64,000 bases of DNA. Source: Escherichia coli (GTDB lineage: Bacteria; Pseudomonadota; Gammaproteobacteria; Enterobacterales; Enterobacteriaceae). Position 1 is the first letter of the stretch; the number at the start of each line of letters is the position of its first letter. The position numbers were made by a program, and so were the translations under genes. Location of the stretch: the NCBI RefSeq assembly GCF_013315695.1, contig NZ_CP054353.1. One strand, written 5' to 3'. Of the stretch, positions 1 to 64,000 are shown piece after piece. The notes under the pieces are model-generated. The model saw nothing but the letters and a program-made list of their open reading frames with translations. It had not been told where the DNA came from and ran no database searches.

Positions 1-1039
1 TGCCGTAATGGACGATGAAGCGAGTGCGAAACTTCTTAAAACGATGCTACAGCAACAGGGTAGCCGCACCGAAGTCTTAAGTGGGCAACAAGCCGCTTGC
101 GATATGGCAGCGCTTGAGGATGTTGATCAGGTGATGGCAGCCATTGTTGGCGCTGCTGGGCTGTTACCTACGCTTGCTGCGCTCCGCGCGGGTAAAACCA
201 TTTTGCTGGCCAATAAAGAATCACTGGTTACCTGCGGACGTCTGTTTATGGACGCCGTAAAGCAGAGCAAAGCGCAATTGTTACCGGTCGATAGCGAACA
301 TAACGCCATTTTTCAGAGTTTACCGCAACCTATCCAGCATAATCTGGGATACGCTGACCTTGAGCAAAATGGCGTGGTGTCCATTTTACTTACCGGGTCT
401 GGTGGCCCTTTCCGTGAGACGCCATTGCGCGATTTGGCAACAATGACGCCGGATCAAGCCTGCCGTCATCCGAACTGGTCGATGGGGCGTAAAATTTCTG
501 TCGATTCGGCTACCATGATGAATAAAGGTCTGGAATACATTGAAGCGCGTTGGCTGTTTAACGCCAGCGCCAGCCAGATGGAAGTGCTGATTCACCCGCA
601 GTCAGTGATTCACTCAATGGTGCGCTATCAGGACGGCAGTGTTCTGGCGCAGCTGGGGGAACCGGATATGCGTACGCCAATTGCCCACACCATGGCATGG
701 CCGAATCGCGTGAACTCTGGCGTGAAGCCGCTCGATTTTTGCAAACTAAGTGCGTTGACATTTGCCGCACCGGATTATGATCGTTATCCATGCCTGAAAC
801 TGGCGATGGAGGCGTTCGAACAAGGCCAGGCAGCGACGACAGCATTGAATGCCGCAAACGAAATCACCGTAGCTGCTTTTCTTGCGCAACAAATCCGCTT
901 TACTGATATCGCCGCGTTGAATTTATCCGTACTGGAAAAAATGGATATGCGCGAACCACAATGTGTGGATGATGTGTTATCTGTTGATGCGAACGCGCGT
1001 GAAGTCGCCAGAAAAGAGGTGATGCGTCTCGCAAGCTGA
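1..1039 (+). CDS. dxr: 1-deoxy-D-xylulose 5-phosphate reductoisomerase, 5-prime end cut by window edge
   Basis: ORF 8..1039 stays open in frame back to the window start; translation ends ...EVMRLAS as in Dxr; followed by uppS-cdsA. Confidence 0.95.
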
Positions 1040-1143
1040 GGATAATCCGGCTACAGAGAGTCGCGCTATTTGTTAGCGTAGGGCTTCAGTGATATAGTCT
1101 GCGCCATCTGATCGTAAGTAGTTGGCTTTATAAGGTCAGGTAT

Positions 1144-1169
1144 GCCGTGGTTTTACACGGCTTTTTTTT
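1144..1169 (+). terminator. Rho-independent terminator-like hairpin between dxr and uppS
   Basis: Stem gccgtg / cacggc with 6-nt loop, followed by a run of 8 T. Confidence 0.6.
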
Positions 1170-1224
1170 GTATAGGCTTCAGTATTCCTGAGTACCGTAA
1201 ACCCTGTCAGGGAATAAAAAACGC

Positions 1225-1986
1225 GTGATGTTGTCTGCTACTCAACCACTTAGCGAAAAATTGCCAGCGCATGGCTGCCGTCATGTTGCGATCATTATGG
1301 ACGGCAATGGTCGCTGGGCAAAAAAGCAAGGGAAGATTCGTGCCTTTGGGCATAAAGCCGGGGCAAAATCCGTCCGCCGGGCTGTCTCTTTTGCGGCCAA
1401 CAACGGTATTGAGGCGTTAACGCTGTATGCCTTTAGTAGTGAAAACTGGAACCGACCAGCGCAGGAAGTCAGTGCGTTAATGGAACTGTTTGTGTGGGCG
1501 CTCGATAGCGAAGTAAAAAGTCTGCACCGACATAACGTGCGTCTGCGTATTATTGGCGATACCAGTCGCTTTAACTCGCGTTTGCAAGAACGTATTCGTA
1601 AATCTGAAGCGCTAACAGCCGGGAATACCGGTCTGACGCTGAATATTGCGGCGAACTACGGTGGACGTTGGGATATAGTCCAGGGAGTCAGGCAACTGGC
1701 TGAAAAGGTGCAGCAAGGAAACCTGCAACCAGATCAGATAGATGAAGAGATGCTAAACCAGCATGTCTGTATGCATGAACTGGCCCCTGTAGATTTAGTA
1801 ATTAGGACTGGGGGAGAGCATCGCATTAGTAACTTTTTGCTTTGGCAAATTGCCTATGCCGAACTTTACTTTACAGATGTTCTCTGGCCCGATTTCGATG
1901 AACAAGACTTTGAAGGGGCGTTAAATGCCTTTGCTAATCGAGAGCGTCGTTTCGGCGGCACCGAGCCCGGTGATGAAACAGCCTGA
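1225..1986 (+). CDS. uppS: Undecaprenyl diphosphate synthase
   Basis: 253-aa ORF with GTG start, recognisable UppS sequence (MMLSATQPLSEK...); synteny. Confidence 0.95.
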   Translation: MMLSATQPLSEKLPAHGCRHVAIIMDGNGRWAKKQGKIRAFGHKAGAKSVRRAVSFAANNGIEALTLYAFSSENWNRPAQEVSALMELFVWALDSEVKSLHRHNVRLRIIGDTSRFNSRLQERIRKSEALTAGNTGLTLNIAANYGGRWDIVQGVRQLAEKVQQGNLQPDQIDEEMLNQHVCMHELAPVDLVIRTGGEHRISNFLLWQIAYAELYFTDVLWPDFDEQDFEGALNAFANRERRFGGTEPGDETA

Positions 1987-1998
1987 TGGGGGTCGCTT

Positions 1999-2856
1999 TT
2001 GCTGAAGTATCGCCTGATATCTGCTTTTGTGTTAATACCCGTCGTCATCGCGGCGTTGTTTCTGTTGCCGCCGGTGGGGTTCGCCATTGTAACGCTGGTG
2101 GTCTGCATGCTGGCAGCGTGGGAATGGGGACAGCTTAGCGGTTTTACCACTCGTGCGCAGCGAGTATGGTTGGCGGTGTTATGCGGGTTATTGTTGGCGC
2201 TGATGCTTTTTCTGTTGCCGGAATATCACCGAAATATTCATCAACCGCTGGTTGAAATCTCACTTTGGGCTTCGCTGGGTTGGTGGATTGTCGCGCTATT
2301 GCTGGTGCTGTTTTACCCAGGTTCCGCAGCAATCTGGCGTAACTCTAAAACATTGCGCATTATTTTTGGCGTGCTAACCATTGTTCCCTTCTTCTGGGGC
2401 ATGCTGGCGTTACGGGCCTGGCACTACGACGAGAATCATTACAGTGGCGCAATATGGCTGCTCTATGTCATGATCCTGGTATGGGGCGCTGACTCTGGCG
2501 CATATATGTTTGGCAAATTGTTTGGTAAACATAAGCTGGCACCGAAGGTTTCTCCGGGTAAAACCTGGCAAGGCTTTATCGGTGGACTCGCGACTGCAGC
2601 GGTAATCTCATGGGGTTATGGCATGTGGGCGAATCTCGACGTCGCTCCCGTCACCTTACTCATTTGCTCTATTGTCGCAGCGTTAGCCTCAGTGCTCGGC
2701 GATCTGACCGAAAGTATGTTTAAGCGTGAAGCAGGAATTAAGGACAGCGGTCATTTAATTCCAGGACACGGTGGTATTTTAGATCGTATTGATAGCCTGA
2801 CGGCTGCGGTACCGGTCTTTGCTTGCTTGTTGTTACTGGTATTCAGGACGCTTTAA
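1999..2856 (+). CDS. cdsA: CDP-diglyceride synthase (phosphatidate cytidylyltransferase)
   Basis: 285-aa polytopic membrane ORF with TTG start; synteny after uppS. Confidence 0.93.
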
Positions 2857-2867
2857 CGGAAGGTAAT

Positions 2868-4220
2868 ATGCTGAGTTTTCTCTGGGATTTGGCTTCGTTC
2901 ATCGTTGCACTGGGTGTACTTATCACCGTGCATGAATTTGGTCATTTCTGGGTTGCCCGGCGTTGTGGTGTTCGCGTTGAGCGTTTCTCAATAGGGTTTG
3001 GTAAGGCGCTCTGGCGGCGAACTGATAAGCTCGGCACCGAATATGTTATCGCCCTGATCCCGTTGGGCGGTTATGTCAAAATGCTGGATGAGCGCGCAGA
3101 ACCGGTCGTTCCGGAACTCCGCCACCATGCCTTCAATAATAAATCTGTCGGCCAACGAGCGGCGATTATTGCCGCAGGTCCGGTTGCAAACTTCATTTTT
3201 GCTATCTTTGCCTACTGGCTGGTTTTTATTATTGGTGTGCCTGGTGTACGTCCGGTGGTTGGCGAAATAGCAGCCAATTCGATAGCTGCGGAAGCACAAA
3301 TTGCACCAGGTACGGAACTAAAAGCCGTAGATGGTATCGAAACGCCTGATTGGGATGCCGTGCGTTTGCAGTTGGTCGATAAAATTGGCGATGAAAGCAC
3401 CACCATTACGGTAGCGCCATTTGGCAGCGACCAACGGCGGGATGTAAAGCTCGATTTACGTCACTGGGCGTTTGAGCCTGATAAAGAAGATCCGGTAACT
3501 TCGCTGGGGATTCGTCCTCGTGGGCCGCAAATTGAACCTGTACTGGAAAATGTGCAGCCAAACTCGGCGGCAAGCAAGGCAGGTTTGCAAGCAGGCGACA
3601 GGATCGTTAAAGTCGATGGTCAGCCCTTAACGCAGTGGGTGACCTTTGTGATGCTTGTCCGGGATAACCCGGGTAAATCCTTAGCGTTAGAAATCGAAAG
3701 GCAGGGGAATCCCTTGTCTTTGACATTAATCCCGGAGAGTAAACCGGGTAATGGTAAAGCGATTGGTTTTGTCGGTATTGAGCCGAGAGTCATTCCTTTG
3801 CCAGATGAGTATAAAGTTGTACGCCAGTATGGGCCGTTCAACGCCATTGTCGAAGCCACGGACAAAACGTGGCAGTTGATGAAGCTGACGGTCAGTATGC
3901 TGGGAAAATTGATCACCGGTGATGTGAAACTGAACAACCTCAGTGGGCCGATCTCTATCGCCAAGGGGGCTGGGATGACAGCGGAACTCGGGGTTGTTTA
4001 TTACCTGCCGTTTCTTGCGCTTATTAGCGTGAACTTAGGGATAATTAACCTGTTTCCGTTGCCCGTACTTGACGGGGGGCATCTGCTGTTCCTTGCGATC
4101 GAAAAGATCAAGGGCGGACCGGTATCCGAGCGGGTTCAAGACTTTTGTTATCGCATTGGCTCGATTCTGCTGGTGCTGTTAATGGGGCTTGCACTTTTCA
4201 ATGATTTCTCTCGGTTATGA
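2868..4220 (+). CDS. rseP: Site-2 protease of the sigma-E pathway (zinc metalloprotease)
   Basis: 450 aa from the ATG at 2868; HEFGHF zinc motif near N-terminus; the supplied ORF 2823..4220 carries a 15-codon upstream extension. Confidence 0.93.
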
Positions 4221-4231
4221 GAGTTAGTTAG

Positions 4232-6682
<2,451 letters not shown>

Positions 6683-6803
6683 GTGTTCTCCACAAAGGAA
6701 TGTAGTGGTAGTGTAGCGATGACTTTAGGCGATCAATATAAGATCGCCGGGCCACGCAAAGAACTGCACCTTCCGGTGCAAATGGGATGGTAAGGAGTTT
6801 ATT

Positions 6804-7289
6804 GTGAAAAAGTGGTTATTAGCGGCAGGTCTCGGTTTAGCACTGGCAACTTCTGCTCAGGCGGCTGACAAAATTGCAATCGTCAATATGGGCAGCCTGT
6901 TCCAGCAGGTAGCGCAGAAAACCGGTGTTTCTAACACGCTGGAAAATGAGTTCAAAGGCCGTGCCAGCGAACTGCAGCGTATGGAAACCGATCTGCAGGC
7001 TAAAATGAAAAAGCTGCAGTCCATGAAAGCGGGCAGCGATCGCACTAAGCTGGAAAAAGACGTGATGGCTCAGCGCCAGACTTTTGCTCAGAAAGCGCAG
7101 GCTTTTGAGCAGGATCGCGCTCGTCGTTCCAACGAAGAACGTGGCAAACTGGTTACTCGTATCCAGACTGCTGTGAAATCCGTTGCCAACAGCCAGGATA
7201 TCGATCTGGTTGTTGATGCAAACGCCGTTGCTTACAACAGCAGCGATGTAAAAGACATCACTGCTGACGTACTGAAACAGGTTAAATAA
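6804..7289 (+). CDS. skp: Periplasmic chaperone Skp
   Basis: 161-aa ORF with GTG start and signal peptide; lies between bamA and lpxD. Confidence 0.95.
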
Positions 7290-7292
7290 GTA

Positions 7293-8318
7293 ATGCCTTC
7301 AATTCGACTGGCTGATTTAGCGCAGCAGTTGGATGCAGAACTACACGGTGATGGCGATATCGTCATCACCGGCGTTGCGTCCATGCAATCTGCACAAACA
7401 GGTCACATTACGTTCATGGTTAACCCAAAATACCGTGAGCATTTAGGCTTGTGCCAGGCGTCCGCGGTTGTCATGACCCAGGACGATCTTCCTTTCGCGA
7501 AAAGTGCCGCGCTGGTAGTGAAGAATCCCTACCTGACTTACGCGCGCATGGCGCAAATTTTAGATACCACGCCGCAGCCCGCGCAGAACATTGCACCCAG
7601 TGCAGTGATTGACGCGACGGCGAAGCTGGGTAACAACGTCTCAATTGGCGCTAACGCGGTGATTGAGTCCGGCGTTGAACTGGGCGATAACGTGATTATC
7701 GGTGCCGGTTGCTTCGTAGGTAAAAACAGCAAAATCGGTGCAGGTTCGCGTCTCTGGGCGAACGTAACCATTTACCATGAGATCCAGATCGGTCAGAATT
7801 GCCTGATCCAGTCCGGAACAGTGGTAGGCGCAGACGGCTTTGGTTATGCCAACGATCGTGGTAACTGGGTGAAGATCCCGCAGATAGGTCGCGTAATTAT
7901 TGGCGATCGCGTGGAGATCGGCGCATGTACTACCATCGATCGCGGTGCGCTGGATGACACTGTTATTGGCAATGGTGTGATCATTGATAACCAGTGCCAG
8001 ATTGCACATAACGTCGTGATTGGCGACAATACGGCAGTTGCCGGTGGCGTCATTATGGCGGGCAGCCTGAAAATTGGTCGTTACTGCATGATCGGCGGAG
8101 CCAGCGTAATCAACGGGCATATGGAAATATGCGACAAAGTGACGGTTACGGGCATGGGTATGGTGATGCGTCCCATCACTGAACCAGGCGTCTATTCCTC
8201 AGGCATTCCGCTGCAACCCAACAAAGTCTGGCGCAAAACCGCTGCACTGGTGATGAACATTGATGACATGAGCAAGCGTCTGAAATCGCTTGAGCGCAAG
8301 GTTAATCAACAAGACTAA
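7293..8318 (+). CDS. lpxD: UDP-3-O-(3-hydroxymyristoyl)glucosamine N-acyltransferase
   Basis: 341-aa ORF with left-handed beta-helix hexapeptide repeats; synteny. Confidence 0.95.
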
Positions 8319-8422
8319 CGTTCCATCTTTTGTTCGCCAAACTTTACGGCCTGTCTCATTCTTACGATTGCGGCAGGCCGTGTTATTATTGTCGTTTCTT
8401 ATATTTTGACAGGAAGAGTATC

Positions 8423-8878
8423 TTGACTACTAACACTCATACTCTGCAGATTGAAGAGATTTTAGAACTTCTGCCGCACCGTTTCCCGTTCTTACTGGTG
8501 GATCGCGTGCTGGATTTTGAAGAAGGTCGTTTTCTGCGCGCAGTAAAAAATGTCTCTGTCAATGAGCCATTCTTCCAGGGCCATTTCCCTGGAAAACCGA
8601 TTTTCCCGGGTGTGCTGATTCTGGAAGCAATGGCACAGGCAACAGGTATTCTGGCGTTTAAAAGCGTAGGAAAACTGGAACCGGGTGAGCTGTACTACTT
8701 CGCCGGTATTGACGAAGCGCGCTTTAAGCGCCCGGTCGTGCCTGGCGATCAAATGATCATGGAAGTCACTTTCGAAAAAACGCGCCGCGGCCTGACCCGT
8801 TTTAAAGGGGTTGCTCTGGTCGACGGTAAAGTAGTTTGCGAAGCAACGATGATGTGTGCTCGTAGCCGGGAGGCCTGA
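8423..8878 (+). CDS. fabZ: 3-hydroxyacyl-ACP dehydratase FabZ
   Basis: 151 aa from the TTG at 8423 ([14 protein letters not shown]...); the supplied ORF 8330..8878 carries an upstream extension. Confidence 0.9.
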
Positions 8879-8881
8879 TAC

Positions 8882-9670
8882 GTGATTGATAAATCCGCCT
8901 TTGTGCATCCAACCGCCATTGTGGAAGAGGGCGCGTCGATTGGCGCGAACGCTCACATTGGTCCTTTTTGTATCGTTGGACCCCATGTCGAAATTGGTGA
9001 GGGTACCGTACTGAAATCTCACGTTGTCGTGAATGGTCATACTAAAATTGGCCGCGATAATGAGATTTATCAGTTCGCCTCCATCGGCGAAGTTAACCAG
9101 GATCTGAAATATGCTGGCGAACCGACCCGCGTGGAAATCGGCGATCGTAACCGCATTCGCGAAAGCGTCACCATTCATCGTGGCACAGTCCAGGGCGGTG
9201 GATTGACGAAGGTGGGCAGCGACAACTTACTGATGATCAATGCGCACATTGCGCACGATTGTACGGTAGGTAACCGCTGCATCCTCGCCAACAACGCAAC
9301 GCTGGCGGGTCACGTATCGGTTGACGACTTCGCGATCATCGGCGGCATGACCGCAGTCCATCAGTTCTGCATCATTGGTGCGCATGTGATGGTTGGCGGC
9401 TGCTCCGGTGTGGCGCAGGACGTCCCTCCTTATGTCATTGCGCAGGGTAACCACGCAACGCCGTTCGGTGTCAATATCGAAGGGCTGAAGCGCCGCGGAT
9501 TCAGCCGTGAGGCGATTACCGCTATCCGCAATGCGTATAAGCTGATTTATCGTAGCGGTAAAACGCTCGATGAAGTGAAACCGGAAATTGCTGAACTGGC
9601 GGAAACATATCCGGAAGTGAAAGCCTTTACCGATTTCTTTGCACGCTCAACGCGCGGTCTGATTCGTTAA
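8882..9670 (+). CDS. lpxA: UDP-N-acetylglucosamine acyltransferase
   Basis: 262-aa ORF with GTG start and hexapeptide repeats; synteny. Confidence 0.95.
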
Positions 9671-10818
9671 TGACTGAACAGCGTCCATTAACGATTGCCC
9701 TGGTCGCCGGAGAAACCTCCGGCGATATCCTGGGGGCCGGTTTAATCCGTGCTCTGAAAGAACGTGTGCCCAATGCCCGCTTTGTTGGTGTTGCCGGGCC
9801 ACGAATGCAAGCCGAAGGCTGCGAAGCCTGGTACGAAATGGAAGAGCTGGCGGTGATGGGCATTGTTGAAGTGCTCGGGCGTCTGCGTCGCTTACTGCAT
9901 ATTCGTGCCGATCTGACAAAGCGTTTTGGCGAACTGAAGCCAGATGTTTTTGTCGGTATTGATGCGCCAGACTTCAATATTACTCTTGAAGGTAACCTCA
10001 AAAAGCAGGGTGTCAAAACCATTCATTACGTTAGTCCGTCCGTCTGGGCGTGGCGACAGAAACGCGTTTTCAAAATAGGCAGAGCCACCGATCTGGTGCT
10101 CGCATTTCTGCCTTTCGAAAAGGCGTTTTATGACAAATACAACGTACCGTGCCGCTTTATCGGTCATACCATGGCTGATGCCATGCCATTAGATCCAGAT
10201 AAAAATGGTGCCCGTGATGTGCTGGGTATCCCTTACGATGCCCACTGTCTGGCATTGTTGCCGGGCAGCCGTGGTGCAGAAGTCGAAATGCTTAGTGCCG
10301 ATTTCCTGAAAACGGCCCAGCTTTTGCGTCAGACATATCCCGATCTCGAGATCGTGGTGCCGCTGGTGAATGCCAAACGCCGCGAGCAGTTTGAGCGTAT
10401 CAAAGCTGAAGTCGCACCGGACCTTGCTGTTCATCTGCTGGATGGAATGGGCCGTGAGGCGATGGTCGCCAGTGATGCGGCGCTACTGGCGTCGGGTACG
10501 GCAGCCCTGGAGTGCATGCTGGCGAAATGCCCGATGGTGGTGGGATATCGCATGAAGCCTTTTACCTTCTGGCTGGCGAAGCGGCTGGTGAAAACCGAGT
10601 ATGTCTCGCTGCCAAATTTGCTGGCGGGCAGAGAGTTAGTCAAAGAGTTATTGCAGGAAGAGTGTGAGCCGCAAAAACTGGCTGCGGCGCTGTTACCGCT
10701 GTTGGCGAACGGGAAAACCAGTCACGCGATGCACGATACCTTCCGTGAACTGCATCAGCAGATCCGCTGCAATGCCGATGAGCAGGCGGCACAAGCCGTT
10801 CTGGAGTTAGCACAATGA
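9670..10818 (+). CDS. lpxB: Lipid-A-disaccharide synthase
   Basis: 382-aa ORF; its start overlaps the lpxA stop. Confidence 0.95.
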
Positions 10819-11411
10819 TCGAATTTGTTTATCCACACACGCAGCTGGTTGCGGGTGTGGATGAAGTTGGACGCGGGCCGTTGGTTGGCGCGGTGGTTAC
10901 CGCTGCTGTAATCCTTGACCCGGCGCGCCCAATTGCCGGGCTGAATGATTCCAAAAAGCTGAGCGAAAAACGCCGTCTGGCGCTCTGTGAAGAGATCAAA
11001 GAGAAAGCGTTGAGCTGGAGTCTGGGCCGCGCGGAACCTCACGAAATCGACGAACTGAATATTTTACATGCGACCATGCTGGCGATGCAGCGTGCCGTCG
11101 CTGGACTGCATATTGCGCCGGAATATGTGTTGATTGATGGTAACCGCTGCCCGAAATTACCGATGCCTTCGATGGCTGTGGTGAAAGGCGATAGCCGCGT
11201 ACCGGAAATCAGTGCCGCGTCTATCCTGGCGAAAGTGACGCGTGACGCCGAAATGGCGGCGCTGGATATTGTTTTCCCGCAATATGGTTTTGCCCAACAC
11301 AAAGGGTATCCAACCGCTTTTCATCTGGAAAAACTGGCTGAACACGGCGCGACCGAACACCATCGGCGCAGCTTTGGGCCTGTCAAACGCGCACTGGGAC
11401 TTGCGTCCTGA
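10815..11411 (+). CDS. rnhB: Ribonuclease HII
   Basis: 198-aa ORF overlapping the lpxB stop by 4 nt. Confidence 0.95.
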
Positions 11412-11447
11412 TTCTTGTGTCGAGATTAAGTAAACCGGAATCTGAAG

Positions 11448-14400
11448 ATGTCTGAACCACGTTTCGTACACCTGCGGGTGCACAGCGACTACTCGATGAT
11501 CGATGGCCTGGCCAAAACCGCACCGCTGGTAAAAAAGGCGGCGGCGTTGGGTATGCCAGCACTGGCGATCACCGATTTCACCAACCTTTGCGGTCTGGTG
11601 AAGTTCTACGGAGCGGGACATGGCGCAGGGATTAAGCCCATCGTCGGGGCGGATTTTAACGTCCAGTGCGACCTGCTGGGTGATGAGTTAACCCACCTGA
11701 CGGTGCTGGCGGCGAACAATACCGGCTATCAGAATCTGACGTTGCTGATCTCAAAAGCGTATCAGCGCGGGTACGGTGCCGCCGGGCCGATCATCGATCG
11801 CGACTGGCTTATCGAATTAAATGAAGGGTTGATCCTTCTTTCCGGCGGGCGCATGGGCGACGTTGGACGCAGTCTTTTGCGTGGTAACAGCGCGCTGGTA
11901 GATGAGTGTGTCGCGTTTTATGAAGAACACTTCCCGGATCGCTATTTTCTCGAGCTGATCCGCACCGGCAGGCCGGACGAAGAAAGCTATCTGCACGCGG
12001 CGGTGGAACTGGCGGAAGCGCGCGGTCTACCCGTCGTGGCGACCAACGACGTGCGCTTTATCGACAGCAGCGACTTTGACGCACACGAAATCCGCGTCGC
12101 GATCCACGACGGCTTTACCCTCGACGATCCTAAACGCCCGCGTAACTATTCGCCGCAACAATATATGCGTAGCGAAGAGGAGATGTGTGAGCTGTTTGCC
12201 GACATCCCCGAAGCCCTTGCCAACACCGTTGAGATCGCCAAACGCTGTAACGTGACCGTGCGCCTTGGTGAATACTTCCTGCCGCAGTTCCCGACCGGGG
12301 ACATGAGCACCGAAGATTATCTGGTCAAGCGTGCAAAAGAAGGCCTGGAAGAGCGTCTGGCCTTTTTATTCCCTGACGAGGAAGAACGTGTTAAGCGCCG
12401 CCCGGAATATGACGAACGTCTGGAGACTGAACTTCAGGTTATCAACCAGATGGGCTTCCCGGGCTACTTCCTCATCGTTATGGAATTTATCCAGTGGTCG
12501 AAAGATAACGGCGTACCGGTAGGGCCAGGCCGTGGCTCCGGTGCGGGTTCACTGGTGGCCTACGCGCTGAAAATCACCGACCTCGATCCGCTGGAATTTG
12601 ACCTGCTGTTCGAACGTTTCCTTAACCCGGAACGTGTCTCCATGCCTGACTTCGACGTTGACTTCTGTATGGAGAAACGCGACCAGGTTATCGAGCACGT
12701 AGCGGACATGTACGGTCGTGATGCGGTATCGCAGATTATCACCTTCGGTACGATGGCGGCGAAAGCGGTGATCCGCGACGTAGGCCGCGTGCTGGGGCAT
12801 CCGTACGGCTTTGTCGACCGTATCTCGAAACTGATCCCGCCCGATCCGGGGATGACGCTGGCGAAAGCGTTTGAAGCCGAGCCGCAGCTGCCGGAAATCT
12901 ACGAAGCGGATGAAGAAGTTAAGGCGCTGATCGACATGGCGCGCAAACTGGAAGGGGTCACCCGTAACGCCGGTAAGCACGCCGGTGGGGTGGTTATCGC
13001 GCCGACCAAAATTACTGATTTTGCGCCGCTTTATTGCGATGAAGAGGGCAAACATCCGGTCACCCAGTTTGATAAAAGCGACGTTGAATACGCCGGGCTG
13101 GTGAAGTTCGACTTCCTCGGTTTGCGTACGCTCACCATCATCAACTGGGCGCTGGAGATGATCAACAAGCGGCGGGCGAAGAATGGCGAGCCGCCTCTGG
13201 ATATCGCCGCGATCCCGCTGGATGACAAGAAAAGCTTCGACATGCTGCAACGCTCGGAAACCACGGCGGTATTCCAGCTTGAATCGCGCGGCATGAAGGA
13301 CCTGATCAAGCGTCTGCAACCTGACTGCTTCGAAGATATGATCGCACTGGTGGCACTGTTTCGCCCCGGTCCGTTGCAATCAGGGATGGTGGATAACTTT
13401 ATCGACCGTAAACATGGTCGCGAAGAGATCTCCTATCCGGACGTGCAGTGGCAGCATGAAAGCCTGAAACCGGTACTGGAGCCAACCTACGGCATCATCC
13501 TGTATCAGGAACAGGTCATGCAGATTGCCCAGGTGCTTTCTGGTTATACCCTCGGTGGCGCGGATATGCTGCGTCGTGCGATGGGTAAGAAAAAGCCGGA
13601 AGAGATGGCTAAGCAGCGTTCTGTATTTGCTGAAGGTGCAGAAAAGAACGGAATCAACGCCGAACTGGCGATGAAAATCTTCGACCTGGTGGAGAAATTC
13701 GCGGGTTACGGATTTAACAAATCGCACTCTGCGGCCTATGCTTTGGTGTCATATCAAACGTTATGGCTGAAAGCGCACTATCCGGCGGAGTTTATGGCGG
13801 CGGTAATGACCGCCGATATGGACAATACCGAGAAGGTGGTGGGCCTGGTGGATGAGTGCTGGCGGATGGGGCTGAAAATCCTACCGCCGGATATAAACTC
13901 CGGTCTTTACCATTTCCACGTCAACGACGACGGCGAAATCGTGTATGGTATTGGCGCGATCAAAGGGGTAGGTGAAGGTCCGATTGAGGCGATCATTGAA
14001 GCCCGTAATAAAGGCGGCTATTTCCGTGAATTGTTTGATCTCTGCGCCCGTACAGACACCAAAAAGTTAAACCGGCGAGTGCTGGAAAAACTGATCATGT
14101 CCGGGGCGTTTGACCGTCTTGGGCCACACCGCGCGGCGCTGATGAACTCGCTGGGCGATGCGTTAAAGGCGGCTGATCAACACGCGAAAGCAGAAGCCAT
14201 CGGTCAGGCCGATATGTTCGGCGTGCTGGCAGAAGAGCCGGAACAAATTGAACAATCCTACGCCAGTTGCCAACCGTGGCCGGAGCAGGTGGTATTAGAT
14301 GGGGAACGTGAAACGTTAGGTCTGTACCTGACGGGACACCCTATCAACCAGTATTTAAAAGAGATTGAGCGTTATGTCGGAGGCGTAAGGCTGAAAGACA

Positions 14401-14930
14401 TGCACCCGACAGAACGTGGTAAAGTCATCACGGCTGCGGGGCTCGTTGTTGCCGCGCGGGTTATGGTCACCAAGCGCGGCAATCGTATCGGTATCTGCAC
14501 GCTGGATGACCGTTCCGGGCGGCTGGAAGTGATGTTGTTTACTGACGCCCTGGATAAATACCAGCAATTGCTGGAAAAAGACCGCATACTTATCGTCAGC
14601 GGACAGGTCAGCTTTGATGACTTCAGCGGTGGGCTTAAAATGACCGCTCGCGAAGTGATGGATATTGACGAAGCCCGGGAAAAATATGCTCGCGGGCTTG
14701 CTATCTCGCTGACGGACAGGCAAATTGATGACCAGCTTTTAAACCGACTCCGTCAGTCTCTGGAACCCCACCGCTCTGGGACAATTCCAGTACATCTCTA
14801 CTATCAGAGGGCGGATGCACGCGCGCGGTTGCGTTTTGGCGCGACGTGGCGTGTCTCTCCGAGCGATCGTTTATTAAACGATCTCCGTGGCCTCATTGGT
14901 TCGGAGCAGGTGGAACTGGAGTTTGACTAA
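11448..14930 (+). CDS. dnaE: DNA polymerase III alpha subunit
   Basis: 1160-aa ORF with PHP and polymerase domains; synteny. Confidence 0.97.
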
Positions 14931-14942
14931 TACAGGAATACT

Positions 14943-15902
14943 ATGAGTCTGAATTTCCTTGATTTTGAACAGCCGATTGCAGAGCTGGAAGCGAAAATCG
15001 ATTCTCTGACTGCGGTTAGCCGTCAGGATGAGAAACTGGATATTAACATCGATGAAGAAGTGCATCGTCTGCGTGAAAAAAGCGTAGAACTGACGCGTAA
15101 AATCTTCGCCGATCTCGGTGCATGGCAGATTGCGCAACTGGCACGCCATCCACAGCGTCCTTATACCCTGGATTACGTTCGCCTGGCATTTGATGAATTT
15201 GACGAACTGGCTGGCGACCGCGCGTATGCAGACGATAAAGCTATCGTCGGTGGCATCGCCCGTCTCGATGGTCGTCCGGTGATGATCATTGGTCATCAAA
15301 AAGGTCGTGAAACCAAAGAAAAAATTCGCCGTAACTTTGGTATGCCAGCGCCAGAAGGTTACCGCAAAGCACTGCGTCTGATGCAAATGGCTGAACGCTT
15401 TAAGATGCCAATCATCACCTTTATCGACACCCCGGGGGCTTATCCGGGCGTGGGCGCAGAAGAACGCGGTCAGTCTGAAGCCATTGCACGCAACCTGCGT
15501 GAAATGTCTCGCCTTAGCGTACCGACTATTTGTACCGTTATCGGTGAAGGTGGTTCTGGCGGCGCGCTGGCGATTGGCGTGGGCGATAAAGTGAATATGC
15601 TGCAATACAGCACCTATTCCGTTATCTCGCCGGAAGGTTGTGCGTCCATTCTGTGGAAGAGCGCCGACAAAGCGCCGCTGGCGGCTGAAGCGATGGGTAT
15701 CATCGCTCCGCGTCTGAAAGAGCTGAAACTGATCGACTCCATCATCCCGGAACCGCTGGGCGGCGCTCATCGTAACCCGGAAGCGATGGCGGCATCGTTG
15801 AAAGCGCAACTGCTGGCGGATCTGGCCGATCTCGACGTGTTAAGCACTGAAGATTTAAAAAATCGTCGTTATCAGCGCCTGATGAGCTACGGTTACGCGT
15901 AA
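14943..15902 (+). CDS. accA: Acetyl-CoA carboxylase carboxyltransferase alpha subunit
   Basis: 319-aa ORF; synteny after dnaE. Confidence 0.96.
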
Positions 15903-15926
15903 TTCGCAAAAGTTCTGAAAAAGGGT

Positions 15927-15937
15927 CACTTCGGTGG
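15927..15937. repeat. Left copy of the 11-bp target-site duplication flanking IS4 (cacttcggtgg)
   Basis: Identical 11-mer immediately precedes the IS4 left end and immediately follows its right end. Confidence 0.85.
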
Positions 15938-17363
15938 TAATGCCGATCAGTTAAGGATCAGTTGACCGATCCAGTGGCTGTGTAAGAATCCGGAAACGCT
16001 CACTTGTTTCCGGATTTTTTTATGCACATTGGACAGGCTCTTGATCTGGTATCCCGTTACGATTCTCTGCGTAACCCACTGACTTCTCTGGGGGATTACC
16101 TCGACCCCGAACTCATCTCTCGTTGCCTTGCCGAATCAGGTACTGTAACGCTACGCAAGCGCCGTCTTCCCCTCGAAATGATGGTCTGGTGTATTGTTGG
16201 CATGGCGCTTGAGCGTAAAGAACCTCTTCACCAGATTGTGAATCGCCTGGACATCATGCTGCCGGGCAATCGCCCCTTCGTTGCCCCCAGTGCCGTTATT
16301 CAGGCCCGCCAGCGCCTGGGAAGTGAGGCTGTCCGCCGCGTGTTCACGAAAACAGCGCAGCTCTGGCATAACGCCACGCCGCATCCGCACTGGTGCGGCC
16401 TGACCCTGCTGGCCATCGATGGTGTGTTCTGGCGCACACCGGATACACCAGAGAACGATGCAGCCTTCCCCCGCCAGACACATGCCGGGAACCCGGCGCT
16501 CTACCCGCAGGTCAAAATGGTCTGCCAGATGGAACTGACCAGCCATCTGCTGACGGCTGCAGCCTTCGGCACGATGAAGAACAGCGAAAATGAGCTTGCT
16601 GAGCAACTTATAGAACAAACCGGCGATAACACTCTGACGTTAATGGATAAAGGTTATTACTCACTGGGACTGTTAAATGCCTGGAGCCTGGCGGGAGAAC
16701 ACCGCCACTGGATGATACCTCTCAGAAAGGGAGCGCAATATGAAGAGATCAGAAAACTGGGTAAAGGCGATCATCTGGTGAAGCTGAAAACCAGCCCGCA
16801 GGCACGAAAAAAGTGGCCGGGACTGGGAAATGAAGTGACAGCCCGCCTGCTGACCGTGACGCGCAAAGGAAAAGTCTGCCATCTGCTGACGTCGATGACG
16901 GACGCCATGCGCTTCCCCGGAGGAGAAATGGCGGATCTGTACAGTCATCGCTGGGAAATCGAACTGGGATACAGGGAGATAAAACAGACGATGCAACTGA
17001 GCAGGCTGACGCTGAGAAGTAAAAAACCGGAGCTTGTGGAGCAAGAGCTGTGGGGTGTCTTACTGGCTTATAATCTGGTGAGATATCAGATGATTAAAAT
17101 GGCGGAACATCTGAAAGGTTACTGGCCGAATCAACTGAGTTTCTCAGAATCATGCGGAATGGTGATGAGAATGCTGATGACATTGCAGGGCGCTTCACCG
17201 GGACGTATACCGGAGCTGATGCGCGATCTTGCAAGTATGGGACAACTTGTGAAATTACCGACAAGAAGGGAAAGGGCCTTCCCGAGAGTGGTAAAGGAGA
17301 GGCCCTGGAAATACCCCACAGCCCCGAAAAAGAGCCAGTCAGTTGCTTAACTGACTGGCATTA
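15938..17363 (+). mobile_element. IS4 insertion sequence, complete copy (1426 bp)
   Basis: Terminal inverted repeats taatgccgatcagttaag (left) and cttaactgactggcatta (right; 16 of 18 match when reverse-complemented); a single transposase ORF; flanked by an 11-bp direct repeat. Confidence 0.9.
16022..17350 (+). CDS. insG: IS4 transposase (DDE family)
   Basis: 442 aa from the ATG at 16022 ([14 protein letters not shown]...), recognised as IS4-family transposase; the supplied ORF starts 6 codons upstream. Confidence 0.85.
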
Positions 17364-17374
17364 CACTTCGGTGG
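17364..17374. repeat. Right copy of the 11-bp target-site duplication flanking IS4
   Basis: cacttcggtgg repeated directly after the IS4 right end, followed by cccttttttat, the remainder of the split accA terminator. Confidence 0.85.
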
Positions 17375-17437
17375 CCCTTTTTTATCGCCACGGTTTGAGC
17401 AGGCTATGATTAAGGAAGGATTTTCCAGGAGGAACAC

Positions 17438-19579
17438 ATGAACATCATTGCCATTATGGGACCGCATGGCGTCTTTTATAAAGATGAGCCCATCAAAGAA
17501 CTGGAGTCGGCGCTGGTGGCGCAAGGCTTTCAGATTATCTGGCCACAAAACAGCGTTGATTTGCTGAAATTTATCGAACATAACCCTCGAATTTGCGGCG
17601 TGATTTTTGACTGGGATGAGTACAGTCTCGATTTATGTAGCGATATCAATCAGCTTAATGAATATCTCCCGCTATATGCCTTCATCAACACCCACTCGAC
17701 GATGGATGTCAGCGTGCAGGATATGCGGATGGCGCTCTGGTTTTTTGAATATGCGCTGGGGCAGGCGGAAGATATCGCCATTCGTATGCGTCAGTACACC
17801 AACGAATATCTTGATAACATTACACCGCCGTTCACGAAAGCCTTGTTTACCTACGTCAAAGAGCGGAAGTACACCTTTTGTACGCCGGGTCATATGGGCG
17901 GCACCGCATATCAAAAAAGCCCGGTTGGCTGTCTGTTTTATGATTTTTTCGGCGGGAATACTCTTAAGGCTGATGTCTCTATTTCGGTTACCGAGCTTGG
18001 TTCGTTGCTCGACCACACCGGGCCACACCTGGAAGCGGAAGAGTACATCGCGCGGACTTTTGGCGCGGAACAGAGTTATATCGTTACCAACGGAACATCG
18101 ACGTCGAACAAAATTGTGGGTATGTACGCCGCGCCATCCGGCAGTACGCTGTTGATCGACCGCAATTGTCATAAATCGCTGGCGCATCTGTTAATGATGA
18201 ACGATGTAGTGCCAGTCTGGCTGAAACCGACGCGTAATGCGTTGGGGATTCTTGGTGGGATCCCGCGCCGTGAATTTACTCGCGACAGCATCGAAGAGAA
18301 AGTCGCTGCTACCACGCAAGCACAATGGCCGGTTCATGCGGTGATTACCAACTCCACCTATGATGGCTTGCTCTACAACACCGACTGGATCAAACAGACG
18401 CTGGATGTCCCGTCGATTCACTTCGATTCTGCCTGGGTGCCGTACACCCATTTTCATCCGATCTACCAGGGTAAAAGTGGTATGAGCGGCGAGCGTGTTG
18501 CGGGAAAAGTGATCTTCGAAACGCAATCGACCCACAAAATGCTGGCGGCGTTATCGCAGGCTTCGCTGATCCACATTAAAGGCGAGTATGACGAAGAGGC
18601 GTTTAACGAAGCCTTTATGATGCATACCACCACCTCGCCCAGTTATCCCATTGTTGCTTCGGTTGAGACGGCGGCGGCGATGCTGCGTGGTAATCCGGGC
18701 AAACGGCTGATTAACCGTTCGGTGGAGCGGGCGCTGCATTTTCGCAAAGAGGTCCAGCGGCTGCGGGAAGAGTCTGACGGTTGGTTTTTCGATATCTGGC
18801 AACCGCCGCAGGTGGATGAAGCCGAATGCTGGCCCGTTGCGCCTGGCGAACAGTGGCACGGCTTTAACGATGCGGATGCCGATCATATGTTTCTCGATCC
18901 GGTTAAAGTCACTATTTTGACACCGGGGATGGACGAGCAGGGCAATATGAGCGAGGAGGGGATCCCGGCGGCGCTGGTGGCAAAATTCCTCGACGAACGT
19001 GGGATCGTAGTAGAGAAAACCGGCCCTTATAACCTGCTGTTTCTCTTTAGTATTGGCATCGATAAAACCAAAGCAATGGGATTATTGCGTGGGTTGACGG
19101 AATTTAAGCGCTCTTACGATCTCAACCTGCGGATCAAAAATATGCTGCCCGATCTCTATGCAGAAGATCCCGATTTCTACCGCAGTATGCGTATTCAGGA
19201 TCTGGCGCAAGGGATCCATAAGCTGATTCGTAAACACGATCTTCCCGGTTTGATGTTGCGGGCATTTGATACCTTGCCGGAGATGATCATGACGCCACAT
19301 CAGGCATGGCAGAGACAGATTAAAGGTGAAGTAGAAACCATTGCGCTGGAACAACTGGTCGGTAGAGTATCGGCAAATATGATCCTGCCTTATCCACCCG
19401 GCGTACCGCTGTTGATGCCTGGAGAAATGCTGACCGAAGAGAGCCGCACGGTACTCGATTTTCTACTGATGCTTTGTTCCGTAGGGCAACATTACCCCGG
19501 TTTTGAAACGGATATTCACGGCGCGAAACAGGACGAAGACGGCATTTACCGCGTACGAGTCCTAAAAATGGCGGGATAA
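17438..19579 (+). CDS. ldcC: Lysine decarboxylase, constitutive
   Basis: 713-aa PLP-dependent Orn/Lys/Arg decarboxylase; GGAGG ribosome-binding site upstream; synteny after accA. Confidence 0.93.
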   Translation: MNIIAIMGPHGVFYKDEPIKELESALVAQGFQIIWPQNSVDLLKFIEHNPRICGVIFDWDEYSLDLCSDINQLNEYLPLYAFINTHSTMDVSVQDMRMALWFFEYALGQAEDIAIRMRQYTNEYLDNITPPFTKALFTYVKERKYTFCTPGHMGGTAYQKSPVGCLFYDFFGGNTLKADVSISVTELGSLLDHTGPHLEAEEYIARTFGAEQSYIVTNGTSTSNKIVGMYAAPSGSTLLIDRNCHKSLAHLLMMNDVVPVWLKPTRNALGILGGIPRREFTRDSIEEKVAATTQAQWPVHAVITNSTYDGLLYNTDWIKQTLDVPSIHFDSAWVPYTHFHPIYQGKSGMSGERVAGKVIFETQSTHKMLAALSQASLIHIKGEYDEEAFNEAFMMHTTTSPSYPIVASVETAAAMLRGNPGKRLINRSVERALHFRKEVQRLREESDGWFFDIWQPPQVDEAECWPVAPGEQWHGFNDADADHMFLDPVKVTILTPGMDEQGNMSEEGIPAALVAKFLDERGIVVEKTGPYNLLFLFSIGIDKTKAMGLLRGLTEFKRSYDLNLRIKNMLPDLYAEDPDFYRSMRIQDLAQGIHKLIRKHDLPGLMLRAFDTLPEMIMTPHQAWQRQIKGEVETIALEQLVGRVSANMILPYPPGVPLLMPGEMLTEESRTVLDFLLMLCSVGQHYPGFETDIHGAKQDEDGIYRVRVLKMAG

Positions 19580-19635
19580 CTTGCCAGAGCGGCTTCCGGG
19601 CGAGTAACGTGCTGTTAACAAATAAAGGAGACGTT

Positions 19636-20025
19636 ATGCTGGGTTTAAAACAGGTTCACCATATTGCGATTATTGCGACGGATTATGCGGTGAGCAAAGC
19701 GTTTTACTGCGATATTCTTGGTTTCACGCTGCAAAGCGAAGTCTATCGCGAAGCGCGCGATTCGTGGAAAGGGGATTTGGCGCTTAATGGGCAATATGTG
19801 ATTGAGCTTTTCTCATTTCCGTTCCCGCCGGAGCGCCCCAGCCGACCGGAAGCTTGCGGCCTGCGTCATCTGGCTTTTAGCGTTGATGATATCGATGCGG
19901 CAGTGGCGTACCTTGAAAGCCATAACGTGAAGTGTGAAGCCATCCGTGTCGATCCCTACACGCAAAAACGCTTCACGTTCTTTAACGATCCGGACGGACT
20001 GCCGTTGGAACTGTATGAGCAGTAA
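19636..20025 (+). CDS. yaeR: Glyoxalase/VOC family protein
   Basis: 129 aa from the internal ATG (MLGLKQVHH...); the supplied ORF starts 9 codons upstream. Confidence 0.85.
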   Translation: MLGLKQVHHIAIIATDYAVSKAFYCDILGFTLQSEVYREARDSWKGDLALNGQYVIELFSFPFPPERPSRPEACGLRHLAFSVDDIDAAVAYLESHNVKCEAIRVDPYTQKRFTFFNDPDGLPLELYEQ

Positions 20026-20089
20026 GGCTTGTCATCGCCATATTTGCCCGGTAACGTGCCGGGCATTGCTACTGTAAAATCGCATCATC

Positions 20090-21403
20090 ATGACACTCAC
20101 GCTCAATAGACAACTTCTCTCCTCACGCCAGATTCTGGTGGCCTTTAGCGGCGGGCTTGACTCCACCGTTCTGCTGCATCAGTTGGTGCAGTGGCGGACG
20201 GAAAATCCGGGCGTCACTCTACGCGCTATCCATGTGCATCACGGTTTAAGTGCCAATGCCGATGCCTGGGTTACGCATTGCGAAAACATCTGCCAACAGT
20301 TGCAGGTGCCGCTGGTGGTCGAGCGCGTGCAACTTGCGCAAGAAGGACTGGGCATTGAGGCCCAGGCGCGGCAGGTGCGTTATCAGGCATTTGCTCGTAC
20401 CCTGTTACCCGGTGAAGTGCTGGTCACCGCGCAACATCTCGACGATCAATGTGAAACCTTTCTGCTGGCGCTAAAACGCGGTAGCGGCCCTGCCGGGCTT
20501 TCGGCTATGGGGGAAGTTTCGGAGTTTGCCGGAACACAGCTTATCCGCCCGTTGCTCGCCCGCACGCGGGGGGAACTGGAGCAGTGGGCATTGGCGCATG
20601 GTTTACGCTGGATTGAAGACGAAAGTAATCAGGACGACTCATACGATCGTAACTTTCTGCGCCTGCGCGTAGTGCCGTTATTGCAGCAGCGTTGGCCGCA
20701 TTTTGCCGAAGCAACGGCCCGCAGCGCTGCACTTTGTGCTGAGCAAGAGAGCCTGCTGGATGAACTGCTGGCAGATGATTTAGCACACTGCCAAACGCCG
20801 CAGGGGACGCTGCAGATTGCGCCAATGCTGGCGATGAGTGATGCCCGTCGCGCGGCGATTATCCGCCGCTGGCTGGCAGGGCAGAATGCACCGATGCCTT
20901 CCCGCGACGCGTTGGTGCGGATCTGGCAGGAAGTGGCGCTGGCGCGAGAAGATGCTTCCCCCTGTTTACGTTTGGGGGCGTTTGAAATCCGCCGCTATCA
21001 ATCGCAACTGTGGTGGATTAAATCCGTCACTGGGCAAAGCGAAACCATTCTGCCGTGGCAGACGTGGCTACAACCGCTGGAATTACCGGCGGCGCTGGGA
21101 AGTGTACAGCTTACTGCAGGAGGCGATATTCGCCCTCCGCGTGCAGACGAAGCGGTCAGCGTGCGTTTCAAAGCGCCTGGATTGCTACATATTGTCGGGC
21201 GCAATGGTGGGCGTAAGTTAAAGAAAATCTGGCAAGAGTTAGGCGTTCCGCCGTGGCTACGTGACACCACGCCACTGCTGTTTTATGGCGAAACGCTGAT
21301 TGCGGCGGCAGGGGTATTTGTGACGCAAGAAGGTGTGGCTGAAGGTGAGAATGGCATAAGTTTTGTCTGGCAGAAAACGCTTAGTCAAGTGAAAGCCGGA
21401 TAA
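20090..21403 (+). CDS. tilS: tRNA(Ile)-lysidine synthetase
   Basis: 437-aa ORF with N-terminal SGGxDS PP-loop ATPase motif. Confidence 0.92.
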
Positions 21404-21436
21404 GACGCATCAAACGTCGCATCCGGCGAAAGTCAA

Positions 21437-21697
21437 TCAGGACTCGCTCACCACCACCGTACCGATTTCCGGGTGGCTAAAGCTGGTAATTTTATCCAGA
21501 CGCAGCTCGCGGGTTGTACCAGCGGCCTCGACGACCAGATACTCCACATTTTTGCGGGAGACTAAATTGCTGGCCTTCGCCTGCAATTTTTCGCCATCTT
21601 TCAGCTCAAGTGTCAGCATTAAATGATGCTGGCAGGCGAGCTCAAGATTATCGTAATCATCACAATTGATTGGTTGATACGTATCATTCATTGACAT
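21437..21697 (-). CDS. rof: Rho-binding anti-termination protein Rof
   Basis: 86-aa ORF ([23 protein letters not shown]...). Confidence 0.88.
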
Positions 21698-21884
21698 AAT
21701 CGCTCACCAGTAAGTTTGCCGCAGCGTATGCTGCTTTTTCCCTGACAGCCTCAGAAAGGGCGTCGTCGGCAGCCATTTCATTCAGCACTTTCAAAACGCA
21801 GCCCAGCGCGTCCGGAACGTATCCTAAGTCTCCGCTGGCGATTTCCGCGTACCGCTTGCGTATTAACTCACAATATTTTTCCAC
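21684..21884 (-). CDS. yaeP: Small protein YaeP
   Basis: 66 aa from the internal Met; overlaps the rof start by 14 nt. Confidence 0.8.
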
Positions 21885-22049
21885 ATGCCCTCCTGTCAGC
21901 ACTCTGACTTAACCGTGGATGCAAGTCTAAGCCTACGAAGATAAACTCTGTTTCGCAAGGTGACTATACCACACTCATTTCTGCAATATCAGCGTCGCAA
22001 CTGCACGTATTCCGTTACAATGGCCTCCTGATTCGAAAGGAGTTTTCTT

Positions 22050-22595
22050 ATGGCGCTTAAAGCGACAATTTATAAAGCGACGGTTAATGTGGCCGATCTC
22101 GACCGCAACCAGTTTCTCGATGCCTCTCTGACGCTGGCGCGCCATCCTTCAGAAACCCAGGAGCGTATGATGCTGCGCCTGCTGGCGTGGCTAAAATATG
22201 CCGATGAACGTCTGCAATTTACCCGTGGTTTGTGTGCCGATGATGAGCCGGAAGCGTGGCTGCGTAACGATCATTTGGGTATTGATTTGTGGATTGAGCT
22301 GGGGCTGCCGGATGAGCGACGGATTAAGAAAGCCTGCACCCAGGCCGCAGAAGTGGCGCTGTTTGCCTATAATAGTCGGGCGGCGCAAATCTGGTGGCAG
22401 CAAAATCAGAGCAAATGTGCGCAGTTTGCCAATCTTTCCGTCTGGTATCTGGACGATGAACAACTGGCGAAAGTGAGCGCCTTTGCCGATCGTACCATGA
22501 CGCTGCAGGCAACGATTCAGGATGGCGTGATCTGGTTATCAGATGATAAGAATAATCTGGAAGTGAACTTAACCGTCTGGCAACAACCTTCATGA
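22050..22595 (+). CDS. yaeQ: YaeQ family protein
   Basis: 181-aa ORF; synteny. Confidence 0.88.
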
Positions 22596-23014
22596 TTGTG
22601 ATTTCCCGACATGTTGCTATCCCCGATGGTGAGCTTGAGATCACCGCCATTCGTGCGCAGGGCGCGGGCGGGCAGCATGTTAATAAGACCTCAACGGCTA
22701 TTCATCTGCGTTTTGACATTCGGGCGTCCAGCCTGCCAGAGTATTACAAAGAGCGTCTGCTCGCCGCCAGCCATCATTTGATCAGCAGTGACGGAGTGAT
22801 TGTCATTAAGGCACAGGAATACCGCAGTCAGGAACTGAACCGCGAAGCGGCGCTGGCCCGGCTGGTGGCAGTGATTAAAGATTTAACAACAGAACAAAAA
22901 GCCCGACGACCTACGCGGCCCACCCGTGCATCGAAAGAGCGCAGGCTGGCATCGAAAGCACAAAAATCAAGCGTGAAGGCGATGCGCGGCAAAGTGCGCA
23001 GCGGTCGGGAATAA
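22592..23014 (+). CDS. arfB: Peptidyl-tRNA hydrolase ArfB (alternative ribosome rescue factor B)
   Basis: 140-aa ORF with GGQ motif ([12 protein letters not shown]) and basic C-terminal tail. Confidence 0.92.
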
Positions 23015-23027
23015 AAAGAAGGAATGG

Positions 23028-23738
23028 ATGGTGAAAAAAGCGATAGTGACAGCGATGGCTGTAATCAGCCTCTTTACTCTGATGGGATGTAATAATCGGG
23101 CCGAAGTCGACACGCTTTCTCCGGCGCAGGCTGCCGAACTGAAACCGATGCCGCAAAGTTGGCGCGGCGTGCTGCCGTGTGCCGATTGCGAAGGGATCGA
23201 AACCTCTTTGTTCCTCGAAAAAGATGGAACCTGGGTGATGAATGAACGCTATCTTGGTGCGCGTGAAGAGCCTTCCTCTTTCGCTTCCTACGGTACATGG
23301 GCGCGAACCGCTGACAAGCTGGTATTAACCGACAGCAAAGGTGAAAAGTCATATTATCGGGCGAAAGGAGATGCGCTGGAGATGCTCGATCGTGAAGGTA
23401 ATCCGATTGAATCGCAGTTCAACTATACGCTGGAACCGGCACAATCCAGTTTACCCATGACGCCGATGACCCTGCGGGGCATGTATTTTTATATGGCTGA
23501 TGCGGCGACCTTCACTGATTGCGCGACCGGAAAACGTTTCATGGTAGCGAATAACGCAGAGCTGGAGCGTGGCTACCTGGCTGCGCGCGGTCATAGTGAA
23601 AAACCGATGTTACTGTCATTAGAAGGGCACTTTACGCTTGAGGCTAATCCGGATACCGGTGCGCCAACCAAAGTATTAGCGCCCGATACGGCAGGTAAAT
23701 TTTACCCGAACCAGGAATGCAGTAGTTTGGAGCAGTAA
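23028..23738 (+). CDS. nlpE: Outer-membrane lipoprotein NlpE (Cpx pathway sensor)
   Basis: 236-aa ORF with lipoprotein signal peptide (lipobox LMGC) and CxxC motif. Confidence 0.92.
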   Translation: MVKKAIVTAMAVISLFTLMGCNNRAEVDTLSPAQAAELKPMPQSWRGVLPCADCEGIETSLFLEKDGTWVMNERYLGAREEPSSFASYGTWARTADKLVLTDSKGEKSYYRAKGDALEMLDREGNPIESQFNYTLEPAQSSLPMTPMTLRGMYFYMADAATFTDCATGKRFMVANNAELERGYLAARGHSEKPMLLSLEGHFTLEANPDTGAPTKVLAPDTAGKFYPNQECSSLEQ

Positions 23739-23767
23739 TTGAACGCCGGAGCATTCTCCGGCTTTTA

Positions 23768-24592
23768 TCACCGAGTCAGCCCAACAAAGCGGCCTGCCTT
23801 GATATAAATCCCAGGCTTCATGTGCCCAACATACTGTAACTGCGTTTCTGGCTTAAACGCAGAGATATCGCCAGTACGCATATGCATCAGATCGGCAGGG
23901 CTAATCCAGCCTGATTGCGCCAGCGTAAGCGGATGCCCGGCTTTGGCAAATGCATCAGTGACAAATTCCGAACAAAACCACGACTTTTTGTCTCCTTCGC
24001 CCATACTGCTTAACTGCGCTTTCGCCAGGCCGCTGACGCACTGTTGACGAAAATCCTCGGAGAATGGATTTAGTGAGCACATCTGGCGAGTCACCATAAA
24101 TGGAATAAATTCGACAATGCCGCGATAGTTGTAACCGCTATCTTTAATTTTGTTGGCGAACGCGGTGATTTCTGTGGCTTGTTGCGGGGTAAGATCCGGG
24201 ACTCGTAAGACGAAAAGCTTATCACTATGCTTTATGGCTTTTTTAAGGGAAACAATCTGGACGCCAGCGCCTGTCGCTTCGGCAACGTTGTTATCTCCCA
24301 AATAGATTGCAACGTGACTCACAGAGGAAGTGCTGAATACGCGGATACCAAATGAGGTTACCCCAAGGCTTGAGGAGAAAAGCAAATCGCCGGGTTTGAG
24401 ATCTGGTTCCGTTATTTCTTTTATTGATTGTTCGGTGAAAGAGCTTTGATGCTGGAATTTAACAGCCCATGTTTTCGCCTCGGCATTTACCACTGTGGCT
24501 GATGAGTCTGGCTGGCTGATATCAACGGTACAGGCCGAAAGTACAAGAAAGCAGGGGAAAAGCAGGCGGCAGTACGCCTTTGGTTTATCCAT
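23768..24592 (-). CDS. yaeF: NlpC/P60-family lipoprotein YaeF
   Basis: 274 aa from MDKPK; lipobox LSAC; the supplied ORF is 3 codons longer. Confidence 0.85.
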   Translation of the reverse strand: MDKPKAYCRLLFPCFLVLSACTVDISQPDSSATVVNAEAKTWAVKFQHQSSFTEQSIKEITEPDLKPGDLLFSSSLGVTSFGIRVFSTSSVSHVAIYLGDNNVAEATGAGVQIVSLKKAIKHSDKLFVLRVPDLTPQQATEITAFANKIKDSGYNYRGIVEFIPFMVTRQMCSLNPFSEDFRQQCVSGLAKAQLSSMGEGDKKSWFCSEFVTDAFAKAGHPLTLAQSGWISPADLMHMRTGDISAFKPETQLQYVGHMKPGIYIKAGRFVGLTR

Positions 24593-24644
24593 TTTATACA
24601 ATCCATGTAAAAAAGGGCCCCGAAATTCAGGACCCTTTCTGGCA

Positions 24645-26363
24645 TCAGCCTTTAATCTGTTTCACCAGATAATCGACGATGTCACCAGTCTTAATTAACT
24701 GTTTCTCGCCGTTACGACGATATTTATATTCGATATCATCGTTGTCGAGGTTACGGTCGCCCAGCACAATAGTGTGCGGAATACCGATCAGTTCCATATC
24801 AGCAAACATCACGCCCGGACGCTCTTTGCGGTCATCCAGCAGCACTTCGATACCTTGTGCGCGCAGTTCGCTGTACAGTTTCTCAGCAAGTTCCTGTACG
24901 CGGAAGGATTTGTGCATGTTCATTGGCAGAATCGCCACCTGGAACGGCGCGATAGCGTCAGGCCATACGATGCCGCGTTCGTCGTAGTTCTGCTCAATCG
25001 CCGCTGCTACCACACGCGTTACACCGATACCGTAGCAACCCATCGTCAGGATTTGGTTACGGCCATCTTCACCCTGTACGGAGGCTTTCAGTGCTTCGGA
25101 GTACTTGGTACCCAGCTGGAAGATGTGACCGACTTCGATACCACGTTTGATCAGCAGCGTACCCTGACCATCCGGGCTTGGATCGCCAGCCACCACGTTG
25201 CGGATATCAGCAATTTCCGGGGTAGCGACATCGCGATCCCAGTTGATACCGAAGTAGTGTTTACCATCGATGTTAGCACCAGCAGCGAAATCACTCATCG
25301 CCGCAACGGTACGGTCAATCACCACCGGAATCGGCATGTTTACCGGACCCAGTGAACCCGGACCGGCTTTAACCACGGCACGAATTTCTTCTTCGGTCGC
25401 AAAAGTCAGTGGGCTGGCAACCTGCGGCAGTTTTTCTGCTTTAACTTCGTTCAGCTCGTGGTCACCACGCACCAGCAGCGCAACCAGCGGGAAGCTACTG
25501 CCTTCAACCGCTTTAACCAGCAGAGTCTTCACCGTTTTCTCAATCGGCAGATTGAACTGTTCAACCAGTTCCGCGATGGTTTTCGCGTTCGGCGTATCAA
25601 CCAGCGTCATTTCCTGGGTAGCAGCAGCGCGCGGTTCTTTCGGCGCGATAGCTTCTGCCAGCTCAATGTTCGCTGCATAGTCAGAGGTGTCGGAGAAGAC
25701 CACATCGTCTTCACCGCTCTGCGCCAGCACCTGGAATTCGTGAGAGGCGCTACCGCCGATAGAACCGGTGTCGGCCTGTACGGCGCGGAAATCCAGCCCC
25801 ATGCGGCTGAAGATTTTGCTGTAGGCCGCATACATTGCATCGTAGGTTTCCTGCAGGGATTCCTGAGAAGTATGGAAAGAGTAAGCATCTTTCATCAGGA
25901 ATTCGCGGGAACGCATGACGCCGAAACGCGGACGCACTTCGTCGCGGAACTTGGTCTGGATCTGATAGAAGTTCAGCGGCAGCTGTTTGTAAGAGCTCAG
26001 CTCGTTACGAATCAGGTCAGTGATAACTTCTTCATGAGTTGGGCCGAGTACGAACGGACGCTCGCCACGGTCAACAAAACGCAGCAGTTCCGGACCGTAC
26101 TGTTCCCAACGACCACTCTCTTGCCACAAATCGGCTGGCTGAACCACCGGCATTAACACCTCGATCGCACCGGCGTTGTTCATCTCTTCACGCACGATGT
26201 TTTCGACTTTTTTCAGAACGCGCACGCCGGTCGGCAGCCAGGTATATAACCCGGAGGCCAGCTTGCGGATCATCCCGGCGCGCAGCATCAGCTGATGGCT
26301 GATCACCTCGGCGTCGGCAGGTGTCTCCTTGAGAGTGGAGAGCAGGTATTGGCTAGTACGCAT
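24645..26363 (-). CDS. proS: Prolyl-tRNA synthetase
   Basis: 572 aa from the internal Met ([13 protein letters not shown]...); the supplied ORF carries an 18-codon upstream extension. Confidence 0.95.
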
Positions 26364-26473
26364 GTTGTTACGGTTCCAGTTGGAAGGTAGAACAGGCTCA
26401 AGGCGAGCCTGGGACAAAAAAAGTGATTTAGTTTACCAGTGCAAAAGAAATGTCAAAAGAGAAGGGCGTGAAT

Positions 26474-27181
26474 TTAACGCGGTTCCAGCGCAAAGACTTC
26501 AAAACCTGCGTCGGTGACGCGCCAGCGAACATTAAAATCATGCAGCCAGACGGCATAGGTTTTGCCCGTTTCCTCACCTTTACGATAGGCCGGGCGCGGG
26601 TCCTGCGCCAGTACTTCGCGGATAAACAGCGTTAACTGCGGATAACGCTTCTCCAGCGTCAAAAGCTGCTTTTCGACCTCTGCGGTAAAACACACCGCCA
26701 TTTCTGCCGCTGGCGCACTTTGCGCATAGCTGGCACTGGCATCGGGAAGCGATTCGGCAAAGGGGAGATACGGTTTGATATCCACTACCGGCGTACCATC
26801 GACCAGATCCAGACTGCCGAGCTTCAGAATCACGCTGTCTTTATGGCAAACAACCTCTTTCAGCTCTACCAGCGACATACCAATTGGGTTAGGGCGAAAA
26901 GTGGAGCGCGTAGCGAAAACACCCATTCTGGCATTACCGCCAAGACGAGGCGGACGCACAGTCGGACGCCAGCCGCCTTCCATCGTTTGATGAAAGACGA
27001 AAAGGATCCATAAATGGCTGAATGCTTCCAGGCCGCGAACGGCGTCGGCCTGGTTGTAGGGAGCAATGAGATGTAGTTCGCCGTTGGCGCTTTTTACCAG
27101 ACCTGGCTGGCGCGGAACGGCGAATTTTTCTTTATAGGGCGAGCGAATAACGCCTATTTGCTCGAACTGGAAACTGCTCAT
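26474..27181 (-). CDS. trmO: tRNA (adenine37-N6)-methyltransferase (YaeB/TsaA family)
   Basis: 235-aa ORF (MSSFQFEQIGVIRSPYKEKF...); synteny. Confidence 0.88.
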   Translation of the reverse strand: MSSFQFEQIGVIRSPYKEKFAVPRQPGLVKSANGELHLIAPYNQADAVRGLEAFSHLWILFVFHQTMEGGWRPTVRPPRLGGNARMGVFATRSTFRPNPIGMSLVELKEVVCHKDSVILKLGSLDLVDGTPVVDIKPYLPFAESLPDASASYAQSAPAAEMAVCFTAEVEKQLLTLEKRYPQLTLFIREVLAQDPRPAYRKGEETGKTYAVWLHDFNVRWRVTDAGFEVFALEPR

Positions 27182-27582
27182 TTCGCCGTGATGTTAAGCG
27201 CAGAACCGATACATACAGCCTGACGATAGCAGCCTGGCGTACCGCTGGTGACTTCGCAGCTATGCAGTAATACCGCATTGGCTTTCATTTTCGAGGCGTT
27301 GATTTGCATCCGCTTACGTGCGGTTGGAATGCTCGGCGGAGAGTCCTGATTAGAGGCCTGGCAAGAGTCGCCACTGACTTCACCGAGATCGCGGAACGGT
27401 TTGCCGACTAATTCTTCTGCATTGGTATAAATTCGGACCGGCGTGGCGCGCGGCGCTTTCGGTTTTGCAGGCTCCGCTTTCGGCTGGGGTGCAGTGCTTT
27501 GAACGGGTTCGACAGGGGATCTGCTTAACATGGAACAGCCGCTTAGCATGAGTGCTACTAAACAGATCGGTAAAGCACGCAT
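27178..27582 (-). CDS. rcsF: Outer-membrane lipoprotein RcsF (Rcs phosphorelay sensor)
   Basis: 134-aa ORF with lipobox LSGC and a proline/lysine-rich linker; its stop overlaps the trmO start. Confidence 0.93.
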   Translation of the reverse strand: MRALPICLVALMLSGCSMLSRSPVEPVQSTAPQPKAEPAKPKAPRATPVRIYTNAEELVGKPFRDLGEVSGDSCQASNQDSPPSIPTARKRMQINASKMKANAVLLHSCEVTSGTPGCYRQAVCIGSALNITAK

Positions 27583-27644
27583 AGTATTTCCTCAATGTAT
27601 GATCAAAACGTCAATATTGAATCAGGCGCTTGTAAAAATGACAA

Positions 27645-27662
27645 GACGGGCAAGCGCCCGTC
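27645..27662 (-). terminator. Hairpin downstream of metQ, probable terminator
   Basis: On the minus strand gacgggcgcttgcccgtc is followed by a T-rich tract. Confidence 0.5.
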
Positions 27663-27699
27663 CTGAATGATATTACAAATTGTGGAAACAGCCTAAATA

Positions 27700-28515
27700 T
27701 TACCAGCCTTTAACAGCGCCGCCGTTAAACACTTTGTTTGCTGCTTCGTAAACTTCGTCAGACTGATAAGCCTGAACGAATTTCTTCACGTTTTCGGCGT
27801 CTTTGTTGTCTTCACGCGTTACGATCAGGTTTACGTACGGGGACTCTTTATCTTCGACAAAGATACCGTCTTTCGCTGGAGTCAGGCCAATCTGGCTGGC
27901 ATAGGTGGTATTGATAACTGCCAGAGCGATTTGCGCGTCGTCCAGAGAGCGCGGCAGCTGCGGTGCTTCCAGTTCAACAATTTTCAGATTTTTTGGGTTC
28001 TCAACAACATCAAGAACGGTCGGCAGCAGGCCAACGCCATCTTTCAGTTTGATCAAGCCCACTTTTTGCAGCAGCAGCAGTGAACGACCAAGGTTAGTTG
28101 GGTCGTTTGGCACGGCAACCTGCGAACCATCCTGCAGTTCATCCAGTGATTTGATTTTCTTGGAGTAACCTGCAATCGGATAAACAAAAGTGTTGCCTAC
28201 TGCGACCAGTTTGTAGCCACGATCTTTCAGTTGCTGATCAAGGTACGGTTTATGCTGGAAGGCGTTGGCGTCGATATCGCCTTTGCTCAATGCTTCGTTT
28301 GGCAGAACATAGTCGTTGAAGGTTACCAGCTCAACGTCCAGGCCATATTTGTCTTTCGCAACTTTCTGCGCGACTTCTGCAACCTGCTGTTCGGCACCAA
28401 CAATCACGCCGACTTTAATGTGGTTTGGATCTTTTTCATCCTGACCGCAGCCTACCAGTGCCAGTGATCCAATCAGGGCTCCCACTGCCGCAAAGGTTTT
28501 GAATTTGAACGCCAT
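27700..28515 (-). CDS. metQ: D-methionine ABC transporter substrate-binding lipoprotein
   Basis: 271-aa ORF with lipobox LVGC. Confidence 0.95.
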   Translation of the reverse strand: MAFKFKTFAAVGALIGSLALVGCGQDEKDPNHIKVGVIVGAEQQVAEVAQKVAKDKYGLDVELVTFNDYVLPNEALSKGDIDANAFQHKPYLDQQLKDRGYKLVAVGNTFVYPIAGYSKKIKSLDELQDGSQVAVPNDPTNLGRSLLLLQKVGLIKLKDGVGLLPTVLDVVENPKNLKIVELEAPQLPRSLDDAQIALAVINTTYASQIGLTPAKDGIFVEDKESPYVNLIVTREDNKDAENVKKFVQAYQSDEVYEAANKVFNGGAVKGW

Positions 28516-28554
28516 ACCTTATTCCTTCTTCAATTATTTATGTTGTGTTGAACG

Positions 28555-29208
28555 TTACTTGCGAGTGACTGCCCGGACGATGCGGTCGCCTGCGAACTGA
28601 ATTAAATAAACCAGAATGACCAGCAATACCAGTACCGTATTCATCACCGTCGCGTTATAGCCGATGTAGCCATACTGATAGCCAATCTGACCTAAACCAC
28701 CGGCACCGACTGCACCACCCATCGCGGAATAACCGACCAGGGTAATCAGGGTGATAGTTGCCGCATTCACCAGACCCGGCAAAGCTTCCGGTAACAGCAC
28801 TTTACGGACGATCTGCATTGGCGTGGCACCCATTGCGCGGGAAGCTTCAATTAACCCGGTTGGGATCTCCAGCAGAGCGTTCTCGACCATACGGGCAATA
28901 AACGGTGCTGCACCAACGGTTAACGGAACAATCGCTGCCTGCAAACCAATCGATGTACCGACAATAACGCGGGTAAACGGAATCATCCATACCAGCAAGA
29001 TAATGAACGGGATGGAACGGAAAATGTTCACAATCGCAGAAACGGTACGATACAGCTTCGCGTTAGCAATAATTTGCCCCGGACGCGTGACATAAAGCAG
29101 GACGCCAACCGGCAGACCAATCACAAACCCAAAAAATCCGGATACGAAGGTCATTGCCAGCGTTTCCCATACGCCACGAACCAGCAGCCACATCATCGGC
29201 TCAGACAT
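28555..29208 (-). CDS. metI: D-methionine ABC transporter permease
   Basis: 217-aa membrane ORF. Confidence 0.95.
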
Positions 29209-30232
29209 AACCCAGTACCTCTACTTTTACATGGTGTTCCTGCAGCCAGGCAATGGCGGCTTGCGTATCTTGTTGTGTGCCGTGCATTTCAGTCAGCATG
29301 ATGCCGAACTTAACGCCACCGGCGTAATCCATCTGCGCGCTAATAATGTTGTTGTTGACGTTGAAACGACGCGCGGTTTCAGAAAGCAGTGGGGCATCGA
29401 CCGATTGACCGGTAAACTCCAGACGCAGCATCGGCACGCAGTCAGTGAATGGCTCCGCTTGCAGACGCTCCTGATAATCTTCCGGGATATCCAGATGCAG
29501 GGTCGACTGAATAAACTTCTGCGCCAGCGGCGTTTTCGGATGCGAGAACACTTCACTTACCGTGTCCTGCTCGATCAGTTCGCCATTACTGATAACCGCC
29601 ACGCAATCACAAATGCGCTTCACAACGTCCATTTCGTGGGTGATCAACAGAATCGTCAAACCCAGACGGCGGTTAATGTCTTTCAGCAGTTCGAGAATAG
29701 AACGTGTCGTTGCCGGGTCCAGCGCGCTGGTGGCTTCATCACACAGCAATACTTTGGGATTGCTGGCTAATGCACGGGCAATCGCCACACGTTGTTTCTG
29801 CCCACCGGAAAGATTCGACGGGTAGCTATCATGCTTATCGCCAAGACCAACCAATGACAGCAATTCCGTCACGCGACGTTTGATCTCGTCTTTCGGTGTA
29901 TTGTCCAGCTCCAGCGGCAGAGCCACGTTGCCAAAAACAGTACGCGAAGAGAGCAGGTTAAAATGCTGGAAAATCATACCAATCTGGCGACGAGCTTTGG
30001 TCAACTCGGATTCTGACAGCGTGGTCAGTTCCTGGCCATCGACCAGCACGCTACCCTCGGTTGGGCGCTCCAGCAGGTTTACACAACGTATAAGCGTACT
30101 CTTACCCGCGCCTGAGGCACCGATAACGCCATAAATTTGTCCAGCTGGCACATGCAGGCTGACGTTGTTCAACGCCTGGATGGTGCGGGTGCCCTGGTGG
30201 AACACTTTGGTGATATTCGAAAGTTTTATCAT
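29201..30232 (-). CDS. metN: D-methionine ABC transporter ATP-binding protein
   Basis: 343-aa ORF with Walker A (GASGAGKST) and ABC signature (LSGGQKQR); its stop overlaps the metI start. Confidence 0.95.
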
Positions 30233-30419
30233 TGATTATTTATTATCGTCATTAAGTTAGTCGTGGCATTTCGAATGCCTAGAACGGGCAACGCCGTCAA
30301 TGAAATGGATGTTAAGGCATCCAGACGTCTAAATCAATCAGGTTTATGCGAAGAGCACTTTCTTGCAGGTCGAAACATGCGATACTAGCGTCACATGCCT
30401 TATTAAGGAGCTATAAAAG

Positions 30420-30992
30420 GTGGCGAAGAGCGTACCCGCAATTTTTCTTGACCGTGATGGCACCATTAATGTCGATCACGGCTATGTCCATGAGATCGAC
30501 AACTTTGAATTTATCGACGGTGTTATTGACGCCATGCGCGAGCTAAAAAAAATGGGCTTTGCGCTGGTGGTAGTAACCAACCAGTCTGGCATTGCTCGCG
30601 GTAAATTTACTGAAGCACAGTTTGAAACGCTGACCGAGTGGATGGACTGGTCGCTGGCGGACCGCGATGTCGATCTGGATGGTATCTATTATTGCCCGCA
30701 TCATCCGCAGGGTAGTGTTGAAGAGTTTCGCCAGGTCTGCGACTGCCGCAAACCACATCCGGGGATGCTTTTATCGGCACGCGATTATTTGCATATTGAT
30801 ATGGCCGCTTCTTATATGGTGGGCGATAAATTAGAAGATATGCAGGCAGCGGCTGCGGCGAACGTGGGAACAAAAGTGCTGGTGCGTACGGGTAAACCTG
30901 TTACGCCTGAAGCAGAAAACGCGGCGGATTGGGTGTTAAATAGCCTGGCAGACCTGCCGCAAGCGATAAAAAAGCAGCAAAAACCGGCGTAA
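30420..30992 (+). CDS. gmhB: D,D-heptose 1,7-bisphosphate phosphatase
   Basis: 190-aa ORF with GTG start and HAD motif FLDRDGTIN. Confidence 0.92.
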
Positions 30993-31035
30993 TGATTAAA
31001 AGATGAGCGGTTGAAATAAAAATGCATTTTTCCGC

Positions 31036-31063
31036 TTGTCTTCCTGAAACGACTCCCTATAAT
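31036..31063 (+). promoter_or_regulatory. rRNA operon promoter P1 (sigma70)
   Basis: -35 ttgtct and -10 tataat separated by 16 bp, with an A/T-rich tract upstream (aaataaaaatgcattttt). Confidence 0.75.
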
Positions 31064-31145
31064 GCGCCTCCATCGACACGGCGGATGTGAATCACTTCAC
31101 ACAAACAGCCGGTTCGGTTGAAGAGAAAAATCCTGAAATTCAGGG

Positions 31146-31173
31146 TTGACTCTGAAAGAGGAAAGCGTAATAT
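31146..31173 (+). promoter_or_regulatory. rRNA operon promoter P2 (sigma70)
   Basis: -35 ttgact and -10 taatat separated by 16 bp. Confidence 0.7.
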
Positions 31174-31213
31174 ACGCCACCTCGCGACAGTGAGCTGAAA
31201 GCCGCGTCGCAAC

Positions 31214-31226
31214 TGCTCTTTAACAA
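31214..31226 (+). promoter_or_regulatory. boxA antitermination element in the rRNA leader
   Basis: tgctctttaacaa matches the rrn boxA consensus. Confidence 0.75.
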
Positions 31227-31357
31227 TTTATCAGACAATCTGTGTGGGCACTCGAAGATACGGATTCTTAACGTCGCAAGACGAAAAATGAATACCAAGT
31301 CTCAAGAGTGAACACGTAATTCATTACGAAGTTTAATTCTTTGAGCATCAAACTTTT

Positions 31358-32899
<1,542 letters not shown>

Positions 32900-32967
32900 C
32901 CTTAAAGAAGCGTACTTTGAAGTGCTCACACAGATTGTCTGATGAAAATGAGCAGTAAAACCTCTAC

Positions 32968-33044
<77 letters not shown>

Positions 33045-33086
33045 AATTTGCACCGCAAATTTGAAGAGGTTTTAACTACATGTTAT

Positions 33087-33162
33087 GGGGCTATAGCTCA
33101 GCTGGGAGAGCGCCTGCTTTGCACGCAGGAGGTCTGCGGTTCGATCCCGCATAGCTCCACCA
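33087..33162 (+). tRNA. alaV: tRNA-Ala (anticodon TGC) in the 16S-23S spacer
   Basis: ggggctatagctcagctgggagagcgcctgctttgcacgcaggaggtctgcggttcgatcccgcatagctccacca. Confidence 0.97.
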
Positions 33163-33345
33163 TCTCTGTAGTGATTAAATAAAAAATACTTCAGAGTGTA
33201 CCTGCAAAGGTTCACTGCGAAGTTTTGCTCTTTAAAAATCTGGATCAAGCTGAAAATTGAAACACTGAACAACGAAAGTTGTTCGTGAGTCTCTCAAATT
33301 TTCGCAACACGATGATGAGTCGAAAGAAACATCTTCGGGTTGTGA

Positions 33346-36249
<2,904 letters not shown>

Positions 36250-36343
36250 ACAACGCCGAAGATGTTTTGGCGGAAGAGACATCGATAAGTAAGCTTGATA
36301 ACAGATTAAATCAGAACGCAGAAGTGGTCTGATAAACAGAATT

Positions 36344-36463
36344 TGCCTGGCGGCCTTAGCGCGGTGGTCCCACCTGACCCCATGCCGAACTCAGAAGTGA
36401 AACGCCGTAGCGCCGATGGTAGTGTGGGGTCTCCCCATGCGAGAGTAGGGAACTGCCAGGCAT
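36344..36463 (+). rRNA. rrfH: 5S ribosomal RNA
   Basis: tgcctggcggcc...gggaactgccaggcat; 120 nt. Confidence 0.98.
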
Positions 36464-36515
36464 CAAATTAAGCAGTAAGCCGGTCATAAAACCGGTGGTT
36501 GTAAAAGAATTCGGT

Positions 36516-36592
36516 GGAGCGGTAGTTCAGTCGGTTAGAATACCTGCCTGTCACGCAGGGGGGCGCGGGTTCGAGTCCCGTCCGTTCCGCCA
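36516..36592 (+). tRNA. aspU: tRNA-Asp (anticodon GTC), rrn-distal; variant copy
   Basis: 77 nt ending CCA; identical to the copy at 45517..45593 except G at 36563 where the other copy has T. Confidence 0.95.
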
Positions 36593-36604
36593 CTTATTAA
36601 GAAG

Positions 36605-36632
36605 CCTCGAGTTAACGCTCGAGGTTTTTTTT
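36605..36632 (+). terminator. Rho-independent terminator of the rrn operon
   Basis: cctcgag / ctcgagg stem with 6-nt loop, followed by a run of 8 T. Confidence 0.85.
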
Positions 36633-37272
36633 CGTCTATATTTCTATTATTGCTTAAATCGCAAAAATCCTCTGCGTTTTACGCCCTTTTTCCGCAACAT
36701 TCTAAAGCCCATAATCACTTCAGTTAACGAAAATAGCATTAAAAGAGGCATATTATGGCTATCCCTGCATTTGGTTTAGGTACTTTCCGTCTGAAAGACG
36801 ACGTTGTTATTTCATCTGTGAAAACGGCGCTAGAACTTGGTTATCGCGCAATTGATACCGCACAAATCTATGATAACGAAGCCGCAGTAGGTCAGGCGAT
36901 TGCAGAAAGTGGCGTGCCGCGTCATGAACTCTACATCACCACTAAAATCTGGATTGAAAATCTCAACAAAGCTAAATTGATCCCGAGTCTGAAAGAGAGC
37001 CTGCAAAAATTGCGTACCGATTATGTTGATCTGACGCTAATCCACTGGCCGTCACCAAACGATGAAGTCTCTGTTGAAGAGTTTATGCAGGCGCTGCTGG
37101 AAGCCAAAAAACATGGGCTGACGCGTGAGATCGGTATTTCCAACTTCACGATCCCATTGATGGAAAAAGCGATTGCTGCTGTTGGCGCTGAAAACATCGC
37201 TACTAACCAGATTGAACTCTCTCCTTATCTGCAAAACCGTAAAGTGGTCGCTTGGGCTAAACAGCACGGCAT

Positions 37273-37281
37273 CCATATTAC
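37273..37281. repeat. Left copy of the 9-bp target-site duplication flanking IS1 (ccatattac)
   Basis: Identical 9-mer directly before and after the IS1 termini. Confidence 0.9.
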
Positions 37282-37336
37282 GGTGATGCTGCCAACTTAC
37301 TGATTTAGTGTATGATGGTGTTTTTGAGGTGCTCCA

Positions 37337-37612
37337 GTGGCTTCTGTTTCTATCAGCTGTCCCTCCTGTTCAGCTACTGACGGGGTGGTGCGTAACGGCA
37401 AAAGCACCGCCGGACATCAGCGCTATCTCTGCTCTCACTGCCGTAAAACATGGCAACTGCAGTTCACTTACACCGCTTCTCAACCCGGTACGCACCAGAA
37501 AATCATTGATATGGCCATGAATGGCGTTGGATGCCGGGCAACAGCCCGCATTATGGGCGTTGGCCTCAACACGATTTTACGTCACTTAAAAAACTCAGGC
37601 CGCAGTCGGTAA
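37337..37612 (+). CDS. insA: IS1 InsA (transposition inhibitor; N-terminal part of InsAB' transposase)
   Basis: 91-aa ORF with zinc-finger cysteines (CPSC...CSHC). Confidence 0.92.
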
Positions 37613-38034
37613 CCTCGCGCATACAGCCGGGCAGTGACGTCATCGTCTGCGCGGAAATGGACGAACAGTGGGGCTATGTCGGGGCTAAATCGCGCCAGCG
37701 CTGGCTGTTTTACGCGTATGACAGGCTCCGGAAGACGGTTGTTGCGCACGTATTCGGTGAACGCACTATGGCGACGCTGGGGCGTCTTATGAGCCTGCTG
37801 TCACCCTTTGACGTGGTGATATGGATGACGGATGGCTGGCCGCTGTATGAATCCCGCCTGAAGGGAAAGCTGCACGTAATCAGCAAGCGATATACGCAGC
37901 GAATTGAGCGGCATAACCTGAATCTGAGGCAGCACCTGGCACGGCTGGGACGGAAGTCGCTGTCGTTCTCAAAATCGGTGGAGCTGCATGACAAAGTCAT
38001 CGGGCATTATCTGAACATAAAACACTATCAATAA
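37531..38034 (+). CDS. insB: IS1 InsB reading frame (expressed as InsAB' by -1 frameshift at the ttaaaaaac motif, 37588..37594)
   Basis: 167-aa ORF in the -1 frame relative to insA, overlapping its 3-prime end; slippery A6C sequence present. Confidence 0.88.
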
Positions 38035-38049
38035 GTTGGAGTCATTACC

Positions 38050-38058
38050 CCATATTAC
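38050..38058. repeat. Right copy of the 9-bp target-site duplication flanking IS1
   Basis: ccatattac repeated immediately after the IS1 right end. Confidence 0.9.
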
Positions 38059-38331
38059 TTCCTATATGACGCTGGCGTATGGTAAGGCCCTGAAAGATGA
38101 GGTTATTGCTCGTATCGCAGCTAAACACAATGCGACTCCGGCACAAGTGATTCTGGCGTGGGCTATGGGGGAAGGTTACTCAGTAATTCCTTCTTCTACT
38201 AAACGTAAAAACCTGGAAAGTAATCTTAAGGCACAAAATTTACAGCTTGATGCCGAAGATAAAAAAGCGATCGCCGCACTGGATTGCAACGACCGCCTGG
38301 TTAGCCCGGAAGGTCTGGCTCCTGAATGGGA

Positions 38332-39246
38332 TTAAGCCTCTCTGACAGCTCCTCCGGGAGCTGTTTTTACATGCTCGCTAAGGAAATCGATAAAAGCCCG
38401 GATGCGTGTACTTACCGCACGGTCGCTGTAATATACGGCACTGAATGGCATTTCCACTGGCAATACTTTATCTGCCATTAACTCCACCAATTCTCCGCGA
38501 GCGATTTCTCTGTCGATCATGTAGTCGGACAAACACGCAATCCCGTTGCCACTCAGGCAAAGCTGTTTCAGTGTTTCCCCACTATTGGATGACAAACCGT
38601 ACTTCACCTCATGTAATTGTCCATCGCTACAGGCTATCGGCCAGGTATTGAGGGAAGCGGGTTCAGTGAATCCCAGGCAAACATGTTGCTTTAAATCGTC
38701 GATCGTTTCTGGCTTCCCGTAGCGGGAAATATAATCGGGGGAGGCGATAATTTTTCGATAACTGTTAAATAACGGCCTGGCACGTAAGCTGGAATCCGTT
38801 AACGTACCGGCGCGTATCGCGACATCCACTTTTCTTTCGATCAAATTAATAATTGTTTCGGAGGAGACTAGTGATAAAGTGACTTCCGGATAGCGTTCAC
38901 GGAAAGGCTTAATCAACGGCATCAGAAAGTGCAGCACCACTGGAGTTGCGGCATCGATGCGCAACAGTCCACGCGGTGTATTACGCGTCTCCATAATTTC
39001 TGATTCTGCCGCTGCCATCTCCTGCAAAATTGACTGTACGCGACGAAAATAACGCTCGCCTTCTTCCGTCAGGCTAAGTTGCCGCGTGGTCCGATTAAGC
39101 AGGCTAACGCCAAGTTTCATCTCCAGCTTTTTCACCGCCCGGCTTACCGCTGAGTTTGCTTGCCCTAATTGTTCCGCTGCCCGGCTAAAGCTGCCGCTTT
39201 CGACGACCGAAACAAAAATGGCGAGTTCTTCCGACGTGGCTTTCAT
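38332..39246 (-). CDS. yafC: LysR-family transcriptional regulator
   Basis: 304-aa ORF with N-terminal helix-turn-helix and LysR substrate-binding domain; convergent with dkgB. Confidence 0.9.
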
Positions 39247-39435
39247 TTTTGCTCCTGTTGCAAAATAGATGAGATATTTTGAATTTATTTGTCATTAAAC
39301 CATCAGGATGCGTGATATGTCATCCGATTTAATGTTCTCAATAATGAGCAAATTTCTGACCGGTGTAAGCACTTGCTTACATGACAATATACAATTGCTC
39401 GTTGAAAGAGTGAGCTAAAATCCCTATAACAGTAG

Positions 39436-40287
<852 letters not shown>

Positions 40288-40363
40288 GGTATGTCAGGTC
40301 TGCCACAGGGCAGACCAACGTTTGGCGCTGCCCTTTTTAATCAAACAATAAAAGGACAGCGCA

Positions 40364-41134
40364 ATGACAACACAATCCCACCATGACCACGTAGAAAAGC
40401 AGTTTAGCTCGCAGGCCAGTGAGTATTTAACCAGTACCGTACATGCATCCGGGCGAGATTTACAGCGCCTGGCGGTGCGTCTGGCTGATTATCCTGATGC
40501 AAGTGTACTTGATATGGGCTGCGGAGCAGGGCATGCCAGCTTTGTCGCTGCGCAGAACGTGAGCGCGGTGGTGGCGTATGACTTATCTGCCCAAATGCTG
40601 GATGTCGTGGCACAAGCTGCCGAAGCCCGGCAACTGAAAAATATCACCACCCGCCAGGGTTATGCCGAAAGTCTGCCATTTGCCGATAACGCATTTGATA
40701 TTGTTATCAGCCGTTATTCTGCCCATCACTGGCATGATGTTGGTGCAGCACTGCGTGAAGTGAATCGGGTATTGGAACCCGGCGGTAGGCTGATTGTGAT
40801 GGACGTAATGTCTCCGGGTCATCCAGTGCGCGACATCTGGTTACAGACGGTAGAAGCATTACGCGATACCTCTCACGTACGAAACTACGCCAGCGGTGAG
40901 TGGTTGAAGTTAATCAATGAAGCCAATCTGATAGTTGATAATTTAATTACAGATAAGTTACCGCTGGAATTTTCTTCATGGGTAGCGAGAATGCGTACGC
41001 CAGAAGCGTTAGTAGACGCTATTCGCATTTACCAACAGAGCGCATCGACAGAGGTGAAAACGTATTTTGCCTTGCAGAATGATGGCTCTTTCACCAGTGA
41101 TATCATCATGCTAGAAGCACATAAAGCGGCATAA
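40364..41134 (+). CDS. yafE: SAM-dependent methyltransferase (UbiE/COQ5-like)
   Basis: 256-aa ORF with motif I VLDMGCGAGHAS; the true start may be downstream. Confidence 0.8.
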   Translation: MTTQSHHDHVEKQFSSQASEYLTSTVHASGRDLQRLAVRLADYPDASVLDMGCGAGHASFVAAQNVSAVVAYDLSAQMLDVVAQAAEARQLKNITTRQGYAESLPFADNAFDIVISRYSAHHWHDVGAALREVNRVLEPGGRLIVMDVMSPGHPVRDIWLQTVEALRDTSHVRNYASGEWLKLINEANLIVDNLITDKLPLEFSSWVARMRTPEALVDAIRIYQQSASTEVKTYFALQNDGSFTSDIIMLEAHKAA

Positions 41135-41142
41135 ATAAAAAA

Positions 41143-41169
41143 GGCACCGGGGGAATCGGTGCCTTTTTT
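41143..41169. terminator. Bidirectional terminator between the convergent yafE and mltD
   Basis: ggcaccg / cggtgcc stem flanked by an A-run upstream and a T-run downstream. Confidence 0.7.
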
Positions 41170-41182
41170 ATTATCTGGTTTG

Positions 41183-42541
41183 TCAGGAGTCTGGCATGCT
41201 GTTGTTTTTCACAAACAACGTCAGCTTATCGCCTGGTTGCAGATTCGCAGTATCGCTGTTCCAGCGCATTACATCTTTGATGTTCACGCCGTGGCGTTTA
41301 GCAATGCTTGAAAGCGAATCGCCTTTGCGCACACGATACGTAATGCTATCGCTGTTGTTTGCCAGTCGCTGTGCGCTACTGCCTGCACCAATCGTCAAAC
41401 TTTGGCCTGGCTTCAGCTTAGATCCGCGCAGTTTGTTCCACTGCTGCAAATCTTTGGTGCTTACGCCGAGACGTGAAGCGATACTTGAAAGCGTGTCGCC
41501 AGAGCGTACGGTGTAAACACGGCTGTTAAGCGGCGTATTGTCAGCAACCAGCGTCGACTGTACAGCAGCAATTTCGCCTGAAGCCAGAGATTCACGCAGT
41601 TGATCTGCATGCTTCTTTGGCACCATCACGTACTGCGGACCACTCGCGCCCAGCGTGGAGCCTTTTACGCCTGCGTTGAATGTCTTCAGCTTGCTGACGG
41701 AAATCCCCGCCATATCTGCAACCTTTGCCATTTCAACCGGGCTGCTCAGGTGCACACGCGCCAGAGCACGGCTTTCATCGGTCGTTGGCAGACGTACGCC
41801 ATAACGCTTGCTGTTTTTGAGAATATCACTCAATGCCAGCATCTTAGGCACGTACTGCTTCGTTTCCTGCGGCAACGGTAACGACCAGAAGTCCGTGGAT
41901 TTCCCTCGCGCTTTGTTCGTTTTAATTGCCTTCATGACTCGACCTTCGCCGCTGTTATAAGCAGCTACGGTCAGAAGCCAGTCGCCGTCAAACATCTTGT
42001 TCAGACGCTGCATCATGTTCAGCGCGGCAGTTGTTGAAGCAACAACATCGCGACGCGCGTCATAATTGCGGGTCTGTTTCAAACCATAATTGCGCCCCGT
42101 GCTCGGAATGATCTGCCAGATGCCCGCGGCATTGGCGCCAGACGTTGCGTGAGGATCAAAAGCGCTCTCCACTATGGGTAGTAGTACCAGTTCCATAGGC
42201 ATGTTACGTTTTTTAACTTGCCCGGCTATCCAGTACATATACGGCTCTGCCCGTAAAGTTACATCGTGGAGATAGCTCTTATTGCGTAAATATTTCTGTT
42301 TCTGTTCGCGAATCCGGTCGTTTTCCGGAATTCCCATCTTTAGCTCGTCGCCAATGAAAGCCCACAAGTCACCATCTGGCGCGATAGACGTCCCATCGTC
42401 CATCCATCGAGCCTGACTTGTAAACTTTGCTGCTTCCCCTTGACCAGCTGCAGAAAGGCTCTGTGCGTGCTGTTGAACGTTGCCGGTGCTCTGGCAACCC
42501 ACGAGCAGGACAGAGGCGAGTAATATCGCTTTTGCCTTCAT
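41183..42541 (-). CDS. mltD: Membrane-bound lytic murein transglycosylase D
   Basis: 452-aa ORF with lipoprotein signal (LVGC), transglycosylase domain and C-terminal LysM repeats. Confidence 0.93.
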   Translation of the reverse strand: MKAKAILLASVLLVGCQSTGNVQQHAQSLSAAGQGEAAKFTSQARWMDDGTSIAPDGDLWAFIGDELKMGIPENDRIREQKQKYLRNKSYLHDVTLRAEPYMYWIAGQVKKRNMPMELVLLPIVESAFDPHATSGANAAGIWQIIPSTGRNYGLKQTRNYDARRDVVASTTAALNMMQRLNKMFDGDWLLTVAAYNSGEGRVMKAIKTNKARGKSTDFWSLPLPQETKQYVPKMLALSDILKNSKRYGVRLPTTDESRALARVHLSSPVEMAKVADMAGISVSKLKTFNAGVKGSTLGASGPQYVMVPKKHADQLRESLASGEIAAVQSTLVADNTPLNSRVYTVRSGDTLSSIASRLGVSTKDLQQWNKLRGSKLKPGQSLTIGAGSSAQRLANNSDSITYRVRKGDSLSSIAKRHGVNIKDVMRWNSDTANLQPGDKLTLFVKNNSMPDS

Positions 42542-42612
42542 GTGTGTGTCAATAGTTGCTTAAAAGACGACCGATCATAACGGCGAACGGAGCCGATGAC
42601 AAGAAAGTTTTA

Positions 42613-43371
<759 letters not shown>

Positions 43372-43401
43372 TTACCTCTCAGTGTGAAACGGAAGGTTGT
43401 G

Positions 43402-44124
43402 ATGAAACCGGCAAGAGTCCCTCAAACTGTCGTGGCTCCTGATCGCTGGGGCGATTTGCCCTGGGGAGAGCTTTATCGCAAGGCGCTGGAGCGCCAGCTC
43501 AACCCGTGGTTCACTAAAATGTATGGTTTTCATCTGCTTAAGATTGGCAATTTAAGCGCAGAAATCAATTGCGAAGCGAGCGCGGTTTCTCATCAAGTGA
43601 ATGTTTCTGCGCAAGGACTGCCCGTCCAGGTGCAGGCGGACCCACTTCATCTTCCTTTTGCCGATAAATCCGTTGATGTTTGTCTACTGGCACATACATT
43701 GCCGTGGTGCACCGATCCGCATCGTTTATTGCGTGAAGCCGATCGGGTATTGATTGATGATGGCTGGCTGGTGATTAGTGGCTTCAATCCCATCAGTTTA
43801 ATGGGATTACGCAAACTTGTGCCGGTATTGCGCAAAACCTCGCCCTATAACAGCCGGATGTTTACTCTGATGCGGCAGCTGGACTGGCTCTCTTTGTTGA
43901 ATTTTGAAGTGCTACACGCCAGCCGTTTCCACGTTCTCCCGTGGAACAAACACGGTGGAAAACTATTGAATGCGCATATTCCTGCGCTTGGTTGCTTACA
44001 ACTTATTGTCGCCCGGAAACGGACTATTCCTTTAACGCTAAATCCGATGAAACAGAGTAAAAACAAGCCACGAATTCGCCAGGCGGTTGGAGCCACCCGG
44101 CAATGTCGTAAACCACAGGCTTAA
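43402..44124 (+). CDS. yafS: Methyltransferase-like protein YafS
   Basis: 240 aa from the internal Met; the supplied ORF starts 6 codons upstream. Confidence 0.82.
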
Positions 44125-44588
44125 ACTTCGACTTGATAGCCCGTATCTTCCAGTGTGGGATTCATCGCTGCGGCACGAGCCAGTTCATCGCAACGTTCGT
44201 TTTCTGGATGACCGGCATGGCCTTTAACCCATTCCCATTTGATTTGATGCTGCCCCAGCGCAGCATCAAGACGTTGCCAGAGATCGACATTTTTTACTGG
44301 TTTTTTGTCTGCTGTTTTCCAGCCACGTTTTTTCCAGTTATGGATCCACTGGGTGATACCCTGGCGGACATACTGGCTGTCGGTACTCAAAATGACTTCG
44401 CAATGTTCTTTTAACGCCTCCAGCGCGACAATAGCGGCCATCAACTCCATACGGTTGTTGGTGGTGCGGGTGTAGCCTGCGCTAAAGGTTTTCTCGCGTC
44501 CGCGATAGCGTAAAATAGCGCCGTAACCCCCAGGTCCAGGATTACCCAGACACGAACCATCGGTGAAAATTTCTACCTGTTTAAGCAT
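44121..44588 (-). CDS. rnhA: Ribonuclease HI
   Basis: 155 aa from [23 protein letters not shown]; the supplied ORF carries a 24-codon upstream extension. Confidence 0.95.
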
Positions 44589-44652
44589 CTCTGGTAGACT
44601 TCCTGTAATTGAATCGAACTGTAAAACGACAAGTCTGACATAAATGACCGCT

Positions 44653-45384
44653 ATGAGCACTGCAATTACACGCCAGATCGTTCTCGATACCGAAACTACC
44701 GGTATGAACCAGATTGGTGCGCACTATGAAGGCCACAAGATCATTGAGATTGGTGCCGTTGAAGTGGTGAACCGTCGCCTGACGGGCAATAACTTCCATG
44801 TTTATCTCAAACCCGATCGGCTGGTGGATCCGGAAGCCTTTGGCGTACATGGTATTGCCGATGAATTTTTGCTCGATAAGCCCACGTTTGCAGAGGTAGC
44901 CGATGAGTTCATGGACTATATCCGCGGCGCGGAGCTGGTGATCCATAACGCAGCGTTCGATATCGGCTTTATGGACTACGAGTTTTCGTTGCTTAAGCGC
45001 GATATTCCGAAGACCAATACCTTCTGTAAGGTCACCGATAGCCTTGCGGTGGCGAGGAAAATGTTTCCCGGTAAGCGCAACAGCCTCGATGCGTTATGTG
45101 CCCGCTACGAAATAGATAACAGTAAACGAACGTTGCACGGGGCATTACTCGATGCCCAGATCCTTGCGGAAGTTTATCTGGCGATGACTGGTGGTCAAAC
45201 GTCGATGGCTTTTGCGATGGAAGGAGAGACACAACAGCAACAAGGTGAAACAACAATTCAGCGCATTGTGCGTCAGGCAAGTAAGTTACGCGTTGTTTTT
45301 GCGACAGATGAAGAGCTTGCGGCACATGAAGCCCGTCTCGATCTGGTGCAGAAGAAAGGCGGAAGCTGCCTCTGGCGGGCATAA
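44653..45384 (+). CDS. dnaQ: DNA polymerase III epsilon subunit (3-prime to 5-prime proofreading exonuclease)
   Basis: 243 aa from [17 protein letters not shown]; divergent from rnhA. Confidence 0.95.
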
Positions 45385-45516
45385 ATACCTGTAAAAGGCG
45401 CTAAAAATAGCGACTTGGGCGATTTTTGCAGCAAACGATTCAAAAGATGAGAAAAACCGTTGACGAAGGGTGAGGCAATCCGTAATATTCGCCTCGTTCC
45501 CAACGGAACACAACGC

Positions 45517-45593
45517 GGAGCGGTAGTTCAGTCGGTTAGAATACCTGCCTGTCACGCAGGGGGTCGCGGGTTCGAGTCCCGTCCGTTCCGCCA
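45517..45593 (+). tRNA. aspV: tRNA-Asp (anticodon GTC)
   Basis: ggagcggtagttcagtcggttagaatacctgcctgtcacgcagggggtcgcgggttcgagtcccgtccgttccgcca. Confidence 0.97.
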
Positions 45594-45600
45594 ATATTCA

Positions 45601-45640
45601 GAAAGCCCGAATCATTACTGATTCGGGCTTTCGTCGTTTA
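45601..45640 (+). terminator. Hairpin downstream of aspV, probable terminator
   Basis: gaaagcccgaatca / tgattcgggctttc stem with ttac loop; weak T-run. Confidence 0.6.
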
Positions 45641-45691
45641 AGTTCCAGAGAAAAATAGCCACGAAACTTATCTCGTAGCCATATTCACCCT

Positions 45692-46471
45692 CTAACGAAA
45701 TGTGAATTCATCCGCATCCCGCCATGCCGGAAACTTTTCTCTATACTCCCGCAACGCCACCATCGACAGCTCCGCATCAATGCGCGTTGCCTGATGCGCG
45801 TCGGCAGTAGCGATAATCTCGCCCTGTGGATTAATCACCCTGCTGTCACCACGATAATGGCAGCCGTTGCCATCGCTGCCGACGCGATTGCATCCCGCCA
45901 CATACGCCTGATTCTCAATCGCGCGGGCTGTCAGCAATGCCTGCCAGTGCAGAGAGCGCGGAGCAGGCCAGTTGGCGACGTACAGGGCGAGGTCATAATC
46001 GTTGAGATTGCGCGACCACACCGGAAAACGTAAGTCGTAGCACACCAGCGGCAAAATACGCCAGCCGCGCCATTCCACAATTACTCGCGCATTGCCCGCT
46101 TTATAATGCAGATGCTCATCTGCCATTCGGAACAGATGACGCTTATCATAAAAATGTACCGTGCCGCCCGGCTCAACCAGCAAAAAGCGGTTAACCGAAC
46201 CAGACTCCGTTTGTAATGCAACACTGCCTGCAATCAGCGCATTGCACCGCTGCGCTTTGGCTGTCATCCAGTTCACTACGTCATTTTGTGCTAGCGACGA
46301 AGCTGCCGCTTCCATGGCAAAGCCGCTGGTAAACATCTCCGGCAGAACGATCACATCGCGCCCGGTAATACCTTCCAGTTGACGATCAAAATGGCGCAGG
46401 TTGGCAGGGCCATCCATCCACACCAGTGGTTGCTGCAAAAGCGTAATCTTCAAACCAGGCACGGTGTACAA
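45692..46471 (-). CDS. yafV: Carbon-nitrogen hydrolase (omega-amidase) family protein
   Basis: 259-aa ORF, nitrilase-superfamily fold; synteny with ivy-fadE. Confidence 0.88.
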   Translation of the reverse strand: MYTVPGLKITLLQQPLVWMDGPANLRHFDRQLEGITGRDVIVLPEMFTSGFAMEAAASSLAQNDVVNWMTAKAQRCNALIAGSVALQTESGSVNRFLLVEPGGTVHFYDKRHLFRMADEHLHYKAGNARVIVEWRGWRILPLVCYDLRFPVWSRNLNDYDLALYVANWPAPRSLHWQALLTARAIENQAYVAGCNRVGSDGNGCHYRGDSRVINPQGEIIATADAHQATRIDAELSMVALREYREKFPAWRDADEFTFR

Positions 46472-46615
46472 CTCCTTTATGCGAAGGGTTTTATAACTCT
46501 AACACCTTATCAGGCAGTTGCCTTAGCGCAGAATAAATTGATAACAAATGCTGATATTGGAAATATCTGATTTGCAAATTATCGTGTTATCGCCAGGCTT
46601 TAGGAGGTTAATAAC

Positions 46616-47089
46616 ATGGGCAGGATAAGCTCGGGAGGAATGATGTTTAAGGCAATAACGACAGTCGCCGCTCTGGTCATCGCCACCAGTGCAATGGCGC
46701 AGGATGATTTAACCATTAGCAGCCTGGCAAAGGGCGAAACCACCAAAGCTGCATTTAATCAGATGGTACAAGGGCATAAGCTGCCAGCCTGGGTGATGAA
46801 AGGCGGTACTTATACCCCCGCACAAACCGTGACATTGGGAGATGAGACGTATCAGGTGATGAGCGCGTGCAAACCGCATGACTGTGGCTCGCAACGTATC
46901 GCTGTGATGTGGTCCGAGAAATCTAATCAGATGACGGGGCTGTTCTCGACCATTGATGAGAAAACGTCGCAAGAGAAACTCACCTGGCTGAATGTGAACG
47001 ATGCGCTTTCGATTGATGGTAAAACGGTGCTGTTCGCGGCGTTGACCGGCAGCCTGGAAAACCATCCGGATGGCTTTAATTTTAAATAA
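46616..47089 (+). CDS. ivy: Inhibitor of vertebrate lysozyme
   Basis: 157-aa periplasmic ORF containing CKPHDCG. Confidence 0.92.
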   Translation: MGRISSGGMMFKAITTVAALVIATSAMAQDDLTISSLAKGETTKAAFNQMVQGHKLPAWVMKGGTYTPAQTVTLGDETYQVMSACKPHDCGSQRIAVMWSEKSNQMTGLFSTIDEKTSQEKLTWLNVNDALSIDGKTVLFAALTGSLENHPDGFNFK

Positions 47090-47105
47090 TTAGCCGATAA
47101 AGAAA

Positions 47106-47127
47106 CGGAGCCTTTCGGCTCCGTTAT
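47106..47127. terminator. Bidirectional terminator between the convergent ivy and fadE
   Basis: cggagcc / ggctccg stem with tttc loop. Confidence 0.65.
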
Positions 47128-47131
47128 TCAA

Positions 47132-49576
47132 TTACGCGGCTTCAACTTTTCGCACTTTCTCCGGCAACTTTACCGGCTTCGTCGCAAGCTCTTCCGGATC
47201 AAAGTCATCAACATTAATACTGCGCAGACGGCTTTCTTCAGCTTTCACAAGAATAGCTGCTTCATCTTTATCAATCAGCCCCTTCGCCAGCGCGTTGTGC
47301 GCCAGTTCATCCAGACGGGTAAACGGCAGGTTTTTACCCAACTCTTTACAGATCCGCTGATGAATCGGGTCGGCGGCAATCACATCCACCAGCGCCTCTT
47401 CCAGTAAACCAACCGGGTTATGCTTGCTCGGCGTCAGGTACTGACCGCGGCCAATACGTGAGCGGGTGGCGTTTGGCACTTGTAAAATCTTCGCCACTTT
47501 ATGATCCAGCTTGTCAGACGGTGCCAGATAATGACGTCCGGTCGGGAAGATCACCACATTCAGCAGCCCGGCAACCACGCGGTTCGGGAAGTTTTGCAGT
47601 AAATCATCCATCGCCTGTTCTGCCTGATACAGCGCATCCTGTACGCCCCAGTGCACCAGCGGCAGGTCGGCTTCATTACGGCCTTCGTCGTCATAACGCT
47701 TCAGAACGGCAGAGGCGAGGTAAAGCTGGCTTAAAATATCCCCCAGACGTGCCGAGATACGCTCGCGACGTTTCAGGCTGCCGCCCAGGACCGCCATCGA
47801 GACATCAGAAAGCAGGGCGAGGTTGGCGCTCAGGCGGTTCAGATGCTGATAATAACGTTTAGTGGCATCGCCAGTTGGTGTGCTGCTGGTTAAACCGCGC
47901 GTCAGGCCCAGCCAGAAGCTGCGAACTTTGTTGCTACCGACGTGACCGATATGTTTGAACAGCAGTTTATCGAACGCGTTGACGTCATTGTTCTTCGCCG
48001 CTTCCATCTCTTCCAGCACGTACGGATGGCAACGAATCGCTCCTTGTCCGAAGATCATCATGCTGCGGGTCAGAATGTTGGCCCCTTCAACGGTGATGGC
48101 AATCGGTGCGCCCTGGTAAGCTCGTGCCAGGAAGTTGCTCTGCCCGAGCATAATGCCTTTACCACCAGTGATATCCATCGCATCAATAATCGACTGCTGC
48201 CCACGGTGGGTACAATGATACTTAACGATAGCCGACAGCACGGCAGGTTTTTCACCGATCATAATGCCGTAGGTAATCAGCGATGCCGCAGCATCCATTA
48301 CATAAGCGTTTCCGGCAATACGCGCCAGCGGCTCTTCAATCCCTTCCATCTTACCAATAGAGATTTTGAACTGACGGCGGATGTGCGCATACGCACCCGT
48401 TGCCAGCGCTACCGATTTCACGCCGCCGGTTGAGTTGGAAGGCAGGGTGATACCGCGGCCTACCGAGAGGCACTCCACTAGCATCCGCCAGCCTTGCCCG
48501 GCCATTTTTGGTCCGCCGATAATGTAATCGATCGGTACGAAGACATCTTTACCGCGCGTCGGTCCGTTCTGGAACGGCACGTTCAGCGGGAAGTGGCGAC
48601 GACCAATTTCCACGCCCGGCGTGGTGGTCGGGATCAGCGCACAGGTAATACCTAAATCTTCTGCGCCACCCAGCAGTTTTTCCGGGTCGGAGAGTTTAAA
48701 CGCCAGACCAAGCACGGTCGCAATCGGTGCGAGCGTAATGTAACGTTTGTTCCAGGTCAGACGCATCCCCAGCACCTGCTGGCCCTGCCATTCCCCCATG
48801 CAGACAATCCCGGTATCCGGGATAGCGCCTGCATCGGAACCCGCTTCCGGGCTGGTCAGTGCAAAGCAAGGGATTTCCTGACCACGCGCCAGACGCGGCA
48901 GATAGTGATCTTTCTGCTCGTCAGTGCCGTAATGTTGCAGTAGCTCACCCGGGCCTAATGAGTTTGGCACGCCGACGGTAATCGCCAGGATCCCGCTCAC
49001 GCCGGAGAGTTTTTGCAGCACGCGAGACTGGGCATAAGCCGAGAACTCCAGCCCGCCGTACTCTTTTTTGATGATCATCGCGAAGAAGCGATGCTCTTTA
49101 AGATACGCCCACAGCTCCGGCGGCAAATCCGCCAGCTCATGGGTAATCTGGAAATCATTCGCCATCCGGCAGGCTTCTTCTACCGGACCGTCGAGAAACG
49201 CTTGCTCTTCAGCGGTCAGGCGCGGCTGCGGATAGTTATGCAGCTTTTTCCAGTCCGGCTTGCCCTGGAACAAATCGCCTTCCCACCAGGTGGTGCCCGC
49301 ATCAATCGCTTCTTTCTCAGTGCGCGACATCGGCGGCATCACCTTACGGAAACCGCGAAATACCGGCGCGGAAATCATCGACTTACGCATAGGCGCAAAG
49401 TTAAATGGCACGAGGATAATGGCCAGAGGCACCAGTACCCACGCCGACCACAGACCAGCAACGCCGAGTGCGGCTGTCCAGGCGAGCAAAATCAGACTGC
49501 TGATAAATAAGCTCACGCGGTGATAGAACAACGCGCCGAGCAGGACAACCGTAGCGAGAATACTCAAAATCATCAT
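47132..49576 (-). CDS. fadE: Acyl-CoA dehydrogenase
   Basis: 814 aa from [14 protein letters not shown]; the supplied ORF carries a 26-codon upstream extension. Confidence 0.95.
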
Positions 49577-49815
49577 AACGAAAAGCCCCTTACTTGTAGG
49601 AGGTCTGACCACTTGTGATGATATGGTTGTAGTGGATGTAAAAACATTTAGCAATACGTTTACAATATAATTACAACAAAGCTCACATTGTTGCTGTTTT
49701 TATCCGCACTTCAGGTCAAAAAGTCCTGGTCATAGCACCTGCCCGTACTTCTCGCTTTTGGCGGTATCCGGTACACTGCATTTTGTCTATTACATTTATG
49801 CTGAAGGATATCCTC

Positions 49816-50394
49816 ATGTACCAGGATCTTATTCGTAACGAACTGAACGAAGCGGCGGAAACGCTGGCTAATTTTTTAAAAGATGACGCCAATATTCACG
49901 CCATTCAGCGCGCGGCGGTCCTGTTAGCAGACAGCTTTAAAGGCGGTGGCAAAGTGCTTTCTTGCGGCAACGGCGGCTCCCATTGCGACGCTATGCACTT
50001 TGCCGAAGAGTTGACCGGTCGCTACCGTGAAAACCGTCCGGGCTACCCGGCGATTGCCATTTCTGACGTCAGCCATATTTCCTGCGTCGGTAACGATTTT
50101 GGTTTCAATGATATTTTCTCCCGTTACGTTGAAGCGGTAGGTCGCGAAGGCGATGTACTGCTGGGGATCTCCACCTCCGGTAACTCTGCAAACGTGATCA
50201 AAGCGATCGCGGCGGCGCGTGAGAAGGGGATGAAAGTGATCACCCTGACCGGTAAAGACGGCGGCAAAATGGCTGGCACGGCGGATATCGAAATTCGCGT
50301 ACCGCACTTTGGTTATGCCGACCGCATTCAGGAGATCCACATTAAAGTGATCCATATCCTGATCCAGTTAATTGAAAAAGAGATGGTTAAGTAA
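49816..50394 (+). CDS. gmhA: Sedoheptulose 7-phosphate isomerase
   Basis: 192 aa from [17 protein letters not shown]; SIS domain. Confidence 0.95.
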
Positions 50395-50509
50395 GGTCTT
50401 TTCTCCCTTTCAGGGAGAGGGCCGGGGTGAGGGTAACAGCCTGCACCTTTTTACTTTTTAATCAATCTTCGCCGGGGGCCATGCGCTCCCGCTGTTGTGG
50501 AGGTTACCC

Positions 50510-51277
50510 ATGTGCGAATTGCTCGGGATGAGCGCCAACGTCCCTACCGATATCTGCTTTAGTTTCACCGGACTTGTACAGCGTGGTGGTGGAACCGGGC
50601 CACATAAAGATGGCTGGGGCATTACCTTTTACGAAGGTAAAGGCTGTCGCACATTTAAAGATCCGCAACCCAGCTTTAATTCCCCCATCGCCAAACTTGT
50701 CCAGGACTACCCGATAAAATCCTGTTCGGTTGTGGCTCATATTCGCCAGGCCAATCGGGGCGAGGTGGCGCTGGAAAATACTCACCCGTTTACCCGCGAG
50801 TTATGGGGACGTAACTGGACTTATGCCCATAACGGGCAACTGACGGGGTACAAATCACTGGAAACCGGCAACTTCCGCCCGGTCGGTGAAACCGACAGCG
50901 AAAAAGCCTTCTGCTGGCTCCTGCATAAATTAACGCAGCGTTACCCGCGCACACCGGGCAATATGGCGGCAGTGTTTAAATATATCGCCTCACTGGCGGA
51001 TGAACTGCGGCAGAAGGGCGTTTTCAACATGCTGCTTTCTGACGGACGCTATGTAATGGCGTATTGCTCGACTAATTTACACTGGATCACCCGCCGCGCG
51101 CCGTTTGGCGTGGCAACGTTGCTGGATCAGGATGTGGAAATCGACTTCAGCTCGCAGACCACACCGAATGATGTGGTCACGGTGATTGCAACACAGCCGC
51201 TGACGGGCAATGAAACCTGGCAAAAGATTATGCCAGGCGAATGGCGCTTATTTTGCCTCGGGGAGCGTGTAGTTTGA
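50510..51277 (+). CDS. yafJ: Class II glutamine amidotransferase-like protein
   Basis: 255 aa beginning MCELLG (N-terminal nucleophile Cys2). Confidence 0.88.
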
Positions 51278-51988
51278 TGCCAGCTGTGGCTGCACAACTT
51301 CGTGGCTTAACGGCTTGCTGACCACGTAACGGCCATTGACCACAGAAACGGTCGGTGGCTTACGGGTTTGCTCAAAGTAGTCGTAACCTGGCTTCAGCTG
51401 CTCCCAGAAGTCCTTAAAGTTGGAATATTTATGGCGCTTCATATTGGCGTCGGTCATGCGGAACGGGTAAATACTCACTTGCACGCTCGGCTGACCAAAA
51501 ACCAGCGCACCAGTAACGAACTGGAAGATCTCATCAATACCCTGATTGGTCATCGCGTAGCAGCCGATGGAAACACAATCGCCGTGGATCATCAGATATT
51601 TCCCTTCATAACCATGCGCACGGTCATAGGCATTGGGGAATCCAATATTAATCGCTTTGTAGTAACGGCTGTCTGGTTTTAACTGATTACGCTGGACGCT
51701 ATAAAACCCTTCCGGGCTTTTGAAATCGCCCTGACGCTGTTTTGGCCCTAAGCCGCCGGAATATTTACAGATTTTATAGCTGTCGAGCAGTTGATATTGC
51801 TCGCCCATTTTGACGTAGAGATCGAGCGTACGTTCTTCCTTGAAGATCTGGATGTAGACAGGGGATCCCATCAACTGCTGCTTATACTCTTTGCTCACTG
51901 GCGTGGTCGAGCTACTGCTGCCCAGCAAACCGGCAAACGAAACGCACGGGATCAACAACATCGCAAGAATTAATGCGATTTTACGCAT
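51248..51988 (-). CDS. yafK: L,D-transpeptidase-fold periplasmic protein
   Basis: 246-aa ORF with signal peptide; convergent with and overlapping yafJ. Confidence 0.88.
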
Positions 51989-52143
51989 ACTGCTTATTCC
52001 TTGATAAAACGGTTACACACGCCAGGACGGCAAAATGGATCCCAAATCGGAATAGTCTGGATTGGGAAGGCTCACATTATCACCAAAAGAGTTTTACGCA
52101 AGCCTGTCGGCGCAGGGTTTACAAATTTCATCGGCAGCGGGCT

Positions 52144-52422
52144 TTACCCAAAGAGCGCCGCGTGAGTTCCAGTTCTCTCAAATCGTAAAAGTTTATCGGT
52201 AAGTTTGTAAATCAGGATCCAGTCCGGTTCGACATGAGCATCGCGATAACCTTTCCATGAACCTTGCAGCGGGTGGTCTTTATAAACAGCTGGAAGCAGT
52301 AAAGTATTATTGATAAGAAGCGTCATAAGATATTTCAATTTATTCATATCCTTATGACGCTTTTGTGCAAGTTTTACATCCTTTGAAAATTGTCCCGAGT
52401 ATTCAATATCCCTTTGAATCAT
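52144..52422 (-). CDS. yafQ: Type II toxin YafQ (RelE/ParE-fold mRNA interferase)
   Basis: 92-aa ORF immediately downstream of dinJ. Confidence 0.92.
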   Translation of the reverse strand: MIQRDIEYSGQFSKDVKLAQKRHKDMNKLKYLMTLLINNTLLLPAVYKDHPLQGSWKGYRDAHVEPDWILIYKLTDKLLRFERTGTHAALFG

Positions 52423-52424
52423 AT

Positions 52425-52685
52425 TTAAATTCCTAATTTATCAAATAAATCATCGGCGTCTTTGGCCTTATGAACACCAACGCCAGCTTCGCTGTTTTTG
52501 ATTGATTGAATAGTTAATTGATTAGGCTCGCGTAAATCAAACGGCAATGCCTTTTCACGCGCGACCTTTGTGAGGGTTATGCGAACCAGGTCAGAGATGG
52601 TCAGCCCCATCCCGGCCAGTACGTCCGCCGCCTGATTCTTCAGATCTTCATCGATTCGGGCGCGAACAAACGCGTTAGCAGCCAT
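52425..52685 (-). CDS. dinJ: Type II antitoxin DinJ
   Basis: 86-aa ORF (MAANAFVRARIDEDLKNQA...), 2 bp upstream of yafQ. Confidence 0.92.
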   Translation of the reverse strand: MAANAFVRARIDEDLKNQAADVLAGMGLTISDLVRITLTKVAREKALPFDLREPNQLTIQSIKNSEAGVGVHKAKDADDLFDKLGI

Positions 52686-52701
52686 TGGGGTATCTCCTGT
52701 G

Positions 52702-52717
52702 CTGTATATTTATTCAG
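52702..52717. promoter_or_regulatory. LexA box (SOS box) upstream of dinJ
   Basis: ctgtatatttattcag is a CTGT-N8-tCAG palindrome matching the LexA consensus, 17 bp upstream of the dinJ start. Confidence 0.75.
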
Positions 52718-52894
52718 CTTGAATTGTAGCTCAAATGAGCAACAGCGACAATCTATGAGTAATTTAATAAACGGATGTTTTTACATAATTAACTGAAATA
52801 TATTTATTAATTTTATAATAATGGTTTATTAAGTTTGTTCAGGTACGGGCCGGGATACACTGCAACATCAATGCATGACCAGCCATTATTGAGT

Positions 52895-53726
<832 letters not shown>

Positions 53727-53820
53727 ATCTGTGCATTTTTTGCGAGCCGCTTTCCCGTTTTTCCATCACCTCATTGCTGACCTTTCCTTTTCTTCTTACC
53801 GTTGAGAAAAAGGAGTCGCT

Positions 53821-54318
53821 ATGTCTGAATATCGTCGTTATTACATCAAGGGGGGAACATGGTTTTTCACGATAAATTTGCGGAATCGTCGAAGCCAACT
53901 TTTGACCACCCAGTACCAGACGCTCCGTAACGCCATTGTTAAAGTTAAGCGAGCCAGACCTTTTGAAATTAACGCCTGGGTAGTCTTGCCAGAGCATATG
54001 CACTGTATCTGGACATTACCTGAAAGCGATGATGATTTTTCCTCTCGCTGGCGTGAGATTAAAAAACAGTTCACTCAAACTTGCGAAATGAAAAATATCT
54101 GGCAACCGCGTTTTTGGGAGCACGCCATCCGCAATACCAAAGATTATCGCCATCATGTTGATTATATTTATATAAATCCAGTAAAACATGGCTGGGTAAA
54201 GCAAGTGAGTGATTGGCCATTCTCAACGTTCCATCGCGATGTCGCGAAAGGGTTATATCCCATCGATTGGGCGGGGGACGTAACGGATTTAAATGCTGGC
54301 GAGCGTATTATTTTATAA
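53821..54318 (+). CDS. rayT: REP-associated tyrosine transposase
   Basis: 165-aa ORF (IS200/IS605 TnpA-like) flanked on both sides by REP sequences. Confidence 0.9.
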   Translation: MSEYRRYYIKGGTWFFTINLRNRRSQLLTTQYQTLRNAIVKVKRARPFEINAWVVLPEHMHCIWTLPESDDDFSSRWREIKKQFTQTCEMKNIWQPRFWEHAIRNTKDYRHHVDYIYINPVKHGWVKQVSDWPFSTFHRDVAKGLYPIDWAGDVTDLNAGERIIL

Positions 54319-54326
54319 TTGTGCGC

Positions 54327-54436
54327 TGATGCCGGATGCGCTTACGCTTATCCAGCCTACGAATCGTGCCTTAACAGTAGGACGGATAAGGCGTTTACGC
54401 CGCATCCGGCAGTTGTGCACCGGTGCCGGATACCTA
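54327..54436. repeat. REP/BIME palindromic elements
   Basis: tgccggatgcgcttacgcttatccagcctac ... gtaggacggataaggcgtttacgccgcatccggc. Confidence 0.8.
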
Positions 54437-56527
54437 CATCAACGCCCCCATAATCTTCAACTCCAGCTCGTCCGGCACTTCGTTATACGACAGCACATGC
54501 AGCCCCGGTGCAAACAATCTCGCATAGCGCGCCAGCAAAGGGCGCAACTGCGGTGGCACCAGCAGCACAGGGTCTTTCCCCGCCGCTTTCATCTGCTCCT
54601 TCACCTGCGGCATCGTGTTCTGGAACTGGTTAAGCATATTCGGGTCCACCGGCACGCTGTCGAGCATCACTTTGCCGCCCTGTTGCGCCTGATTCACTAC
54701 GTTGGTCAGCAGATTTTCCAGCTCATTATTCAGCGTATACACCGTCAGCTCCTGTTTGCGAACGAACGGATGGGTAATGCTGCGCCGCAGCGCCAGGCGC
54801 ACATCGGCCGCCAGCAGAATATGATCTTTAGTCACCGCACTACTGGCGACCAGCACGGTGGCGATGGTGACGATATCGCGCAGGGAAACGCCTTCGGTCA
54901 GCAGCGTCCGGTACACTTTCAGCAACTGGCTGTAGTTGAGCGCCGCGCTCAAATCTTCCGCCAGGCGCGGTGCCATCGACGACAGGCGGTTATGCAACTG
55001 CGTGATGTCATCATAGTTAAATAATTCAGGAATATAGCTGCGCACAATCTTATTCACATGGGTGGCAATCACGCTGGCGCTGTCGATCACCTGATACCCC
55101 ATATTCAGCGCCTTCGCTTTCTGCGCAGGCTGGATCCAGGTGACCGGCATCCCATATGCCGGGTCATTCCCCAGTACGCCGTCAATCTCGCCGTAGGTTT
55201 CGCTGGAGGGCAACGCCATCAGTTTATCTGCCGGAATATCCGCTTCATCGGCCTTAATGCCGTTGATGAATATGGCGTACTGGCTGGGCTTGAGGCGGAA
55301 GTTTTCCCGAATACGGATCTCCGGCAGCAGCACGCCGTTGCCGTCGGAAATCACCTGCCGCACGCCGCGAATCCGCTGGGTGAGCGGGTTACCTTGGGCT
55401 TTATCGACCAGCGCCACCAGCTTGTAGCCGAGACTTAAGCTGATAGGCTCGATCAGCGGAATGGTTTCCCAACTGACCTGTTGCTCGCTGGTTTCGGTGA
55501 TGGTGCGGGTCAGTGTTTCGAGGCTTTTCTCTTCCGCCTCCGCCGCCTGCGGGCGTTTGCTCATCCGCCAGCCGGTAAAGCCAAGCAGGGCGCTGAACAG
55601 CAAAAATGGCAGATGCGGCATCCCCGGCACCACCGCCAGCACAAACATGATCCCGGTGGCGGTGTAGAGCACCGACGGGCTTGCCAGCAGCTGGTGGCGC
55701 ACGTCATGGGCGATATCGCCGTTGTCGCTGACGCGGGTGACGATAATTGCCGCCGCGGTGGAGAGCAGCAGGGACGGGATCTGCGCCACCAGGCCGTCGC
55801 CGATGGTCATCAGCACATATTGCTGGAAGGCGGCGTCGGCGCTCAGGTTGTATTTGAAGATGCCGATACAGACGCCGCCGATCAGGTTGATCGCCAGAAT
55901 CATCATCCCGGCGATGGCATCGCCGCGCACAAACTTCGATGCCCCGTCCATCGCGCCGTAGAAATCGGCCTCGCTGGCAACATCTTTACGCCGTGTTTGC
56001 GCCTGCGCCTGGTTGATCAATCCGGCGTTAAGATCGGCGTCAATCGCCATCTGCTTGCCGGGCATCGCGTCCAGGGTAAAGCGGGCAGAAACCTCGGAAA
56101 TACGCTCGGCCCCTTTGGTGACGACGATAAAGTTGATGATCATCAGGATGATAAACACCACAAAGCCGACGACAAAGTTGCCGCCAATCACCACCTGACC
56201 AAATGACTCAATCACCTTACCCGCCGCGCCTGCGCCGAGATGCCCGTGCAGCAGCACCACGCGCGTAGAAGCAACGTTAAGCGTCAGGCGCATTAAAGTG
56301 GTGATCAGCAAAATGGTCGGGAACAGGCTGAATTCCAGCGGTCGTTTCGCCGACACCGCCACCAGCAGCACCATCACCGCCAGCACAATGTTGAAGGTGA
56401 ACAGAATATCCAGCAGCGCAGGCGGCAGCGGCAGAATAACCATCGCCAGAATACAAAGTATAACCAGCGGTACGCCGAGATTACCGCCGCGCAGCAGCGC
56501 GAGGAACGATTTAGTTGTTTTCGCCAT
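54434..56527 (-). CDS. lfhA: Flagellar-type export apparatus protein, FlhA homologue (second flagellar system)
   Basis: 697-aa ORF with N-terminal polytopic membrane domain and FlhA-like cytoplasmic domain; intact. Confidence 0.85.
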   Translation of the reverse strand: MAKTTKSFLALLRGGNLGVPLVILCILAMVILPLPPALLDILFTFNIVLAVMVLLVAVSAKRPLEFSLFPTILLITTLMRLTLNVASTRVVLLHGHLGAGAAGKVIESFGQVVIGGNFVVGFVVFIILMIINFIVVTKGAERISEVSARFTLDAMPGKQMAIDADLNAGLINQAQAQTRRKDVASEADFYGAMDGASKFVRGDAIAGMMILAINLIGGVCIGIFKYNLSADAAFQQYVLMTIGDGLVAQIPSLLLSTAAAIIVTRVSDNGDIAHDVRHQLLASPSVLYTATGIMFVLAVVPGMPHLPFLLFSALLGFTGWRMSKRPQAAEAEEKSLETLTRTITETSEQQVSWETIPLIEPISLSLGYKLVALVDKAQGNPLTQRIRGVRQVISDGNGVLLPEIRIRENFRLKPSQYAIFINGIKADEADIPADKLMALPSSETYGEIDGVLGNDPAYGMPVTWIQPAQKAKALNMGYQVIDSASVIATHVNKIVRSYIPELFNYDDITQLHNRLSSMAPRLAEDLSAALNYSQLLKVYRTLLTEGVSLRDIVTIATVLVASSAVTKDHILLAADVRLALRRSITHPFVRKQELTVYTLNNELENLLTNVVNQAQQGGKVMLDSVPVDPNMLNQFQNTMPQVKEQMKAAGKDPVLLVPPQLRPLLARYARLFAPGLHVLSYNEVPDELELKIMGALM

Positions 56528-57650
56528 CCAGTTTAAGCACCTCTTTGGGAATGGAAATATGTCTGTTCAGGGCCGGGCGCGGCTGTGCGCCCTCGCGCCA
56601 GTGTTTCATTTGCAGGACGTAGGTCAGAACGTGGGCGATAGCCCGGTAAAGCTGAAACGGAATTTGTTGGTTCACCTGCGTGGTGTAGTAAACCGAGCGC
56701 GCCAGCCGCGGGAACTCGACCACTTCCACCTGATTCTCAGCGGCGACCTGGCGAATATAGAGGGCGATTTCATCGGTGCCTTTTGCCACCACAAACGGCG
56801 CGGCGGCGCGAGACTGGTCATACTGCAACGCCACGGCGTAGTGGGTCGGGTTGGTGATCACCACGTTGGCTTTCGGCACCACTTTGCGGATTTGCCCCAT
56901 CGCCAGCTGCCGTTGCAGCCGTCGCACGCGCGCCTTCACTTCCGGCTTGCCTTCCTGATTTTTGTACTCTTCTTTCAGCTCCTGCTTGGTCATCTTCAGC
57001 CCTTTGGTAAACAGGGCTTTCGCCAGCGGCACGTCGATAAGCGCAAAGAAGATAAACAGGATGACAAAGTTGCGCATCACGCTGGCGTAGAGCGACAAAC
57101 CCTCATTCATCGCCAGTTTGAACGGCAGCGCTTGCAGGCCGAGGAAGGCGGCAAAGTTATTGCGCAGGCTAATCCACAGCATCACCAGCACCACCACCGA
57201 CTTCGCCGTCATCTTTCCCGTTTCCGCCAGATGTTCACTGGAAAACAGCCGCCCAATCCCTTTTAACGGGCTAATTTTGCTGAAATCCGGGAGGATTTTT
57301 TTCGGCAGAAACAGCCAGCCGCCAGGCACCAGCGAGGAGAGCAGCGCAGCGGCGGGCATCGGCAGCAAGGTAAGAATAAACTTGCCGAGAATTAACAGGT
57401 GATGGCGCAGAAACTGGCCGATCACATCCGGGTTATTAATCTCCTGCGCGTACTGATGCACGCTGATAAAACTCTCACGCACAAAATCGGCATACCACGG
57501 GAAGCTGCTGGAGATCACCACAAACGCCGCAAACAGGCTCGCCGCCAGCCCCATATCCTTCGAGCGCGGCAGTTGCCCCTCTTCACGCGCTTTACGCAGC
57601 TTTTGCGCCGAGGGTTTCTCTGTTTTTTCTTCGCTGCTGCTATCCGCCAT
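56511..57650 (-). CDS. lfhB: Flagellar-type export apparatus protein, FlhB homologue
   Basis: 379-aa ORF with an FlhB-like N-terminus (MADSSSEEKTEKPSAQKLRKAREEGQ...). Confidence 0.85.
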   Translation of the reverse strand: MADSSSEEKTEKPSAQKLRKAREEGQLPRSKDMGLAASLFAAFVVISSSFPWYADFVRESFISVHQYAQEINNPDVIGQFLRHHLLILGKFILTLLPMPAAALLSSLVPGGWLFLPKKILPDFSKISPLKGIGRLFSSEHLAETGKMTAKSVVVLVMLWISLRNNFAAFLGLQALPFKLAMNEGLSLYASVMRNFVILFIFFALIDVPLAKALFTKGLKMTKQELKEEYKNQEGKPEVKARVRRLQRQLAMGQIRKVVPKANVVITNPTHYAVALQYDQSRAAAPFVVAKGTDEIALYIRQVAAENQVEVVEFPRLARSVYYTTQVNQQIPFQLYRAIAHVLTYVLQMKHWREGAQPRPALNRHISIPKEVLKLDGENN

Positions 57651-58422
57651 AGTGACCTTTCAGCGCGTCGAGTTGCTGCAACACAAAATTCGCCAGATGC
57701 AGATAGTGATCCGGCAGGTTGTAGAGCAGGGTGGCGAAGCAAACCAGCCCCGCCAGCATGTTGATGGGAAAGCCGAGCGAAAAAAGGTTCAGCGGCGGCG
57801 CAATGCGGTTAAGCAGGCCAAAGCAGCCCTGCACAATCAGCATGATAAAAGTGGTCGGCAGCGCCAGCAGTGATGCGGACGCCAGCACCCAGCTAAAGGC
57901 CAGCGCGATGGTGCGCAGGGGTTGCGGATGCAGCGCGTTGCCAATCGGCCAGTAGGTGAAGCCCTTATACAGCACGCTTACCAGCAGCAGATGCCCGTCC
58001 ATGGCAAAAAACAGCAGGATCGCGTAGACGTTAATTAACTCTGCCAGCACGGTTGTTGATGCGCCGCTGCTCGGGGCGTTCATCACCGCCATGCTCATCC
58101 CCATATTGAACGAGAGAATTTGCCCGGCCAGTTGCAGCGCCAGAAACAGAAACTGAAACATCAGCCCGAACAACATGCCCCATAATATTTGCTCCACCGT
58201 CAGGATCAGGCTATTGAGCGATAGCAGGTCGTGGGGAATGGGATGGGGGATCAACGGCGTGATGATGATCGCCAGCGCCAGCGACAATATAATCCGCACG
58301 CGCACGGTCAGGGCGCTGTTATCCAGCACCGGCACATAGCGCAGAAACGCCATAATGCGCACGAAGGGGAACCACAGCCCCAGCACCAGATCCATCAGTT
58401 GCGTAACGTCGCTTGTGCGCAT
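57640..58422 (-). CDS. lfiR: Flagellar-type export apparatus protein, FliR homologue
   Basis: About 260-aa polytopic membrane ORF from the internal Met; the supplied ORF extends to 58473. Confidence 0.8.
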   Translation of the reverse strand: MRTSDVTQLMDLVLGLWFPFVRIMAFLRYVPVLDNSALTVRVRIILSLALAIIITPLIPHPIPHDLLSLNSLILTVEQILWGMLFGLMFQFLFLALQLAGQILSFNMGMSMAVMNAPSSGASTTVLAELINVYAILLFFAMDGHLLLVSVLYKGFTYWPIGNALHPQPLRTIALAFSWVLASASLLALPTTFIMLIVQGCFGLLNRIAPPLNLFSLGFPINMLAGLVCFATLLYNLPDHYLHLANFVLQQLDALKGHYGG

Positions 58423-58423
58423 C

Positions 58424-58696
58424 TTAATGCACCAGCAGGGCGGCCTGACTAAACAGATGAATGCAGAGATCATGCAACTGGATAATCATCCATTTGCCGC
58501 ACACCCCCAGCACCACCAGCGTGACAATCAGCCTTGGCAAAAAGCTCAGGGTCTGTTCGTTAATCTGCGTCACCGCCTGGAACACGCTCACCAGCAGGCC
58601 GACCAGCAGGCTTGGCACCACCAGTACCGAAACCAGCAAAATCACTACTTTAATGCCGCTGGCGACAATGTCGGCGGCTACGTCTACGGTCAACAT
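58424..58696 (-). CDS. lfiQ: Flagellar-type export apparatus protein, FliQ homologue
   Basis: 90-aa two-helix membrane ORF. Confidence 0.82.
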   Translation of the reverse strand: MLTVDVAADIVASGIKVVILLVSVLVVPSLLVGLLVSVFQAVTQINEQTLSFLPRLIVTLVVLGVCGKWMIIQLHDLCIHLFSQAALLVH

Positions 58697-58698
58697 AA

Positions 58699-59451
58699 TC
58701 AGCCCAGCCCCAGCCCGCGAATGCTGGTGGTGAGCGTGCCGATGGTCAGCGACCAGCCGTCAATCAGCACAAACAGCATCAGTTTAAAGGGCAGCGAAAC
58801 AATCAGCGGCGACAGCATCATCATCCCCATCGCCATCAGTACGCTGGCGACAATCAGGTCGATAACCAGAAACGGGATGTAAATCATAAAGCCAATCTGG
58901 AAAGCGGTTTTCAGCTCGCTCAGTACATAGGCGGGCACCACGATGGAGAGATCCTGGTCGGCGGCATTGCCCTTCGCGCCGCCGATGGTCATGATTTGCG
59001 CCATCGCTTTTTTGTCGGTCTGCGCCAGCATAAAGCGTTTTAGCGGCGTCGCGGCGGTGCTTAACGCATCGGTCAGGGTAATCTGATCGTTTTCAAACGG
59101 CACTACCGCGTGGTCGTAAATATTGAGCCAGATGGGGCGCATTACCAGCAGGGTGAGTGAGAGCGCAATACCTATCAGAATGCGGTTCGGCGGCGTTTGT
59201 TGCAGCCCCAGCGCCTGGCGCAGCAGCGACAGCACGATAATAAAGCGCGTAAAGCAGGTCATCATCAGCACCATCGTCGGCAGCAAACCGACGAGGGTCA
59301 TCAGAATCAGTACCTGAATTTTGACGCTGTACTCCTGAGTGTTGCCGTGGGTCACCACGTTAAGTAGCGCAATATCGCCACCCTGGGCCAACGCCAGCGG
59401 CGCAAGCGCCAGCAGCCCAAGGCCCAGCGCCAGTTGAGTGCGGCGTTTCAT
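58699..59451 (-). CDS. lfiP: Flagellar-type export apparatus protein, FliP homologue
   Basis: 250-aa ORF with signal peptide and conserved FliP C-terminal region. Confidence 0.85.
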   Translation of the reverse strand: MKRRTQLALGLGLLALAPLALAQGGDIALLNVVTHGNTQEYSVKIQVLILMTLVGLLPTMVLMMTCFTRFIIVLSLLRQALGLQQTPPNRILIGIALSLTLLVMRPIWLNIYDHAVVPFENDQITLTDALSTAATPLKRFMLAQTDKKAMAQIMTIGGAKGNAADQDLSIVVPAYVLSELKTAFQIGFMIYIPFLVIDLIVASVLMAMGMMMLSPLIVSLPFKLMLFVLIDGWSLTIGTLTTSIRGLGLG

Positions 59452-59819
59452 GGTGCCAGGTCGTTGATATCGCGGGTGTTAAACTCCAGCACGCGCAGGC
59501 CGTACTTCTCGTTGACCACCACCACTTCCGCTTTGCCCAGCAGGATATTGTTCACTTTAATATCCAGCGGCTCCCCGGCGAGTTTATCCAGCTCAATCAC
59601 CGTGTCGTCGTCGATGTTAAGCAGGTCGGCTAACATAATTTCCACCGACGACACTTCCAGCGTTAAGGTCACCGGAATGCGTTTCAGCAGCGTCATCGAG
59701 TCGGAAAAGCGGTCTTCCAGGCGGGTGACCAGCGTTTCGGCGTCGGCGGATTTCGTGACAGGCGCAACTTCATCGGCGAGGCCAAAATCCCCGGCTAAAA
59801 TATCGTCTTGTTTACTCAT
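59448..59819 (-). CDS. lfiN: Flagellar switch protein, FliN homologue
   Basis: About 124 aa from the internal Met, with C-terminal SpoA-like domain; the supplied ORF extends to 59879 and would overlap lfiM by 68 bp. Confidence 0.78.
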   Translation of the reverse strand: MSKQDDILAGDFGLADEVAPVTKSADAETLVTRLEDRFSDSMTLLKRIPVTLTLEVSSVEIMLADLLNIDDDTVIELDKLAGEPLDIKVNNILLGKAEVVVVNEKYGLRVLEFNTRDINDLAP

Positions 59820-60663
59820 GGCTATTCTCATTCTTGCCCGCCAGCTCCGACAAAAACAGTTTGTCTTTGTCTTCCACAATCAGGGCGCTAAATAATTCAG
59901 ATTGCCCAATCGCCACCGGGAACGTTTCTCCCAGCGAGATGGGTAAAATATCCCCGGCTTTTATCTGCGCCAGATCGGCGACATTCATCGATAGCTCGGC
60001 GATTTTGACGTTCAGGGTCAGCGGCAGGGAGCGGATGATTTCTTTAATCAGGGCCGGTTTATTAACGGATTTCGCCACCTGCTGCGGTTTACTGTGCTCG
60101 CTGTGGCGGATCAGATTCAAAATAAAATCGGTGTGGGCGTCGTCGAGCAAAATACGAAAACTGCTCTCTTCATCGCCCGCAAGGGTAAAGGTTAATTGAT
60201 ACGCCCAGTGGGTAATCACCGTGCTGCTGTCCAGTTTTAATTTCAGCGCAATACCGGAGGTTTGCAGATTAAAGATCAGCGTGCAGATATCCAGCGCGAG
60301 TCGGTTCTTTAACCGCGTTTCGGTTTTGGTCGGCAGCCCGTTATGCGCTTTCGCCTCTTCAAGAGAGGACTCCAGACCATAAAAATTGCCCAGCAGCATT
60401 AACAGCAAGGAGCGATCAATATCAAACGCCAGATGCCCGACCTGGGAAACCATCAGTTCGGCGTTTTTATTAATAATATCCATTTCGCAGCCAATCTTTT
60501 TTAGGGTGATATTGCTGCGATGCTTTTTGAGAAAGTAGCTGCCAAGATGCGAATCAATCACGTCAAAATTCCCCGTAAACAGGGTCGGCAGGCGATGGTA
60601 GGGGCGTCCGAGCCGATTACCTTCTAATTTAAAGATGCCTGGCGTTTTACTGTACTTCAGCAT
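59812..60663 (-). CDS. lfiM: Flagellar switch protein, FliM homologue
   Basis: 283-aa ORF at the head of the minus-strand lfiMNPQR-lfhBA block. Confidence 0.75.
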   Translation of the reverse strand: MLKYSKTPGIFKLEGNRLGRPYHRLPTLFTGNFDVIDSHLGSYFLKKHRSNITLKKIGCEMDIINKNAELMVSQVGHLAFDIDRSLLLMLLGNFYGLESSLEEAKAHNGLPTKTETRLKNRLALDICTLIFNLQTSGIALKLKLDSSTVITHWAYQLTFTLAGDEESSFRILLDDAHTDFILNLIRHSEHSKPQQVAKSVNKPALIKEIIRSLPLTLNVKIAELSMNVADLAQIKAGDILPISLGETFPVAIGQSELFSALIVEDKDKLFLSELAGKNENSHE

Positions 60664-60842
60664 GGCTTACTTTCTCTGCTGTAATGGTATGGGCGTTGTT
60701 GTGCACGCAAATCCGGCAGTGACACAAGGTGAGGTATTAAATAGAGGGGGCGTGAAAGGGGCAAATTATTAATAGGGTGAAAAAATAATTAAATTATTAA
60801 AGGGCGAGGTATCGGGCATCGTCATAAAACATTGCACGAATT

Positions 60843-60925
60843 GTAGGCCTGATAAGAGGCGCAGCGTCGCATCAGGCATCGGTGCACAATTGCCGGATGG
60901 CGGCGTAAACGCCTTATCCGGCCTA
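60843..60925. repeat. REP/BIME palindromic elements in the lfiM-lafK divergent intergenic region
   Basis: gtaggcctgataagaggcgcagcgtcgcatcaggc and gccggatggcggcgtaaacgccttatccggcctac. Confidence 0.8.
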
Positions 60926-61050
60926 CGGTTCTAACTCATTGTTTATCAACAAATAATATTTTTATTATCGTTTAATTCGAACTTGTTAATCCCGCCGGTG
61001 ATACGCTTCAGAACATCCTGTTTTCTGTCGCTACTTATATCGTTCACCCT

Positions 61051-62037
61051 ATGTCTGAACTTATTGCAACTGCCGCTTCCAGCATTAACGCTTTTACTCT
61101 GGCAAAGCGTGTCGCCGCCTTTAACGTGCCGGTGCTCATTCAGGGCGAAACCGGCGCGGGCAAAGAATGCGTGGCGAAATATATTCACACCGTAGCCTTT
61201 GGTGAAAATGAAAGCGCACCCTATGTCGGCGTGAACTGCGCGGCGATCCCGGAAAATATGCTGGAATCCACGCTATTTGGCTATGACAAAGGCGCATTTA
61301 CCGGCGCAATTGCCAGCGTGCCAGGAAAAATGGAACTGGCAAATAACGGCTCCTTATTGCTCGATGAAATTGGTGAAATGCCGCTGGCGCTACAGGCCAA
61401 AATATTACGCGTGTTGCAGGAACAACAGGTTGAGCGATTAGGCAGCAACCGACAAATCAAACTCAATTTTCGCCTGATTGCCTGCACCAATAAAAACCTG
61501 GAGCAGGAAGTTGCCGCCGGACGTTTTCGTGAAGATCTCTATTATCGTCTGGCGGTTATCCCTATTACCATGCCGCCACTGCGTGAACGCCTGAACGATA
61601 TTATTCCGCTGGCGGAGTCATTTATTAAAAAATACTCCACGGTGCTGGTGAAAAATATCACCCTGTCCGAATCCACCCGCCGTGCGCTGCTTAATTACCG
61701 CTGGCCCGGTAACGTGCGCCAACTGGAAAACGCCATTCAGCGGGGAATGATTTTAAATCGCGACGGCGTAATTTACCCGGATGCATTAGGCCTGCTGGAA
61801 ACGGACGTTGCTGACCACAGCGAACTGCAATGGCCTGTTCAGCCCGCCGTCCACATTGCCGAAACCAGCGATTTGGGCCAGCACGGACGAAGCGCGCAAT
61901 ATCAATATATCGCCGACCTGATGCGTAAATATCAGGGCAACCGCAGCAAAATCGCCGACCTGTTAGGCATTACCCCGCGCGCACTGCGCTATCGACTGGC
62001 CTCCATGCGCAAGCAAGGTATCGAAGTTTTCTCCTGA
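61051..62037 (+). CDS. lafK: Sigma54-dependent transcriptional activator (AAA+ and HTH domains only)
   Basis: 328-aa ORF; Walker A GETGAGKE at about residue 32, GAFTGA sigma54-contact motif, C-terminal HTH; no receiver or other N-terminal domain. Confidence 0.8.
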   Translation: MSELIATAASSINAFTLAKRVAAFNVPVLIQGETGAGKECVAKYIHTVAFGENESAPYVGVNCAAIPENMLESTLFGYDKGAFTGAIASVPGKMELANNGSLLLDEIGEMPLALQAKILRVLQEQQVERLGSNRQIKLNFRLIACTNKNLEQEVAAGRFREDLYYRLAVIPITMPPLRERLNDIIPLAESFIKKYSTVLVKNITLSESTRRALLNYRWPGNVRQLENAIQRGMILNRDGVIYPDALGLLETDVADHSELQWPVQPAVHIAETSDLGQHGRSAQYQYIADLMRKYQGNRSKIADLLGITPRALRYRLASMRKQGIEVFS

Positions 62038-62051
62038 CCCGGAAGTTAAAA

Positions 62052-62393
62052 ATGAGCATTACCACAATCAACAGCACCATGCAGGCGCAAATCATGCAGG
62101 ACGTGCAGCGGATGCAGGCCAACGCCCAGGCACCGGTGCTGCCCGCCATGACCTTCAGTTCCACCGACCCGGACGTTTCGTTTAACCGCATTATGAGCGG
62201 TGCGCTCGGTCATGTTGACCAGTTCCAGCAGGTGGCGGAGCAGCAGCAAACGGCTGTCGACACGGGCAAAAGTGATGACCTTGCCGGGGCGATGATCGCC
62301 AGCCAGCAGGCGTCGCTCTCTTTCTCCGCGCTGGTGCAGGTGCGCAACAAAATCGCCACCGGATTTAACGATCTGATGAGTATGTCGATCTAA
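62052..62393 (+). CDS. lfiE: Flagellar hook-basal body protein, FliE homologue
   Basis: 113-aa ORF with conserved FliE C-terminus (...VQVRNKIATGFNDLMSMSI). Confidence 0.8.
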   Translation: MSITTINSTMQAQIMQDVQRMQANAQAPVLPAMTFSSTDPDVSFNRIMSGALGHVDQFQQVAEQQQTAVDTGKSDDLAGAMIASQQASLSFSALVQVRNKIATGFNDLMSMSI

Positions 62394-62397
62394 CCCT

Positions 62398-64000
62398 ATG
62401 AATGCACAAATAAAGAAGTTAACCCAGGCGTTTCCGGCGTTTCGACTGCGTCTTGCAGATAACAAACGCTGGGCATTGATGGCGGGAGTGGGGCTTGCCG
62501 TTGCGGCGACGGCGATTATCGTCAGCGTACTGTGGACCGGTAATCGCGGCTACGTCTCGCTCTACGGACGCCAGGAAAATCTGCCCGTGTCGCAGATTGT
62601 CACCGTGCTGGATGGCGAAAAGCTCAGCTACCGCATCGACCCGCAAAGCGGGCAGATTCTGGTGCCGGAAGATGAACTGTCGAAAACGCGCATGACCCTT
62701 GCTGCCAAAGGCGTGCAGGCGATCTTGCCCAGCGGCTACGAGCTGATGGACAAAGACGAAGTGCTCGGCAGCAGCCAGTTCGTGCAGAACGTGCGCTACA
62801 AACGCAGCCTCGAAGGGGAGCTGGCGCAGAGCATTATGTCGCTGGACGCGGTGGAGAGCGCGCGGGTGCATCTGGCGCTCAACGAAGAGAGCTCGTTTGT
62901 GGTCAGCGATGAGCCGCAAAACAGCGCCTCGGTGGTGGTGCGTCTGCATTACGGCGCGAAGCTGAATATGGACCAGGTGAACGCCATTGTGCATCTGGTT
63001 TCCGGCAGCATTCCGGGGCTGCACGCCAGCAAAGTTAGCGTCGTCGATCAGGCGGGAAATCTGCTGACCGACGGCATTGGCGCGGGCGAAGCGGTTTCAG
63101 CCGCTACCCGTAAACGCGATCAGATCCTCAAAGATATTCAGGACAAAACCCGCGCCAGCGTGGCGAACGTGCTGGATTCGCTGGTCGGCAGCGGGAATTA
63201 CCGCGTCAGCGTCATGCCGGATCTCGACCTCAGTAATATCGATGAAACTCAGGAACACTACGGCGACGCGCCGAAAATCAACCGCGAAGAAAACGTGCTG
63301 GACAGCGATACCAATCAGGTGGCGATGGGTGTGCCCGGTTCGCTTAGCAACCGCCCGCCGGTTGCACCTAATCAGGTTACTAACGGCGCGATGCCCGCCG
63401 ACGAAAATCGCTCGCCGGAAGCCCTTTCGAAACACAGCGAAAGCAAGCGCGATTACTCTTACGACCGCAGCGTCCAGCATATTCAGCATCCCAGCTTTAC
63501 GGTGAAACGCCTCAACGTGGCGGTGGTGCTCAATCAAAACGCTCCGGCGCTGAAAAACTGGAAGCCGGAGCAGACCACGCAGCTTACCGCGCTGCTGAAC
63601 AATGCCGCCGGGATCGACGCGCAACGTGGAGACAATCTCACCTTATCGCTGCTTAACTTTGTCCCGCAGGCGGTGCCGGTCGAACCAATTATTCCGTTGT
63701 GGAAAGATGACAGCGTGCTGGCCTGGGTGCGGCTGATTGGCTGCGGCCTGCTGGCGCTGTTGTTGCTGTTCTTTGTGGTGCGCCCGGTAATGAAACGACT
63801 GACGGCGGTACGTGCGCCGGTTATCACACCAGAACCGGAAGCTGTCAGCGAACCGTGGATTGCCATGCCGGAAGAGGAACGCAAAAACGTCGATCTGCCG
63901 TCGCTGCCCGGCGATGACAGCCTGCCGTCCCAGAGTTCCGGCCTCGAAGTAAAACTCGAGTTCCTGCAAAAACTGGCCATGAGCGACACCGATCGCGTAG
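62398..64000 (+). CDS. lfiF: Flagellar MS-ring protein, FliF homologue (3-prime end cut by window edge)
   Basis: Open frame from the ATG at 62398 to the window end (over 530 codons) with N-terminal and late transmembrane segments typical of FliF; absent from the supplied ORF track, presumably because no stop codon lies inside the window. Confidence 0.8.
   Translation, partial: MNAQIKKLTQAFPAFRLRLADNKRWALMAGVGLAVAATAIIVSVLWTGNRGYVSLYGRQENLPVSQIVTVLDGEKLSYRIDPQSGQILVPEDELSKTRMTLAAKGVQAILPSGYELMDKDEVLGSSQFVQNVRYKRSLEGELAQSIMSLDAVESARVHLALNEESSFVVSDEPQNSASVVVRLHYGAKLNMDQVNAIVHLVSGSIPGLHASKVSVVDQAGNLLTDGIGAGEAVSAATRKRDQILKDIQDKTRASVANVLDSLVGSGNYRVSVMPDLDLSNIDETQEHYGDAPKINREENVLDSDTNQVAMGVPGSLSNRPPVAPNQVTNGAMPADENRSPEALSKHSESKRDYSYDRSVQHIQHPSFTVKRLNVAVVLNQNAPALKNWKPEQTTQLTALLNNAAGIDAQRGDNLTLSLLNFVPQAVPVEPIIPLWKDDSVLAWVRLIGCGLLALLLLFFVVRPVMKRLTAVRAPVITPEPEAVSEPWIAMPEEERKNVDLPSLPGDDSLPSQSSGLEVKLEFLQKLAMSDTDRV

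Follow-up and report, generated by a model that had tools for sequence, protein, structure and literature searches.

In a window of 64,000 nucleotides of Escherichia coli DNA (contig NZ_CP054353.1 of assembly GCF_013315695.1; the term "window" is used below for this whole stretch), a complete copy of the insertion sequence IS4 lies between accA and ldcC, which raises the question of why the element came to be located at this particular position and whether its presence affects the genes on either side. A first-pass annotation had placed the element within the terminator of accA, had regarded the insertion as recent, and had considered it plausible that transcription of accA reads into IS4 or that expression of ldcC is altered. 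The present computational analysis deals with the element, its target site, its distribution among E. coli genomes and the structures located at its ends. The explanation that we regard as highly probable is that an ordinary and complete IS4 was inserted once into a near-ideal target, the accA terminator, and has been vertically inherited ever since with a nearly neutral effect.

An intact IS4 copy in the accA terminator

The element is a complete IS4 copy of 1426 bp (Table 1), being 99.7% identical over its entire length to insG-annotated copies, including that of the laboratory strain RR1, and 100% identical to a copy in strain 2452. Its transposase gene was recovered as the uninterrupted 442-amino acid reading frame that had been described before; the RefSeq annotation is longer and assumes a TTG start at position 16004, thereby specifying 448 amino acids. 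The encoded protein matches NCBIfam NF033592 with 304 bits (cutoff 115), contains the Pfam domains Nterm_IS4 (7.6e-33) and DDE_Tnp_1 (1.1e-31), and its translation includes the Y-2-R-3-E-6-K motif. The 18-bp terminal inverted repeats mentioned in the first-pass annotation are present, but they are imperfect, with TAATGCCGATCAGTTAAG and TAATGCCAGTCAGTTAAG (the latter being the right end in reverse complement) matching at 16 of 18 positions. The IS4 subgroup is characterized by a size of approximately 1400-1650 bp, a target duplication of 10-13 bp and the end signature -AATR--------WTW (PMC2266710, Table 1 for size). The copy analyzed here agrees with the subgroup in size and in its 11-bp duplication, in its ends (AATG at positions 2-5 and TTA at positions 14-16), in its single-ORF DDE/YREK transposase and in its near-identity to the reference IS4. 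Considering that the reading frame and both ends are intact, and that the lineage contains approximately 17 copies (see below), this copy is apparently functional and presumably able to transpose. No further copies of the IS4 end sequence were found within the 64-kb window.

Table 1 Position, strand and supporting evidence of the features at the accA-ldcC locus (positions refer to the window)
Feature	Position	Strand	Evidence or remark
accA coding sequence, upstream neighbour	14943..15902	+	ORF list; annotated as accA in near-identical genomes
Split accA terminator, left half (A-tract, ascending arm, UUCG loop, start of descending arm)	15916..15937	+	Sequence, inverted repeat, fold of the reconstructed site
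Target-site duplication CACTTCGGTGG, left copy	15927..15937	.	Repeat listing, 100% identity
IS4, complete	15938..17363	+	99.7-100% identity to IS4 copies in other E. coli
Left terminal inverted repeat TAATGCCGATCAGTTAAG	15938..15955	+	Sequence, inverted-repeat listing
Transposase promoter-like site (TTGACC, 16-bp spacer, TG-extended AAGAAT)	15962..15989	+	Consensus scan; putative function
IS4 left-end hairpin (arms 15984-15997 and 16006-16019) and U7 up to the transposase ATG	15984..16021	+	Inverted repeat, fold
IS4 transposase gene	16022..17350	+	ATG to stop, 442 aa, ORF intact on translation
Right-end hairpin and T-run, inward reading, terminator-like with respect to ldcC-side transcription	17324..17359	-	Terminator scan
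Right terminal inverted repeat TAATGCCAGTCAGTTAAG (minus-strand reading)	17346..17363	-	Sequence, inverted-repeat listing
Target-site duplication CACTTCGGTGG, right copy	17364..17374	.	Repeat listing, 100% identity
Split accA terminator, right half (loop, descending arm, T6 tract)	17364..17383	+	Residual fold of -4.5 kcal/mol
Candidate ldcC -10 region GCTATGATTAA, resembling an RpoS-type extended -10	~17403..17413	+	Read from sequence; downstream of the insertion
ldcC coding sequence, downstream neighbour	17438..19579	+	ORF list; annotation

Re-inspection of the flanks showed that the 11-bp direct repeat reported previously, CACTTCGGTGG, is indeed present and perfect on both sides of the element, the probability of such a repeat occurring by chance at a given pair of positions being approximately 2e-7. 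Deletion of IS4 and one repeat copy generates the empty site AAAAAGGGTCAC-TTCG-GTGGCCCTTTTTT (in its longer context GAAAAAGGGTCACTTCGGTGGCCCTTTTTTAT), in which a stem of 12 bp, including one G.U pair, is capped by a UUCG loop and followed by a U6 tract, the A-tract at the base of the stem starting 16 nt 3' of the accA stop codon. The reconstructed 60-nt context is predicted to fold at -23.5 kcal/mol (z = -4.7), and the site has the form of an intrinsic (Rho-independent) terminator, that is, a GC-rich stem-loop followed by a U-tract beyond a stop codon, as the first-pass annotation had recognized. Its further statement that the insertion splits this terminator holds as well, with both halves being unstructured once separated. 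The coordinates agree with the distance and orientation originally given: the transposase gene and its neighbours accA and ldcC share the + strand, and 74 bp separate the end of IS4 from the ldcC ATG.

A young insertion inherited within a small clone

The frequency of the insertion was determined in 5426 complete E. coli genomes, employing the 251-nt reconstruction as the empty-site query at a coverage of at least 80%. The empty accA site was retrieved from 5414 genomes, and the reconstruction is 100% identical to the uninterrupted accA-ldcC region in many of these. Both filled junctions were found in only two genomes, NZ_LR898874.1 (strain MSB1_4I, obtained from a rectal swab in Australia) and NZ_OZ547117.1 (isolate AF3, obtained from a blood culture in the UK). 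Over 64 kb, the window and MSB1_4I share 99.984% identity (BLAST; one indel), and the corresponding value for AF3 is 99.967% over 36 kb, the respective IS copies differing from the one analyzed here by 0 and 1 nt, respectively, and both genomes carry the insertion in the same orientation and with the same 11-bp duplication. A query consisting of the junction produced 18 matches in either genome, equivalent to approximately 17 IS4 copies and the accA flank. Across the entire set of 5426 genomes, 2686 contain IS4; the median copy number is one, and the highest is 32.

As judged by these sequence comparisons, the insertion is not private to a single strain, being young and clonally inherited, so that the recent event proposed in the first-pass annotation is borne out by the numbers of filled and empty sites. 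It constitutes a marker of this lineage, a small E. coli clone in which IS4 copies have accumulated. In all likelihood it goes back to a single insertion in a recent ancestor that the source of the window shares with MSB1_4I and AF3, and was passed on vertically.

Several other features of the window were recorded. In MSB1_4I, dkgB is annotated as two fragments split by an IS1A element, which corresponds to positions ~36754-38334 of the window (with the transposase at ~37336-38033). A second flagellar cluster, comprising flhA, flhB, fliR, fliQ, fliP, a fliM/N-like gene, a sigma-54-dependent regulator gene, fliE and fliF, occupies positions ~54433-64000 and resembles the Flag-2 lateral flagellar locus, which is largely deleted in K-12. 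Rfam matches to the REP-derived naRNA4 are located at 53644-53721 (+) and 60846-60923 (-), one of them adjoining an annotated rayT gene (REP-associated tyrosine transposase, 53820-54317), and a match to StyR-44 is located at 33230-33338 in the spacer directly upstream of a 23S rRNA gene.

The accA terminator is a near-ideal IS4 target

Sequence similarity between the accA locus and other IS4 copies does not stop at the IS ends but continues for another 20-30 bp, which revealed that other IS4 sites resemble the accA site. The preference of IS4 for terminator hairpins of this form, a property already known for the element (De Palmenaer et al.), is an aspect that the first-pass annotation missed. 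GTDB species-representative genomes were scanned with the 22-nt left end of IS4, yielding 113 distinct left flanks from approximately 18 genera, among which are Aeromonas, Pectobacterium, Kosakonia, Budvicia, Photorhabdus, Buttiauxella, Silvania and Dryocola; many of these flanks originate from few genomes (20 from Kosakonia and 13 from one soil MAG), and the sole E. coli sequence in the set is a contaminant contig. The latter, contig L041 (265 bp) of Methylobacterium mesophilicum NBRC 15688, contains the IS4 left end next to a flank identical to the RR1 insG site and, on the strength of this identity, is probably a contamination by DNA of an E. coli laboratory strain.

Nearly all of the 113 flanks display the same succession of elements, consisting of an A-run, a GC-rich arm, a loop and the beginning of the complementary arm, at which point IS4 starts. 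Adenine is present at each of the positions -19, -18 and -17 in 79-85% of the sites, and the exact trinucleotide AAA at -19 to -17 in 60%, compared to 2.1% at random control positions on the same contigs; the accA site carries AAA in the identical register relative to the IS end. For 23 distinct sites, both flanks and a perfect duplication were available, the duplications measuring 11-14 bp (mostly 12 bp). Within this set, the centre of the duplication is located no more than 0.5 nt from the centre of the hairpin loop in 21 of the 22 hairpin-bearing sites. A folding energy of -12 kcal/mol or lower was obtained for 83% of the two-flank sites and for 11% of the controls. In Pectobacterium aroidearum L6 (L109/L110, at ~0.95 and 1.06 Mb), two IS4-like copies possess swapped target duplications, the left one of each copy being the right one of the other, which indicates an inversion of approximately 110 kb through recombination between both copies.

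Eleven further IS4 sites in E. coli include the terminators of rpoD (rpoD-mug), glmS, gapA, zapB/rraA and lpp. When these are taken together with the 113 other sites, IS4 is seen to interrupt a terminator of the A-tract/GC-hairpin/T-tract type in nearly every case. Six E. coli example sites were chosen on the basis of flank similarity to the query and are consequently biased, a bias from which the 113-site set and five further E. coli sites are free; glcA-gspK and an epimerase-dehydrogenase spacer are among the unbiased sites. Two of the unbiased sites are particularly informative as to which part of the target is recognized. One IS4 copy is located inside fiu and is still found at the terminator-like sequence AAAAAACG...CGTTTTT, and the insG copy of strain RR1, the position of which is taken to be the K-12 site, is flanked by AAA-N20-TTT with a hairpin being absent. 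On the basis of these two sites it can be argued that the transposase recognizes the A and T tracts and the distance between them, in which case terminators would be targeted as the commonest natural sequence with an A-tract/T-tract form. As a separate observation, many unrelated strains of E. coli, IAI39, CE10 and UMNF18 among them, carry IS4 in the rpoD-mug terminator with a 13-bp duplication (CACCTTTTCGGTG), which reflects either an old insertion that has become widespread or a hotspot that is hit repeatedly.

A two-sided weight matrix was then derived from the 113 foreign flanks and applied to every position of the IS-free, 62.6-kb window. This symmetric representation of the target is justified by the right flanks of full copies, which score like the left flanks (9.5 and 10.2 bits, respectively). 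The accA terminator ranks first among approximately 62,500 positions, coding sequence included, with a score of 21.5 bits at an offset of 1 nt and of 19.5 bits at the actual cut. The 11-mer singled out in the first-pass annotation consequently lies in a context that fits the model obtained from 113 other IS4 sites. The next-best predicted targets in the window, given as duplication ends, are 17931 (inside ldcC), 47120, 49693 and 41158, all of which are unoccupied.

IS4-type transposases, according to the model that we favour, introduce staggered cuts 11-14 bp apart and symmetrically positioned on a target made up of an A-tract, a GC-rich segment of ~18-20 bp (usually a palindrome) and a T-tract. 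This is precisely how a two-sided intrinsic terminator is built, which explains the choice of the accA terminator as a near-ideal target. IS4 insertions are to this extent predictable from sequence, as illustrated by the top-scoring position of the accA terminator in 62 kb, and they concentrate in the terminators of highly expressed genes.

Hairpins and a promoter-like site carried by IS4

Between the left end of IS4 and the transposase ATG, an inverted repeat followed by a U7 tract is predicted to fold at -29.7 kcal/mol (z = -6.1). An alignment of 22 variants revealed that the 15-pair stem is kept and that compensatory double changes have taken place in 5 of the 15 pairs (one such pair being GC in 11, UA in 7 and AU in 4 variants, and another AU in 9, UA in 6 and CG in 5 variants), the U-tract being invariant. 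This hairpin and its U7 tract are read here as a putative inward-facing terminator or insulator directed against outside transcription. A consensus terminator scan of the + strand left the hairpin unflagged, probably owing to scan rules that extended the stem into the T-run, and no Rfam family matched the IS4 region with an E value of 1 or lower.

The sole promoter-like site on the + strand of the IS4 left end has a -10 sequence that overlaps the base of the left arm of this hairpin. Because the element's own -10 overlaps one of the two arms, only transcripts that start externally are expected to form the complete structure. A transcript arriving from outside, in this case from accA, would fold the hairpin and be terminated immediately ahead of the transposase ATG, while a transposase transcript starting approximately 7 nt beyond the -10 would lack the left arm and thereby escape.

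At the opposite end of the element, a hairpin associated with a T-run reads inward on the minus strand. It is kept in most variants, and those variants that end in TAATGCTTG... carry a different hairpin and T-run instead; the occurrence of two different structures at the same position supports a functional role. As far as the predicted folds allow this to be judged, IS4 thus appears to possess a terminator directed inward at either end, by which the two-sided terminator split upon insertion would be restored. On the + strand, no hairpin with a U-tract was found after the transposase stop codon, the residual hairpin that precedes the T6 tract reaching only -4.5 kcal/mol, and neither did the scan detect a hybrid promoter reading outward from the right junction, where manually assembled -35/-10 candidates were poor. 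The early gal operon literature is said to have reported a strong polarity of IS4 in both orientations.

Predicted consequences for accA and ldcC

The left IS4 hairpin would stop transcripts of accA approximately 120 nt beyond the accA stop codon. According to the modelled folds, such transcripts should end at about position 16020 rather than 15950, in a new 3' hairpin whose stability equals or exceeds that of the original one. The strong and covarying hairpin and the U7 tract in front of the transposase ATG make it unlikely that accA read-through drives the transposase gene, so that this suggestion of the first-pass annotation is no longer favoured.

Regarding ldcC, native sequence is retained from position 17364 onward and includes the -35 and -10 regions; with respect to a guessed transcription start, the sequence at approximately -53 and further upstream has been replaced. 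The candidate -10 region, GCTATGATTAA, is likened to the extended -10 consensus of sigma-S-dependent promoters, and this motif is the basis for assuming that the ldcC core promoter, situated 30-50 bp downstream of IS4, is probably intact. RpoS dependence of ldcC expression is stated in PMC4832331, which cites Kikuchi 1998, and this dependence was the only information on the matter in the literature searched, in which an ldcC promoter or transcription start was not found. The altered expression of ldcC that had been thought plausible must accordingly be divided into two parts. A large effect is not predicted, since native sequence is retained from 17364; a weak read-out of transposase transcripts into ldcC is possible, as the + strand sequence contains no recognizable terminator beyond the transposase stop codon. 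The 3' end of accA or the expression of ldcC could be modestly altered by the insertion. Taking together the inward-reading hairpin and U-tract at each end, the expected arrest of accA transcripts ahead of the transposase ATG and an untouched ldcC core promoter, we infer that the insertion is probably near neutral, and the fact that it persists in isolates from two continents speaks against a strong cost.

Alternative explanations

Different accounts of how the element came to be seen at this position were considered. IS elements are often misassembled, and the junctions might on this ground be viewed as an assembly artefact; this can practically be dismissed, seeing that both junctions are contained in two complete assemblies deposited independently from different countries, which argues for a real insertion, and that a perfect duplication combined with exact reconstruction of the empty site is the signature of a genuine transposition. 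Given that accA is the best-scoring local target and that IS4 also occupies other terminators, for instance that of rpoD-mug, in numerous unrelated strains, MSB1_4I and AF3 might also have acquired IS4 independently at a hotspot. Such a scenario is very improbable in view of the shared orientation and duplication, the identity of ~99.97-99.98% across 36-64 kb of flanking DNA, the IS copies that are 0-1 nt apart, and the equal number of matches (18 places) in both genomes. It appears just as improbable that the insertion was untargeted and that its position within a terminator merely reflects the tolerance of intergenic insertions and their survival under selection. Persisting insertions are generally intergenic, and terminator-like sequences are enriched upstream of IS elements of several families, according to a recent survey (bioRxiv 10.1101/2025.07.22.666184). 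An untargeted insertion would, however, leave unexplained the exact register of the AAA at -19 to -17 and of the duplication with respect to the loop centre, the first rank of the accA site even when coding sequence is scanned, the location of the fiu insertion at a terminator-like sequence within a coding gene, and the retention of AAA-N20-TTT at the hairpin-free RR1 site.

A further alternative concerns the outcome of the insertion, and holds that gene expression was rewired, either through accA read-through that drives the transposase gene or through a change in ldcC expression caused by loss of upstream sequence, by accA read-through or by read-out from the IS element. This reading is unlikely, though less so than the ones above. 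It accords with the destruction of the native accA terminator, neither half of which folds, with the co-orientation of the three genes, with the lack of a + strand hairpin and U-tract past the transposase stop codon, and with the exchange of sequence upstream of approximately -53. It is at odds with the covarying hairpin and U7 tract positioned between accA and the transposase ATG and with the retained native -35/-10 sequence of ldcC, and the occurrence of the clone on two continents indicates that the insertion is not strongly deleterious. A single, targeted and nearly neutral insertion therefore remains the preferred explanation of this locus.

Comparison with known systems

The locus itself is of little consequence, representing a known element that behaves as expected. 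Its relevance lies in the interpretation of IS polymorphisms, in the annotation of terminators and in the question of how IS elements are tolerated at such sites. Tentatively, and with somewhat less than even confidence, we propose that elements of the IS4 subgroup are self-repairing terminator hunters, which recognize tracts and palindromes, cut symmetrically around the loop, and carry inward terminators at both ends by which the element makes up for the terminator it has destroyed and is itself insulated. If true, this design would explain the persistence of IS4 behind the highly expressed genes lpp, gapA, rpoD and glmS. The logic of replacement and insulation, backed by covariation, may perhaps not have been stated explicitly before; likewise, the combination of targeting with covarying inward terminators at both ends may be under-described, and it extends the known facts without overturning any.

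The copy described here shares its 1426-bp length, its ends and its 442-aa DDE/YREK transposase with IS4 of K-12 (insG), the founding member of the IS4 family and subgroup. It differs from the insG copy of strain RR1 in location alone, being situated in the accA terminator instead of at an AAA-N20-TTT sequence that lacks a hairpin.

In IS10 and IS50, read-through transcripts reportedly fold back on the transposase start or otherwise occlude it, which protects both elements from external promoters. IS4 would resemble both in this self-protection, with its own -10 overlapping a hairpin arm so that only outside transcripts are predicted to fold; unlike in IS10 and IS50, the IS4 hairpin runs into a U7 tract, which gives it the appearance of a full intrinsic terminator. 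A cross-family survey describes terminator-like sequences upstream of and inside IS elements and interprets them as limiting transposase expression, with the strongest signal for IS200/IS605 and with "IS4" occurring only once in its text (bioRxiv 10.1101/2025.07.22.666184). The general observation is the same and is presented in the survey as family-level statistics; the splitting of a terminator and its replacement by the element are not described in the passages considered here.

With regard to target choice, Klaer, Starlinger and co-workers, as well as Mayaux et al. in 1984, are said to have reported a single IS4 hot spot in galT, an insertion in the pheST attenuator terminator and the consensus AAA-N20-TTT. 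These early papers reportedly rested on a handful of sites. The high target specificity and the AAA/TTT flanks of the galT and pheST insertions are shared by the sites analyzed here, and in one of the two early cases the insertion was likewise located in a terminator hairpin. Targeting of extragenic palindromes has been described for IS1397, ISKpn1 and IS621 at REP/BIME sequences, and for ISRm22, a member of the IS4 family (PMC1525189). Insertion into intergenic palindromes as a safe-haven strategy is common to these elements and IS4, yet in contrast to the repeated family of sequences that is targeted at REP/BIME, the targets of IS4 are unique gene terminators bordered by A and T tracts.

Follow-up and report, generated by a model that had tools for sequence, protein, structure and literature searches.

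A single IS1A-type insertion very probably split dkgB at codon 176 in the ancestor of one Escherichia coli clone

In a 64-kb stretch of E. coli DNA, hereafter called the window, the gene dkgB (yafB) for the aldo-keto reductase 2,5-didehydrogluconate/methylglyoxal reductase B, located behind an rrnH-type operon, is broken in two. The questions raised by this locus are what broke the gene, whether the break is its only lesion, and what it may mean for the enzyme, for the neighboring gene, and for the strains carrying it. A first-pass annotation made from the sequence alone had proposed an IS1 insertion, and all of its structural statements proved correct. The features framing the locus are as follows:

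36346..36461, plus strand: 5S rRNA, the end of the rrnH-type operon and the upstream context (Rfam RF00001, 93 bits; rrf in the near-identical genome MSB1_4I)
36516..36592, plus strand: tRNA-Asp in the aspU position, directly upstream of dkgB (ARAGORN anticodon GTC; Rfam tRNA, 67.7 bits)
36755..37281, plus strand: dkgB 5' fragment, codons 1-175 and the first two bases of codon 176 (ORF list; NCBIfam DkgB profile 1-178)
36755..37303, plus strand: the ORF actually encoded, 182 aa, from ATG at 36755 to TGA at 37301-37303 within IS1 (ORF list)
38057..38335, plus strand: dkgB 3' fragment, codons 176-267 and the TAA stop, 92 codons in the same frame (NCBIfam DkgB profile 176-267)
38332..39246, minus strand: yafC, intact, encoding a LysR-type regulator; it is convergent to dkgB and shares 4 bp with the end of that gene (ORF list; WP_000648583.1)

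The gene order, from rrnH, aspU, dkgB, the convergent yafC and yafD to mltD, is that of K-12, CE10, MS 21-1, and AF14, the broken gene lying in the conserved chromosomal position of dkgB. The Rfam scan of 36000-39600 returned only the end of the 23S rRNA, the 5S rRNA, and the tRNA, with no regulatory RNA at the locus.

The reading frame of dkgB is interrupted by 777 bp, i.e., by an IS1 element together with one copy of a 9-bp repeat. In agreement with the first-pass annotation, which placed the break after codon 175, it falls inside codon 176 (Thr), with 175 complete codons upstream; the C-terminal 92 codons continue in the same frame (codons 176-267 at 38057-38335), just as it had read them. 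The inserted element and its flanks comprise the following parts:

37273..37281, no strand assigned: left copy of the 9-bp target-site duplication CCATATTAC (sequence)
37282..38049, plus strand: complete IS1 (IS1A-type), 768 bp (length and inverted repeats; comparison with K-12 IS1A)
37282..37304, plus strand: IRL, the left terminal inverted repeat of IS1 (18/23 matches to the right end in reverse complement)
37337..37612, plus strand: insA, 91 aa, GTG start (ORF list; NCBIfam IS1/IS1595 zinc-binding domain)
37531..38034, plus strand: insB frame (ORF list)
37588..37594, plus strand: A6C programmed -1 frameshift motif (sequence; open frame after a -1 slip)
37337..38034, plus strand: region coding for the InsAB' transposase, which has 232 aa once the -1 frameshift has occurred (NCBIfam NF033558)
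38027..38049, minus strand: IRR, the right terminal inverted repeat of IS1 (18/23 match with the left end)
38050..38058, no strand assigned: right copy of the 9-bp target-site duplication CCATATTAC (sequence)

The element's length of about 768 bp, the imperfect inverted repeats of about 23 bp, the two frames joined at A6C, the match to the family model, and the 9-bp duplication are all hallmarks of the IS1 family, and insA and insB are read in the same direction as dkgB. Frame translation with a -1 slip at A6C yields an open InsAB' of 232 aa, scoring 245 bits against the IS1 family transposase model NCBIfam NF033558 (cutoff 100) over profile positions 1-199 of 199; the complete IS1 with insA, insB, and an A6C motif expected from the first reading was thus recovered. 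The assignment to the IS1A isoform follows from near identity to the reference copy of K-12 MG1655 (insA1/insB1, 19796-20563 of NC_000913.3), which shares the 768-bp length, insA, A6C, insB, the inverted repeats, and a 9-bp target duplication, but resides at another genomic site. The two copies are identical at 767 of 768 bases, the sole difference being T>G at element position 444 (37725 in the window). This substitution presumably replaces Ser with Arg in InsB/InsAB' (YDSLRK to YDRLRK). As far as can be read from its sequence, the window copy is intact in all its features. PGAP designates the identical copies in the genomes MSB1_4I and AF3 as “IS1-like element IS1A family transposase” with a “programmed frameshift” noted.

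IS1 is documented as a 768-bp element which depends on InsAB' for its transposition and generates 9-bp direct repeats (PMC10294622). In the window, CCATATTAC is present exactly twice, each copy abutting one end of IS1; the direct repeat, which covers the codons for H-I-T as had been noticed at first reading, is perfect and cannot be extended by a single base on either side. A perfect match of 9-mers at two fixed positions is expected by chance with a frequency of 4^-9 = 3.8e-6, and a given 9-mer is expected about 0.24 times per 64 kb.

Removal of IS1 and one copy of the repeat restores an ORF of 804 nt encoding 267 aa. It is identical at 804/804 nucleotides to the intact dkgB of MS 21-1 and AF14, the closest non-carriers (DkgB, or YafB, WP_000997026.1), and collinear with K-12 dkgB (b0207), from which it differs by 12 nt and 4 aa without a single indel (98.5% identity). 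The restored protein scores 529 bits against the curated DkgB equivalog model NF008377 (cutoff 327) at positions 1-267 of 267, to which the N-terminal and C-terminal fragments contribute positions 1-178 and 176-267, respectively; aligned with intact DkgB, the two fragments are collinear with one aldo-keto reductase. Over 45 kb, the only gap in the alignments of MS 21-1 and AF14 with the window is 37282-38049. Since the fragments are collinear with the profile and the restored ORF is identical to the intact allele, the gene carries no lesion other than the insertion, and this part of the initial interpretation stands. In contrast to the intact gene of MS 21-1, AF14, and K-12, the window gene is interrupted at codon 176 and has no continuous ORF from which the complete (alpha/beta)8 barrel could form, its product ending after 182 aa. 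On sequence grounds, the window dkgB is a pseudogene, i.e., a non-functional member of its family.

The same data bear on the possibility that a rearrangement (a deletion, an inversion, or recombination between two IS1 copies, for example) took place at the IS1, so that its flanks would not represent a clean split of one gene. IS-mediated rearrangements are frequent in IS1-rich genomes, and an IS4 also entered the region in the same clade. Still, if two IS1 copies from separate insertions had recombined, the 9-mers on the two sides would differ, whereas here they are identical; the flanks rejoin to an ORF identical to the intact allele, and the gene order from rrnH to mltD is unchanged in comparison with K-12, CE10, MS 21-1, and AF14. 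The probability of a rearrangement is accordingly considered to be vanishingly small.

The distribution of the junctions among genomes provides further evidence. Among 5,426 complete RefSeq E. coli genomes, the same junctions were found in two, MSB1_4I (NZ_LR898874.1, Australia) and AF3 (NZ_OZ547117.1, UK), at 100% identity; the junctions, the IS1, and the neighbors of this dkgB::IS1A pseudogene do not differ from those of the window. In both genomes, PGAP annotates “dkgB, incomplete, missing C-terminus”, IS1A, and “aldo/keto reductase, incomplete, missing N-terminus”. The event is thus already known from annotation in public records, and a full-text literature search for an IS1 insertion in dkgB found no paper. 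MS 21-1, AF14, and OZ546911 are non-carriers. An index of public assemblies lists the exact 182-aa product in 181 blocks. In ten loci inspected from this index, including ENA and JGI metagenome contigs and one N-free contig of 5.16 Mb, the left junction was identical in 10/10 and the right junction also in 9/10. The carriers are geographically widespread, coming from Australia and the UK as well as from draft genomes and metagenomes of US and European origin. No clade member examined lacks the insertion, which represents a fixed marker of one clone related to phylogroup-F-like strains. In several draft scaffolds, the interior of IS1 is filled with Ns. An unrelated intergenic IS4 is fixed nearby in the same clade.

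A repeat-induced misjoin which placed an IS1 copy into an intact dkgB during assembly would be conceivable in this lineage, where IS1 occupies at least 40 places per chromosome (MSB1_4I, AF3) and several draft scaffolds have Ns within the element. Such a misjoin would not, however, provide each end of IS1 precisely with its copy of a perfect 9-bp target duplication, and the Australian and the UK genome, assembled to completion independently, share identical junctions, which recur in ten further loci. An artefact of this kind is therefore regarded as extremely improbable. It is nearly certain, in our judgment, that a single IS1A-type element transposed into dkgB at codon 176 in the ancestor of one E. 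coli clone; no observation speaks against this structural reading.

According to the proposed scenario, IS1 transposition, in the manner known for this element, would have made a staggered 9-bp cut at the target upon the entry of the element into codon 176 of dkgB (yafB) in the ancestor of the clone, and the repair would have duplicated CCATATTAC, converting dkgB into two pseudogene halves. The 5' half would still be transcribed from its own promoter and give rise to the 182-aa product, which consists of 176 native residues and six more (VMLPTY) read from the left end of IS1; the TGA at 37301-37303 agrees with the earlier statement that the N-terminal fragment terminates within IS1. The residues D34, Y39, K64, and H97, which correspond to the Asp-Tyr-Lys-His catalytic tetrad of aldo-keto reductases (AKRs), all reside in the N-terminal fragment, in conserved motifs aligned with solved AKRs. 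The truncated product would thus keep the tetrad, but its (alpha/beta)8 barrel would be without the two final beta-strands and helices. The 3' fragment harbors a 13-residue stretch (residues 219-231) that lines up with “fpksvrrerleenl” in 2,5-DKG reductase A (1A80), so that the product would also be devoid of the motif that pairs with the NADPH 2'-phosphate-binding segment in the alignment. Because the barrel lacks its final quarter and, with it, the region that aligns with the cofactor-binding motif, the 182-aa product is expected to be inactive and the clone to be a dkgB null; the sequence gives strong reason to believe that DkgB activity is lost in the carriers. Precise excision between the two 9-bp repeats may constitute a route to reversion.

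Retention of the function by non-covalent complementation of the barrel fragments, or by frequent precise excision of IS1, has certain points in its favor. Some (alpha/beta)8-barrel enzymes are known to allow complementation between fragments; an in-frame ORF starting from a TTG in the right end of IS1 (38036-38335, 99 aa) spans the whole C-terminal fragment, and the ORF is otherwise undamaged, so that excision between the 9-bp repeats would restore the wild type. At the nucleotide level, the consensus scan of 36590-39500 found no outward-facing promoter-like site at the right end of IS1, its total of three promoter-like sites (one of them at 37289-37316, in IRL) is at the chance level of 4.0 +/- 1.8, and no Shine-Dalgarno-like sequence is apparent before the TTG on reading the sequence. 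The insertion is fixed in the clade members examined, and neither the window nor any of the 12 further carrier sequences (the ten loci, MSB1_4I, and AF3) is a revertant. Some carriers later acquired mutations in the 3' fragment, e.g., 38225 C>T in L018, which fits the drift of an unconstrained pseudogene. Retained function is considered very unlikely, and loss of DkgB activity remains the preferred reading.

The effect of this loss is expected to be mild, since other AKRs and the glyoxalase pathway remain in the cell: E. coli possesses nine AKRs, five of which are active on glyoxal or methylglyoxal (PMC5297802). Thus, the insertion is probably neutral or nearly so. That it became fixed in a clone sampled so widely could be explained equally well by hitch-hiking or by weak selection.

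Polar or promoter effects of IS1 on yafC, raised as a possibility in the first-pass annotation, found no support. The gene is convergent, so classical polarity from IS1 cannot apply; no outward promoter-like site was seen at the right end of the element within the scanned 36590-39500, and the YafC accession, WP_000648583.1, is the same in carriers and non-carriers. The terminator scan of the same interval returned five terminator-like sites against 3.2 +/- 1.8 expected, i.e., no better than chance.

Some observations might be taken as a sign that selection favored the insertion in the bacterium from which this human-associated clone descends, either because the loss of an NADPH-consuming aldehyde reductase is helpful in the host, or because the altered or terminated convergent transcription into yafC changed, e.g., raised, the level of YafC. 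The clone in which the allele became fixed has a wide geographic range, and dkgB is independently damaged in about 2% of complete genomes. Furthermore, the region upstream of dkgB is a target of adaptive rearrangements under glyoxal stress, though toward overexpression, so laboratory selection favors more DkgB, not less (PMC5297802). Against selection, this is a single, clonally inherited event found in 2/5,426 complete genomes, with no recurrence at the site; YafC is unchanged, and the fixed nearby IS4, along with at least 40 IS1 places per chromosome, fits an IS expansion with drift. Selection for the insertion is hence deemed very unlikely, and a neutral or nearly neutral knockout is preferred.

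The other dkgB lesions, found in about 2% of complete E. coli genomes, include, e.g., an ISEc1-associated truncation and an internal deletion. In OkiPb01694, only the last 171 nt of dkgB are left, adjoining the ISEc1 transposase gene, and TUM12355 carries the internal deletion. The same gene is inactivated as in the window, but by an irreversible truncation or deletion instead of a clean insertion, and in other lineages. Together with dkgB::IS1, these lesions show that natural populations can do without DkgB. Overall, dkgB::IS1 can be viewed as a textbook case of IS1 knocking out an aldo-keto reductase that is redundant and non-essential, and it is of little biological weight. The junction (...GGCATCCATATTAC|GGTGATGCTGCC...) is of practical use as a stable, PCR-testable marker of one E. 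coli clone known from several continents. The locus is also an annotation trap: the N-terminal fragment alone scores 350 bits against the DkgB model, above the cutoff of 327, and a simple pipeline would therefore report dkgB as present.

The window represents a third genome of the MSB1_4I/AF3 clade, differing from each of these genomes at 5-6 positions in 39,270 comparable bases. Comparison with related genomes, proposed earlier as a means to date the insertion, resolved its clonal distribution but not its age: the 5-9 differences among carriers in 39 kb, which include homopolymer indels, possibly assembly errors, are too few. Two substitutions, both A:T>C:G, are private to the window, G at 36563 (T in all clade relatives, within tRNA-Asp) and C at 39468, and neither is shared by any of the 12 carrier sequences compared. 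A mutator phenotype was considered, since at each of the nine positions where a substitution separates the two, the window has G/C and MSB1_4I has A/T, and since dnaQ and dnaE both lie in the window. It was rejected: polarised with AF3, MS 21-1, AF14, CE10, and K-12, six of them are derived in MSB1_4I, in keeping with the usual GC>AT bias, and only two are private to the window. The DnaQ accession is the same in MSB1_4I, AF3, MS 21-1, AF14, and CE10, and that of DnaE is the same in MSB1_4I and AF3.

The interruption of the aldo-keto reductase gene dkgB is an ordinary IS1 knockout, which already carries a pseudogene annotation in RefSeq and marks one clone of E. coli; the observation and the core interpretation of the first-pass annotation are correct. 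The features of the element, and the neighboring gene facing the broken frame, are as follows:

37337-37612, insA, 91 aa, intact (ORF listing)
37531-38034, insB frame, intact (ORF listing)
37588-37594, A6C motif
38332-39246, minus strand, yafC, convergent with dkgB and overlapping its end by 4 bp

Direct reading of 36500-38700 places the canonical left end of IS1 at 37282 (GGTGATGCTGCCAACTTACTGAT...) and its right end at 38049 (...ATCAATAAGTTGGAGTCATTACC), the length being exactly 768 bp, with 18 of 23 positions shared between the terminal inverted repeats (script). After a -1 slip at A6C, InsAB' is open over 232 aa and, against the curated model for IS1 transposases (cutoff 100), reaches 245 bits. 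In the 64-kb window there are exactly two copies of the 9-mer CCATATTAC (37273-37281 and 38050-38058), each directly adjoining an end of the element, and the match does not continue for another base on either side. For two fixed positions, the chance probability of a perfect 9-mer match is 3.8e-6, and the complete IS1 with a perfect 9-bp duplication, as initially described, is borne out. IS1a has been characterized as a 768-bp, InsAB'-dependent element that generates a 9-bp direct repeat when it inserts (PMC10294622), and all the defining IS1 features accessible to a sequence test are present.

The element is the only IS1 copy in the window and is identical to IS1A of K-12 MG1655 at 767/768 positions. 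The sole difference, T>G at 37725 (IS1 position 444), yields Arg in InsB/InsAB' (..YDRLRK..), presumably in place of Ser in K-12 InsB; it is common to MSB1_4I and AF3, two further carriers of the insertion, where PGAP assigns the transposase the accession WP_103215986.1. The chromosomes of MSB1_4I and AF3 each harbor at least 40 IS1 places (the median is 10 per genome); this suggests an IS1 expansion in their lineage, with the dkgB copy as one member.

The dkgB frame starts with the ATG at 36755 and runs over 182 codons to the TGA at 37301-37303 (direct reading and ORF listing). In silico removal of IS1 and one repeat copy restores an 804-nt ORF of 267 codons, which aligns with K-12 dkgB (b0207) without gaps, with 12 nucleotide and 4 amino-acid differences, and is identical over 804/804 bases to the intact dkgB (WP_000997026.1) of MS 21-1 and AF14, the two closest non-carriers. 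Over positions 1-267 of the NCBIfam equivalog model for DkgB (cutoff 327), the restored protein obtains 529 bits. With profile positions 1-178 matched by the N-terminal fragment and 176-267 by the C-terminal one, the fragments are collinear and abutting, as expected of the single aldo-keto reductase proposed at first pass. The flanking 9-mers match, the ORF is restored perfectly and gene order is conserved, which excludes a rearrangement mediated by IS1.

The break lies inside codon 176 (Thr). Because its upstream copy reads ACG, with the G supplied by IS1, the 182-aa product keeps 176 native residues followed by VMLPTY. Retention of DkgB function carries a probability that we would place very low. 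All four positions of the catalytic tetrad (D34, Y39, K64 and H97) belong to the N-terminal fragment, and this fragment alone (36755-37303) still scores 350 bits, above the curated cutoff of 327, which constitutes an annotation trap: in a presence/absence call, dkgB would pass as present if judged by HMM score alone. When aligned with the solved relatives 3UP8, 1A80 and 1MZR, the protein is broken at the strand corresponding to 'KIESW' in 2,5-DKG reductase A, and the 13-residue stretch 219-231, aligned with 'fpksvrrerleenl' of 1A80, is in the detached C-terminal fragment. Judging from AKR structure, we take this stretch to bind the 2'-phosphate of NADPH and the missing part to comprise the last two strand-helix units of the barrel; hence, a stable, active enzyme is unlikely to arise from the 182-aa product. 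No outward promoter-like site for the C-terminal fragment was found by a promoter scan, whose overall result was at chance level. Loss of DkgB should have a mild phenotype; the near-identical record of MSB1_4I has an intact gloB ~5 kb downstream.

The polar effect on yafC envisaged earlier cannot operate in the usual sense, since this gene is convergent with dkgB. The sequence likewise lends no support to altered convergent transcription into yafC, and the YafC protein accession is the same in carriers and non-carriers.

Searches with 300-bp queries across each junction in 5,426 complete RefSeq E. coli genomes returned both junctions at 100% identity in the same two genomes, MSB1_4I, from a rectal swab in Australia, and AF3, from a blood culture in the UK, and the insertion at this dkgB site is not recurrent among complete RefSeq genomes. 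In both, PGAP lists 'dkgB, incomplete', 'IS1-like element IS1A family transposase (programmed frameshift)' and 'aldo/keto reductase, incomplete'. The window is collinear with them over all 64 kb at 99.98-99.99% identity and identical to neither. With the restored empty site and 4.4 kb of flank as the query, the next closest genomes, MS 21-1, AF14 and OZ546911 (99.9%), have an uninterrupted dkgB, followed at 99.1-99.3% by Rb-50, CE10, IAI39 and SMS-3-5, the last three of which we take to be phylogroup F strains. At 39,270 comparable positions outside rrn and IS sequences, there are 5-9 differences between carriers and 18-30 between carriers and non-carriers; seven derived SNPs are common to all three carriers versus MS 21-1 and AF14, an eighth site (20301) is common to the window and MSB1_4I only, and 37282-38049 is the only gap in the two non-carriers.

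The exact 182-aa product was detected in 181 index blocks of public assemblies. Ten loci were retrieved: one is on a metagenome contig from ENA, one on a metagenome contig from JGI, and the others are in draft and complete genomes from NCBI. The left junction is identical in 10/10 and the right in 9/10, the tenth contig ending inside IS1. Given the target duplication and the many independent assemblies, an assembly artefact can be excluded. The identical junctions and the clonal distribution therefore indicate that the insertion happened once and is fixed in one widely sampled clone; it arose after the split from MS 21-1/AF14 and before the common ancestor of the clone, and the data do not suffice to date it. 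Since then, a few carriers have acquired substitutions in IS1 or the 3' fragment, in line with a pseudogene. A full-text search of the searchable library found no discussion of this insertion.

A second clade-specific IS insertion, an IS4 at ~15,950-17,400 between accA and ldcC (transposase 16004-17350, plus strand), is present in the window, MSB1_4I and AF3 and absent from MS 21-1 and AF14, in which 99 bp separate accA from ldcC.

When the gene halves were searched separately, ~100 of the 5,426 complete genomes (~2%) lacked an intact dkgB, the 5' half being absent or the 3' half only partial. Two examples were inspected individually: OkiPb01694 (NZ_AP042564.1) retains only the last 171 nt, adjoining an ISEc1 transposase gene and Rhs genes, and TUM12355 (NZ_CP134376.1) has an internal deletion leaving a 354-nt 3' fragment. 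Both lesions are independent of the IS1 insertion. Thus, two lesions of different kinds and ~100 affected genomes point to repeated loss by different routes, which fits a dispensable gene; that the IS1 insertion was adaptively selected seems a slim prospect.

Window-private changes are confined to 36563 and 39468, both A:T>C:G transversions and too few for a mutational signature. The former is a G in the tRNA-Asp at the aspU position (36516-36592), at variable-loop position U47 by our own numbering; the base is T in K-12, CE10, MS 21-1, AF14, MSB1_4I, AF3 and ten other members of the clade, and T is also kept in the second tRNA-Asp of the window (45517-45593). Because 110 of 5,428 complete-genome records, from unrelated strains, contain the same G variant at 100% identity, it is either a real polymorphism that recurs or an error made systematically in the consensus. 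The latter, A>C in the yafC-yafD intergenic region 19 nt upstream of the yafD GTG at 39487, is absent from every relative examined. The substitutions derived in MSB1_4I over the 64 kb are all G/C>A/T (6/6, at 20270, 34826, 36264, 59571, 61390 and 62127), and the two in the rrn operon (34826 and 36264) could reflect gene conversion or assembly error. An apparent mutator signal in the window strain vanished once substitutions versus MSB1_4I were polarized with outgroups.

The window also harbors an apparently intact cluster of Flag-2 (lateral flagellar) genes at ~54,430-64,000, including flhA, flhB, fliR, fliQ, fliP, fliM/N, a sigma-54 activator, fliE, fliF and fliG, whereas CE10 has at this site only an flhA fragment adjoining lafU.

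What the first reader, a model, noticed from the sequence alone, without database searches (positions are those of the whole stretch)
45517..45700. No island at the aspV tRNA: yafV follows the tRNA after about 100 bp
tRNA-Asp (aspV) ends at 45593 and the yafV stop codon is at 45692, with only a hairpin in between. To my recollection K-12 has several small genes (yafT, ykfM, yafU, yafF) here, and other strains carry large islands at this tRNA. This window therefore shows the unoccupied form of a known integration hotspot, while insertion sequences and Flag-2 mark the strain as otherwise accessory-rich nearby.
Basis: partly seen in the sequence, partly recalled or inferred. Interest (0 to 1): 0.35.

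Follow-up and report, generated by a model that had tools for sequence, protein, structure and literature searches.

The report
Empty aspV tRNA island site
In this E. coli strain the aspV tRNA gene sits directly next to its old neighbour yafV, with no genomic island between them; this is the original, unoccupied state of a well-known island hotspot, is shared by about 14% of complete E. coli genomes, and is already known in the literature.

Summary
tRNA-Asp(GTC) lies at 45517-45593 (+) and yafV at 45692-46462 (-), 98 bp apart.

- **Spacer content.** It holds two convergent hairpins, not one. One is the aspV terminator-like hairpin (45601-45632). The other is the yafV terminator (45682-45655, minus strand).
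- **K-12 and other strains.** K-12 has 2,417 bp here (yafT, ykfM, yafU', yafF'), a remnant of the roughly 37-kb type VI secretion (T6SS)/Rhs/ISAs1 island seen in O157 Sakai. CFT073 carries its roughly 100-kb island here.
- **Frequency.** Of 5,426 complete E. coli genomes, 756 (13.9%) have this empty form, including E2348/69, ST131 and SMS-3-5.
- **Ancestry.** The same compact dnaQ-aspV/yafV layout, with the same aspV hairpin and three covarying pairs, occurs in at least 10 other enterobacterial genera. It also occurs in a non-coli Escherichia lineage. The 72 nt at 45633-45704 are found only in the empty genomes, so a deletion in an occupied genome could not produce this form.
- **Integration site.** No tRNA 3'-end repeat is present. 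The 20-nt core used by an integrase-bearing island in strain PapRG-06-5 is intact here.

It is already known and of low interest.

The parts
45460..45488 (+). Promoter-like site for aspV (TTGACG, 17 nt spacer, TAATAT)
   Evidence: This is a consensus scan only. It lies 28 nt upstream of the tRNA. Function is inferred.
45517..45593 (+). aspV, tRNA-Asp (GTC), intact
   Evidence: ARAGORN and Rfam RF00005 at 67.7 bits. The sequence is identical to K-12 aspV.
45580..45599 (+). Intact attachment-site core (CGTCCGTTCCGCCA + ATATTC) used by CP4-like integrase islands at aspV
   Evidence: In strain PapRG-06-5 a roughly 45-kb integrase-bearing island is flanked by the full tRNA and by a second copy of this sequence. 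The repeat is 14 nt perfect plus 6 nt with one mismatch. The window has only the tRNA copies themselves.
45601..45632 (+). aspV terminator-like hairpin (14-bp stem, 4-nt loop), followed by CGTCGTTT
   Evidence: Fold. It is conserved after aspV in 13 sequences from other Enterobacteriaceae and in a T6SS-bearing E. coli. 99.5% of cells are paired and 3 pairs covary, against 0 covarying pairs in the slid controls. The U-tract is weak, so terminator function is inferred.
45644..45682 (-). yafV rho-independent terminator (12-pair stem 45682-45655, tail TTTTTCTCTGG)
   Evidence: Terminator scan and fold. The homologous hairpin is present in the non-coli Escherichia locus L006.
45692..46462 (-). yafV (2-oxoglutaramate amidase), intact, with C-terminus ...DADEFTFR
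   Evidence: ORF and RefSeq annotation of the identical sequence. Occupied genomes end ...DADEFRLW, because homology breaks inside the last four codons.
45601..45704 (.). The 104 bp of ancestral sequence replaced in K-12-type genomes. The sub-segment 45633-45704 (72 nt) is found only in empty-site genomes.
   Evidence: Breakpoints. The 72 nt match exactly 756 of 5,426 genomes and nothing else, even with sensitive blastn. The 108-nt query matches 842 genomes, of which 86 carry only the hairpin.

Best explanation
Window 45517-45700 is the ancestral, unoccupied allele of the aspV/yafV hotspot: two convergent transcription units, each with its own terminator hairpin, and nothing else.

In other E. 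coli two kinds of element fill this site.
1. A type VI secretion/Rhs/ISAs1 island without flanking repeats. It replaces 65 to 104 bp of the spacer and the last four codons of yafV. K-12's yafT...yafF is a remnant of it.
2. CP4-like islands carrying a tyrosine integrase. They insert site-specifically into the 3' end of aspV and duplicate a 14-20-nt core.

This strain has neither. It keeps an intact tRNA, an intact attachment core and the original yafV 3' end.

Shown: the anatomy, the junctions, the population frequencies and the outgroup conservation. Inferred: that the hairpins terminate transcription, and that the lineage kept the allele by descent rather than regaining it by recombination.
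For: **Anatomy.**

**Ancestral state.**
- dnaQ-aspV-yafV, with a spacer of about 50-220 bp between aspV and yafV, occurs in Leclercia, Pseudocitrobacter, Klebsiella oxytoca, Pseudescherichia, Trabulsiella, Kluyvera, Siccibacter, Enterobacter sp. and others.
- The aspV hairpin is conserved there with compensatory changes.
- A non-coli Escherichia lineage (L006, 94% nucleotide identity over 12.4 kb) is colinear with the window straight through the spacer, including both hairpins.

**Not a deletion scar.** The 72 nt at 45633-45704 exist in exactly the 756 empty genomes and nowhere else in 5,426 genomes.

**Population classes.** Four searches, not checked for overlap, found these classes. They sum to 5,413 of 5,426.

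| Class | Genomes |
|---|---|
| Empty | 756 |
| yafT-type left junction | 4,283 |
| CFT073-type left junction | 288 |
| Hairpin kept, followed by T6SS sequence | 86 |

**Occupied forms.**
- K-12, Sakai, CFT073, CFSAN064036 and E. albertii all share one right junction at 45704|45705.
- No tRNA-derived repeat flanks the T6SS island in K-12, Sakai or CFSAN064036.
- An integrase island with a 14+6-nt repeat is seen in PapRG-06-5.

**Literature.** PMC7545054, PMC2941450, PMC5363993, PMC2808357, PMC2907695.
Against: - The aspV hairpin is followed by only a weak U-tract (CGTCGTTT) and did not meet the terminator scan's T-run rule. It could serve 3'-end processing or stability rather than termination.
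- Vertical retention is not proven. In yafV the empty B2 strains (EC958, E2348/69) are about 4% from the occupied B2 strain CFT073, although the left flanks differ by only 0.5-0.95%. Recombination therefore has reshuffled this site.
- Allele states were not mapped on a genome-wide tree.
Confidence: 0.9

Rival explanations
1. The lineage once carried an island and regained the empty allele by homologous recombination with DNA from an empty-site donor, with crossovers in the dnaQ side and the yafV/ivy/fadE side. The sequence would be ancestral in type but not inherited vertically.
For: - Phylogroup-discordant divergence to the right of the site. CFT073 versus EC958 differ by 0.48% on the left flank but 3.96% in yafV.
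- E. albertii shares the occupied right junction with E. coli, while the closer non-coli Escherichia lineage L006 is empty. Either both alleles are old or they have been exchanged.
Against: - No recombination breakpoints were identified in the window.
- Among the strains compared, the window is closest to SMS-3-5, also empty, on both flanks (0.95% and 1.6-1.9%). That fits simple descent.
- This rival does not change what the sequence is.
Confidence: 0.2
2. The empty site is a scar left by deletion or excision of an island in this lineage.
For: Islands at this site do decay. K-12 keeps 2.4 kb and CFSAN064036 about 5 kb of a T6SS island. Integrase islands can excise precisely.
Against: - All T6SS-occupied forms examined lack 45640-45704, and most also lack the hairpin. 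No deletion in them could recreate this sequence.
- The spacer is colinear with an outgroup Escherichia lineage.
- No partial tRNA repeat and no foreign residue is present.
- Precise excision of a CP4-like island from an otherwise empty site cannot be excluded, but it would leave no trace and amounts to the same state.
Confidence: 0.04
3. Assembly artefact: an island was collapsed or lost in the assembly.
For: None.
Against: The same 401-bp junction is contiguous in 756 independent complete genomes. The 24-kb surrounding sequence is 100% identical in three separate complete assemblies.
Confidence: 0.01

Closest known systems
aspV locus of EPEC E2348/69, of ST131 strains (EC958, JJ1887) and of SMS-3-5
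   Same: The same contiguous aspV-98 bp-yafV arrangement. The 108-bp spacer query matches at 99-100% identity. The LF82 genome paper already scores E2348/69 as having 0 ORFs of the aspV island (PMC2941450).
   Different: Only single-nucleotide differences in the spacer. The yafV coding sequence differs by up to 3.7% from the B2 empty strains.
K-12 MG1655 aspV-yafT-ykfM-yafU'-yafF'-yafV
   Same: The same flanking genes and an identical tRNA.
   Different: 2,417 bp replace the 104 bp at 45601-45704. The aspV hairpin is replaced by an island-borne one. The yafV terminator is lost and the last three residues of YafV differ. In Sakai yafT is the left end of the T6SS island, and ISAs1-family elements (yafF is a fragment of one) lie at its right end.
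T6SS island at aspV (EHEC OI-7 / LF82 PAI I / EAEC 042 Ec042-0210-0226) and Salmonella SPI-6/SPI-20
   Same: The same chromosomal slot between aspV and yafV (PMC5363993, PMC2941450, PMC2808357). Salmonella T6SS islands also sit at aspV, and SPI-20 has no obvious direct repeats (PMC2907695).
   Different: The window has none of these genes. It represents the target before insertion.
PAI-CFT073-aspV and related CP4-like integrase islands
   Same: They use the 3' end of the same tRNA. Their repeat core CGTCCGTTCCGCCA(C/A)TATTC is present once, intact, in the window at 45580-45599.
   Different: There is no integrase, no second core copy and no island in the window.

Membership tests
Unoccupied tRNA-linked island integration site (attB) | Intact tRNA gene | tested here: met
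   ARAGORN and Rfam. Identical to K-12 aspV.
Unoccupied tRNA-linked island integration site (attB) | The conserved core genes on both sides are directly adjacent, with no integrase, transposase or cargo gene between them | tested here: met
   The spacer is 98 bp. It contains no credible ORF and no Rfam family apart from the adjacent tRNA.
Unoccupied tRNA-linked island integration site (attB) | The orthologous site is occupied by islands in other strains | tested here: met
   K-12, Sakai, CFT073, CFSAN064036, PapRG-06-5 and E. albertii. About 86% of 5,426 genomes are occupied.
Unoccupied tRNA-linked island integration site (attB) | A single copy of the attachment core, with no direct repeat of the tRNA 3' end downstream | tested here: met
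   The 25-mer and 15-mer of the tRNA 3' end, allowing 2-3 mismatches, match only aspU and aspV themselves in 64 kb. The duplicated core is seen in the occupied strain PapRG-06-5.
Unoccupied tRNA-linked island integration site (attB) | The arrangement matches the outgroup (ancestral) state rather than a deletion product | tested here: met
   At least 10 other genera and a non-coli Escherichia lineage share it. The 72-nt segment is absent from all occupied genomes.
Unoccupied tRNA-linked island integration site (attB) | The site is competent for integrase-mediated insertion | not testable with these tools
   This needs an integration assay. Only the sequence identity of the core is shown.
Rho-independent terminator (aspV hairpin 45601-45632) | A stable GC-containing stem-loop conserved at the RNA level | tested here: met
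   A 14-bp stem. 99.5% of cells are paired across 15 sequences, with 3 covarying pairs.
Rho-independent terminator (aspV hairpin 45601-45632) | A U-rich tract immediately 3' of the stem | tested here: inconclusive
   The tail is CGTCGTTT(A/T), with only 3-4 T after a 5-nt gap. It was not reported by the terminator scan.
Rho-independent terminator (yafV hairpin 45682-45655, minus strand) | A stem-loop plus T-run directly after the stop codon | tested here: met
   The scan hit has 12 pairs and the tail TTTTTCTCTGG. Fold.

The most novel reading that the evidence does not exclude
The empty and occupied alleles at aspV/yafV may be an old presence/absence polymorphism that spans species boundaries in Escherichia.
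- E. albertii and every occupied E. coli examined share one identical right junction.
- A non-coli Escherichia lineage and 14% of E. coli share the empty allele.
- The flanks show phylogroup-discordant divergence.

This would mean the T6SS island entered once, long ago, and both states have since moved by homologous recombination.

A linked possibility concerns the left junction of the yafT-type island. It lies 7 nt past the tRNA, within one base of the boundary of the CP4-like attachment core (6 nt past the tRNA). The left end of the 'integrase-less' T6SS island may therefore be a relic of an integrase-mediated event.
Probability: 0.35. Interest if true: 0.3.

Novelty: already known. Interest (0 to 1): 0.12.

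Why it matters
It matters little beyond annotation. The window gives a clean reference for the ancestral aspV/yafV junction. That allows island boundaries in other strains to be set to the base:
- 45599|45600 for CP4-like integrase islands
- 45600|45601 for yafT-type T6SS islands
- 45639|45640 for T6SS islands that keep the aspV hairpin
- 45704|45705 on the yafV side for all of them

It also shows that K-12's yafT...yafF genes are island debris, and that occupied strains carry a YafV with an altered C-terminus and no native terminator. That aspV is a hotspot, and that some strains lack an island there, is already published.

Tried and rejected
1. **An 11-nt match.** CGGGCTTTCGT occurs both in the aspV hairpin and next to yafV in occupied genomes, which looked like possible microhomology. 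The same sequence is the normal right end of other ISAs1/ISEc1 copies elsewhere (for example Sakai L087 33779), so the match is coincidental.
2. **aspU as a source.** I checked whether the K-12-type sequence after aspV came from the aspU downstream region. It did not; aspU is followed by the rrnH terminator.
3. **Hidden RNA genes in the spacer.** Rfam gave only sub-threshold Thr_leader hits (about 20 bits against a gathering score of 55) to the palindromic hairpin on both strands. I treat these as chance.
4. **T6SS genes next to yafV in other genera.** Only E. albertii had them within 6 kb. Other genera lacking an adjacent tRNA were not characterised.
5. **A single recently spread 'empty haplotype'.** This was not supported. 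In yafV, empty strains fall into at least two groups about 3.7% apart.
6. **Literature search for aspV with yafV.** It returned nothing.
7. **Phylogroup of the window strain.** Not determined.

Full report
**What is in the sequence**

ARAGORN finds tRNA-Asp (GTC) at 45517-45593 on the + strand, and Rfam's tRNA model matches at 67.7 bits. The sequence is identical to K-12 aspV. On the minus strand an intact reading frame ends with a stop codon at 45692-45694. RefSeq annotates the same sequence in strains MSI001 and AF3 as yafV, 2-oxoglutaramate amidase, 771 nt. Upstream lie gloB, yafS, rnhA and dnaQ. Downstream lie ivy and fadE.

The gap is 98 bp and holds two hairpins, not one.
- The first is a perfect 14-bp stem with a 4-nt loop at 45601-45632, seven bases after the tRNA.
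- The second is a 12-pair stem at 45682-45655 on the minus strand, followed by TTTTTCTCTGG. It lies directly after the yafV stop and was reported by the terminator scan.

The spacer therefore reads as two convergent genes, each with its own terminator-type hairpin. A promoter-like TTGACG-17-TAATAT sits 28 nt before the tRNA.

**Comparison with K-12 and other E. coli**

Homology with the window stops at 45600 and resumes at 45705, so 2,417 bp in K-12 stand in place of 104 bp here. The right break lies inside the last four codons of yafV: the window encodes ...DADEFTFR and K-12 encodes ...DADEFRLW.

O157 Sakai has a roughly 37-kb block in the same slot, in the order yafT, a full type VI secretion cluster, VgrG, Rhs and two ISAs1-family elements. 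yafT is therefore the left end of that island, and yafF is a fragment of an ISAs1-family element like those at its right end. Together with the shared junction sequences on both sides, this makes the K-12 genes debris of the island. CFT073 has its roughly 100-kb PAI here but keeps the same ISAs1 remnant beside yafV (PMC7545054).

**Counts in 5,426 complete E. coli genomes**

The four classes come from separate searches that were not checked for overlap. They sum to 5,413 of 5,426.

| Class | Genomes | Share |
|---|---|---|
| Contiguous empty form | 756 | 13.9% |
| yafT-type sequence right after aspV | 4,283 | 78.9% |
| CFT073-type left junction (DUF4942 gene next to aspV) | 288 | 5.3% |
| Hairpin kept but not the rest of the spacer | 86 | 1.6% |

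- The empty class includes E2348/69, ST131 strains (EC958, JJ1887) and SMS-3-5.
- Within the yafT-type class, the K-12 subtype accounts for 2,860 genomes.
- The 86 hairpin-only genomes are the 842 that match the 108-nt spacer query minus the 756 empty ones.

**Which state is ancestral**

A scan of one genome per species with YafV returned loci from many Enterobacterales. tRNA-Asp lies convergent to yafV, about 50-220 bp from its stop, with dnaQ just beyond, in these taxa:
- Leclercia
- Pseudocitrobacter
- Klebsiella oxytoca
- Pseudescherichia vulneris
- 'Escherichia sp. ESNIH1'
- Trabulsiella
- Kluyvera
- Siccibacter
- two Enterobacter-like genomes

The hairpin after aspV is conserved in all of them. 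Across 15 sequences 99.5% of cells pair and three pairs change on both sides, including the window's own CCCG/CGGG against the outgroup CCTG/CAGG. The slid controls show no such changes.

Locus L006 is labelled E. coli but is only 94% identical to the window over 12.4 kb, against 96-98.4% for true E. coli. It aligns with the window in a single block straight through the spacer and has both hairpins. The compact arrangement is therefore ancestral.

**Not a deletion scar**

The 72 nt at 45633-45704 match exactly the 756 empty genomes and nothing else, even with word-11 blastn. Every occupied genome examined lacks them, so deletion in an occupied genome cannot produce this sequence.

**Junction anatomy**

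K-12, Sakai, CFT073, CFSAN064036 and E. albertii all share one right junction...cccactcacNNcaacctaaac(t/c)|CATCCGCATCC, at window 45704|45705. In K-12, CFT073, CFSAN064036 and E. albertii it lies about 47 nt beyond an ISAs1/ISEc1 right end. In Sakai the nearest annotated IS ends about 100 nt before yafV.

The left junctions differ.
- **yafT-type islands** diverge at 45600|45601 and bring a different hairpin.
- **CFT073-type islands** diverge at 45599|45600.
- **The hairpin-retaining class** keeps the ancestral hairpin and diverges at 45639|45640 into the 3' end of a T6SS tssA/impA gene.

No copy of the tRNA 3' end flanks the T6SS island in K-12, Sakai or CFSAN064036. [quoted passage not shown]

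Strain PapRG-06-5 is different. In aspV orientation it carries:
1. the full aspV;
2. a roughly 45-kb CP4-like island (DUF4942, CbtA/YeeU and so on, ending in a tyrosine integrase);
3. a second copy of CGTCCGTTCCGCCA followed by ATATTC;
4. the ancestral hairpin;
5. a complete T6SS cluster.

That is a textbook integrase insertion with a 14+6-nt repeat. The window holds that core once, intact, at 45580-45599. The tRNA 3'-end 25-mer and 15-mer match only aspU and aspV in the whole window.

**How it works**

The region is simply the native end of two transcription units. Its interest is as a target. Integrase islands recombine with the 3' end of aspV. The T6SS/Rhs island occupies the segment between the aspV hairpin region and the yafV 3' end, by a route that left no repeats. 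Termination by the two hairpins is inferred, and the aspV hairpin has only a weak U-tract.

**Descent or re-acquisition**

This remains open. The left flanks follow phylogroup: CFT073, EC958 and E2348/69 differ by 0.5-0.95%. In yafV, however, the empty B2 strains are about 4% from occupied CFT073. The empty strains themselves fall into at least two groups about 3.7% apart. Recombination has clearly acted at this site.

**Known or new**

This is known.
- aspV is listed among the most-used tRNA hotspots (PMC7545054).
- T6SS islands at aspV are described for EHEC, EAEC, ExPEC/AIEC and Salmonella (PMC5363993, PMC2808357, PMC2941450, PMC2907695).
- The LF82 paper tabulates E2348/69 with 0 and MG1655 with 3 of the island's ORFs (PMC2941450).

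What this check adds is base-level junctions, the frequency of 13.9%, and the demonstration that the empty form is ancestral.

**Verdict**

Novelty is 'already known' and interest is low.

Noticed in passing
window 37281-38050: An IS1A copy interrupts dkgB. Relative to strain MSI001 the window has about 770 extra bp, with a 9-bp overlap of the flanking alignments consistent with the IS1 target duplication.
   Followed up: partly
window about 16005-17351: An IS4 transposase gene lies between accA and ldcC. The coordinates were converted from the annotation of the identical strain MSB1_4I.
   Followed up: no
window about 54434-64000: An intact Flag-2 (lateral flagella) cluster begins after rayT: flhA, flhB, fliR, fliQ, fliP, fliN/M, a sigma-54 activator, fliE and fliF. 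K-12, MSI001, CFT073 and Sakai have only a truncated flhA plus lafU/mbhA.
   Followed up: partly
window 45705-46462 (yafV) versus 44121-45593: yafV is unusually divergent within E. coli (2-4% between strains) and discordant with phylogroup. CFT073 versus EC958 differ by 0.48% left of aspV but 3.96% in yafV.
   Followed up: partly
window 45594-45600; L001 1509-1515; L086 12632-12637: The left junction of the integrase-less yafT/T6SS island (7 nt past the tRNA) lies within one base of the attachment-core boundary of CP4-like integrase islands (6 nt past the tRNA). This hints that the yafT end may derive from an old integrase event.
   Followed up: no
L092 1-20053 and L093 1-25604 (strain PapRG-06-5): This strain has double occupancy: a roughly 45-kb CP4-like island with its integrase at the far end, then a 20-nt repeat of the aspV 3' end plus the ancestral hairpin, then a complete T6SS cluster carrying Tae4/Tai4 and TagJ/TagK.
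   Followed up: yes
window 36516-36592 (aspU) versus 45517-45593 (aspV): The two tRNA-Asp copies differ at one base (aspU ...CAGGGGGGCGCGGG, aspV ...CAGGGGGTCGCGGG). In CFSAN064036 the variant is on the other copy, which suggests gene conversion between tRNA-Asp genes.
   Followed up: no
L007 6606-12756 (E. albertii NBRC 107761): E. albertii has an ISAs1 remnant, a 1,424-aa Rhs protein and VgrG next to yafV, with the same right-junction sequence as occupied E. coli.
   Followed up: partly
L012 and L015 (Citrobacter youngae, Citrobacter sp. Cu233), about 6770-7460: In these Citrobacter genomes a roughly 600-bp insert with one small gene and its own hairpin lies between the conserved aspV hairpin and yafV.
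   Followed up: no

Follow-up and report, generated by a model that had tools for sequence, protein, structure and literature searches.

The stretch of Escherichia coli DNA analysed here (64,000 nt, hereafter the window) carries gmhA (lpcA) and yafJ one after the other on the plus strand, and the intergenic region between them occupies exactly positions 50395-50509 (115 nt), with the yafJ ATG at 50510. Reading 3′ from the gmhA TAA, this region is composed of GGTC, TTTT, CTCCC, TTTCA, GGGAGAGGG, CCG, GGGTGAGGG, TAACAGCCTGCACC, TTTTTACTTTTT and AATCAA, followed by TCTTCGCCGGGGGCCATGCGCTCCCGCTGTTGTGGAGGTTACCC and then by the yafJ start codon. The features discussed below are as follows.

49816-50394, plus strand: gmhA (lpcA) coding sequence, from the open reading frame list and the lpcA/gmhA annotation of identical RefSeq loci
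50392-50394, plus strand: gmhA stop codon TAA
50399-50447, plus strand: copy of BoxC (PIT, TMECO type B, HPG2), 49 nt, as identified by in-register comparison with 15 other copies
50402-50418, plus strand: hairpin 1, TCTCCCT/TTC/AGGGAGA, perfect 7-bp stem
50413-50433, plus strand: G-rich core GGGAGAGGG-CCG-GGGTGAGGG, exact match to HPG2, blocks 2 and 3 of the proposed triplex
50424-50448, plus strand: hairpin 2, GGGUG-A-GGGU/AACA/GCCU-G-CACCU, G-block 3 paired with the BoxC tail
50434-50447, plus strand: conserved BoxC tail TAACAGCCTGCACC, family pattern NAACAGSCNGCAC, with tails of type A and type B lining up
50448-50459, plus strand: T-tract TTTTTACTTTTT directly 3′ of hairpin 2, local flank outside the repeat
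50467-50502, plus strand: two-tier yafJ leader stem-loop, from the consensus of 28 different sequences spread over several genera
50510-51277, plus strand: yafJ coding sequence, class II glutamine amidotransferase, from the open reading frame list and RefSeq annotation

An earlier note, made from the letters alone, had described a perfect 7-bp stem directly behind gmhA followed by an unusual G-rich tract and a run of T, and all of these are present as quoted: TCTCCCT at 50402-50408, the loop TTC at 50409-50411, AGGGAGA at 50412-50418, GGGCCGGGGTGAGGGTAAC at 50419-50437 and TTTTTACTTTTT at 50448-50459. A perfect 7-bp stem by itself is unremarkable within 64 kb, while the 35-nt motif that includes it occurs once in the window against zero occurrences expected from shuffles. 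The suggestion that 50395-50509 is structured agrees with the predicted RNA fold of the plus strand (-52.1 kcal/mol, z = -2.3 relative to shuffles), the minus strand being unremarkable in this respect (z = +0.2), and the region comprises one more structured part absent from that description, the conserved hairpin at 50467-50502. Scanning of 49600-51400 against Rfam at E <= 10 gave no matches in 50395-50509, and a promoter scan found no promoter-like sites in 49600-51400. Further along the window, two small adjacent open reading frames of 92 and 86 aa lie on the minus strand at 52144-52685 after dpaA (yafK); by K-12 gene order and protein sequences we take this pair to be the yafQ-dinJ toxin-antitoxin system.

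The G-rich extension, considered unusual for a simple terminator and perhaps part of a small repeat family, does belong to one. By alignment, the element 50399-50447 proves to be a copy of BoxC (PIT, TMECO type B, HPG2) without one TCTCCC unit, and alignment and copy number together bear out the repeat-family guess. Copies used for comparison, taken from K-12 and E. coli W (hrpB-mrcB, yagA-yagE, xynR-argF, ygfF-gcvP, lldD-trmL, alx-sstT, ilvC-ppiC and rhaD-rhaA), align with it in register over the whole element, not just over the G-core. The family is built of a T-rich leader, the C-block CTCCCTC(T/G)CCC, a loop of 3-5 nt, GGGAGAGGG, a CCG or TTA loop, GGGTGAGGG and NAACAGSCNGCAC; the window copy correspondingly consists of T-rich leader, shortened C-block, loop, G-block 2, CCG loop, G-block 3 (invariant across BoxC copies) and tail, and it is intergenic and multi-copy as other members are. 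It shares the TTTCA loop with the copies at rhaD-rhaA and ygfF-gcvP; outside the G-core the window reads TTTT-CTCCC-TTTCA...TAACAGCCTGCACC where rhaD-rhaA has TTTTT-CTCCCTCGCCC-TTTCA...TGACAGCCCGCATG, and further copies resemble these. The 21-nt core GGGAGAGGGCCGGGGTGAGGG (50413-50433) coincides with the published HPG2 motif at 21 of 21 positions, contains GGGNGAGGG twice separated by a 3-nt loop, whose CCG places it in type B / HPG2, and fits the quadruplex pattern G3+N1-7 x4 with all four G-tracts intact. The puzzling extension is thereby accounted for as BoxC G-blocks 2 and 3, the second half forming the 5′ arm of hairpin 2 and so abutting the T-tract. We know of no transposase associated with BoxC.

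What sets the window copy apart from standard BoxC is the C-block: one TCTCCC is missing, the complete 9-nt CCCTCNCCC is unmatched with only TCTCCC(T) remaining in the 7-bp stem, and hairpin 1 is shorter; at full length the element would measure 55 nt, to be compared with the 56 bp quoted for BoxC. Judged by its sequence, it is BoxC by descent and, under the strict TMECO motif, a truncated derivative. The family has been named repeatedly: BoxC (Bergler, 1992; Bachellier et al.), PIT element (Hoyne and Maher, 2000, 2002), and HPG1 and HPG2 (Kaplan et al., 2016; PMC5100583), HPG2 being dGGGAGAGGGCCGGGGTGAGGG. BoxC is tabulated with 56 bp and 32 copies in K-12 (PMC2267715), and Holder et al. (2015; PMC4666352) counted 23 TMECO copies in K-12, motifs formerly named BoxC or PIT, with the consensus CCCTCNCCC-N3-6-GGGNGAGGG-N3-GGGNGAGGG, in which a CCG loop defines type B. 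The accessible portions of the supplements to that work, where 63 TMECO loci are catalogued, do not name gmhA, lpcA or yafJ (PMC4666352), and a literature search on GGGTGAGGG returned telomere papers only. To this known repeat family the window adds a new, locus-specific member.

The genome-wide search that had been proposed for the motif was carried out by blastn with the 66-nt element as query against 5,426 complete E. coli genomes. It returned 31,448 places in 4,592 of the 5,426 genomes (median 7 per genome), so that we deal with a repeat family lying between coding sequences, as this copy does, and not with a chance match; uniqueness in the genome, which would have spoken against a repeat, is not what is found. 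The idea of a new RNA or unique sequence was ruled out, the element being a BoxC repeat copy. Places covering at least 80% of the query exist in only 379 genomes, and BoxC occupies the gmhA-yafJ site in about 379 of 5,426, being absent there in about 93%. Three allele classes are distinguished at this site: BoxC as in the window, with an intergenic region of 115 nt; one REP, with about 104 nt, in O157:H7, strain 755 and a divergent Escherichia representative (L028); and three REPs arranged as a BIME, with 205 nt, in K-12 and the majority. Their boundaries are invariant, ...GTTAAGTAAG upstream and AATCAATCTTCGCC... downstream.

Full-length BoxC (GGTCTTTTCTCCCTCTCCCTTTCA...) occupies the gmhA-yafJ site in MS1685, VCSW7, N3 and 06-00048, and compared both with these and with the rhaD-rhaA copy (TTTTTCTCCCTCGCCCTTTCA...) the window copy misses one TCTCCC of the TCTCCC-TCTCCC tandem. 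Carriers are polymorphic for this 6-bp indel, for C/A at 50444 and for T/G at 50451, in at least six combinations, a pattern that indicates recurrent slippage or recombination. The TCTCCC-TCTCCC tandem in BoxC (50402-50407; loci L077 and L079-L081) behaves as a slippage-prone mini-repeat, and its one-unit and two-unit states are each observed on several flanking haplotypes. Exact matches to the window 66-mer are confined to 48 records. Positions 40001-64000 are 100% identical to strains MSB1_4I and MS 21-1, and the source lineage appears uncommon because only 14 records match this segment at 99% identity or more. RefSeq genomes identical to it have flhA, flhB and fliF annotated near fadE and mltD, presumably the lateral-flagella (Flag-2) cluster, of which, we assume, only remnants persist in K-12. 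It was also observed that type B and type A BoxC often form head-to-head inverted pairs with one tail in common (hrpB-mrcB, ygfF-gcvP and alx-sstT), as the literature describes, while the copy behind gmhA is a solo type B element, unlike the paired K-12 copies.

As RNA, the stretch 50395-50460 is predicted to fold into two adjacent hairpins (-29.1 kcal/mol). Hairpin 1, in which the C-block pairs with G-block 2, is predicted to be extended by G-U pairs and an outer GGUCU/AGGCC helix to 50395-50423, and owing to the 6-bp deletion it is weaker than in the full-length element, both as RNA (-15.3 vs -18.9 kcal/mol) and as DNA (-5.9 vs -11.0). Hairpin 2 has a predicted energy of -11.7 kcal/mol (z = -2.15), and weaker equivalents are predicted in most solo BoxC copies. 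The T-tract behind it, with 10 T in 12 positions and the T/G polymorphism at 50451, follows no other BoxC copy examined; this and the absence of BoxC from the locus in K-12 distinguish the window copy from the others.

The earlier note had allowed for a gmhA terminator, and in the predicted fold hairpin 2 does have the anatomy of an intrinsic one because UUUUUACUUUUU adjoins it: a stable GC-rich hairpin with a 4-nt loop (-11.7 kcal/mol) stands 3′ of a gene and is followed by this run, the arrangement sitting 54 nt past the gmhA stop. A custom scan for hairpins with T-tracts on both strands of the 64 kb gave only 24 sites including this one, and several of the 24 resemble ordinary compact terminators. 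A strict terminator scan did not call the gmhA-yafJ site, probably due to the bulge in hairpin 2. Elsewhere in the window a perfect hairpin AAGGCACCGGGGGAATCGGTGCCTT (approximately 41117-41175) with T-runs on both strands looks like a bidirectional intrinsic terminator. The gmhA site differs from intrinsic terminators in that its stem is a bulged one made of repeat sequence and its U-tract is interrupted, both being polymorphic among carriers: TTTTT to TTTGT (50451) and GCACC to GAACC (50444) are common, most carriers having TTTGTACTTTTT and some having GAACC for GCACC in the hairpin 2 arm. In view of these TTTGTACTTTTT and GAACC variants and of the mere 48 exact records, the terminator-like features are not conserved. 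The structural model leaves the reading of the site as a gmhA terminator plausible. Hoyne and Maher (2002), as cited by Holder et al. (PMC4666352), found neither promoter nor terminator activity in PIT elements.

Transcript 3′-end data, whose inspection had been suggested, were taken from the K-12 Term-seq study of Adams et al. (2021; PMC7815308, Supplementary file 1) as curated dominant 3′ ends, each listed sequence covering, by a coordinate check, the 50 nt before the 3′ end, the end itself and the 10 nt after it. The K-12 gmhA-yafJ region, which is a REP allele, has no curated 3′ end in this list, and dominant RNA 3′ ends do fall at six BoxC copies elsewhere, in both orientations of the element (164636+, 632098+, 847200-, 3781065+, 3959467- and 4231270-). 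The end at 847200(-) has up to 130,459 reads and was found in three conditions, the one at 3781065(+) is classed as the primary lldD 3′ end (PMC7815308), and that at 3959467(-) lies in the ppiC 3′ UTR. In five of the six copies the end is 3-4 nt past hairpin 1, and in the remaining one 10 nt past it. A rough estimate, based on about 1,000 curated ends per condition over 4.6 Mb and ignoring expression and intergenic bias, puts chance coincidence well below one site. BoxC is not mentioned in the main text of that study (PMC7815308). By analogy, the pattern resembles that of a stable hairpin serving as a barrier to 3′-to-5′ exonucleases in the manner of REP, and it is compatible with the reported absence of terminator activity in PIT elements; since such activity was reported to be lacking, the K-12 ends may be exonuclease-trimmed products and not termination sites. 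Protection of 3′ ends by an RNA G-quadruplex was considered and dropped, as the ends lie 3-4 nt past hairpin 1 and not past G-block 3.

REPs offer a parallel. They are GC-rich 3′ UTR hairpins reportedly found by Newbury et al. in 1987 to block 3′-to-5′ exonucleases and thereby to set mRNA 3′ ends, and, as Liang, Rudd and Deutscher are said to have reported in 2015, terminating ribosomes can be disturbed by a REP that lies no more than about 15 nt from a stop codon. The likeness to REP and BIME is twofold: REPs hold exactly the same position in other strains (one in O157:H7, three in K-12), and BoxC hairpin 1, too, is associated with RNA 3′ ends in Term-seq data. The differences concern sequence and architecture, as the window copy is unrelated to REP and contains neither of the core sequences GCCGGATG and GCCTGATG, and BoxC combines two hairpins with a G-rich tract. 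The REP core palindrome (GCCGGATAAGGCG... or GCCTGATGCGACGC...) is not found in the window intergenic region and is present at the site in K-12, U15A, O157:H7 and strain 755. ERIC / IRU elements likewise share the point of insertion past the gmhA stop, in several Citrobacter species, and differ from the BoxC copy in being much longer (intergenic regions of 149-284 nt) and unrelated in sequence; we take these Citrobacter inserts to be ERIC from their CCCCAGTCAC...CTCCTGGGGATT arms.

How far this exchange of repeats extends beyond E. coli was followed with a degenerate gmhA 3′-end pattern in species-representative genomes, which yielded 61 loci; E. albertii, E. fergusonii and E. marmotae are not among them, and the ancestral state within Escherichia is represented by one divergent 'E. 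coli' representative only (L028, with a single REP). An empty spacer of 45-48 nt occurs in Enterobacter, Lelliottia, Leclercia, Silvania, Pseudenterobacter, Huaxiibacter and some Citrobacter, and at the same point other Citrobacter and Salmonella have an ERIC-like element, a pair of REPs or a different repeat, so that the intergenic region ranges from 45 to 304 nt depending on the insert. In particular, ERIC-like sequences follow the gmhA stop in Citrobacter loci L016, L023, L024, L033 and L063, another repeat of approximately 100 nt in L042, L061, L062 and L019, and REP pairs in L021, L036, L044, L051, L065 and L071. BoxC was found after gmhA in none of the 61 species-representative loci. Since varied repeat families stand behind the gmhA stop across genera, the site is a general insertion hotspot, and, on the distribution among the genomes compared, BoxC behind gmhA is a lineage-specific state of E. 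coli.

Downstream of the variable part lies what has been retained. In insert-free species the spacer corresponds in sequence to window positions 50467-50509, and its consensus fold is the two-tier yafJ leader stem: in the predicted outer helix CUUCGC (50467-50472) pairs with GUGGAG (50497-50502), occluding the Shine-Dalgarno sequence GGAGG (50499-50503), and the GC-rich inner helix (50473-50479 with 50485-50491) closes a loop that varies. Not one of the 13 pairs is broken in any of the 28 sequences, and three pairs show compensatory changes, including the series G-C, G-U, A-U within Escherichia. The stem has no Rfam match. In some Citrobacter a different hairpin, ACGCCTT...AAGGCGT, was observed in its place. 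The 5′ arm begins 3 nt past the gmhA stop in insert-free species, which, on this structural model, suggests translational coupling of yafJ to gmhA, as a ribosome terminating on gmhA would open the stem. BoxC or REP inserts put the gmhA stop 60-160 nt away from the stem (BoxC, about 70 nt), and given that a ribosome finishing gmhA would reach the stem in insert-free species, an insert probably loosens the coupling.

From these observations we consider it likely that a BoxC copy devoid of one TCTCCC unit resides in the gmhA hotspot and serves there as an RNA-level 3′-end module for gmhA, both parts being taken jointly. Hairpin 1 (50402-50418 with its extensions) would present a stable barrier fixing or protecting the mRNA 3′ end a few nucleotides downstream, and hairpin 2 together with UUUUUACUUUUU would, in the window allele, reduce read-through into yafJ. 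Since the K-12 ends fall just past hairpin 1, gmhA transcripts of the window lineage would be expected to end at about 50421-50426, and also within 50450-50458 if hairpin 2 terminates transcription. The insert would probably loosen gmhA-yafJ translational coupling as well, by means of the stop-to-stem distance.

Less probable, at rather under an even chance, is that the copy is neutral or selfish, having landed or recombined in a permissive spot, with hairpins and T-tract devoid of any selected role. Such a view is encouraged by the apparent interchangeability of what fills the site between lineages (REP, BIME, ERIC-like, other or nothing), by the at least six variant combinations, in which neither stem nor T-tract looks constrained, and by literature reporting neither promoter nor terminator activity nor a functional class among neighbouring genes (PMC4666352). 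It has to face the coincidence, at six loci of K-12, of RNA 3′ ends with hairpin 1 of BoxC, from which at least a physical effect on transcripts follows wherever a copy is transcribed; because gmhA is a gene of lipopolysaccharide-core biosynthesis, the window copy is expected to be transcribed.

It seems unlikely that the element matters primarily as DNA, adopting a non-B structure (intrastrand purine-motif triplex or G-quadruplex) that stalls polymerases, promotes rearrangement and makes the site a source of instability. Circular dichroism and NMR do show TMECO oligonucleotides folding into a triplex in vitro, and a comparison of 56 E. coli strains found higher variability at TMECO loci (PMC4666352); an HPG2 oligonucleotide gives a G4-type circular dichroism spectrum in K+ and a hairpin-type one in Li+/Mg2+ (PMC5100583), the core fits G3+N1-7 x4, and gmhA-yafJ varies between strains, existing in three allele classes and showing a recurrent 6-bp indel within the element. 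However, the duplex prevails once the opposite strand is supplied, DMS footprinting in vivo did not reveal a triplex (PMC5100583, PMC4666352), and with only 6 of the 9 C-block bases kept the full nine-triplet triplex is impossible in the window copy, where any triplex would be shortened. Other repeat families use the site in genera whose gmhA-yafJ region lacks BoxC, its variability hence does not require BoxC, and the 6-bp indel is simply explained by TCTCCC-TCTCCC slippage.

Scarcely credible is a plain locus-specific intrinsic gmhA terminator unrelated to any repeat, for although a hairpin and then a T-run do stand 54 nt past the stop, it is refuted by a median of 7 copies per genome, 21/21 core identity and absence from the locus in about 93% of genomes. 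Just as improbable is that the region encodes an independent small RNA, or a riboswitch-like element controlling yafJ in cis, a reading which the better-than-shuffled folding of the plus strand (z = -2.3) might recommend and against which speak the lack of an Rfam match at E = 10 and of a promoter-like site in 49600-51400, together with the fact that the left 50 nt are a mobile repeat missing in most strains.

Returning to the RNA-level reading, a bolder form of it, which we regard as doubtful when its two parts are held together, would make BoxC elements in general RNA 3′-end modules like REP and not DNA devices, and would have BoxC plus the U-tract co-opted as a terminator at this locus. Were it true, the terminator would split an ancestral gmhA-yafJ bicistron and uncouple yafJ translation, and competition of an RNA G-quadruplex (50413-50433) with hairpin 2 could make read-through conditional.

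An odd G-rich 'terminator' is thereby given the name of a repeat family described since 1992. This family is mostly discussed in terms of DNA triplex and quadruplex, and the K-12 3′ ends point to an RNA-level, REP-like role. At gmhA, inserts displace a conserved stem pairing with the yafJ Shine-Dalgarno sequence from the gmhA stop, and the hotspot offers a natural allele series for testing the effects of repeats on a downstream gene.

What the first reader, a model, noticed from the sequence alone, without database searches (positions are those of the whole stretch)
54434..64000. Intact genes of a second, lateral-flagella-like system (Flag-2-type) at the rayT boundary
Seven contiguous minus-strand ORFs with short overlaps encode homologues of FlhA, FlhB, FliR, FliQ, FliP, FliN and FliM. 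A divergent unit follows, encoding a sigma54-type AAA+ activator, FliE and FliF; the FliF ORF runs off the window and is missing from the supplied ORF track. The block sits where, to my recollection, K-12 carries only lfhA/lafU pseudogene remnants beside rayT, and the primary flagellar regulon maps elsewhere. It therefore looks like a strain-variable second flagellar export/basal-body module. From memory it corresponds to the described Flag-2 locus of a minority of E. coli (for example enteroaggregative strain 042), so it is accessory and worth attention but not undescribed. All ten ORFs look intact here, so the locus may be functional if the downstream part is also complete.
Basis: partly seen in the sequence, partly recalled or inferred. 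Interest (0 to 1): 0.7.

Follow-up and report, generated by a model that had tools for sequence, protein, structure and literature searches.

The report
Known Flag-2 second flagellar gene cluster
This stretch is the first third of Flag-2, a second, lateral-type flagellar gene cluster already described in about a quarter of E. coli strains; it is intact here, but it is a known accessory locus and not a new one.

Summary
Window 54434-64000 carries lfhA, lfhB, lfiR, lfiQ, lfiP, lfiN and lfiM on the minus strand. lafK, lfiE and lfiF lie divergently on the plus strand; lfiF runs off the window 53 nt before its end. This is "cluster 1" of the published E. coli Flag-2 locus.

- **Match to Flag-2:** the ten proteins are 96-99% identical to those of strain 042, with essentially the same lengths.
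- **Not a copy of the primary flagellum:** they are only 31-49% identical to K-12's primary flagellar proteins.
- **Lateral type:** they match the order and orientation of a Vibrio campbellii lateral-type cluster, at equal or higher identity.
- **K-12 state:** K-12 keeps only lfhA' and lafU' remnants; its deletion begins at window 56138.
- **Frequency:** 1272 of 5426 complete E. coli genomes (23%) hold this block.

The window is identical from 39697 to 64000 to isolate AF3, whose whole 38-kb locus (lfhA to lafU) is annotated intact. A sister isolate, MSB1_4I, has a nonsense codon in lfiE and a deletion in lfgI. dN/dS against 042 is 0.04-0.19, which indicates purifying selection. Expression has not been shown in E. 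coli; it was not detected in strain EC958.

Verdict: already known, low novelty.

The parts
53821..54318 (+). rayT (REP-associated tyrosine transposase). It is the conserved left neighbour of the Flag-2 locus and not part of the flagellar system.
   Evidence: ORF; annotated rayT in the near-identical genomes and in K-12.
54320..54431 (.). REP elements filling the 115-nt spacer between rayT and the lfhA stop codon.
   Evidence: REP motif hit at 54377-54393; inverted repeats; sequence read. The spacer length differs between strains: 115 nt here, 223 nt in K-12, 438 nt in 042.
54434..56527 (-). lfhA, the FlhA-type export-gate protein (697 aa). The K-12 deletion breakpoint lies inside it, at 56137/56138.
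   Evidence: TIGR01398 773.7 bits, above the cut-off of 772.1. 98.9% identical to 042 LfhA, 44.8% to K-12 FlhA, 60% to the Vibrio campbellii lateral-type FlhA. Breakpoint.
56511..57650 (-). lfhB, the FlhB-type export switch protein (379 aa).
   Evidence: TIGR00328 343 bits. 97.4% identical to 042; 39% to K-12 FlhB.
57640..58422 (-). lfiR, FliR export-gate subunit (260 aa from the ATG at 58422; the longest ORF reaches 58473).
   Evidence: TIGR01400 170.9 bits, above the cut-off. 98.5% identical to 042 with the same start.
58424..58696 (-). lfiQ, FliQ export-gate subunit (90 aa).
   Evidence: TIGR01402 80 bits. 98.9% identical to 042.
58699..59451 (-). lfiP, FliP export-gate subunit (250 aa). 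It overlaps lfiN by 4 nt, so there is no fliO between them.
   Evidence: TIGR01103 243.7 bits, above the cut-off. 98.4% identical to 042. Coordinates.
59448..59819 (-). lfiN, FliN C-ring protein (123 aa from the ATG at 59819; the longest ORF reaches 59879).
   Evidence: TIGR02480 82.9 bits. 97.6% identical to 042.
59812..60663 (-). lfiM, a short and divergent FliM-type C-ring protein (283 aa) that lacks the N-terminal CheY-binding peptide.
   Evidence: Pfam detects only FliMN_C, residues 210-269. A family profile reaches canonical FliM proteins over positions 83-276. 98.9% identical to 042. Sequence.
60664..61050 (.). Divergent intergenic control region (387 nt). It is AT-rich and holds a REP pair (BIME) at about 60843-60926. 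No convincing sigma-54 promoter was found. A weak sigma-28-like motif lies at 60834-60809 on the minus strand.
   Evidence: Sequence. GC dips to 0.47. Rfam naRNA4/BIME hit at 60846-60923(-), 72.6 bits. REP motif hits. Promoter scans.
61051..62037 (+). lafK, a sigma-54-dependent activator (328 aa) made of an AAA+ domain and an HTH domain only, with no receiver domain.
   Evidence: Pfam: Sigma54_activat 6-172, AAA_lid 178-246, HTH_8 284-317. Walker A GETGAGKE and the GAFTGA loop are present. 96.3% identical to 042. 47% identical over its full length to the Vibrio campbellii LafK, which is 444 aa with a receiver domain.
62052..62393 (+). lfiE, FliE rod adaptor (113 aa). It is intact here; sister isolate MSB1_4I has a TAG at codon 26 (window 62127).
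   Evidence: TIGR00205 73.9 bits. 99.1% identical to 042. SNP found.
62398..64000 (+). lfiF, FliF MS-ring protein. The first 534 of 551 codons are present; the frame runs off the window.
   Evidence: TIGR00206 210 bits, cut-off 129.75. No stop codon. Full length is 1656 nt in relatives.

Best explanation
**What it is.** The region is cluster 1 of the E. coli Flag-2 locus. This ancestral, strain-variable gene cluster for a second, lateral-type flagellum sits between rayT and dinB.

**What the window encodes.**
- The flagellar type III export gate: LfhA, LfhB, LfiP, LfiQ, LfiR.
- Two C-ring proteins: LfiM and LfiN.
- The MS ring (LfiF) and the rod adaptor (LfiE).
- The system's own regulator, LafK.

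**Shown here.** Gene identities, intactness, location, and the relationship to strain 042 and to a Vibrio lateral-type cluster. Also shown: near-consensus sigma-54 promoters in front of lfgB and lafB in near-identical genomes, a LafK without a receiver domain but with an intact ATPase and GAFTGA loop, and purifying selection on all ten genes.

**Inferred, by analogy with the Vibrio parahaemolyticus lateral hierarchy.**
1. lafK-lfiEFGHIJ is transcribed first, from an unidentified promoter that is probably sigma-70 dependent and probably silenced, in the AT-rich divergent region.
2. LafK has no receiver domain, so it is active as soon as it is made. With RpoN it turns on the rod/hook operon (lfgB...) and the lafB operon.
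3. The lafB operon carries the sigma-28 factor LafS, which then turns on flagellin lafA and the late genes.
4. The LfhA/B-LfiPQR gate assembles inside the LfiF ring and exports rod, hook and filament subunits.
5. LfiM lacks the CheY-binding N-terminus, so the motor is probably not switched by chemotaxis signalling.

**Functional state.** In this lineage the locus is genetically complete. It is therefore probably capable of building a flagellum under conditions not yet known.
For: - **Family assignments:**
- **Match to strain 042:** 96-99% protein identity and equal lengths.
- **Published architecture:** lfhAB-lfiRQPNM-lafK-lfiEFGHIJ (PMC6993521).
- **Location and K-12 remnant:**
- **Frequency:** 1272 of 5426 genomes, in line with about 20-24% in the literature.
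- **Vibrio comparison:** V. campbellii has the same ten genes in the same divergent layout. Identity equals or exceeds that to the K-12 primary proteins for the eight proteins that hit in both comparisons, for example FlhA 60% against 45%, FliP 62% against 49%, FliE 57% against 31%.
- **Sigma-54 promoters:** TGGCACGGCAATTGCT lies 36 nt upstream of lfgB and TGGCACGCCTTTTGCC lies 31 nt upstream of lafB in strain MS 21-1. The same sites are reported independently for strain PCN033 (PMC4578781).
- **LafK:** motifs intact and no receiver domain.
- **Selection:** dN/dS 0.035-0.19 for all ten genes against 042.
- **Complete locus in relatives:** the whole locus is annotated intact in AF3, which is identical to the window over 39697-64000, and in MS 21-1.
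- **Regulatory model:** the V. parahaemolyticus hierarchy as summarised in PMC4481668.
Against: - **No expression shown.** Nothing here shows expression or function. In ST131 strain EC958 the Flag-2 flagellin was not detected and a lafA mutant kept its motility (PMC4637896).
- **Known inactivation.** Strain 042 itself is inactivated by a frameshift in lfgC.
- **Lesions in a close relative.** Sister isolate MSB1_4I, 3 SNPs away over this stretch, has a nonsense codon in lfiE and a deletion of roughly 240 bp in lfgI. The locus is therefore dispensable in this clone.
- **Downstream state unknown.** The window's own strain is not identified, so the state of its downstream 28 kb is unknown.
- **Promoters not found.** I found no sigma-54 promoter for the lfiM-lfhA operon and no clear promoter for lafK. 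How the export-gate operon is switched on is therefore not explained.
- **LfiM partly unresolved.** Its middle domain could not be confirmed structurally; the AlphaFold model has pLDDT 44.9.
Confidence: 0.93

Rival explanations
1. The block is genetically intact but phenotypically silent. It is an ancestral relic that E. coli no longer uses and is in the course of losing, so the intact ORFs in the window have no present function.
For: - About 77% of complete E. coli genomes have lost the block, and strains without the locus keep the lfhA'/lafU' deletion scar, as K-12 does.
- EC958 shows no LafA and no Flag-2 motility.
- 042 carries the lfgC frameshift.
- MSB1_4I, nearly identical to the window, has two fresh lesions.
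- The divergent control region is AT-rich and holds a REP pair, with no recognisable promoter.
Against: - dN/dS of 0.035-0.19 across all ten genes, at dS of 0.06-0.24 from 042, means the proteins were under selection for most of the time since the lineages split.
- AF3 and MS 21-1 have every gene intact.
- 78% of enterobacterial Flag-2 loci keep the full set of 39 genes.
- Sigma-54 promoter sequences are conserved.
Confidence: 0.35
2. The apparatus is used mainly as a protein secretion machine or adhesion organelle rather than for motility, as De Maayer and colleagues postulated for enterobacteria that already have a working primary flagellum.
For: The literature proposes this on the basis of cargo genes found in Flag-2 variable regions. 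The export gate encoded in the window is the part such a role would need.
Against: - The near-identical genomes keep the complete set of hook, filament, stator and sigma-28 genes. Secretion alone would not require these.
- No candidate effector gene is seen in the window.
- Nothing was tested here.
Confidence: 0.05
3. The genes are a duplicated copy of the primary fli/flh genes, or belong to a non-flagellar type III secretion system (injectisome).
For: FlhA, FlhB and FliPQR are homologous to the injectisome proteins SctV, SctU and SctRST, and those models do give secondary hits.
Against: - Identity to the K-12 primary proteins is only 31-49%.
- Flagellar models outscore the injectisome models for every protein, for example FlhA 773.7 bits against SctV 583.9 bits, which is below that model's cut-off.
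- FliE, FliF and FliM/FliN are present, and the locus continues into hook, flagellin and stator genes.
Confidence: 0.01

Closest known systems
[quoted passage not shown] First described in enteroaggregative strain 042 (Ren et al. 2005, J Bacteriol 187:1430; not held in the library, cited through PMC6993521, PMC4637896 and PMC2808357).
   Same: Same chromosomal site (rayT ... dinB), same gene order and orientation, 96.3-99.1% protein identity and the same protein lengths. The intergenic lfiM-lafK region has the same length, 387 nt.
   Different: - About 4% nucleotide divergence, up to 6.4% in lafK.
- LafK is 328 aa here against 326 aa in 042.
- The rayT-lfhA spacer is shorter: 115 nt against 438 nt.
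- 042 carries an lfgC frameshift, whereas lfgC is annotated intact in the window's closest relatives.
Lateral flagellar (Laf) system of Vibrio, modelled on V. parahaemolyticus. Compared here with the cluster on the 2.06-Mb replicon of V. campbellii LJC015 (NZ_CP050465.1).
   Same: - fliM-fliN-fliP-fliQ-fliR-flhB-flhA lie on one strand, with lafK-fliE-fliF divergent.
- There is no fliO.
- FliM is short and divergent: 272 aa in Vibrio, 283 aa here, each scoring about 30 bits to the FliM model.
- A sigma-54 activator heads the fliE operon.
- Identity is 35-62%.
   Different: - The Vibrio LafK is 444 aa with an N-terminal receiver-type domain. The E. coli LafK and all its enterobacterial orthologues start directly at the AAA+ domain.
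- Vibrio has a MotY-like gene between lafK and fliM. E. coli has only a 387-nt spacer with a REP pair at that position.
Primary (Flag-1) peritrichous flagellum of E. coli K-12: flhBA and fliE-fliR.
   Same: The same protein families and the same functional parts: export gate, C ring, MS ring, FliE.
   Different: - Identity is only 31-49%, and FliM is not detectable by BLAST.
- Flag-1 has fliO; Flag-2 does not.
- Flag-1 genes are dispersed and are controlled by FlhDC rather than by a sigma-54 activator.
- FliM of Flag-1 carries the CheY-binding N-terminus, which LfiM lacks.

Membership tests
E. coli Flag-2 locus | Chromosomal position between rayT (yafM) and dinB | tested here: met
   rayT lies 115 nt from the lfhA stop codon in the window. 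In AF3, which is identical to the window over 39697-64000, the locus ends with lafU next to dinB.
E. coli Flag-2 locus | Cluster 1 gene order lfhAB-lfiRQPNM / lafK-lfiEFGHIJ | tested here: met
   The ten genes in the window are in this order. lfiG, lfiH, lfiI and lfiJ follow in the near-identical genomes. The published order is given.
E. coli Flag-2 locus | Orthology to the strain 042 reference proteins | tested here: met
   96.3-99.1% identity, with equal lengths except LafK at 328 against 326 aa.
E. coli Flag-2 locus | Distinct from the primary flagellar genes | tested here: met
   31-49% identity to the K-12 proteins.
Gammaproteobacterial lateral flagella (Laf type) | Closer in sequence and synteny to a Vibrio lateral cluster than to the enteric primary flagellum | tested here: met
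   The layout is identical in V. campbellii. Identity is equal or higher for each of the eight proteins that hit in both comparisons. V. parahaemolyticus itself was not compared.
Gammaproteobacterial lateral flagella (Laf type) | LafK/sigma-54 control of middle genes, then sigma-28 control of late genes | tested here: inconclusive
   Near-consensus sigma-54 promoters lie upstream of lfgB and lafB, and a sigma-28 gene is present in the near-identical genomes. No sigma-54 promoter was found for the lfiM operon. There are no expression data.
Gammaproteobacterial lateral flagella (Laf type) | Produces lateral flagella used for surface or viscous motility | not testable with these tools
   This needs microscopy and motility assays. 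Published attempts in EC958 were negative.
Bacterial enhancer-binding proteins (LafK) | AAA+ sigma-54 interaction domain with Walker A, Walker B and the GAFTGA loop, plus a C-terminal HTH | tested here: met
   Pfam PF00158 at 1.2e-63 and HTH_8 at 2.3e-8. GETGAGKE, GAFTGA and LLLDEIGE were read in the sequence.
Bacterial enhancer-binding proteins (LafK) | N-terminal regulatory (receiver) domain, as in the Vibrio LafK | tested here: not met
   The AAA+ domain starts at residue 6. The orthologues of 324-348 aa listed lack PF00072. The Vibrio protein has it at residues 7-113. LafK therefore works like a PspF-type, domain-minimal activator.
FliM (LfiM) | C-terminal FliN-like (SpoA) domain | tested here: met
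   PF01052 at residues 210-269. It aligns to FliM residues 245-292.
FliM (LfiM) | Middle (CheC-like) FliM domain | tested here: inconclusive
   Pfam PF02154 is not detected. A family profile does hit two canonical FliM proteins over profile positions 83-264 and 106-276, at E of about 5e-6 and 1e-5 in 1.8 billion sequences. The structure model was too poor to use, with pLDDT 44.9.
FliM (LfiM) | N-terminal CheY-P binding peptide (LSQxEIDALL) | tested here: not met
   The N-terminus reads MLKYSKTPGIFKLEGNRLGRPYH and contains no such motif. This was judged by inspection only.

The most novel reading that the evidence does not exclude
In this lineage (isolates AF3 and MS 21-1 and the window's strain) Flag-2 is complete. 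It could be a working second flagellum or export machine, switched on by a receiver-less and therefore signal-independent LafK. LafK's own transcription would be the only control point, possibly silenced through the AT-rich, REP-containing divergent promoter region. If so, this clone would be a natural system in which to show, for the first time, what Flag-2 does in E. coli.
Probability: 0.3. Interest if true: 0.45.

Novelty: already known. Interest (0 to 1): 0.15.

Why it matters
The finding adds one more intact copy of a well-catalogued accessory locus, so it carries little weight in itself. The open question around it is old: why about a quarter of E. coli strains keep a costly 38-kb second flagellar system under purifying selection when nobody has seen it expressed in E. 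coli.

Two results here give that question a practical handle, though not a discovery. First, close relatives of this strain include fully intact loci (AF3, MS 21-1) alongside a freshly damaged one (MSB1_4I). Second, LafK lacks any sensory domain, so simple lafK induction should be enough to test the system.

Tried and rejected
- **Sigma-54 promoters in the window.** I looked for sites in front of lfiM and lafK with a consensus search and a weighted scan. None was convincing. The only strong sites lie outside the window, upstream of lfgB, lafB and a hypothetical gene. A sigma-28-like motif upstream of lfiM (12 of 16 matches) is no better than chance hits elsewhere in the locus.
- **Sigma-70 and terminator scan.** Counts equal the shuffled expectation, so it is uninformative.
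- **Proving LfiM is a FliM.** A PDB sequence search with the single protein found nothing. A profile search hit only the C-terminal domain. hhalign against K-12 FliM aligned only 48 columns. The AlphaFold model was unusable, with pLDDT 44.9, so I ran no fold search. The word-indexed homologue search stayed within Enterobacterales. Only the exhaustive profile search linked the family to canonical FliM proteins.
- **Ren et al. 2005 (PMC545627).** The paper is not held in the library, so it is cited only through later papers.
- **Literature search by gene names.** The results were swamped by unrelated words.
- **Duplicate-of-primary and injectisome readings.** Both were rejected.
- **Apparent 359-bp insertion in hits H2 and H5.** This was an artefact of piece-joining. 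The gene layout in AF3 is the same as in MSB1_4I, and the alignment to the window has no gaps.

Full report
**1. Observation**

The ORF list shows seven tightly packed minus-strand frames:
- 54434-56527
- 56511-57650
- 57640-58473
- 58424-58696
- 58699-59451
- 59448-59879
- 59812-60663

After a 387-nt gap come two plus-strand frames, 61051-62037 and 62052-62393. A frame opening at 62398 stays open for 534 codons to the window end.

NCBIfam identifies them as FlhA (773.7 bits, above the curated cut-off), FlhB, FliR, FliQ, FliP, FliN, a weak FliM/FliN-family protein, a sigma-54 AAA+ activator, FliE and FliF. No frame has an internal stop.

Three refinements apply.
- The real starts of lfiR and lfiN are probably the ATGs at 58422 and 59819. 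These are shared with strain 042 and with the PGAP annotation, and give 260 aa and 123 aa.
- The FliM label rests on weak similarity.
- lfiF lacks its last 53 nt in the window.

**2. Source and context**

The window is an ordinary E. coli chromosome segment running frr ... dnaE ... rrnH ... dnaQ ... fadE ... rayT.

| Isolate | Relation to the window |
|---|---|
| MSB1_4I (NZ_LR898874.1) | 99.98% identical over all 64 kb |
| AF3 (NZ_OZ547117.1), blood culture | identical from 39697 to 64000 |
| MS 21-1 | 8 SNPs over 54000-64000 |

The window's own strain is not identified. It belongs to this small clone: only 7 genomes match the 10-kb block at 99% identity or more.

**3. Identity**

Strain 042 is the reference for Flag-2. 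It has the same genes at the same site, and the ten window proteins are 96.3-99.1% identical to them with matching lengths. [quoted passage not shown]

Identity to K-12's primary FlhA, FlhB, FliR, FliQ, FliP, FliN, FliE and FliF is only 31-49%, and FliM is not detected.

K-12 has rayT-lfhA'-lafU'-dinB with both Flag-2 genes as pseudogenes. Its lfhA remnant aligns to the window only up to 56137. It then joins lafU through a 6-nt overlap, a deletion of about 35.7 kb.

In the collection of complete genomes, 1272 of 5426 (23%) cover at least 80% of window 54000-64000. Published estimates are about 20-24%.

**4. Lateral-flagella relationship, tested directly**

A tblastn search of LfhA against the plasmid collection found a 2.06-Mb Vibrio campbellii replicon at 60% identity. 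All ten window proteins map there in the same arrangement: fliM-N-P-Q-R-flhB-A on one strand and lafK-fliE-fliF divergent.

| Protein | Identity to V. campbellii | Identity to K-12 primary |
|---|---|---|
| LfhA / FlhA | 60% | 45% |
| LfhB / FlhB | 43% | 39% |
| LfiR / FliR | 36% | 35% |
| LfiQ / FliQ | 60% | 43% |
| LfiP / FliP | 62% | 49% |
| LfiN / FliN | 60% | 44% |
| LfiM / FliM | 39% (C-terminus only) | no hit |
| LafK | 47% | no counterpart |
| LfiE / FliE | 57% | 31% |
| LfiF / FliF | 35% | 34% |

Every value equals or exceeds the identity to the K-12 primary protein.

Both systems lack fliO, and both have a short, divergent FliM. A metagenomic relative of LfiM shows the same fliM-N-P-Q-R-flhB order.

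There are two differences.
- The Vibrio LafK is 444 aa with a receiver-type N-terminal domain. The E. coli protein begins at the AAA+ domain, as do its listed enterobacterial orthologues of 324-348 aa.
- Vibrio has a MotY-like gene between lafK and fliM, which is absent here.

**5. LfiM**

Pfam sees only the C-terminal FliN-like domain. PDB and hhalign comparisons align only that part. The AlphaFold model was too poor to use.

An exhaustive profile search found a family of proteins of about 270-300 aa. It also found, at E of about 1e-5, two canonical FliM proteins matched over profile positions 83-276. LfiM is therefore a divergent FliM.

Its N-terminus has no CheY-binding peptide. A published note says lateral FliG and FliM sit on long branches and that lateral motors are non-chemotactic (PMC8042155), which fits.

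**6. How it probably works**

The window encodes the export gate, part of the C ring, the MS ring, FliE and the regulator. LafK has an intact Walker A, GAFTGA loop and Walker B.

In MS 21-1, near-consensus sigma-54 promoters lie at three places:
- 36 nt upstream of lfgB
- 31 nt upstream of lafB
- 34 nt upstream of a hypothetical gene in the glycosylation region

The first two are also reported for strain PCN033. The lafB operon includes a FliA-type sigma factor. This fits the Vibrio parahaemolyticus hierarchy, LafK/sigma-54 then sigma-28.

The cascade is inferred, not shown. I found no sigma-54 promoter for the lfiM-lfhA operon and no clear promoter for lafK. The divergent region is AT-rich and holds a REP pair that matches Rfam naRNA4. 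Because LafK has no sensory domain, control is presumably at the level of its synthesis.

**7. Functional state**

*Evidence for function:*
- dN/dS against 042 is 0.035-0.19 for all ten genes.
- AF3 and MS 21-1 have every Flag-2 gene from lfhA to lafU annotated intact.

*Evidence against:*
- MSB1_4I is three SNPs from the window over this stretch. It has CAG changed to TAG at lfiE codon 26 (window 62127) and a deletion of roughly 240 bp in lfgI.
- EC958 shows no LafA and no Flag-2 motility.
- 042 is frameshifted in lfgC.

Whether this strain expresses the system cannot be told from sequence.

**8. Verdict**

This is a correct identification of a known, previously surveyed accessory locus. Novelty: already known. 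Interest is low. The residual interest is the long-standing question of what Flag-2 does in E. coli. The intact and damaged sister isolates, together with the receiver-less LafK, offer a simple experimental route to that question.

Noticed in passing
window 62127 (lfiE codon 26); L001 44085-44936 (lfgI in MSB1_4I): Sister isolate MSB1_4I differs from the window by three SNPs in 54000-64000. One of them turns CAG into TAG in lfiE. It also has a deletion of roughly 240 bp that truncates lfgI, with a 16-nt overlap at the junction. AF3 and MS 21-1 have both genes intact. This looks like fresh, independent decay within one clone.
   Followed up: yes
window 60846-60923 (-), 53644-53721 (+), 54320-54431: REP pairs (BIMEs) flank rayT on both sides, and one sits inside the lfiM-lafK divergent control region. 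Two of them score above the Rfam gathering threshold for naRNA4 (RF02564). The one between lfiM and lafK is on the lfiM strand and would be in the lfiM leader if transcription starts upstream of it.
   Followed up: partly
window 61051-62037 (lafK); L012 7007-8341 (-): The E. coli LafK and its listed enterobacterial orthologues of 324-348 aa lack the N-terminal receiver domain that the Vibrio campbellii LafK (444 aa) has. A few metagenomic relatives of about 462 aa, at 61-73% identity, do carry PF00072.
   Followed up: partly
L006 (MS 21-1), upstream of the 930-nt hypothetical gene at 30331-31260: A near-consensus sigma-54 promoter (CGGCACGCTTATTGCA, 34 nt from the start codon) precedes a hypothetical gene next to the large glycosyltransferase in the variable region. 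Putative flagellin-modification genes may therefore belong to the LafK regulon.
   Followed up: no
window about 37336-38033 and about 16004-17350: By correspondence with MSB1_4I, an IS1 copy interrupts dkgB just downstream of the rrnH operon, and an IS4 copy sits between accA and ldcC. Both map by an alignment with a single gap, so they appear to be present in the window as well.
   Followed up: partly
window 52144-52685: The dinJ-yafQ toxin-antitoxin pair lies between dpaA and yafL here and in K-12. It is absent from that position in strain 042.
   Followed up: no
L006 7434-9191 (MS 21-1): In MS 21-1 an ISEc53 transposase gene and a ClbS/DfsB-family gene are inserted between lafU and dinB, at the right edge of the Flag-2 locus. 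They are absent in AF3 and MSB1_4I.
   Followed up: no
window 60834-60809 (-): A weak sigma-28-like motif (CAATGTTT-N10-CCCGATAC, 12 of 16 matches) lies 145 nt upstream of the lfiM start. It is no stronger than chance matches elsewhere in the locus.
   Followed up: partly
protein P0087 (446 aa, E. coli ECZU08): A database entry fuses LafK with a FliE domain (PF02049). This suggests stop-codon loss or a frameshift at the lafK-lfiE junction in some strains.
   Followed up: no

What the first reader, a model, noticed from the sequence alone, without database searches (positions are those of the whole stretch)
54434..64000. The Flag-2 block appears more GC-rich than the flanking core genes
By eye, lfhA to lfiF are dense in GCG, CGC and GGC codons, and the antisense strand carries many long spurious ORFs (a typical sign of high-GC coding sequence), in contrast to the yafK-dinJ-yafL region just upstream. 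This would support horizontal origin. I did not compute GC content.
Basis: inference. Interest (0 to 1): 0.25.

Follow-up and report, generated by a model that had tools for sequence, protein, structure and literature searches.

The report
GC-rich Flag-2 flagellar cluster, known
The start of E. coli's optional second (lateral-type) flagellar gene cluster really is more GC-rich than its neighbours, almost entirely at silent codon positions; this is a published fact, and it marks an old, unusual history, not a recent foreign insertion.

Summary
Observation confirmed. Window 54434-64000 has 55.6% GC. Window 1-30000 has 52.3%, 36700-54433 has 50.1%, and a 300-kb sample of the same genome has 49.9%. 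The excess lies at silent sites: GC3 is 0.71 against 0.54, while GC1 is equal and GC2 is lower. Eight of 10 genes reach GC3 of 0.69 or more, against 1 of 217 background ORFs. The exceptions are lfiM, lafK and their intergenic region.

The block is the left end of the 38.2-kb Flag-2 cluster of E. coli. De Maayer et al. 2020 already report a G+C excess of +4.8% for Escherichia Flag-2 loci.

"Horizontal origin" is only partly supported.
- The cluster sits at the same site in Citrobacter and diverges in proportion to its flanks.
- It has no tRNA gene, integrase gene or direct repeats at its borders.
- Its diversity within E. coli is deeper than that of the flanks.
- The remnants in K-12 and E. albertii are equally GC-rich.

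Among seven genera, however, the Escherichia copy alone is clearly GC-richer than its own flanks. Its lineage gained GC while the E. coli flanks lost it.

Best reading: an old swap from a GC-richer relative, made before Escherichia species split. This is ordinary and already known, so interest is low.

The parts
54434..56527 (-). lfhA, the FlhA-type export gate and leftmost gene of Flag-2. GC 0.580, GC3 0.752. K-12 and E. albertii keep only 54434-56137 of it as a pseudogene.
   Evidence: TIGR01398 scores 773.7 bits, cut-off 772.1
56511..57650 (-). lfhB (FlhB-type). GC3 0.718.
   Evidence: TIGR00328 scores 343 bits, just under the 349 cut-off
57640..58422 (-). lfiR (FliR-type). GC3 0.766.
58424..58696 (-). 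lfiQ (FliQ-type). GC3 0.725.
58699..59451 (-). lfiP (FliP-type). GC3 0.749.
59448..59819 (-). lfiN (FliN-type switch protein). GC3 0.694.
59812..60663 (-). lfiM, a divergent FliM/FliN-family switch protein. It is not GC-rich (GC 0.486, GC3 0.606) and is the low-GC3 gene of the cluster in every genus examined.
60664..61050 (.). Divergent lfiM-lafK intergenic region, GC 0.439. It contains a REP/BIME-type repeat at about 60834-60931 that matches several places in most E. coli genomes (5,160 of 5,426 had a match to the query).
61051..62037 (+). lafK, a sigma-54-dependent activator with an AAA+ domain and an HTH but no receiver domain. It has core-like composition (GC 0.522, GC3 0.565).
62052..62393 (+). 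lfiE (FliE-type). GC3 0.781, the highest in the block.
62398..64000 (+). lfiF (MS-ring FliF-type), cut by the end of the window; the full gene ends 53 bases beyond it. GC3 0.71.
54319..54433 (.). Left border of the GC step: a REP/BIME pair between rayT and the lfhA stop codon. No tRNA gene and no direct repeat shared with the right border.
53821..54318 (+). rayT (yafM), a REP-associated tyrosine transposase. It is AT-rich (GC 0.434) and is a variable insert at the yafL/lfhA junction. E. coli DCE7 has hicAB there instead, and Citrobacter youngae and C. werkmanii have nothing there (C. sedlakii has only a small unannotated ORF).
52895..53644 (+). yafL, an NlpC/P60 peptidase. It has the highest GC3 of the 'core' genes (0.644). 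Its orthologue abuts lfhA in all five other Enterobacteriaceae genera sampled, so it may belong with Flag-2.

Best explanation
**What it is.** Window 54434-64000 is the first 9.6 kb of the 38.2-kb Flag-2 (lateral-type, secondary) flagellar cluster of E. coli. It holds the export-gate and switch operon lfhAB-lfiRQPNM, the sigma-54 activator lafK, and lfiE-lfiF.

**Where the GC excess lies.** Its GC-richness is real. It lies almost wholly at silent positions of four-fold codon families: GC4 is 0.85 against 0.63.

**Age of the cluster.** The cluster is an old resident, not a recent island.
- It occupied the yafL|dinB site before Escherichia and Citrobacter diverged.
- It was already GC3-rich before E. 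coli and E. albertii split.
- It has since been lost from about three quarters of E. coli strains by one deletion, which leaves the lfhA'-lafU' scar.

**Most likely cause of the compositional mismatch (inferred, not shown).** The copy now in Escherichia spent a long time under a GC-richer substitution regime than the E. coli chromosome. The simplest way for that to happen is whole-cluster replacement or re-acquisition by homologous recombination from a closely related, GC-richer enterobacterium. The conserved flanks or the scar's two gene remnants would serve as the homology arms. The cluster has been losing GC slowly since then.
For: **Shown.**
- GC, GC3 and codon contrast.
- Not an amino-acid effect: GC1 is equal and GC2 is lower.
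- Not translational selection. E. coli's T-ending optimal codons are depleted: CGT falls from 0.41 to 0.14 and GGT from 0.36 to 0.12.
- Flag-1 paralogues have GC3 of only 0.596.
- Across seven genera, the GC3 of the same 12 Flag-2 genes stays at or somewhat below that of the flanks. E. coli is the exception, at 0.706 against 0.585.
- On aligned codons, E. coli exceeds Citrobacter by +0.10 in GC3 and +0.03 in GC1 within Flag-2. It shows no such excess in the flanks: GC1 and GC2 differ by 0.003 or less, and flank GC3 is no higher than in Citrobacter.
- Polarising four-fold sites over three lineages gives, on the E. coli branch, 59 AT>GC and 37 GC>AT changes in Flag-2, against 24 and 57 in the flanks (Fisher p = 4e-5).
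- C. sedlakii shows the opposite mismatch: 15 and 96 in Flag-2 against 29 and 30 in the flanks (p = 9e-7). The C. freundii complex shows none.
- Mismatches in both directions fit exchange of clusters among relatives better than a force specific to Flag-2.

**Antiquity.**
- Same site in three Citrobacter species.
- lfhA remnant GC3 is 0.753 in K-12 and 0.748 in E. albertii.
- Four-fold-site distance within E. coli is 0.067-0.120 in Flag-2 against 0.046-0.082 in the flanks.
- REP/BIME repeats lie inside the cluster in E. coli, but this pattern is absent from the Citrobacter loci.

**Current trend.** Polarised changes within E. coli run net GC>AT in Flag-2 under all four schemes: 305:173, 95:36, 133:77 and 48:11. 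This fits slow loss of GC.

**Literature.** Escherichia flag-2 loci deviate by +4.8% G+C (range +2.6 to +5.8). E. coli strains lacking the cluster carry truncated lfhA and lafU (PMC6993521).
Against: - No donor lineage was found. The nearest non-Escherichia LfhA proteins are from the Citrobacter freundii complex at 92-93% identity, and those copies are not GC-rich.
- The Flag-2 tree is proportional to the flank tree. The amino-acid distance ratio is 2.07-2.11 for E. coli-Citrobacter pairs and 1.99-2.47 among Citrobacter. This is exactly what vertical descent predicts. A swap would be hidden only if the donor belonged to the same near-star radiation.
- The dinucleotide signature is not an outlier (89th percentile of native windows).
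- The codon pattern is unlike that of GC-rich hosts. Four-fold sites are extreme (GC4 0.85), but two-fold sites stay E. coli-like (0.48, against 0.60 in Dryocola Flag-2).
- Polymorphism within E. coli implies a higher equilibrium GC4 for Flag-2 (0.66-0.78) than for the flanks (0.37-0.54). This hints that something still favours GC in place, although these estimates are sensitive to polarisation error.
Confidence: 0.5

Rival explanations
1. Strictly vertical inheritance. The cluster has stayed in the Escherichia lineage since the common ancestor with Citrobacter. Some local, GC-favouring process has kept or raised its silent-site GC while the rest of the chromosome drifted AT-ward. Candidates are GC-biased gene conversion at a highly recombining presence/absence locus, or weak selection for E. 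coli's G/C-ending major codons in four-fold families.
For: - Same chromosomal site and strictly proportional divergence from Citrobacter.
- No closer donor among 5.8 billion proteins, at the resolution of 90% clusters.
- Mosaic distances within E. coli show frequent recombination in the cluster.
- The rate of AT>GC change per AT site is 2-5 times higher in Flag-2 than in the flanks under all four polarisation schemes, while the GC>AT rate per GC site is similar (within about 1.25-fold). The implied GC4* is 0.66-0.78 against 0.37-0.54.
- Two-fold codon usage is E. coli-like.
- The inferred node common to the E. coli and Citrobacter copies was already GC-rich, and both Citrobacter lineages lost GC.
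Against: - No known mechanism confines such a force to one 38-kb cluster with sharp borders at lfhA and lafU.
- The same genes in the other genera sit at or below their flanks, and the C. sedlakii copy evolved AT-ward relative to its flanks. The force would have to be specific to Escherichia.
- Biased gene conversion should also raise GC at two-fold sites, and it hardly does.
- The net flux in E. coli today is GC>AT.
- The rate estimates are inflated by mis-polarisation when GC sites outnumber AT sites six to one.
Confidence: 0.3
2. Recent horizontal acquisition of a mobile genomic island by this strain or lineage, which is the plainest reading of the first reader's inference.
For: - Compositional contrast.
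- Present in only 1,272 of 5,426 complete E. coli genomes.
- The allele in the window is rare: 99% identity or more in 5 genomes.
Against: - Absence is explained by one deletion. The scar retains both ends of the cluster, and the junction is identical in K-12 and E. albertii.
- Remnants diverge from the window about as much as the flanks do. K-12 lfhA' is 94.4% identical, against 95.4% and 96.4% for the flanks.
- Silent diversity among Flag-2-positive strains exceeds that of the flanks.
- Syntenic in Citrobacter.
- No integrase gene annotated in the cluster, and no tRNA gene or direct repeats at its borders.
Confidence: 0.03
3. The contrast is a by-product of what the genes encode or how they are expressed. 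Candidates are membrane-protein amino-acid composition, flagellar gene function, or codon adaptation for high expression.
For: - Flag-1 paralogues are also slightly above the core (GC 0.543, GC3 0.596).
- Flagellar genes in several genera have somewhat high GC4 relative to their GC at two-fold sites.
Against: - GC1 is equal and GC2 is lower than in the core.
- The same proteins in Citrobacter and Hafnia are encoded at GC3 of 0.52-0.61.
- E. coli's T-ending optimal codons and TTC are depleted.
- Flag-1 GC3 is 0.11 lower than Flag-2 GC3.
Confidence: 0.03

Closest known systems
Flag-2 locus of E. coli 042 and other Escherichia (Ren et al. 2005, J Bacteriol 187:1430; De Maayer et al. 2020, PMC6993521)
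   Same: - Same genes in the same order.
- Same position, with yafL/rayT to the left and dinB to the right.
- Same lfhA'-lafU' scar in strains that lack the cluster.
- Same published G+C excess over the genome, +4.8% on average for Escherichia. Measured here: 55.4% for the whole cluster against 49.9% for the genome sample.
   Different: - Nothing essential differs.
- This allele is uncommon. It is 95-97% identical to the other roughly 1,267 Flag-2-positive complete genomes.
- All its annotated genes are intact. In 042, lfgC is reported frameshifted (PMC3032704).
- My additions are the codon-level breakdown, the flank-controlled comparison with Citrobacter, and the branch-wise direction of change.
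Flag-2 loci of the Citrobacter freundii complex ('Citrobacter Clade A')
   Same: - Orthologous and syntenic: lfhA lies next to yafL-yafK-yafJ-lpcA-fadE.
- LfhA is 92-93% identical.
- The divergence is proportional to that of the flanks.
   Different: - The Citrobacter copies match their own flanks in composition (GC3 0.61 against 0.61).
- The E. coli copy is 0.10 higher at GC3 and 0.03 higher at GC1 on aligned codons.
Classical horizontally acquired genomic or pathogenicity islands
   Same: - Composition deviates from the genome.
- Patchy distribution among strains.
   Different: - No tRNA insertion site, no direct repeats, no integrase gene.
- GC-rich, where such islands are usually AT-rich.
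- The patchiness comes from deletion of an ancestral cluster, not from insertion.
Lateral flagellar (laf) systems of Vibrio parahaemolyticus and Aeromonas
   Same: - Same type of secondary flagellar system, regulated through a sigma-54 LafK activator.
- Aeromonas caviae LfhA is 58% identical.
   Different: - A distant homologue in a different genomic context.
- Function has been shown experimentally in those species but not in E. coli (PMC3032704).

Membership tests
Flag-2 secondary (lateral-type) flagellar cluster of Enterobacterales | Cluster-1 gene content and order: lfhAB-lfiRQPNM, divergent from lafK-lfiEFGHIJ. | tested here: met
   RefSeq annotation of the identical record. NCBIfam matches FlhA, FliR, FliP and FliE above their cut-offs; FlhB, FliQ and FliN fall just below. 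The order is the same in six other genera.
Flag-2 secondary (lateral-type) flagellar cluster of Enterobacterales | In Escherichia, the cluster lies between yafL/rayT and dinB, and the K-12 pseudogenes lfhA' and lafU' correspond to its two ends. | tested here: met
   K-12 retains window 54347-56137 joined to extended coordinate 91848 onward.
Flag-2 secondary (lateral-type) flagellar cluster of Enterobacterales | Its own regulators and filament genes: a sigma-54 activator LafK, a FliA-type sigma factor, lateral flagellin LafA, and the stator proteins LafT/LafU. | tested here: met
   LafK matches sigma-54 AAA+ activator families without a receiver domain. lafA, the sigma factor, motA and lafU are annotated just beyond the window.
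Flag-2 secondary (lateral-type) flagellar cluster of Enterobacterales | Assembles functional lateral flagella. | not testable with these tools
   All annotated cluster genes are intact in this strain. Function in E. coli has not been demonstrated in the literature I read (PMC3032704).
Horizontally acquired genomic island (classical criteria) | Base composition or codon usage deviates from the host genome. | tested here: met
   GC3 is 0.71 against 0.54. One of 217 background ORFs reaches 0.69.
Horizontally acquired genomic island (classical criteria) | Inserted at a tRNA gene, bounded by direct repeats, and carrying an integrase or other mobility genes. | tested here: not met
   The nearest tRNA gene (tRNA-Asp, 45517-45593) is 9 kb away. 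The borders share no repeat of 11 bp or more. No integrase or transposase gene is annotated inside the cluster.
Horizontally acquired genomic island (classical criteria) | Phylogeny disagrees with the core genome, or the chromosomal site differs in relatives. | tested here: not met
   Same site in three Citrobacter species. The Flag-2/flank distance ratio is constant across pairs. Only a few taxa were available.
Horizontally acquired genomic island (classical criteria) | Atypical dinucleotide (genome) signature. | tested here: not met
   Delta* is 66.9e-3, the 89th percentile of native 9.6-kb windows.
Horizontally acquired genomic island (classical criteria) | The substitution history differs from that of adjacent host genes on the same lineage. 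| tested here: met
   On the E. coli branch, Flag-2 shows 59 AT>GC and 37 GC>AT changes against 24 and 57 in the flanks, p = 4e-5. The method is parsimony on partly saturated sites.

The most novel reading that the evidence does not exclude
Two related readings remain open.

1. The GC-richness of the Escherichia Flag-2 cluster is not a fading import signature. It is a state kept up in place by a local GC-favouring process.
2. Whole Flag-2 clusters are repeatedly swapped between enterobacterial genera. The conserved lfhA'/lafU' deletion scar would act as a ready-made pair of homology arms. This would also explain why E. coli and E. albertii both keep intact and identically scarred alleles, with roughly 25% intact in each.
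Probability: 0.25. Interest if true: 0.45.

Novelty: already known. Interest (0 to 1): 0.15.

Why it matters
On its own it matters little. The Flag-2 cluster, its patchy distribution, its deletion scar and its G+C excess in Escherichia are all published.

The useful lesson concerns method. A GC or GC3 contrast alone cannot date or prove a transfer. Here a strong compositional anomaly coexists with conserved synteny, divergence proportional to the flanks, deep diversity within the species and no mobility hallmarks.

The residual puzzle is why one 38-kb cluster keeps four-fold-site GC at about 0.85 inside a genome whose neighbouring genes sit at about 0.63. It could be settled with existing public genomes.

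Tried and rejected
- **Amino-acid composition as the cause.** Rejected: GC1 is equal and GC2 is lower, and orthologues in other genera have low GC3.
- **Translational selection.** Rejected: CGT, GGT, GTT, GCT and TTC are depleted.
- **A property shared by flagellar genes.** Flag-1 paralogues reach GC3 of only 0.596.
- **Recent island insertion.** There is no tRNA gene or direct repeat at the borders and no integrase gene in the cluster, and the scar and diversity data argue against it.
- **Dinucleotide signature as a test for foreign DNA.** Uninformative; the value is within the native range.
- **Codon usage as a donor fingerprint.** The pattern matches none of the sampled genomes. It combines very high GC4 with E. 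coli-like two-fold sites.
- **Polarised polymorphism within E. coli, to decide between decay and maintenance.** Four schemes agree that the net flux is GC>AT. The implied equilibria depend on the polarisation error, so the question stays open.
- **Scan of species-representative genomes with LfhA.** It yielded only C. werkmanii, E. albertii and Aeromonas as useful loci. Other genera were recovered through protein hits and their contigs.
- **Ren et al. 2005 (PMC545627).** Not held in the library. What I say about it rests on citing papers and my own knowledge.

Full report
**What the window is.**
- Window 52000-64000 matches E. coli chromosomes, 100% to isolate AF3 (NZ_OZ547117.1).
- That record's RefSeq annotation places ispC-lpx-dnaE-accA, an rRNA operon and yafC-yafL/rayT in window 1-54318.
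- From 54434 onward it places flhA, flhB, fliR, fliQ, fliP, two FliM/FliN-family genes, a sigma-54 activator, fliE and fliF.
- These are the Flag-2 genes lfhAB-lfiRQPNM, lafK and lfiEF. The cluster continues to lafU at extended coordinate 92619, 38.2 kb in all, and is followed by dinB.
- NCBIfam confirms the identities. FlhA, FliR, FliP and FliE score above their cut-offs. FlhB, FliQ and FliN fall just below. LafK matches sigma-54 AAA+ activators but has no receiver domain.

**Checking the observation.**
- GC is 0.5555 for 54434-64000, 0.5225 for 1-30000 and 0.5007 for 36700-54433. It is 0.4988 for 300 kb sampled from six regions of the same genome, one of which is window 1-50000.
- The whole cluster is 0.5536. 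Its immediate flanks are 0.491 and 0.504.
- The difference sits at third codon positions. The ten Flag-2 genes in the window average GC3 of 0.707, and the 47 other genes average 0.542 with a maximum of 0.644 (Mann-Whitney p = 4e-6).
- GC1 is equal and GC2 is lower in Flag-2.
GCG goes from 0.39 to 0.51, CGC from 0.38 to 0.64 and GGC from 0.37 to 0.56.
- In the genome sample, 1 of 217 long ORFs reaches GC3 of 0.69, and that one lies antisense to the annotated yfaU. In the window block 8 of 10 genes reach it, and in the whole cluster 17 of 31 long ORFs do.
- The only 9.6-kb windows as GC-rich as the block lie in the tail region of a lambda-like prophage.
- Unannotated ORFs of 100 aa or more cover 65% of the block, against 40% and 28% of the two core stretches.
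- The observation therefore holds, with three caveats:
  1. lfiM, lafK and their intergenic region are not GC-rich.
  2. The 'yafK-dinJ-yafL' comparator is low in GC because of yafQ-dinJ, rayT and intergenic DNA. yafK and yafL themselves have GC3 of 0.61-0.64.
  3. Total GC overlaps with core genes such as dnaE, fadE and tilS. GC3 is the discriminating measure.

**Trivial causes ruled out.**
- Amino-acid composition is excluded by GC1 and GC2.
- Translational selection is excluded. E. coli's T-ending optimal codons (CGT, GGT, GTT, GCT) and TTC are depleted.
- The Flag-1 paralogues of K-12 have GC3 of only 0.596.

**Is it a recent import? No.**
- K-12 keeps window 54347-56137 (the 3' part of lfhA, 94.4% identical) joined to the 3' part of lafU. 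Its flanks are 95.4% and 96.4% identical. The remnant is therefore about as old as its surroundings.
- The E. albertii type strain has the same junction to the base...ATAAAGTTGAT|TGTCAACAGCG, with 3 bp of microhomology.
- Remnant GC3 is 0.753 in K-12 and 0.748 in E. albertii, against 0.763 for the window over the same codons. The GC-rich state therefore predates the E. coli-E. albertii split.
- 1,272 of 5,426 complete E. coli genomes carry the internal part of the cluster. This agrees with the published 24% (PMC6993521) and with the 25% reported for E. albertii (PMC11420993).
- Among three Flag-2-positive E. coli strains, four-fold-site distances are 0.067-0.120 in Flag-2 and 0.046-0.082 in 14 flanking genes. 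Values vary gene by gene in a mosaic pattern.
- No tRNA gene or direct repeat marks the borders, and no integrase gene is annotated in the cluster.
- REP/BIME repeats of the E. coli type lie in at least seven intergenic spots of the cluster. My pattern finds none in the Citrobacter loci.
- The dinucleotide signature is unremarkable.

**Comparison with other genera.**
- In Citrobacter werkmanii, C. youngae and C. sedlakii the cluster lies at the same site, with lfhA next to yafL-yafK-yafJ-lpcA-fadE.
- The ratio of Flag-2 to flank amino-acid distance is 2.07-2.11 for the C. freundii-complex pairs (1.95 for C. sedlakii). It is 1.99-2.47 among Citrobacter. The four-fold-site ratios are 1.03-1.20. 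That is the pattern expected from co-descent with the flanks.
- Composition nevertheless differs. For the same 12 genes, GC3 in Flag-2 and in the flanks is:

| Genus or species | Flag-2 GC3 | Flank GC3 |
|---|---|---|
| E. coli | 0.706 | 0.585 |
| C. youngae | 0.612 | 0.614 |
| C. sedlakii | 0.601 | 0.650 |
| Dryocola | 0.734 | 0.732 |
| Pseudescherichia | 0.703 | 0.747 |
| Hafnia | 0.520 | 0.541 |

- Scandinavium Flag-2 has GC3 of 0.682; its locus held no usable flanking genes.
- Only Escherichia stands clearly above its flanks.
- lfiM and lafK are the low-GC3 genes in every genus. The unevenness inside the block is therefore a conserved property of the cluster, not a sign of mosaic origin.
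- On aligned codons the E. coli copy exceeds Citrobacter by 0.10 at GC3 and 0.03 at GC1. In the flanks GC1 and GC2 differ by 0.003 or less, and E. coli flank GC3 is no higher than Citrobacter's.

**Direction of change.**
- I assigned four-fold-site changes to the E. coli, C. freundii-complex and C. sedlakii branches by majority rule:

| Branch | Flag-2 (AT>GC : GC>AT) | Flanks (AT>GC : GC>AT) | Fisher p |
|---|---|---|---|
| E. coli | 59 : 37 | 24 : 57 | 4e-5 |
| C. freundii complex | 13 : 51 | 15 : 42 | not significant |
| C. sedlakii | 15 : 96 | 29 : 30 | 9e-7 |

- The cluster and its neighbours thus have discordant compositional histories in two of the three lineages, and in opposite directions.
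- This is easier to explain by clusters having spent time in other, related genomes than by a force tied to Flag-2 itself.
- Within E. coli, four polarisation schemes all give a net GC>AT flux in Flag-2: 305:173, 95:36, 133:77 and 48:11.
- The same schemes give a higher AT>GC rate per AT site than in the flanks. The implied equilibrium GC4 is 0.66-0.78 against 0.37-0.54.
- Because GC sites outnumber AT sites about six to one in Flag-2, even modest mis-polarisation inflates that rate. I treat this as unresolved.

**An unexplained detail.**
- The excess is confined to four-fold codon families. GC4 is 0.846 against 0.632 in the core.
- Two-fold sites barely move (0.484 against 0.431). Phe TTT, Ile ATT and Lys AAA stay preferred.
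- Flag-2 copies in GC-rich hosts shift at both classes of site. Dryocola, for example, has 0.825 and 0.605.
- Neither a simple import nor biased gene conversion predicts this.
- One possibility is pure inference. After an import, two-fold sites relax to E. coli's A/T-ending habit. Four-fold sites are retained because the donor's G/C-ending codons (CTG, CCG, GCG, ACC, GGC, CGC, GTG) are also E. coli's major codons.

**Comparison with what is known.**
- De Maayer et al. 2020 (PMC6993521) report that flag-2 loci of Escherichia exceed the genome by 4.8% G+C on average (range +2.6 to +5.8), whereas Citrobacter Clade A deviates by 0.0%.
- They suggest the Escherichia loci were derived by horizontal transfer. 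They also report that all 76 E. coli strains lacking the locus carry truncated lfhA and lafU.
- Ren et al. 2005 called the locus ancestral. I could not read that paper.
- Carter et al. 2024 (PMC11420993) report the truncated locus in Flag-2-negative E. albertii.
- The finding is therefore already known.
- My additions are the codon-position breakdown, the flank-controlled test of congruence, the base-identical junction in the two species, and the branch-wise direction of change.

**Verdict.**
The cluster is not a recent or island-type import.
- Its compositional history on the Escherichia lineage does differ from that of the adjacent chromosome.
- I give about 0.5 to an old homologous swap from a GC-richer close relative, made before Escherichia species diverged.
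- I give about 0.3 to strictly vertical descent with GC maintained in place.
- Interest is low.

Noticed in passing
window 52895-53644 (yafL); L091 12133-12894; L092 12427-13188; L093 12475-13269; L094 13145-14041; L095 12100-12813: A YafL orthologue (NlpC/P60 peptidase, 55-77% identical over its length) abuts lfhA in all five other Enterobacteriaceae genera sampled. This holds where the rest of the flank differs (Dryocola) and where the gene lies inside the Flag-2 cluster (Scandinavium, Pseudescherichia). No such gene is present in the Hafnia or Aeromonas loci. The Flag-2 FlgJ homologue is only a 99-aa rod-binding protein. YafL might therefore be the peptidoglycan hydrolase of this system, and the true left edge of Flag-2 may lie left of yafL. 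A full-text search for yafL together with flagella returned three papers, none evidently about this; I did not read them.
   Followed up: partly
window 56137/56138, joined to 91848 of the extended sequence (L002 41848); L010 about 6060; L014 (reverse complement) about 11680: The Flag-2 deletion junction is identical to the base in E. coli K-12 and the E. albertii type strain: ...ATAAAGTTGAT|TGTCAACAGCG, with only 3 bp of microhomology. Both species keep intact and scarred alleles, with roughly 25% intact in each. This suggests either a polymorphism shared across the two species or transfer of the scar between them.
   Followed up: partly
L092 (Citrobacter sedlakii), Flag-2 genes 486-12094 against flank genes 13534-21463: C. 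sedlakii shows the mirror image of the E. coli anomaly. Flag-2 GC3 is 0.60, below its flanks at 0.65. There is a strong GC>AT excess on that branch in Flag-2 (96 against 15) but none in the flanks (30 against 29).
   Followed up: partly
window 54319-54433 and 60834-60931; extended coordinates about 74959, 76988, 80000-80270, 83994 and 86276: REP/BIME-type repeats occupy many intergenic gaps of Flag-2, right next to the REP-associated transposase gene rayT. Their positions differ among E. coli strains. My pattern finds none in the Citrobacter loci.
   Followed up: partly
window 52144-52685 (yafQ-dinJ) and 53821-54318 (rayT); L098 17503-18130: The small genes around yafL vary. E. coli DCE7 lacks dinJ-yafQ and carries hicAB where this strain has rayT. 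Citrobacter species lack dinJ-yafQ, rayT and ivy.
   Followed up: yes
window 56200-64000 compared with window 1-15000: The Flag-2 allele of this strain is uncommon. Only 5 complete genomes match it at 99% or more, and the other roughly 1,267 Flag-2-positive genomes are 95-97% identical. By contrast, the housekeeping block 40-50 kb away is 98.5-98.8% identical to the bulk of E. coli.
   Followed up: partly
window 16004-17350 (IS4) and 37337-38034 (IS1 inside dkgB); also L003-L006: The strain carries many IS1, IS2, IS3 and IS4 copies and interrupted genes. An IS4 lies between accA and ldcC, and an IS1 splits dkgB. Elsewhere fimbrial genes, dosP and iucA are disrupted.
   Followed up: no
Flag-2 coding sequence, 54434-64000 and the whole cluster: The GC excess is confined to four-fold codon families (GC4 0.85). 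Two-fold families stay A/T-ending (TTT 0.70, AAA 0.74). This differs from Flag-2 copies in GC-rich hosts and is not predicted by simple import or by biased gene conversion.
   Followed up: partly
L003 about 3000-14000 (AF3 genome 203-214 kb): The tail-gene region of a lambda-like prophage is the only other stretch in the 300-kb genome sample as GC-rich as the Flag-2 block (up to 57.5% in 9.6-kb windows).
   Followed up: no
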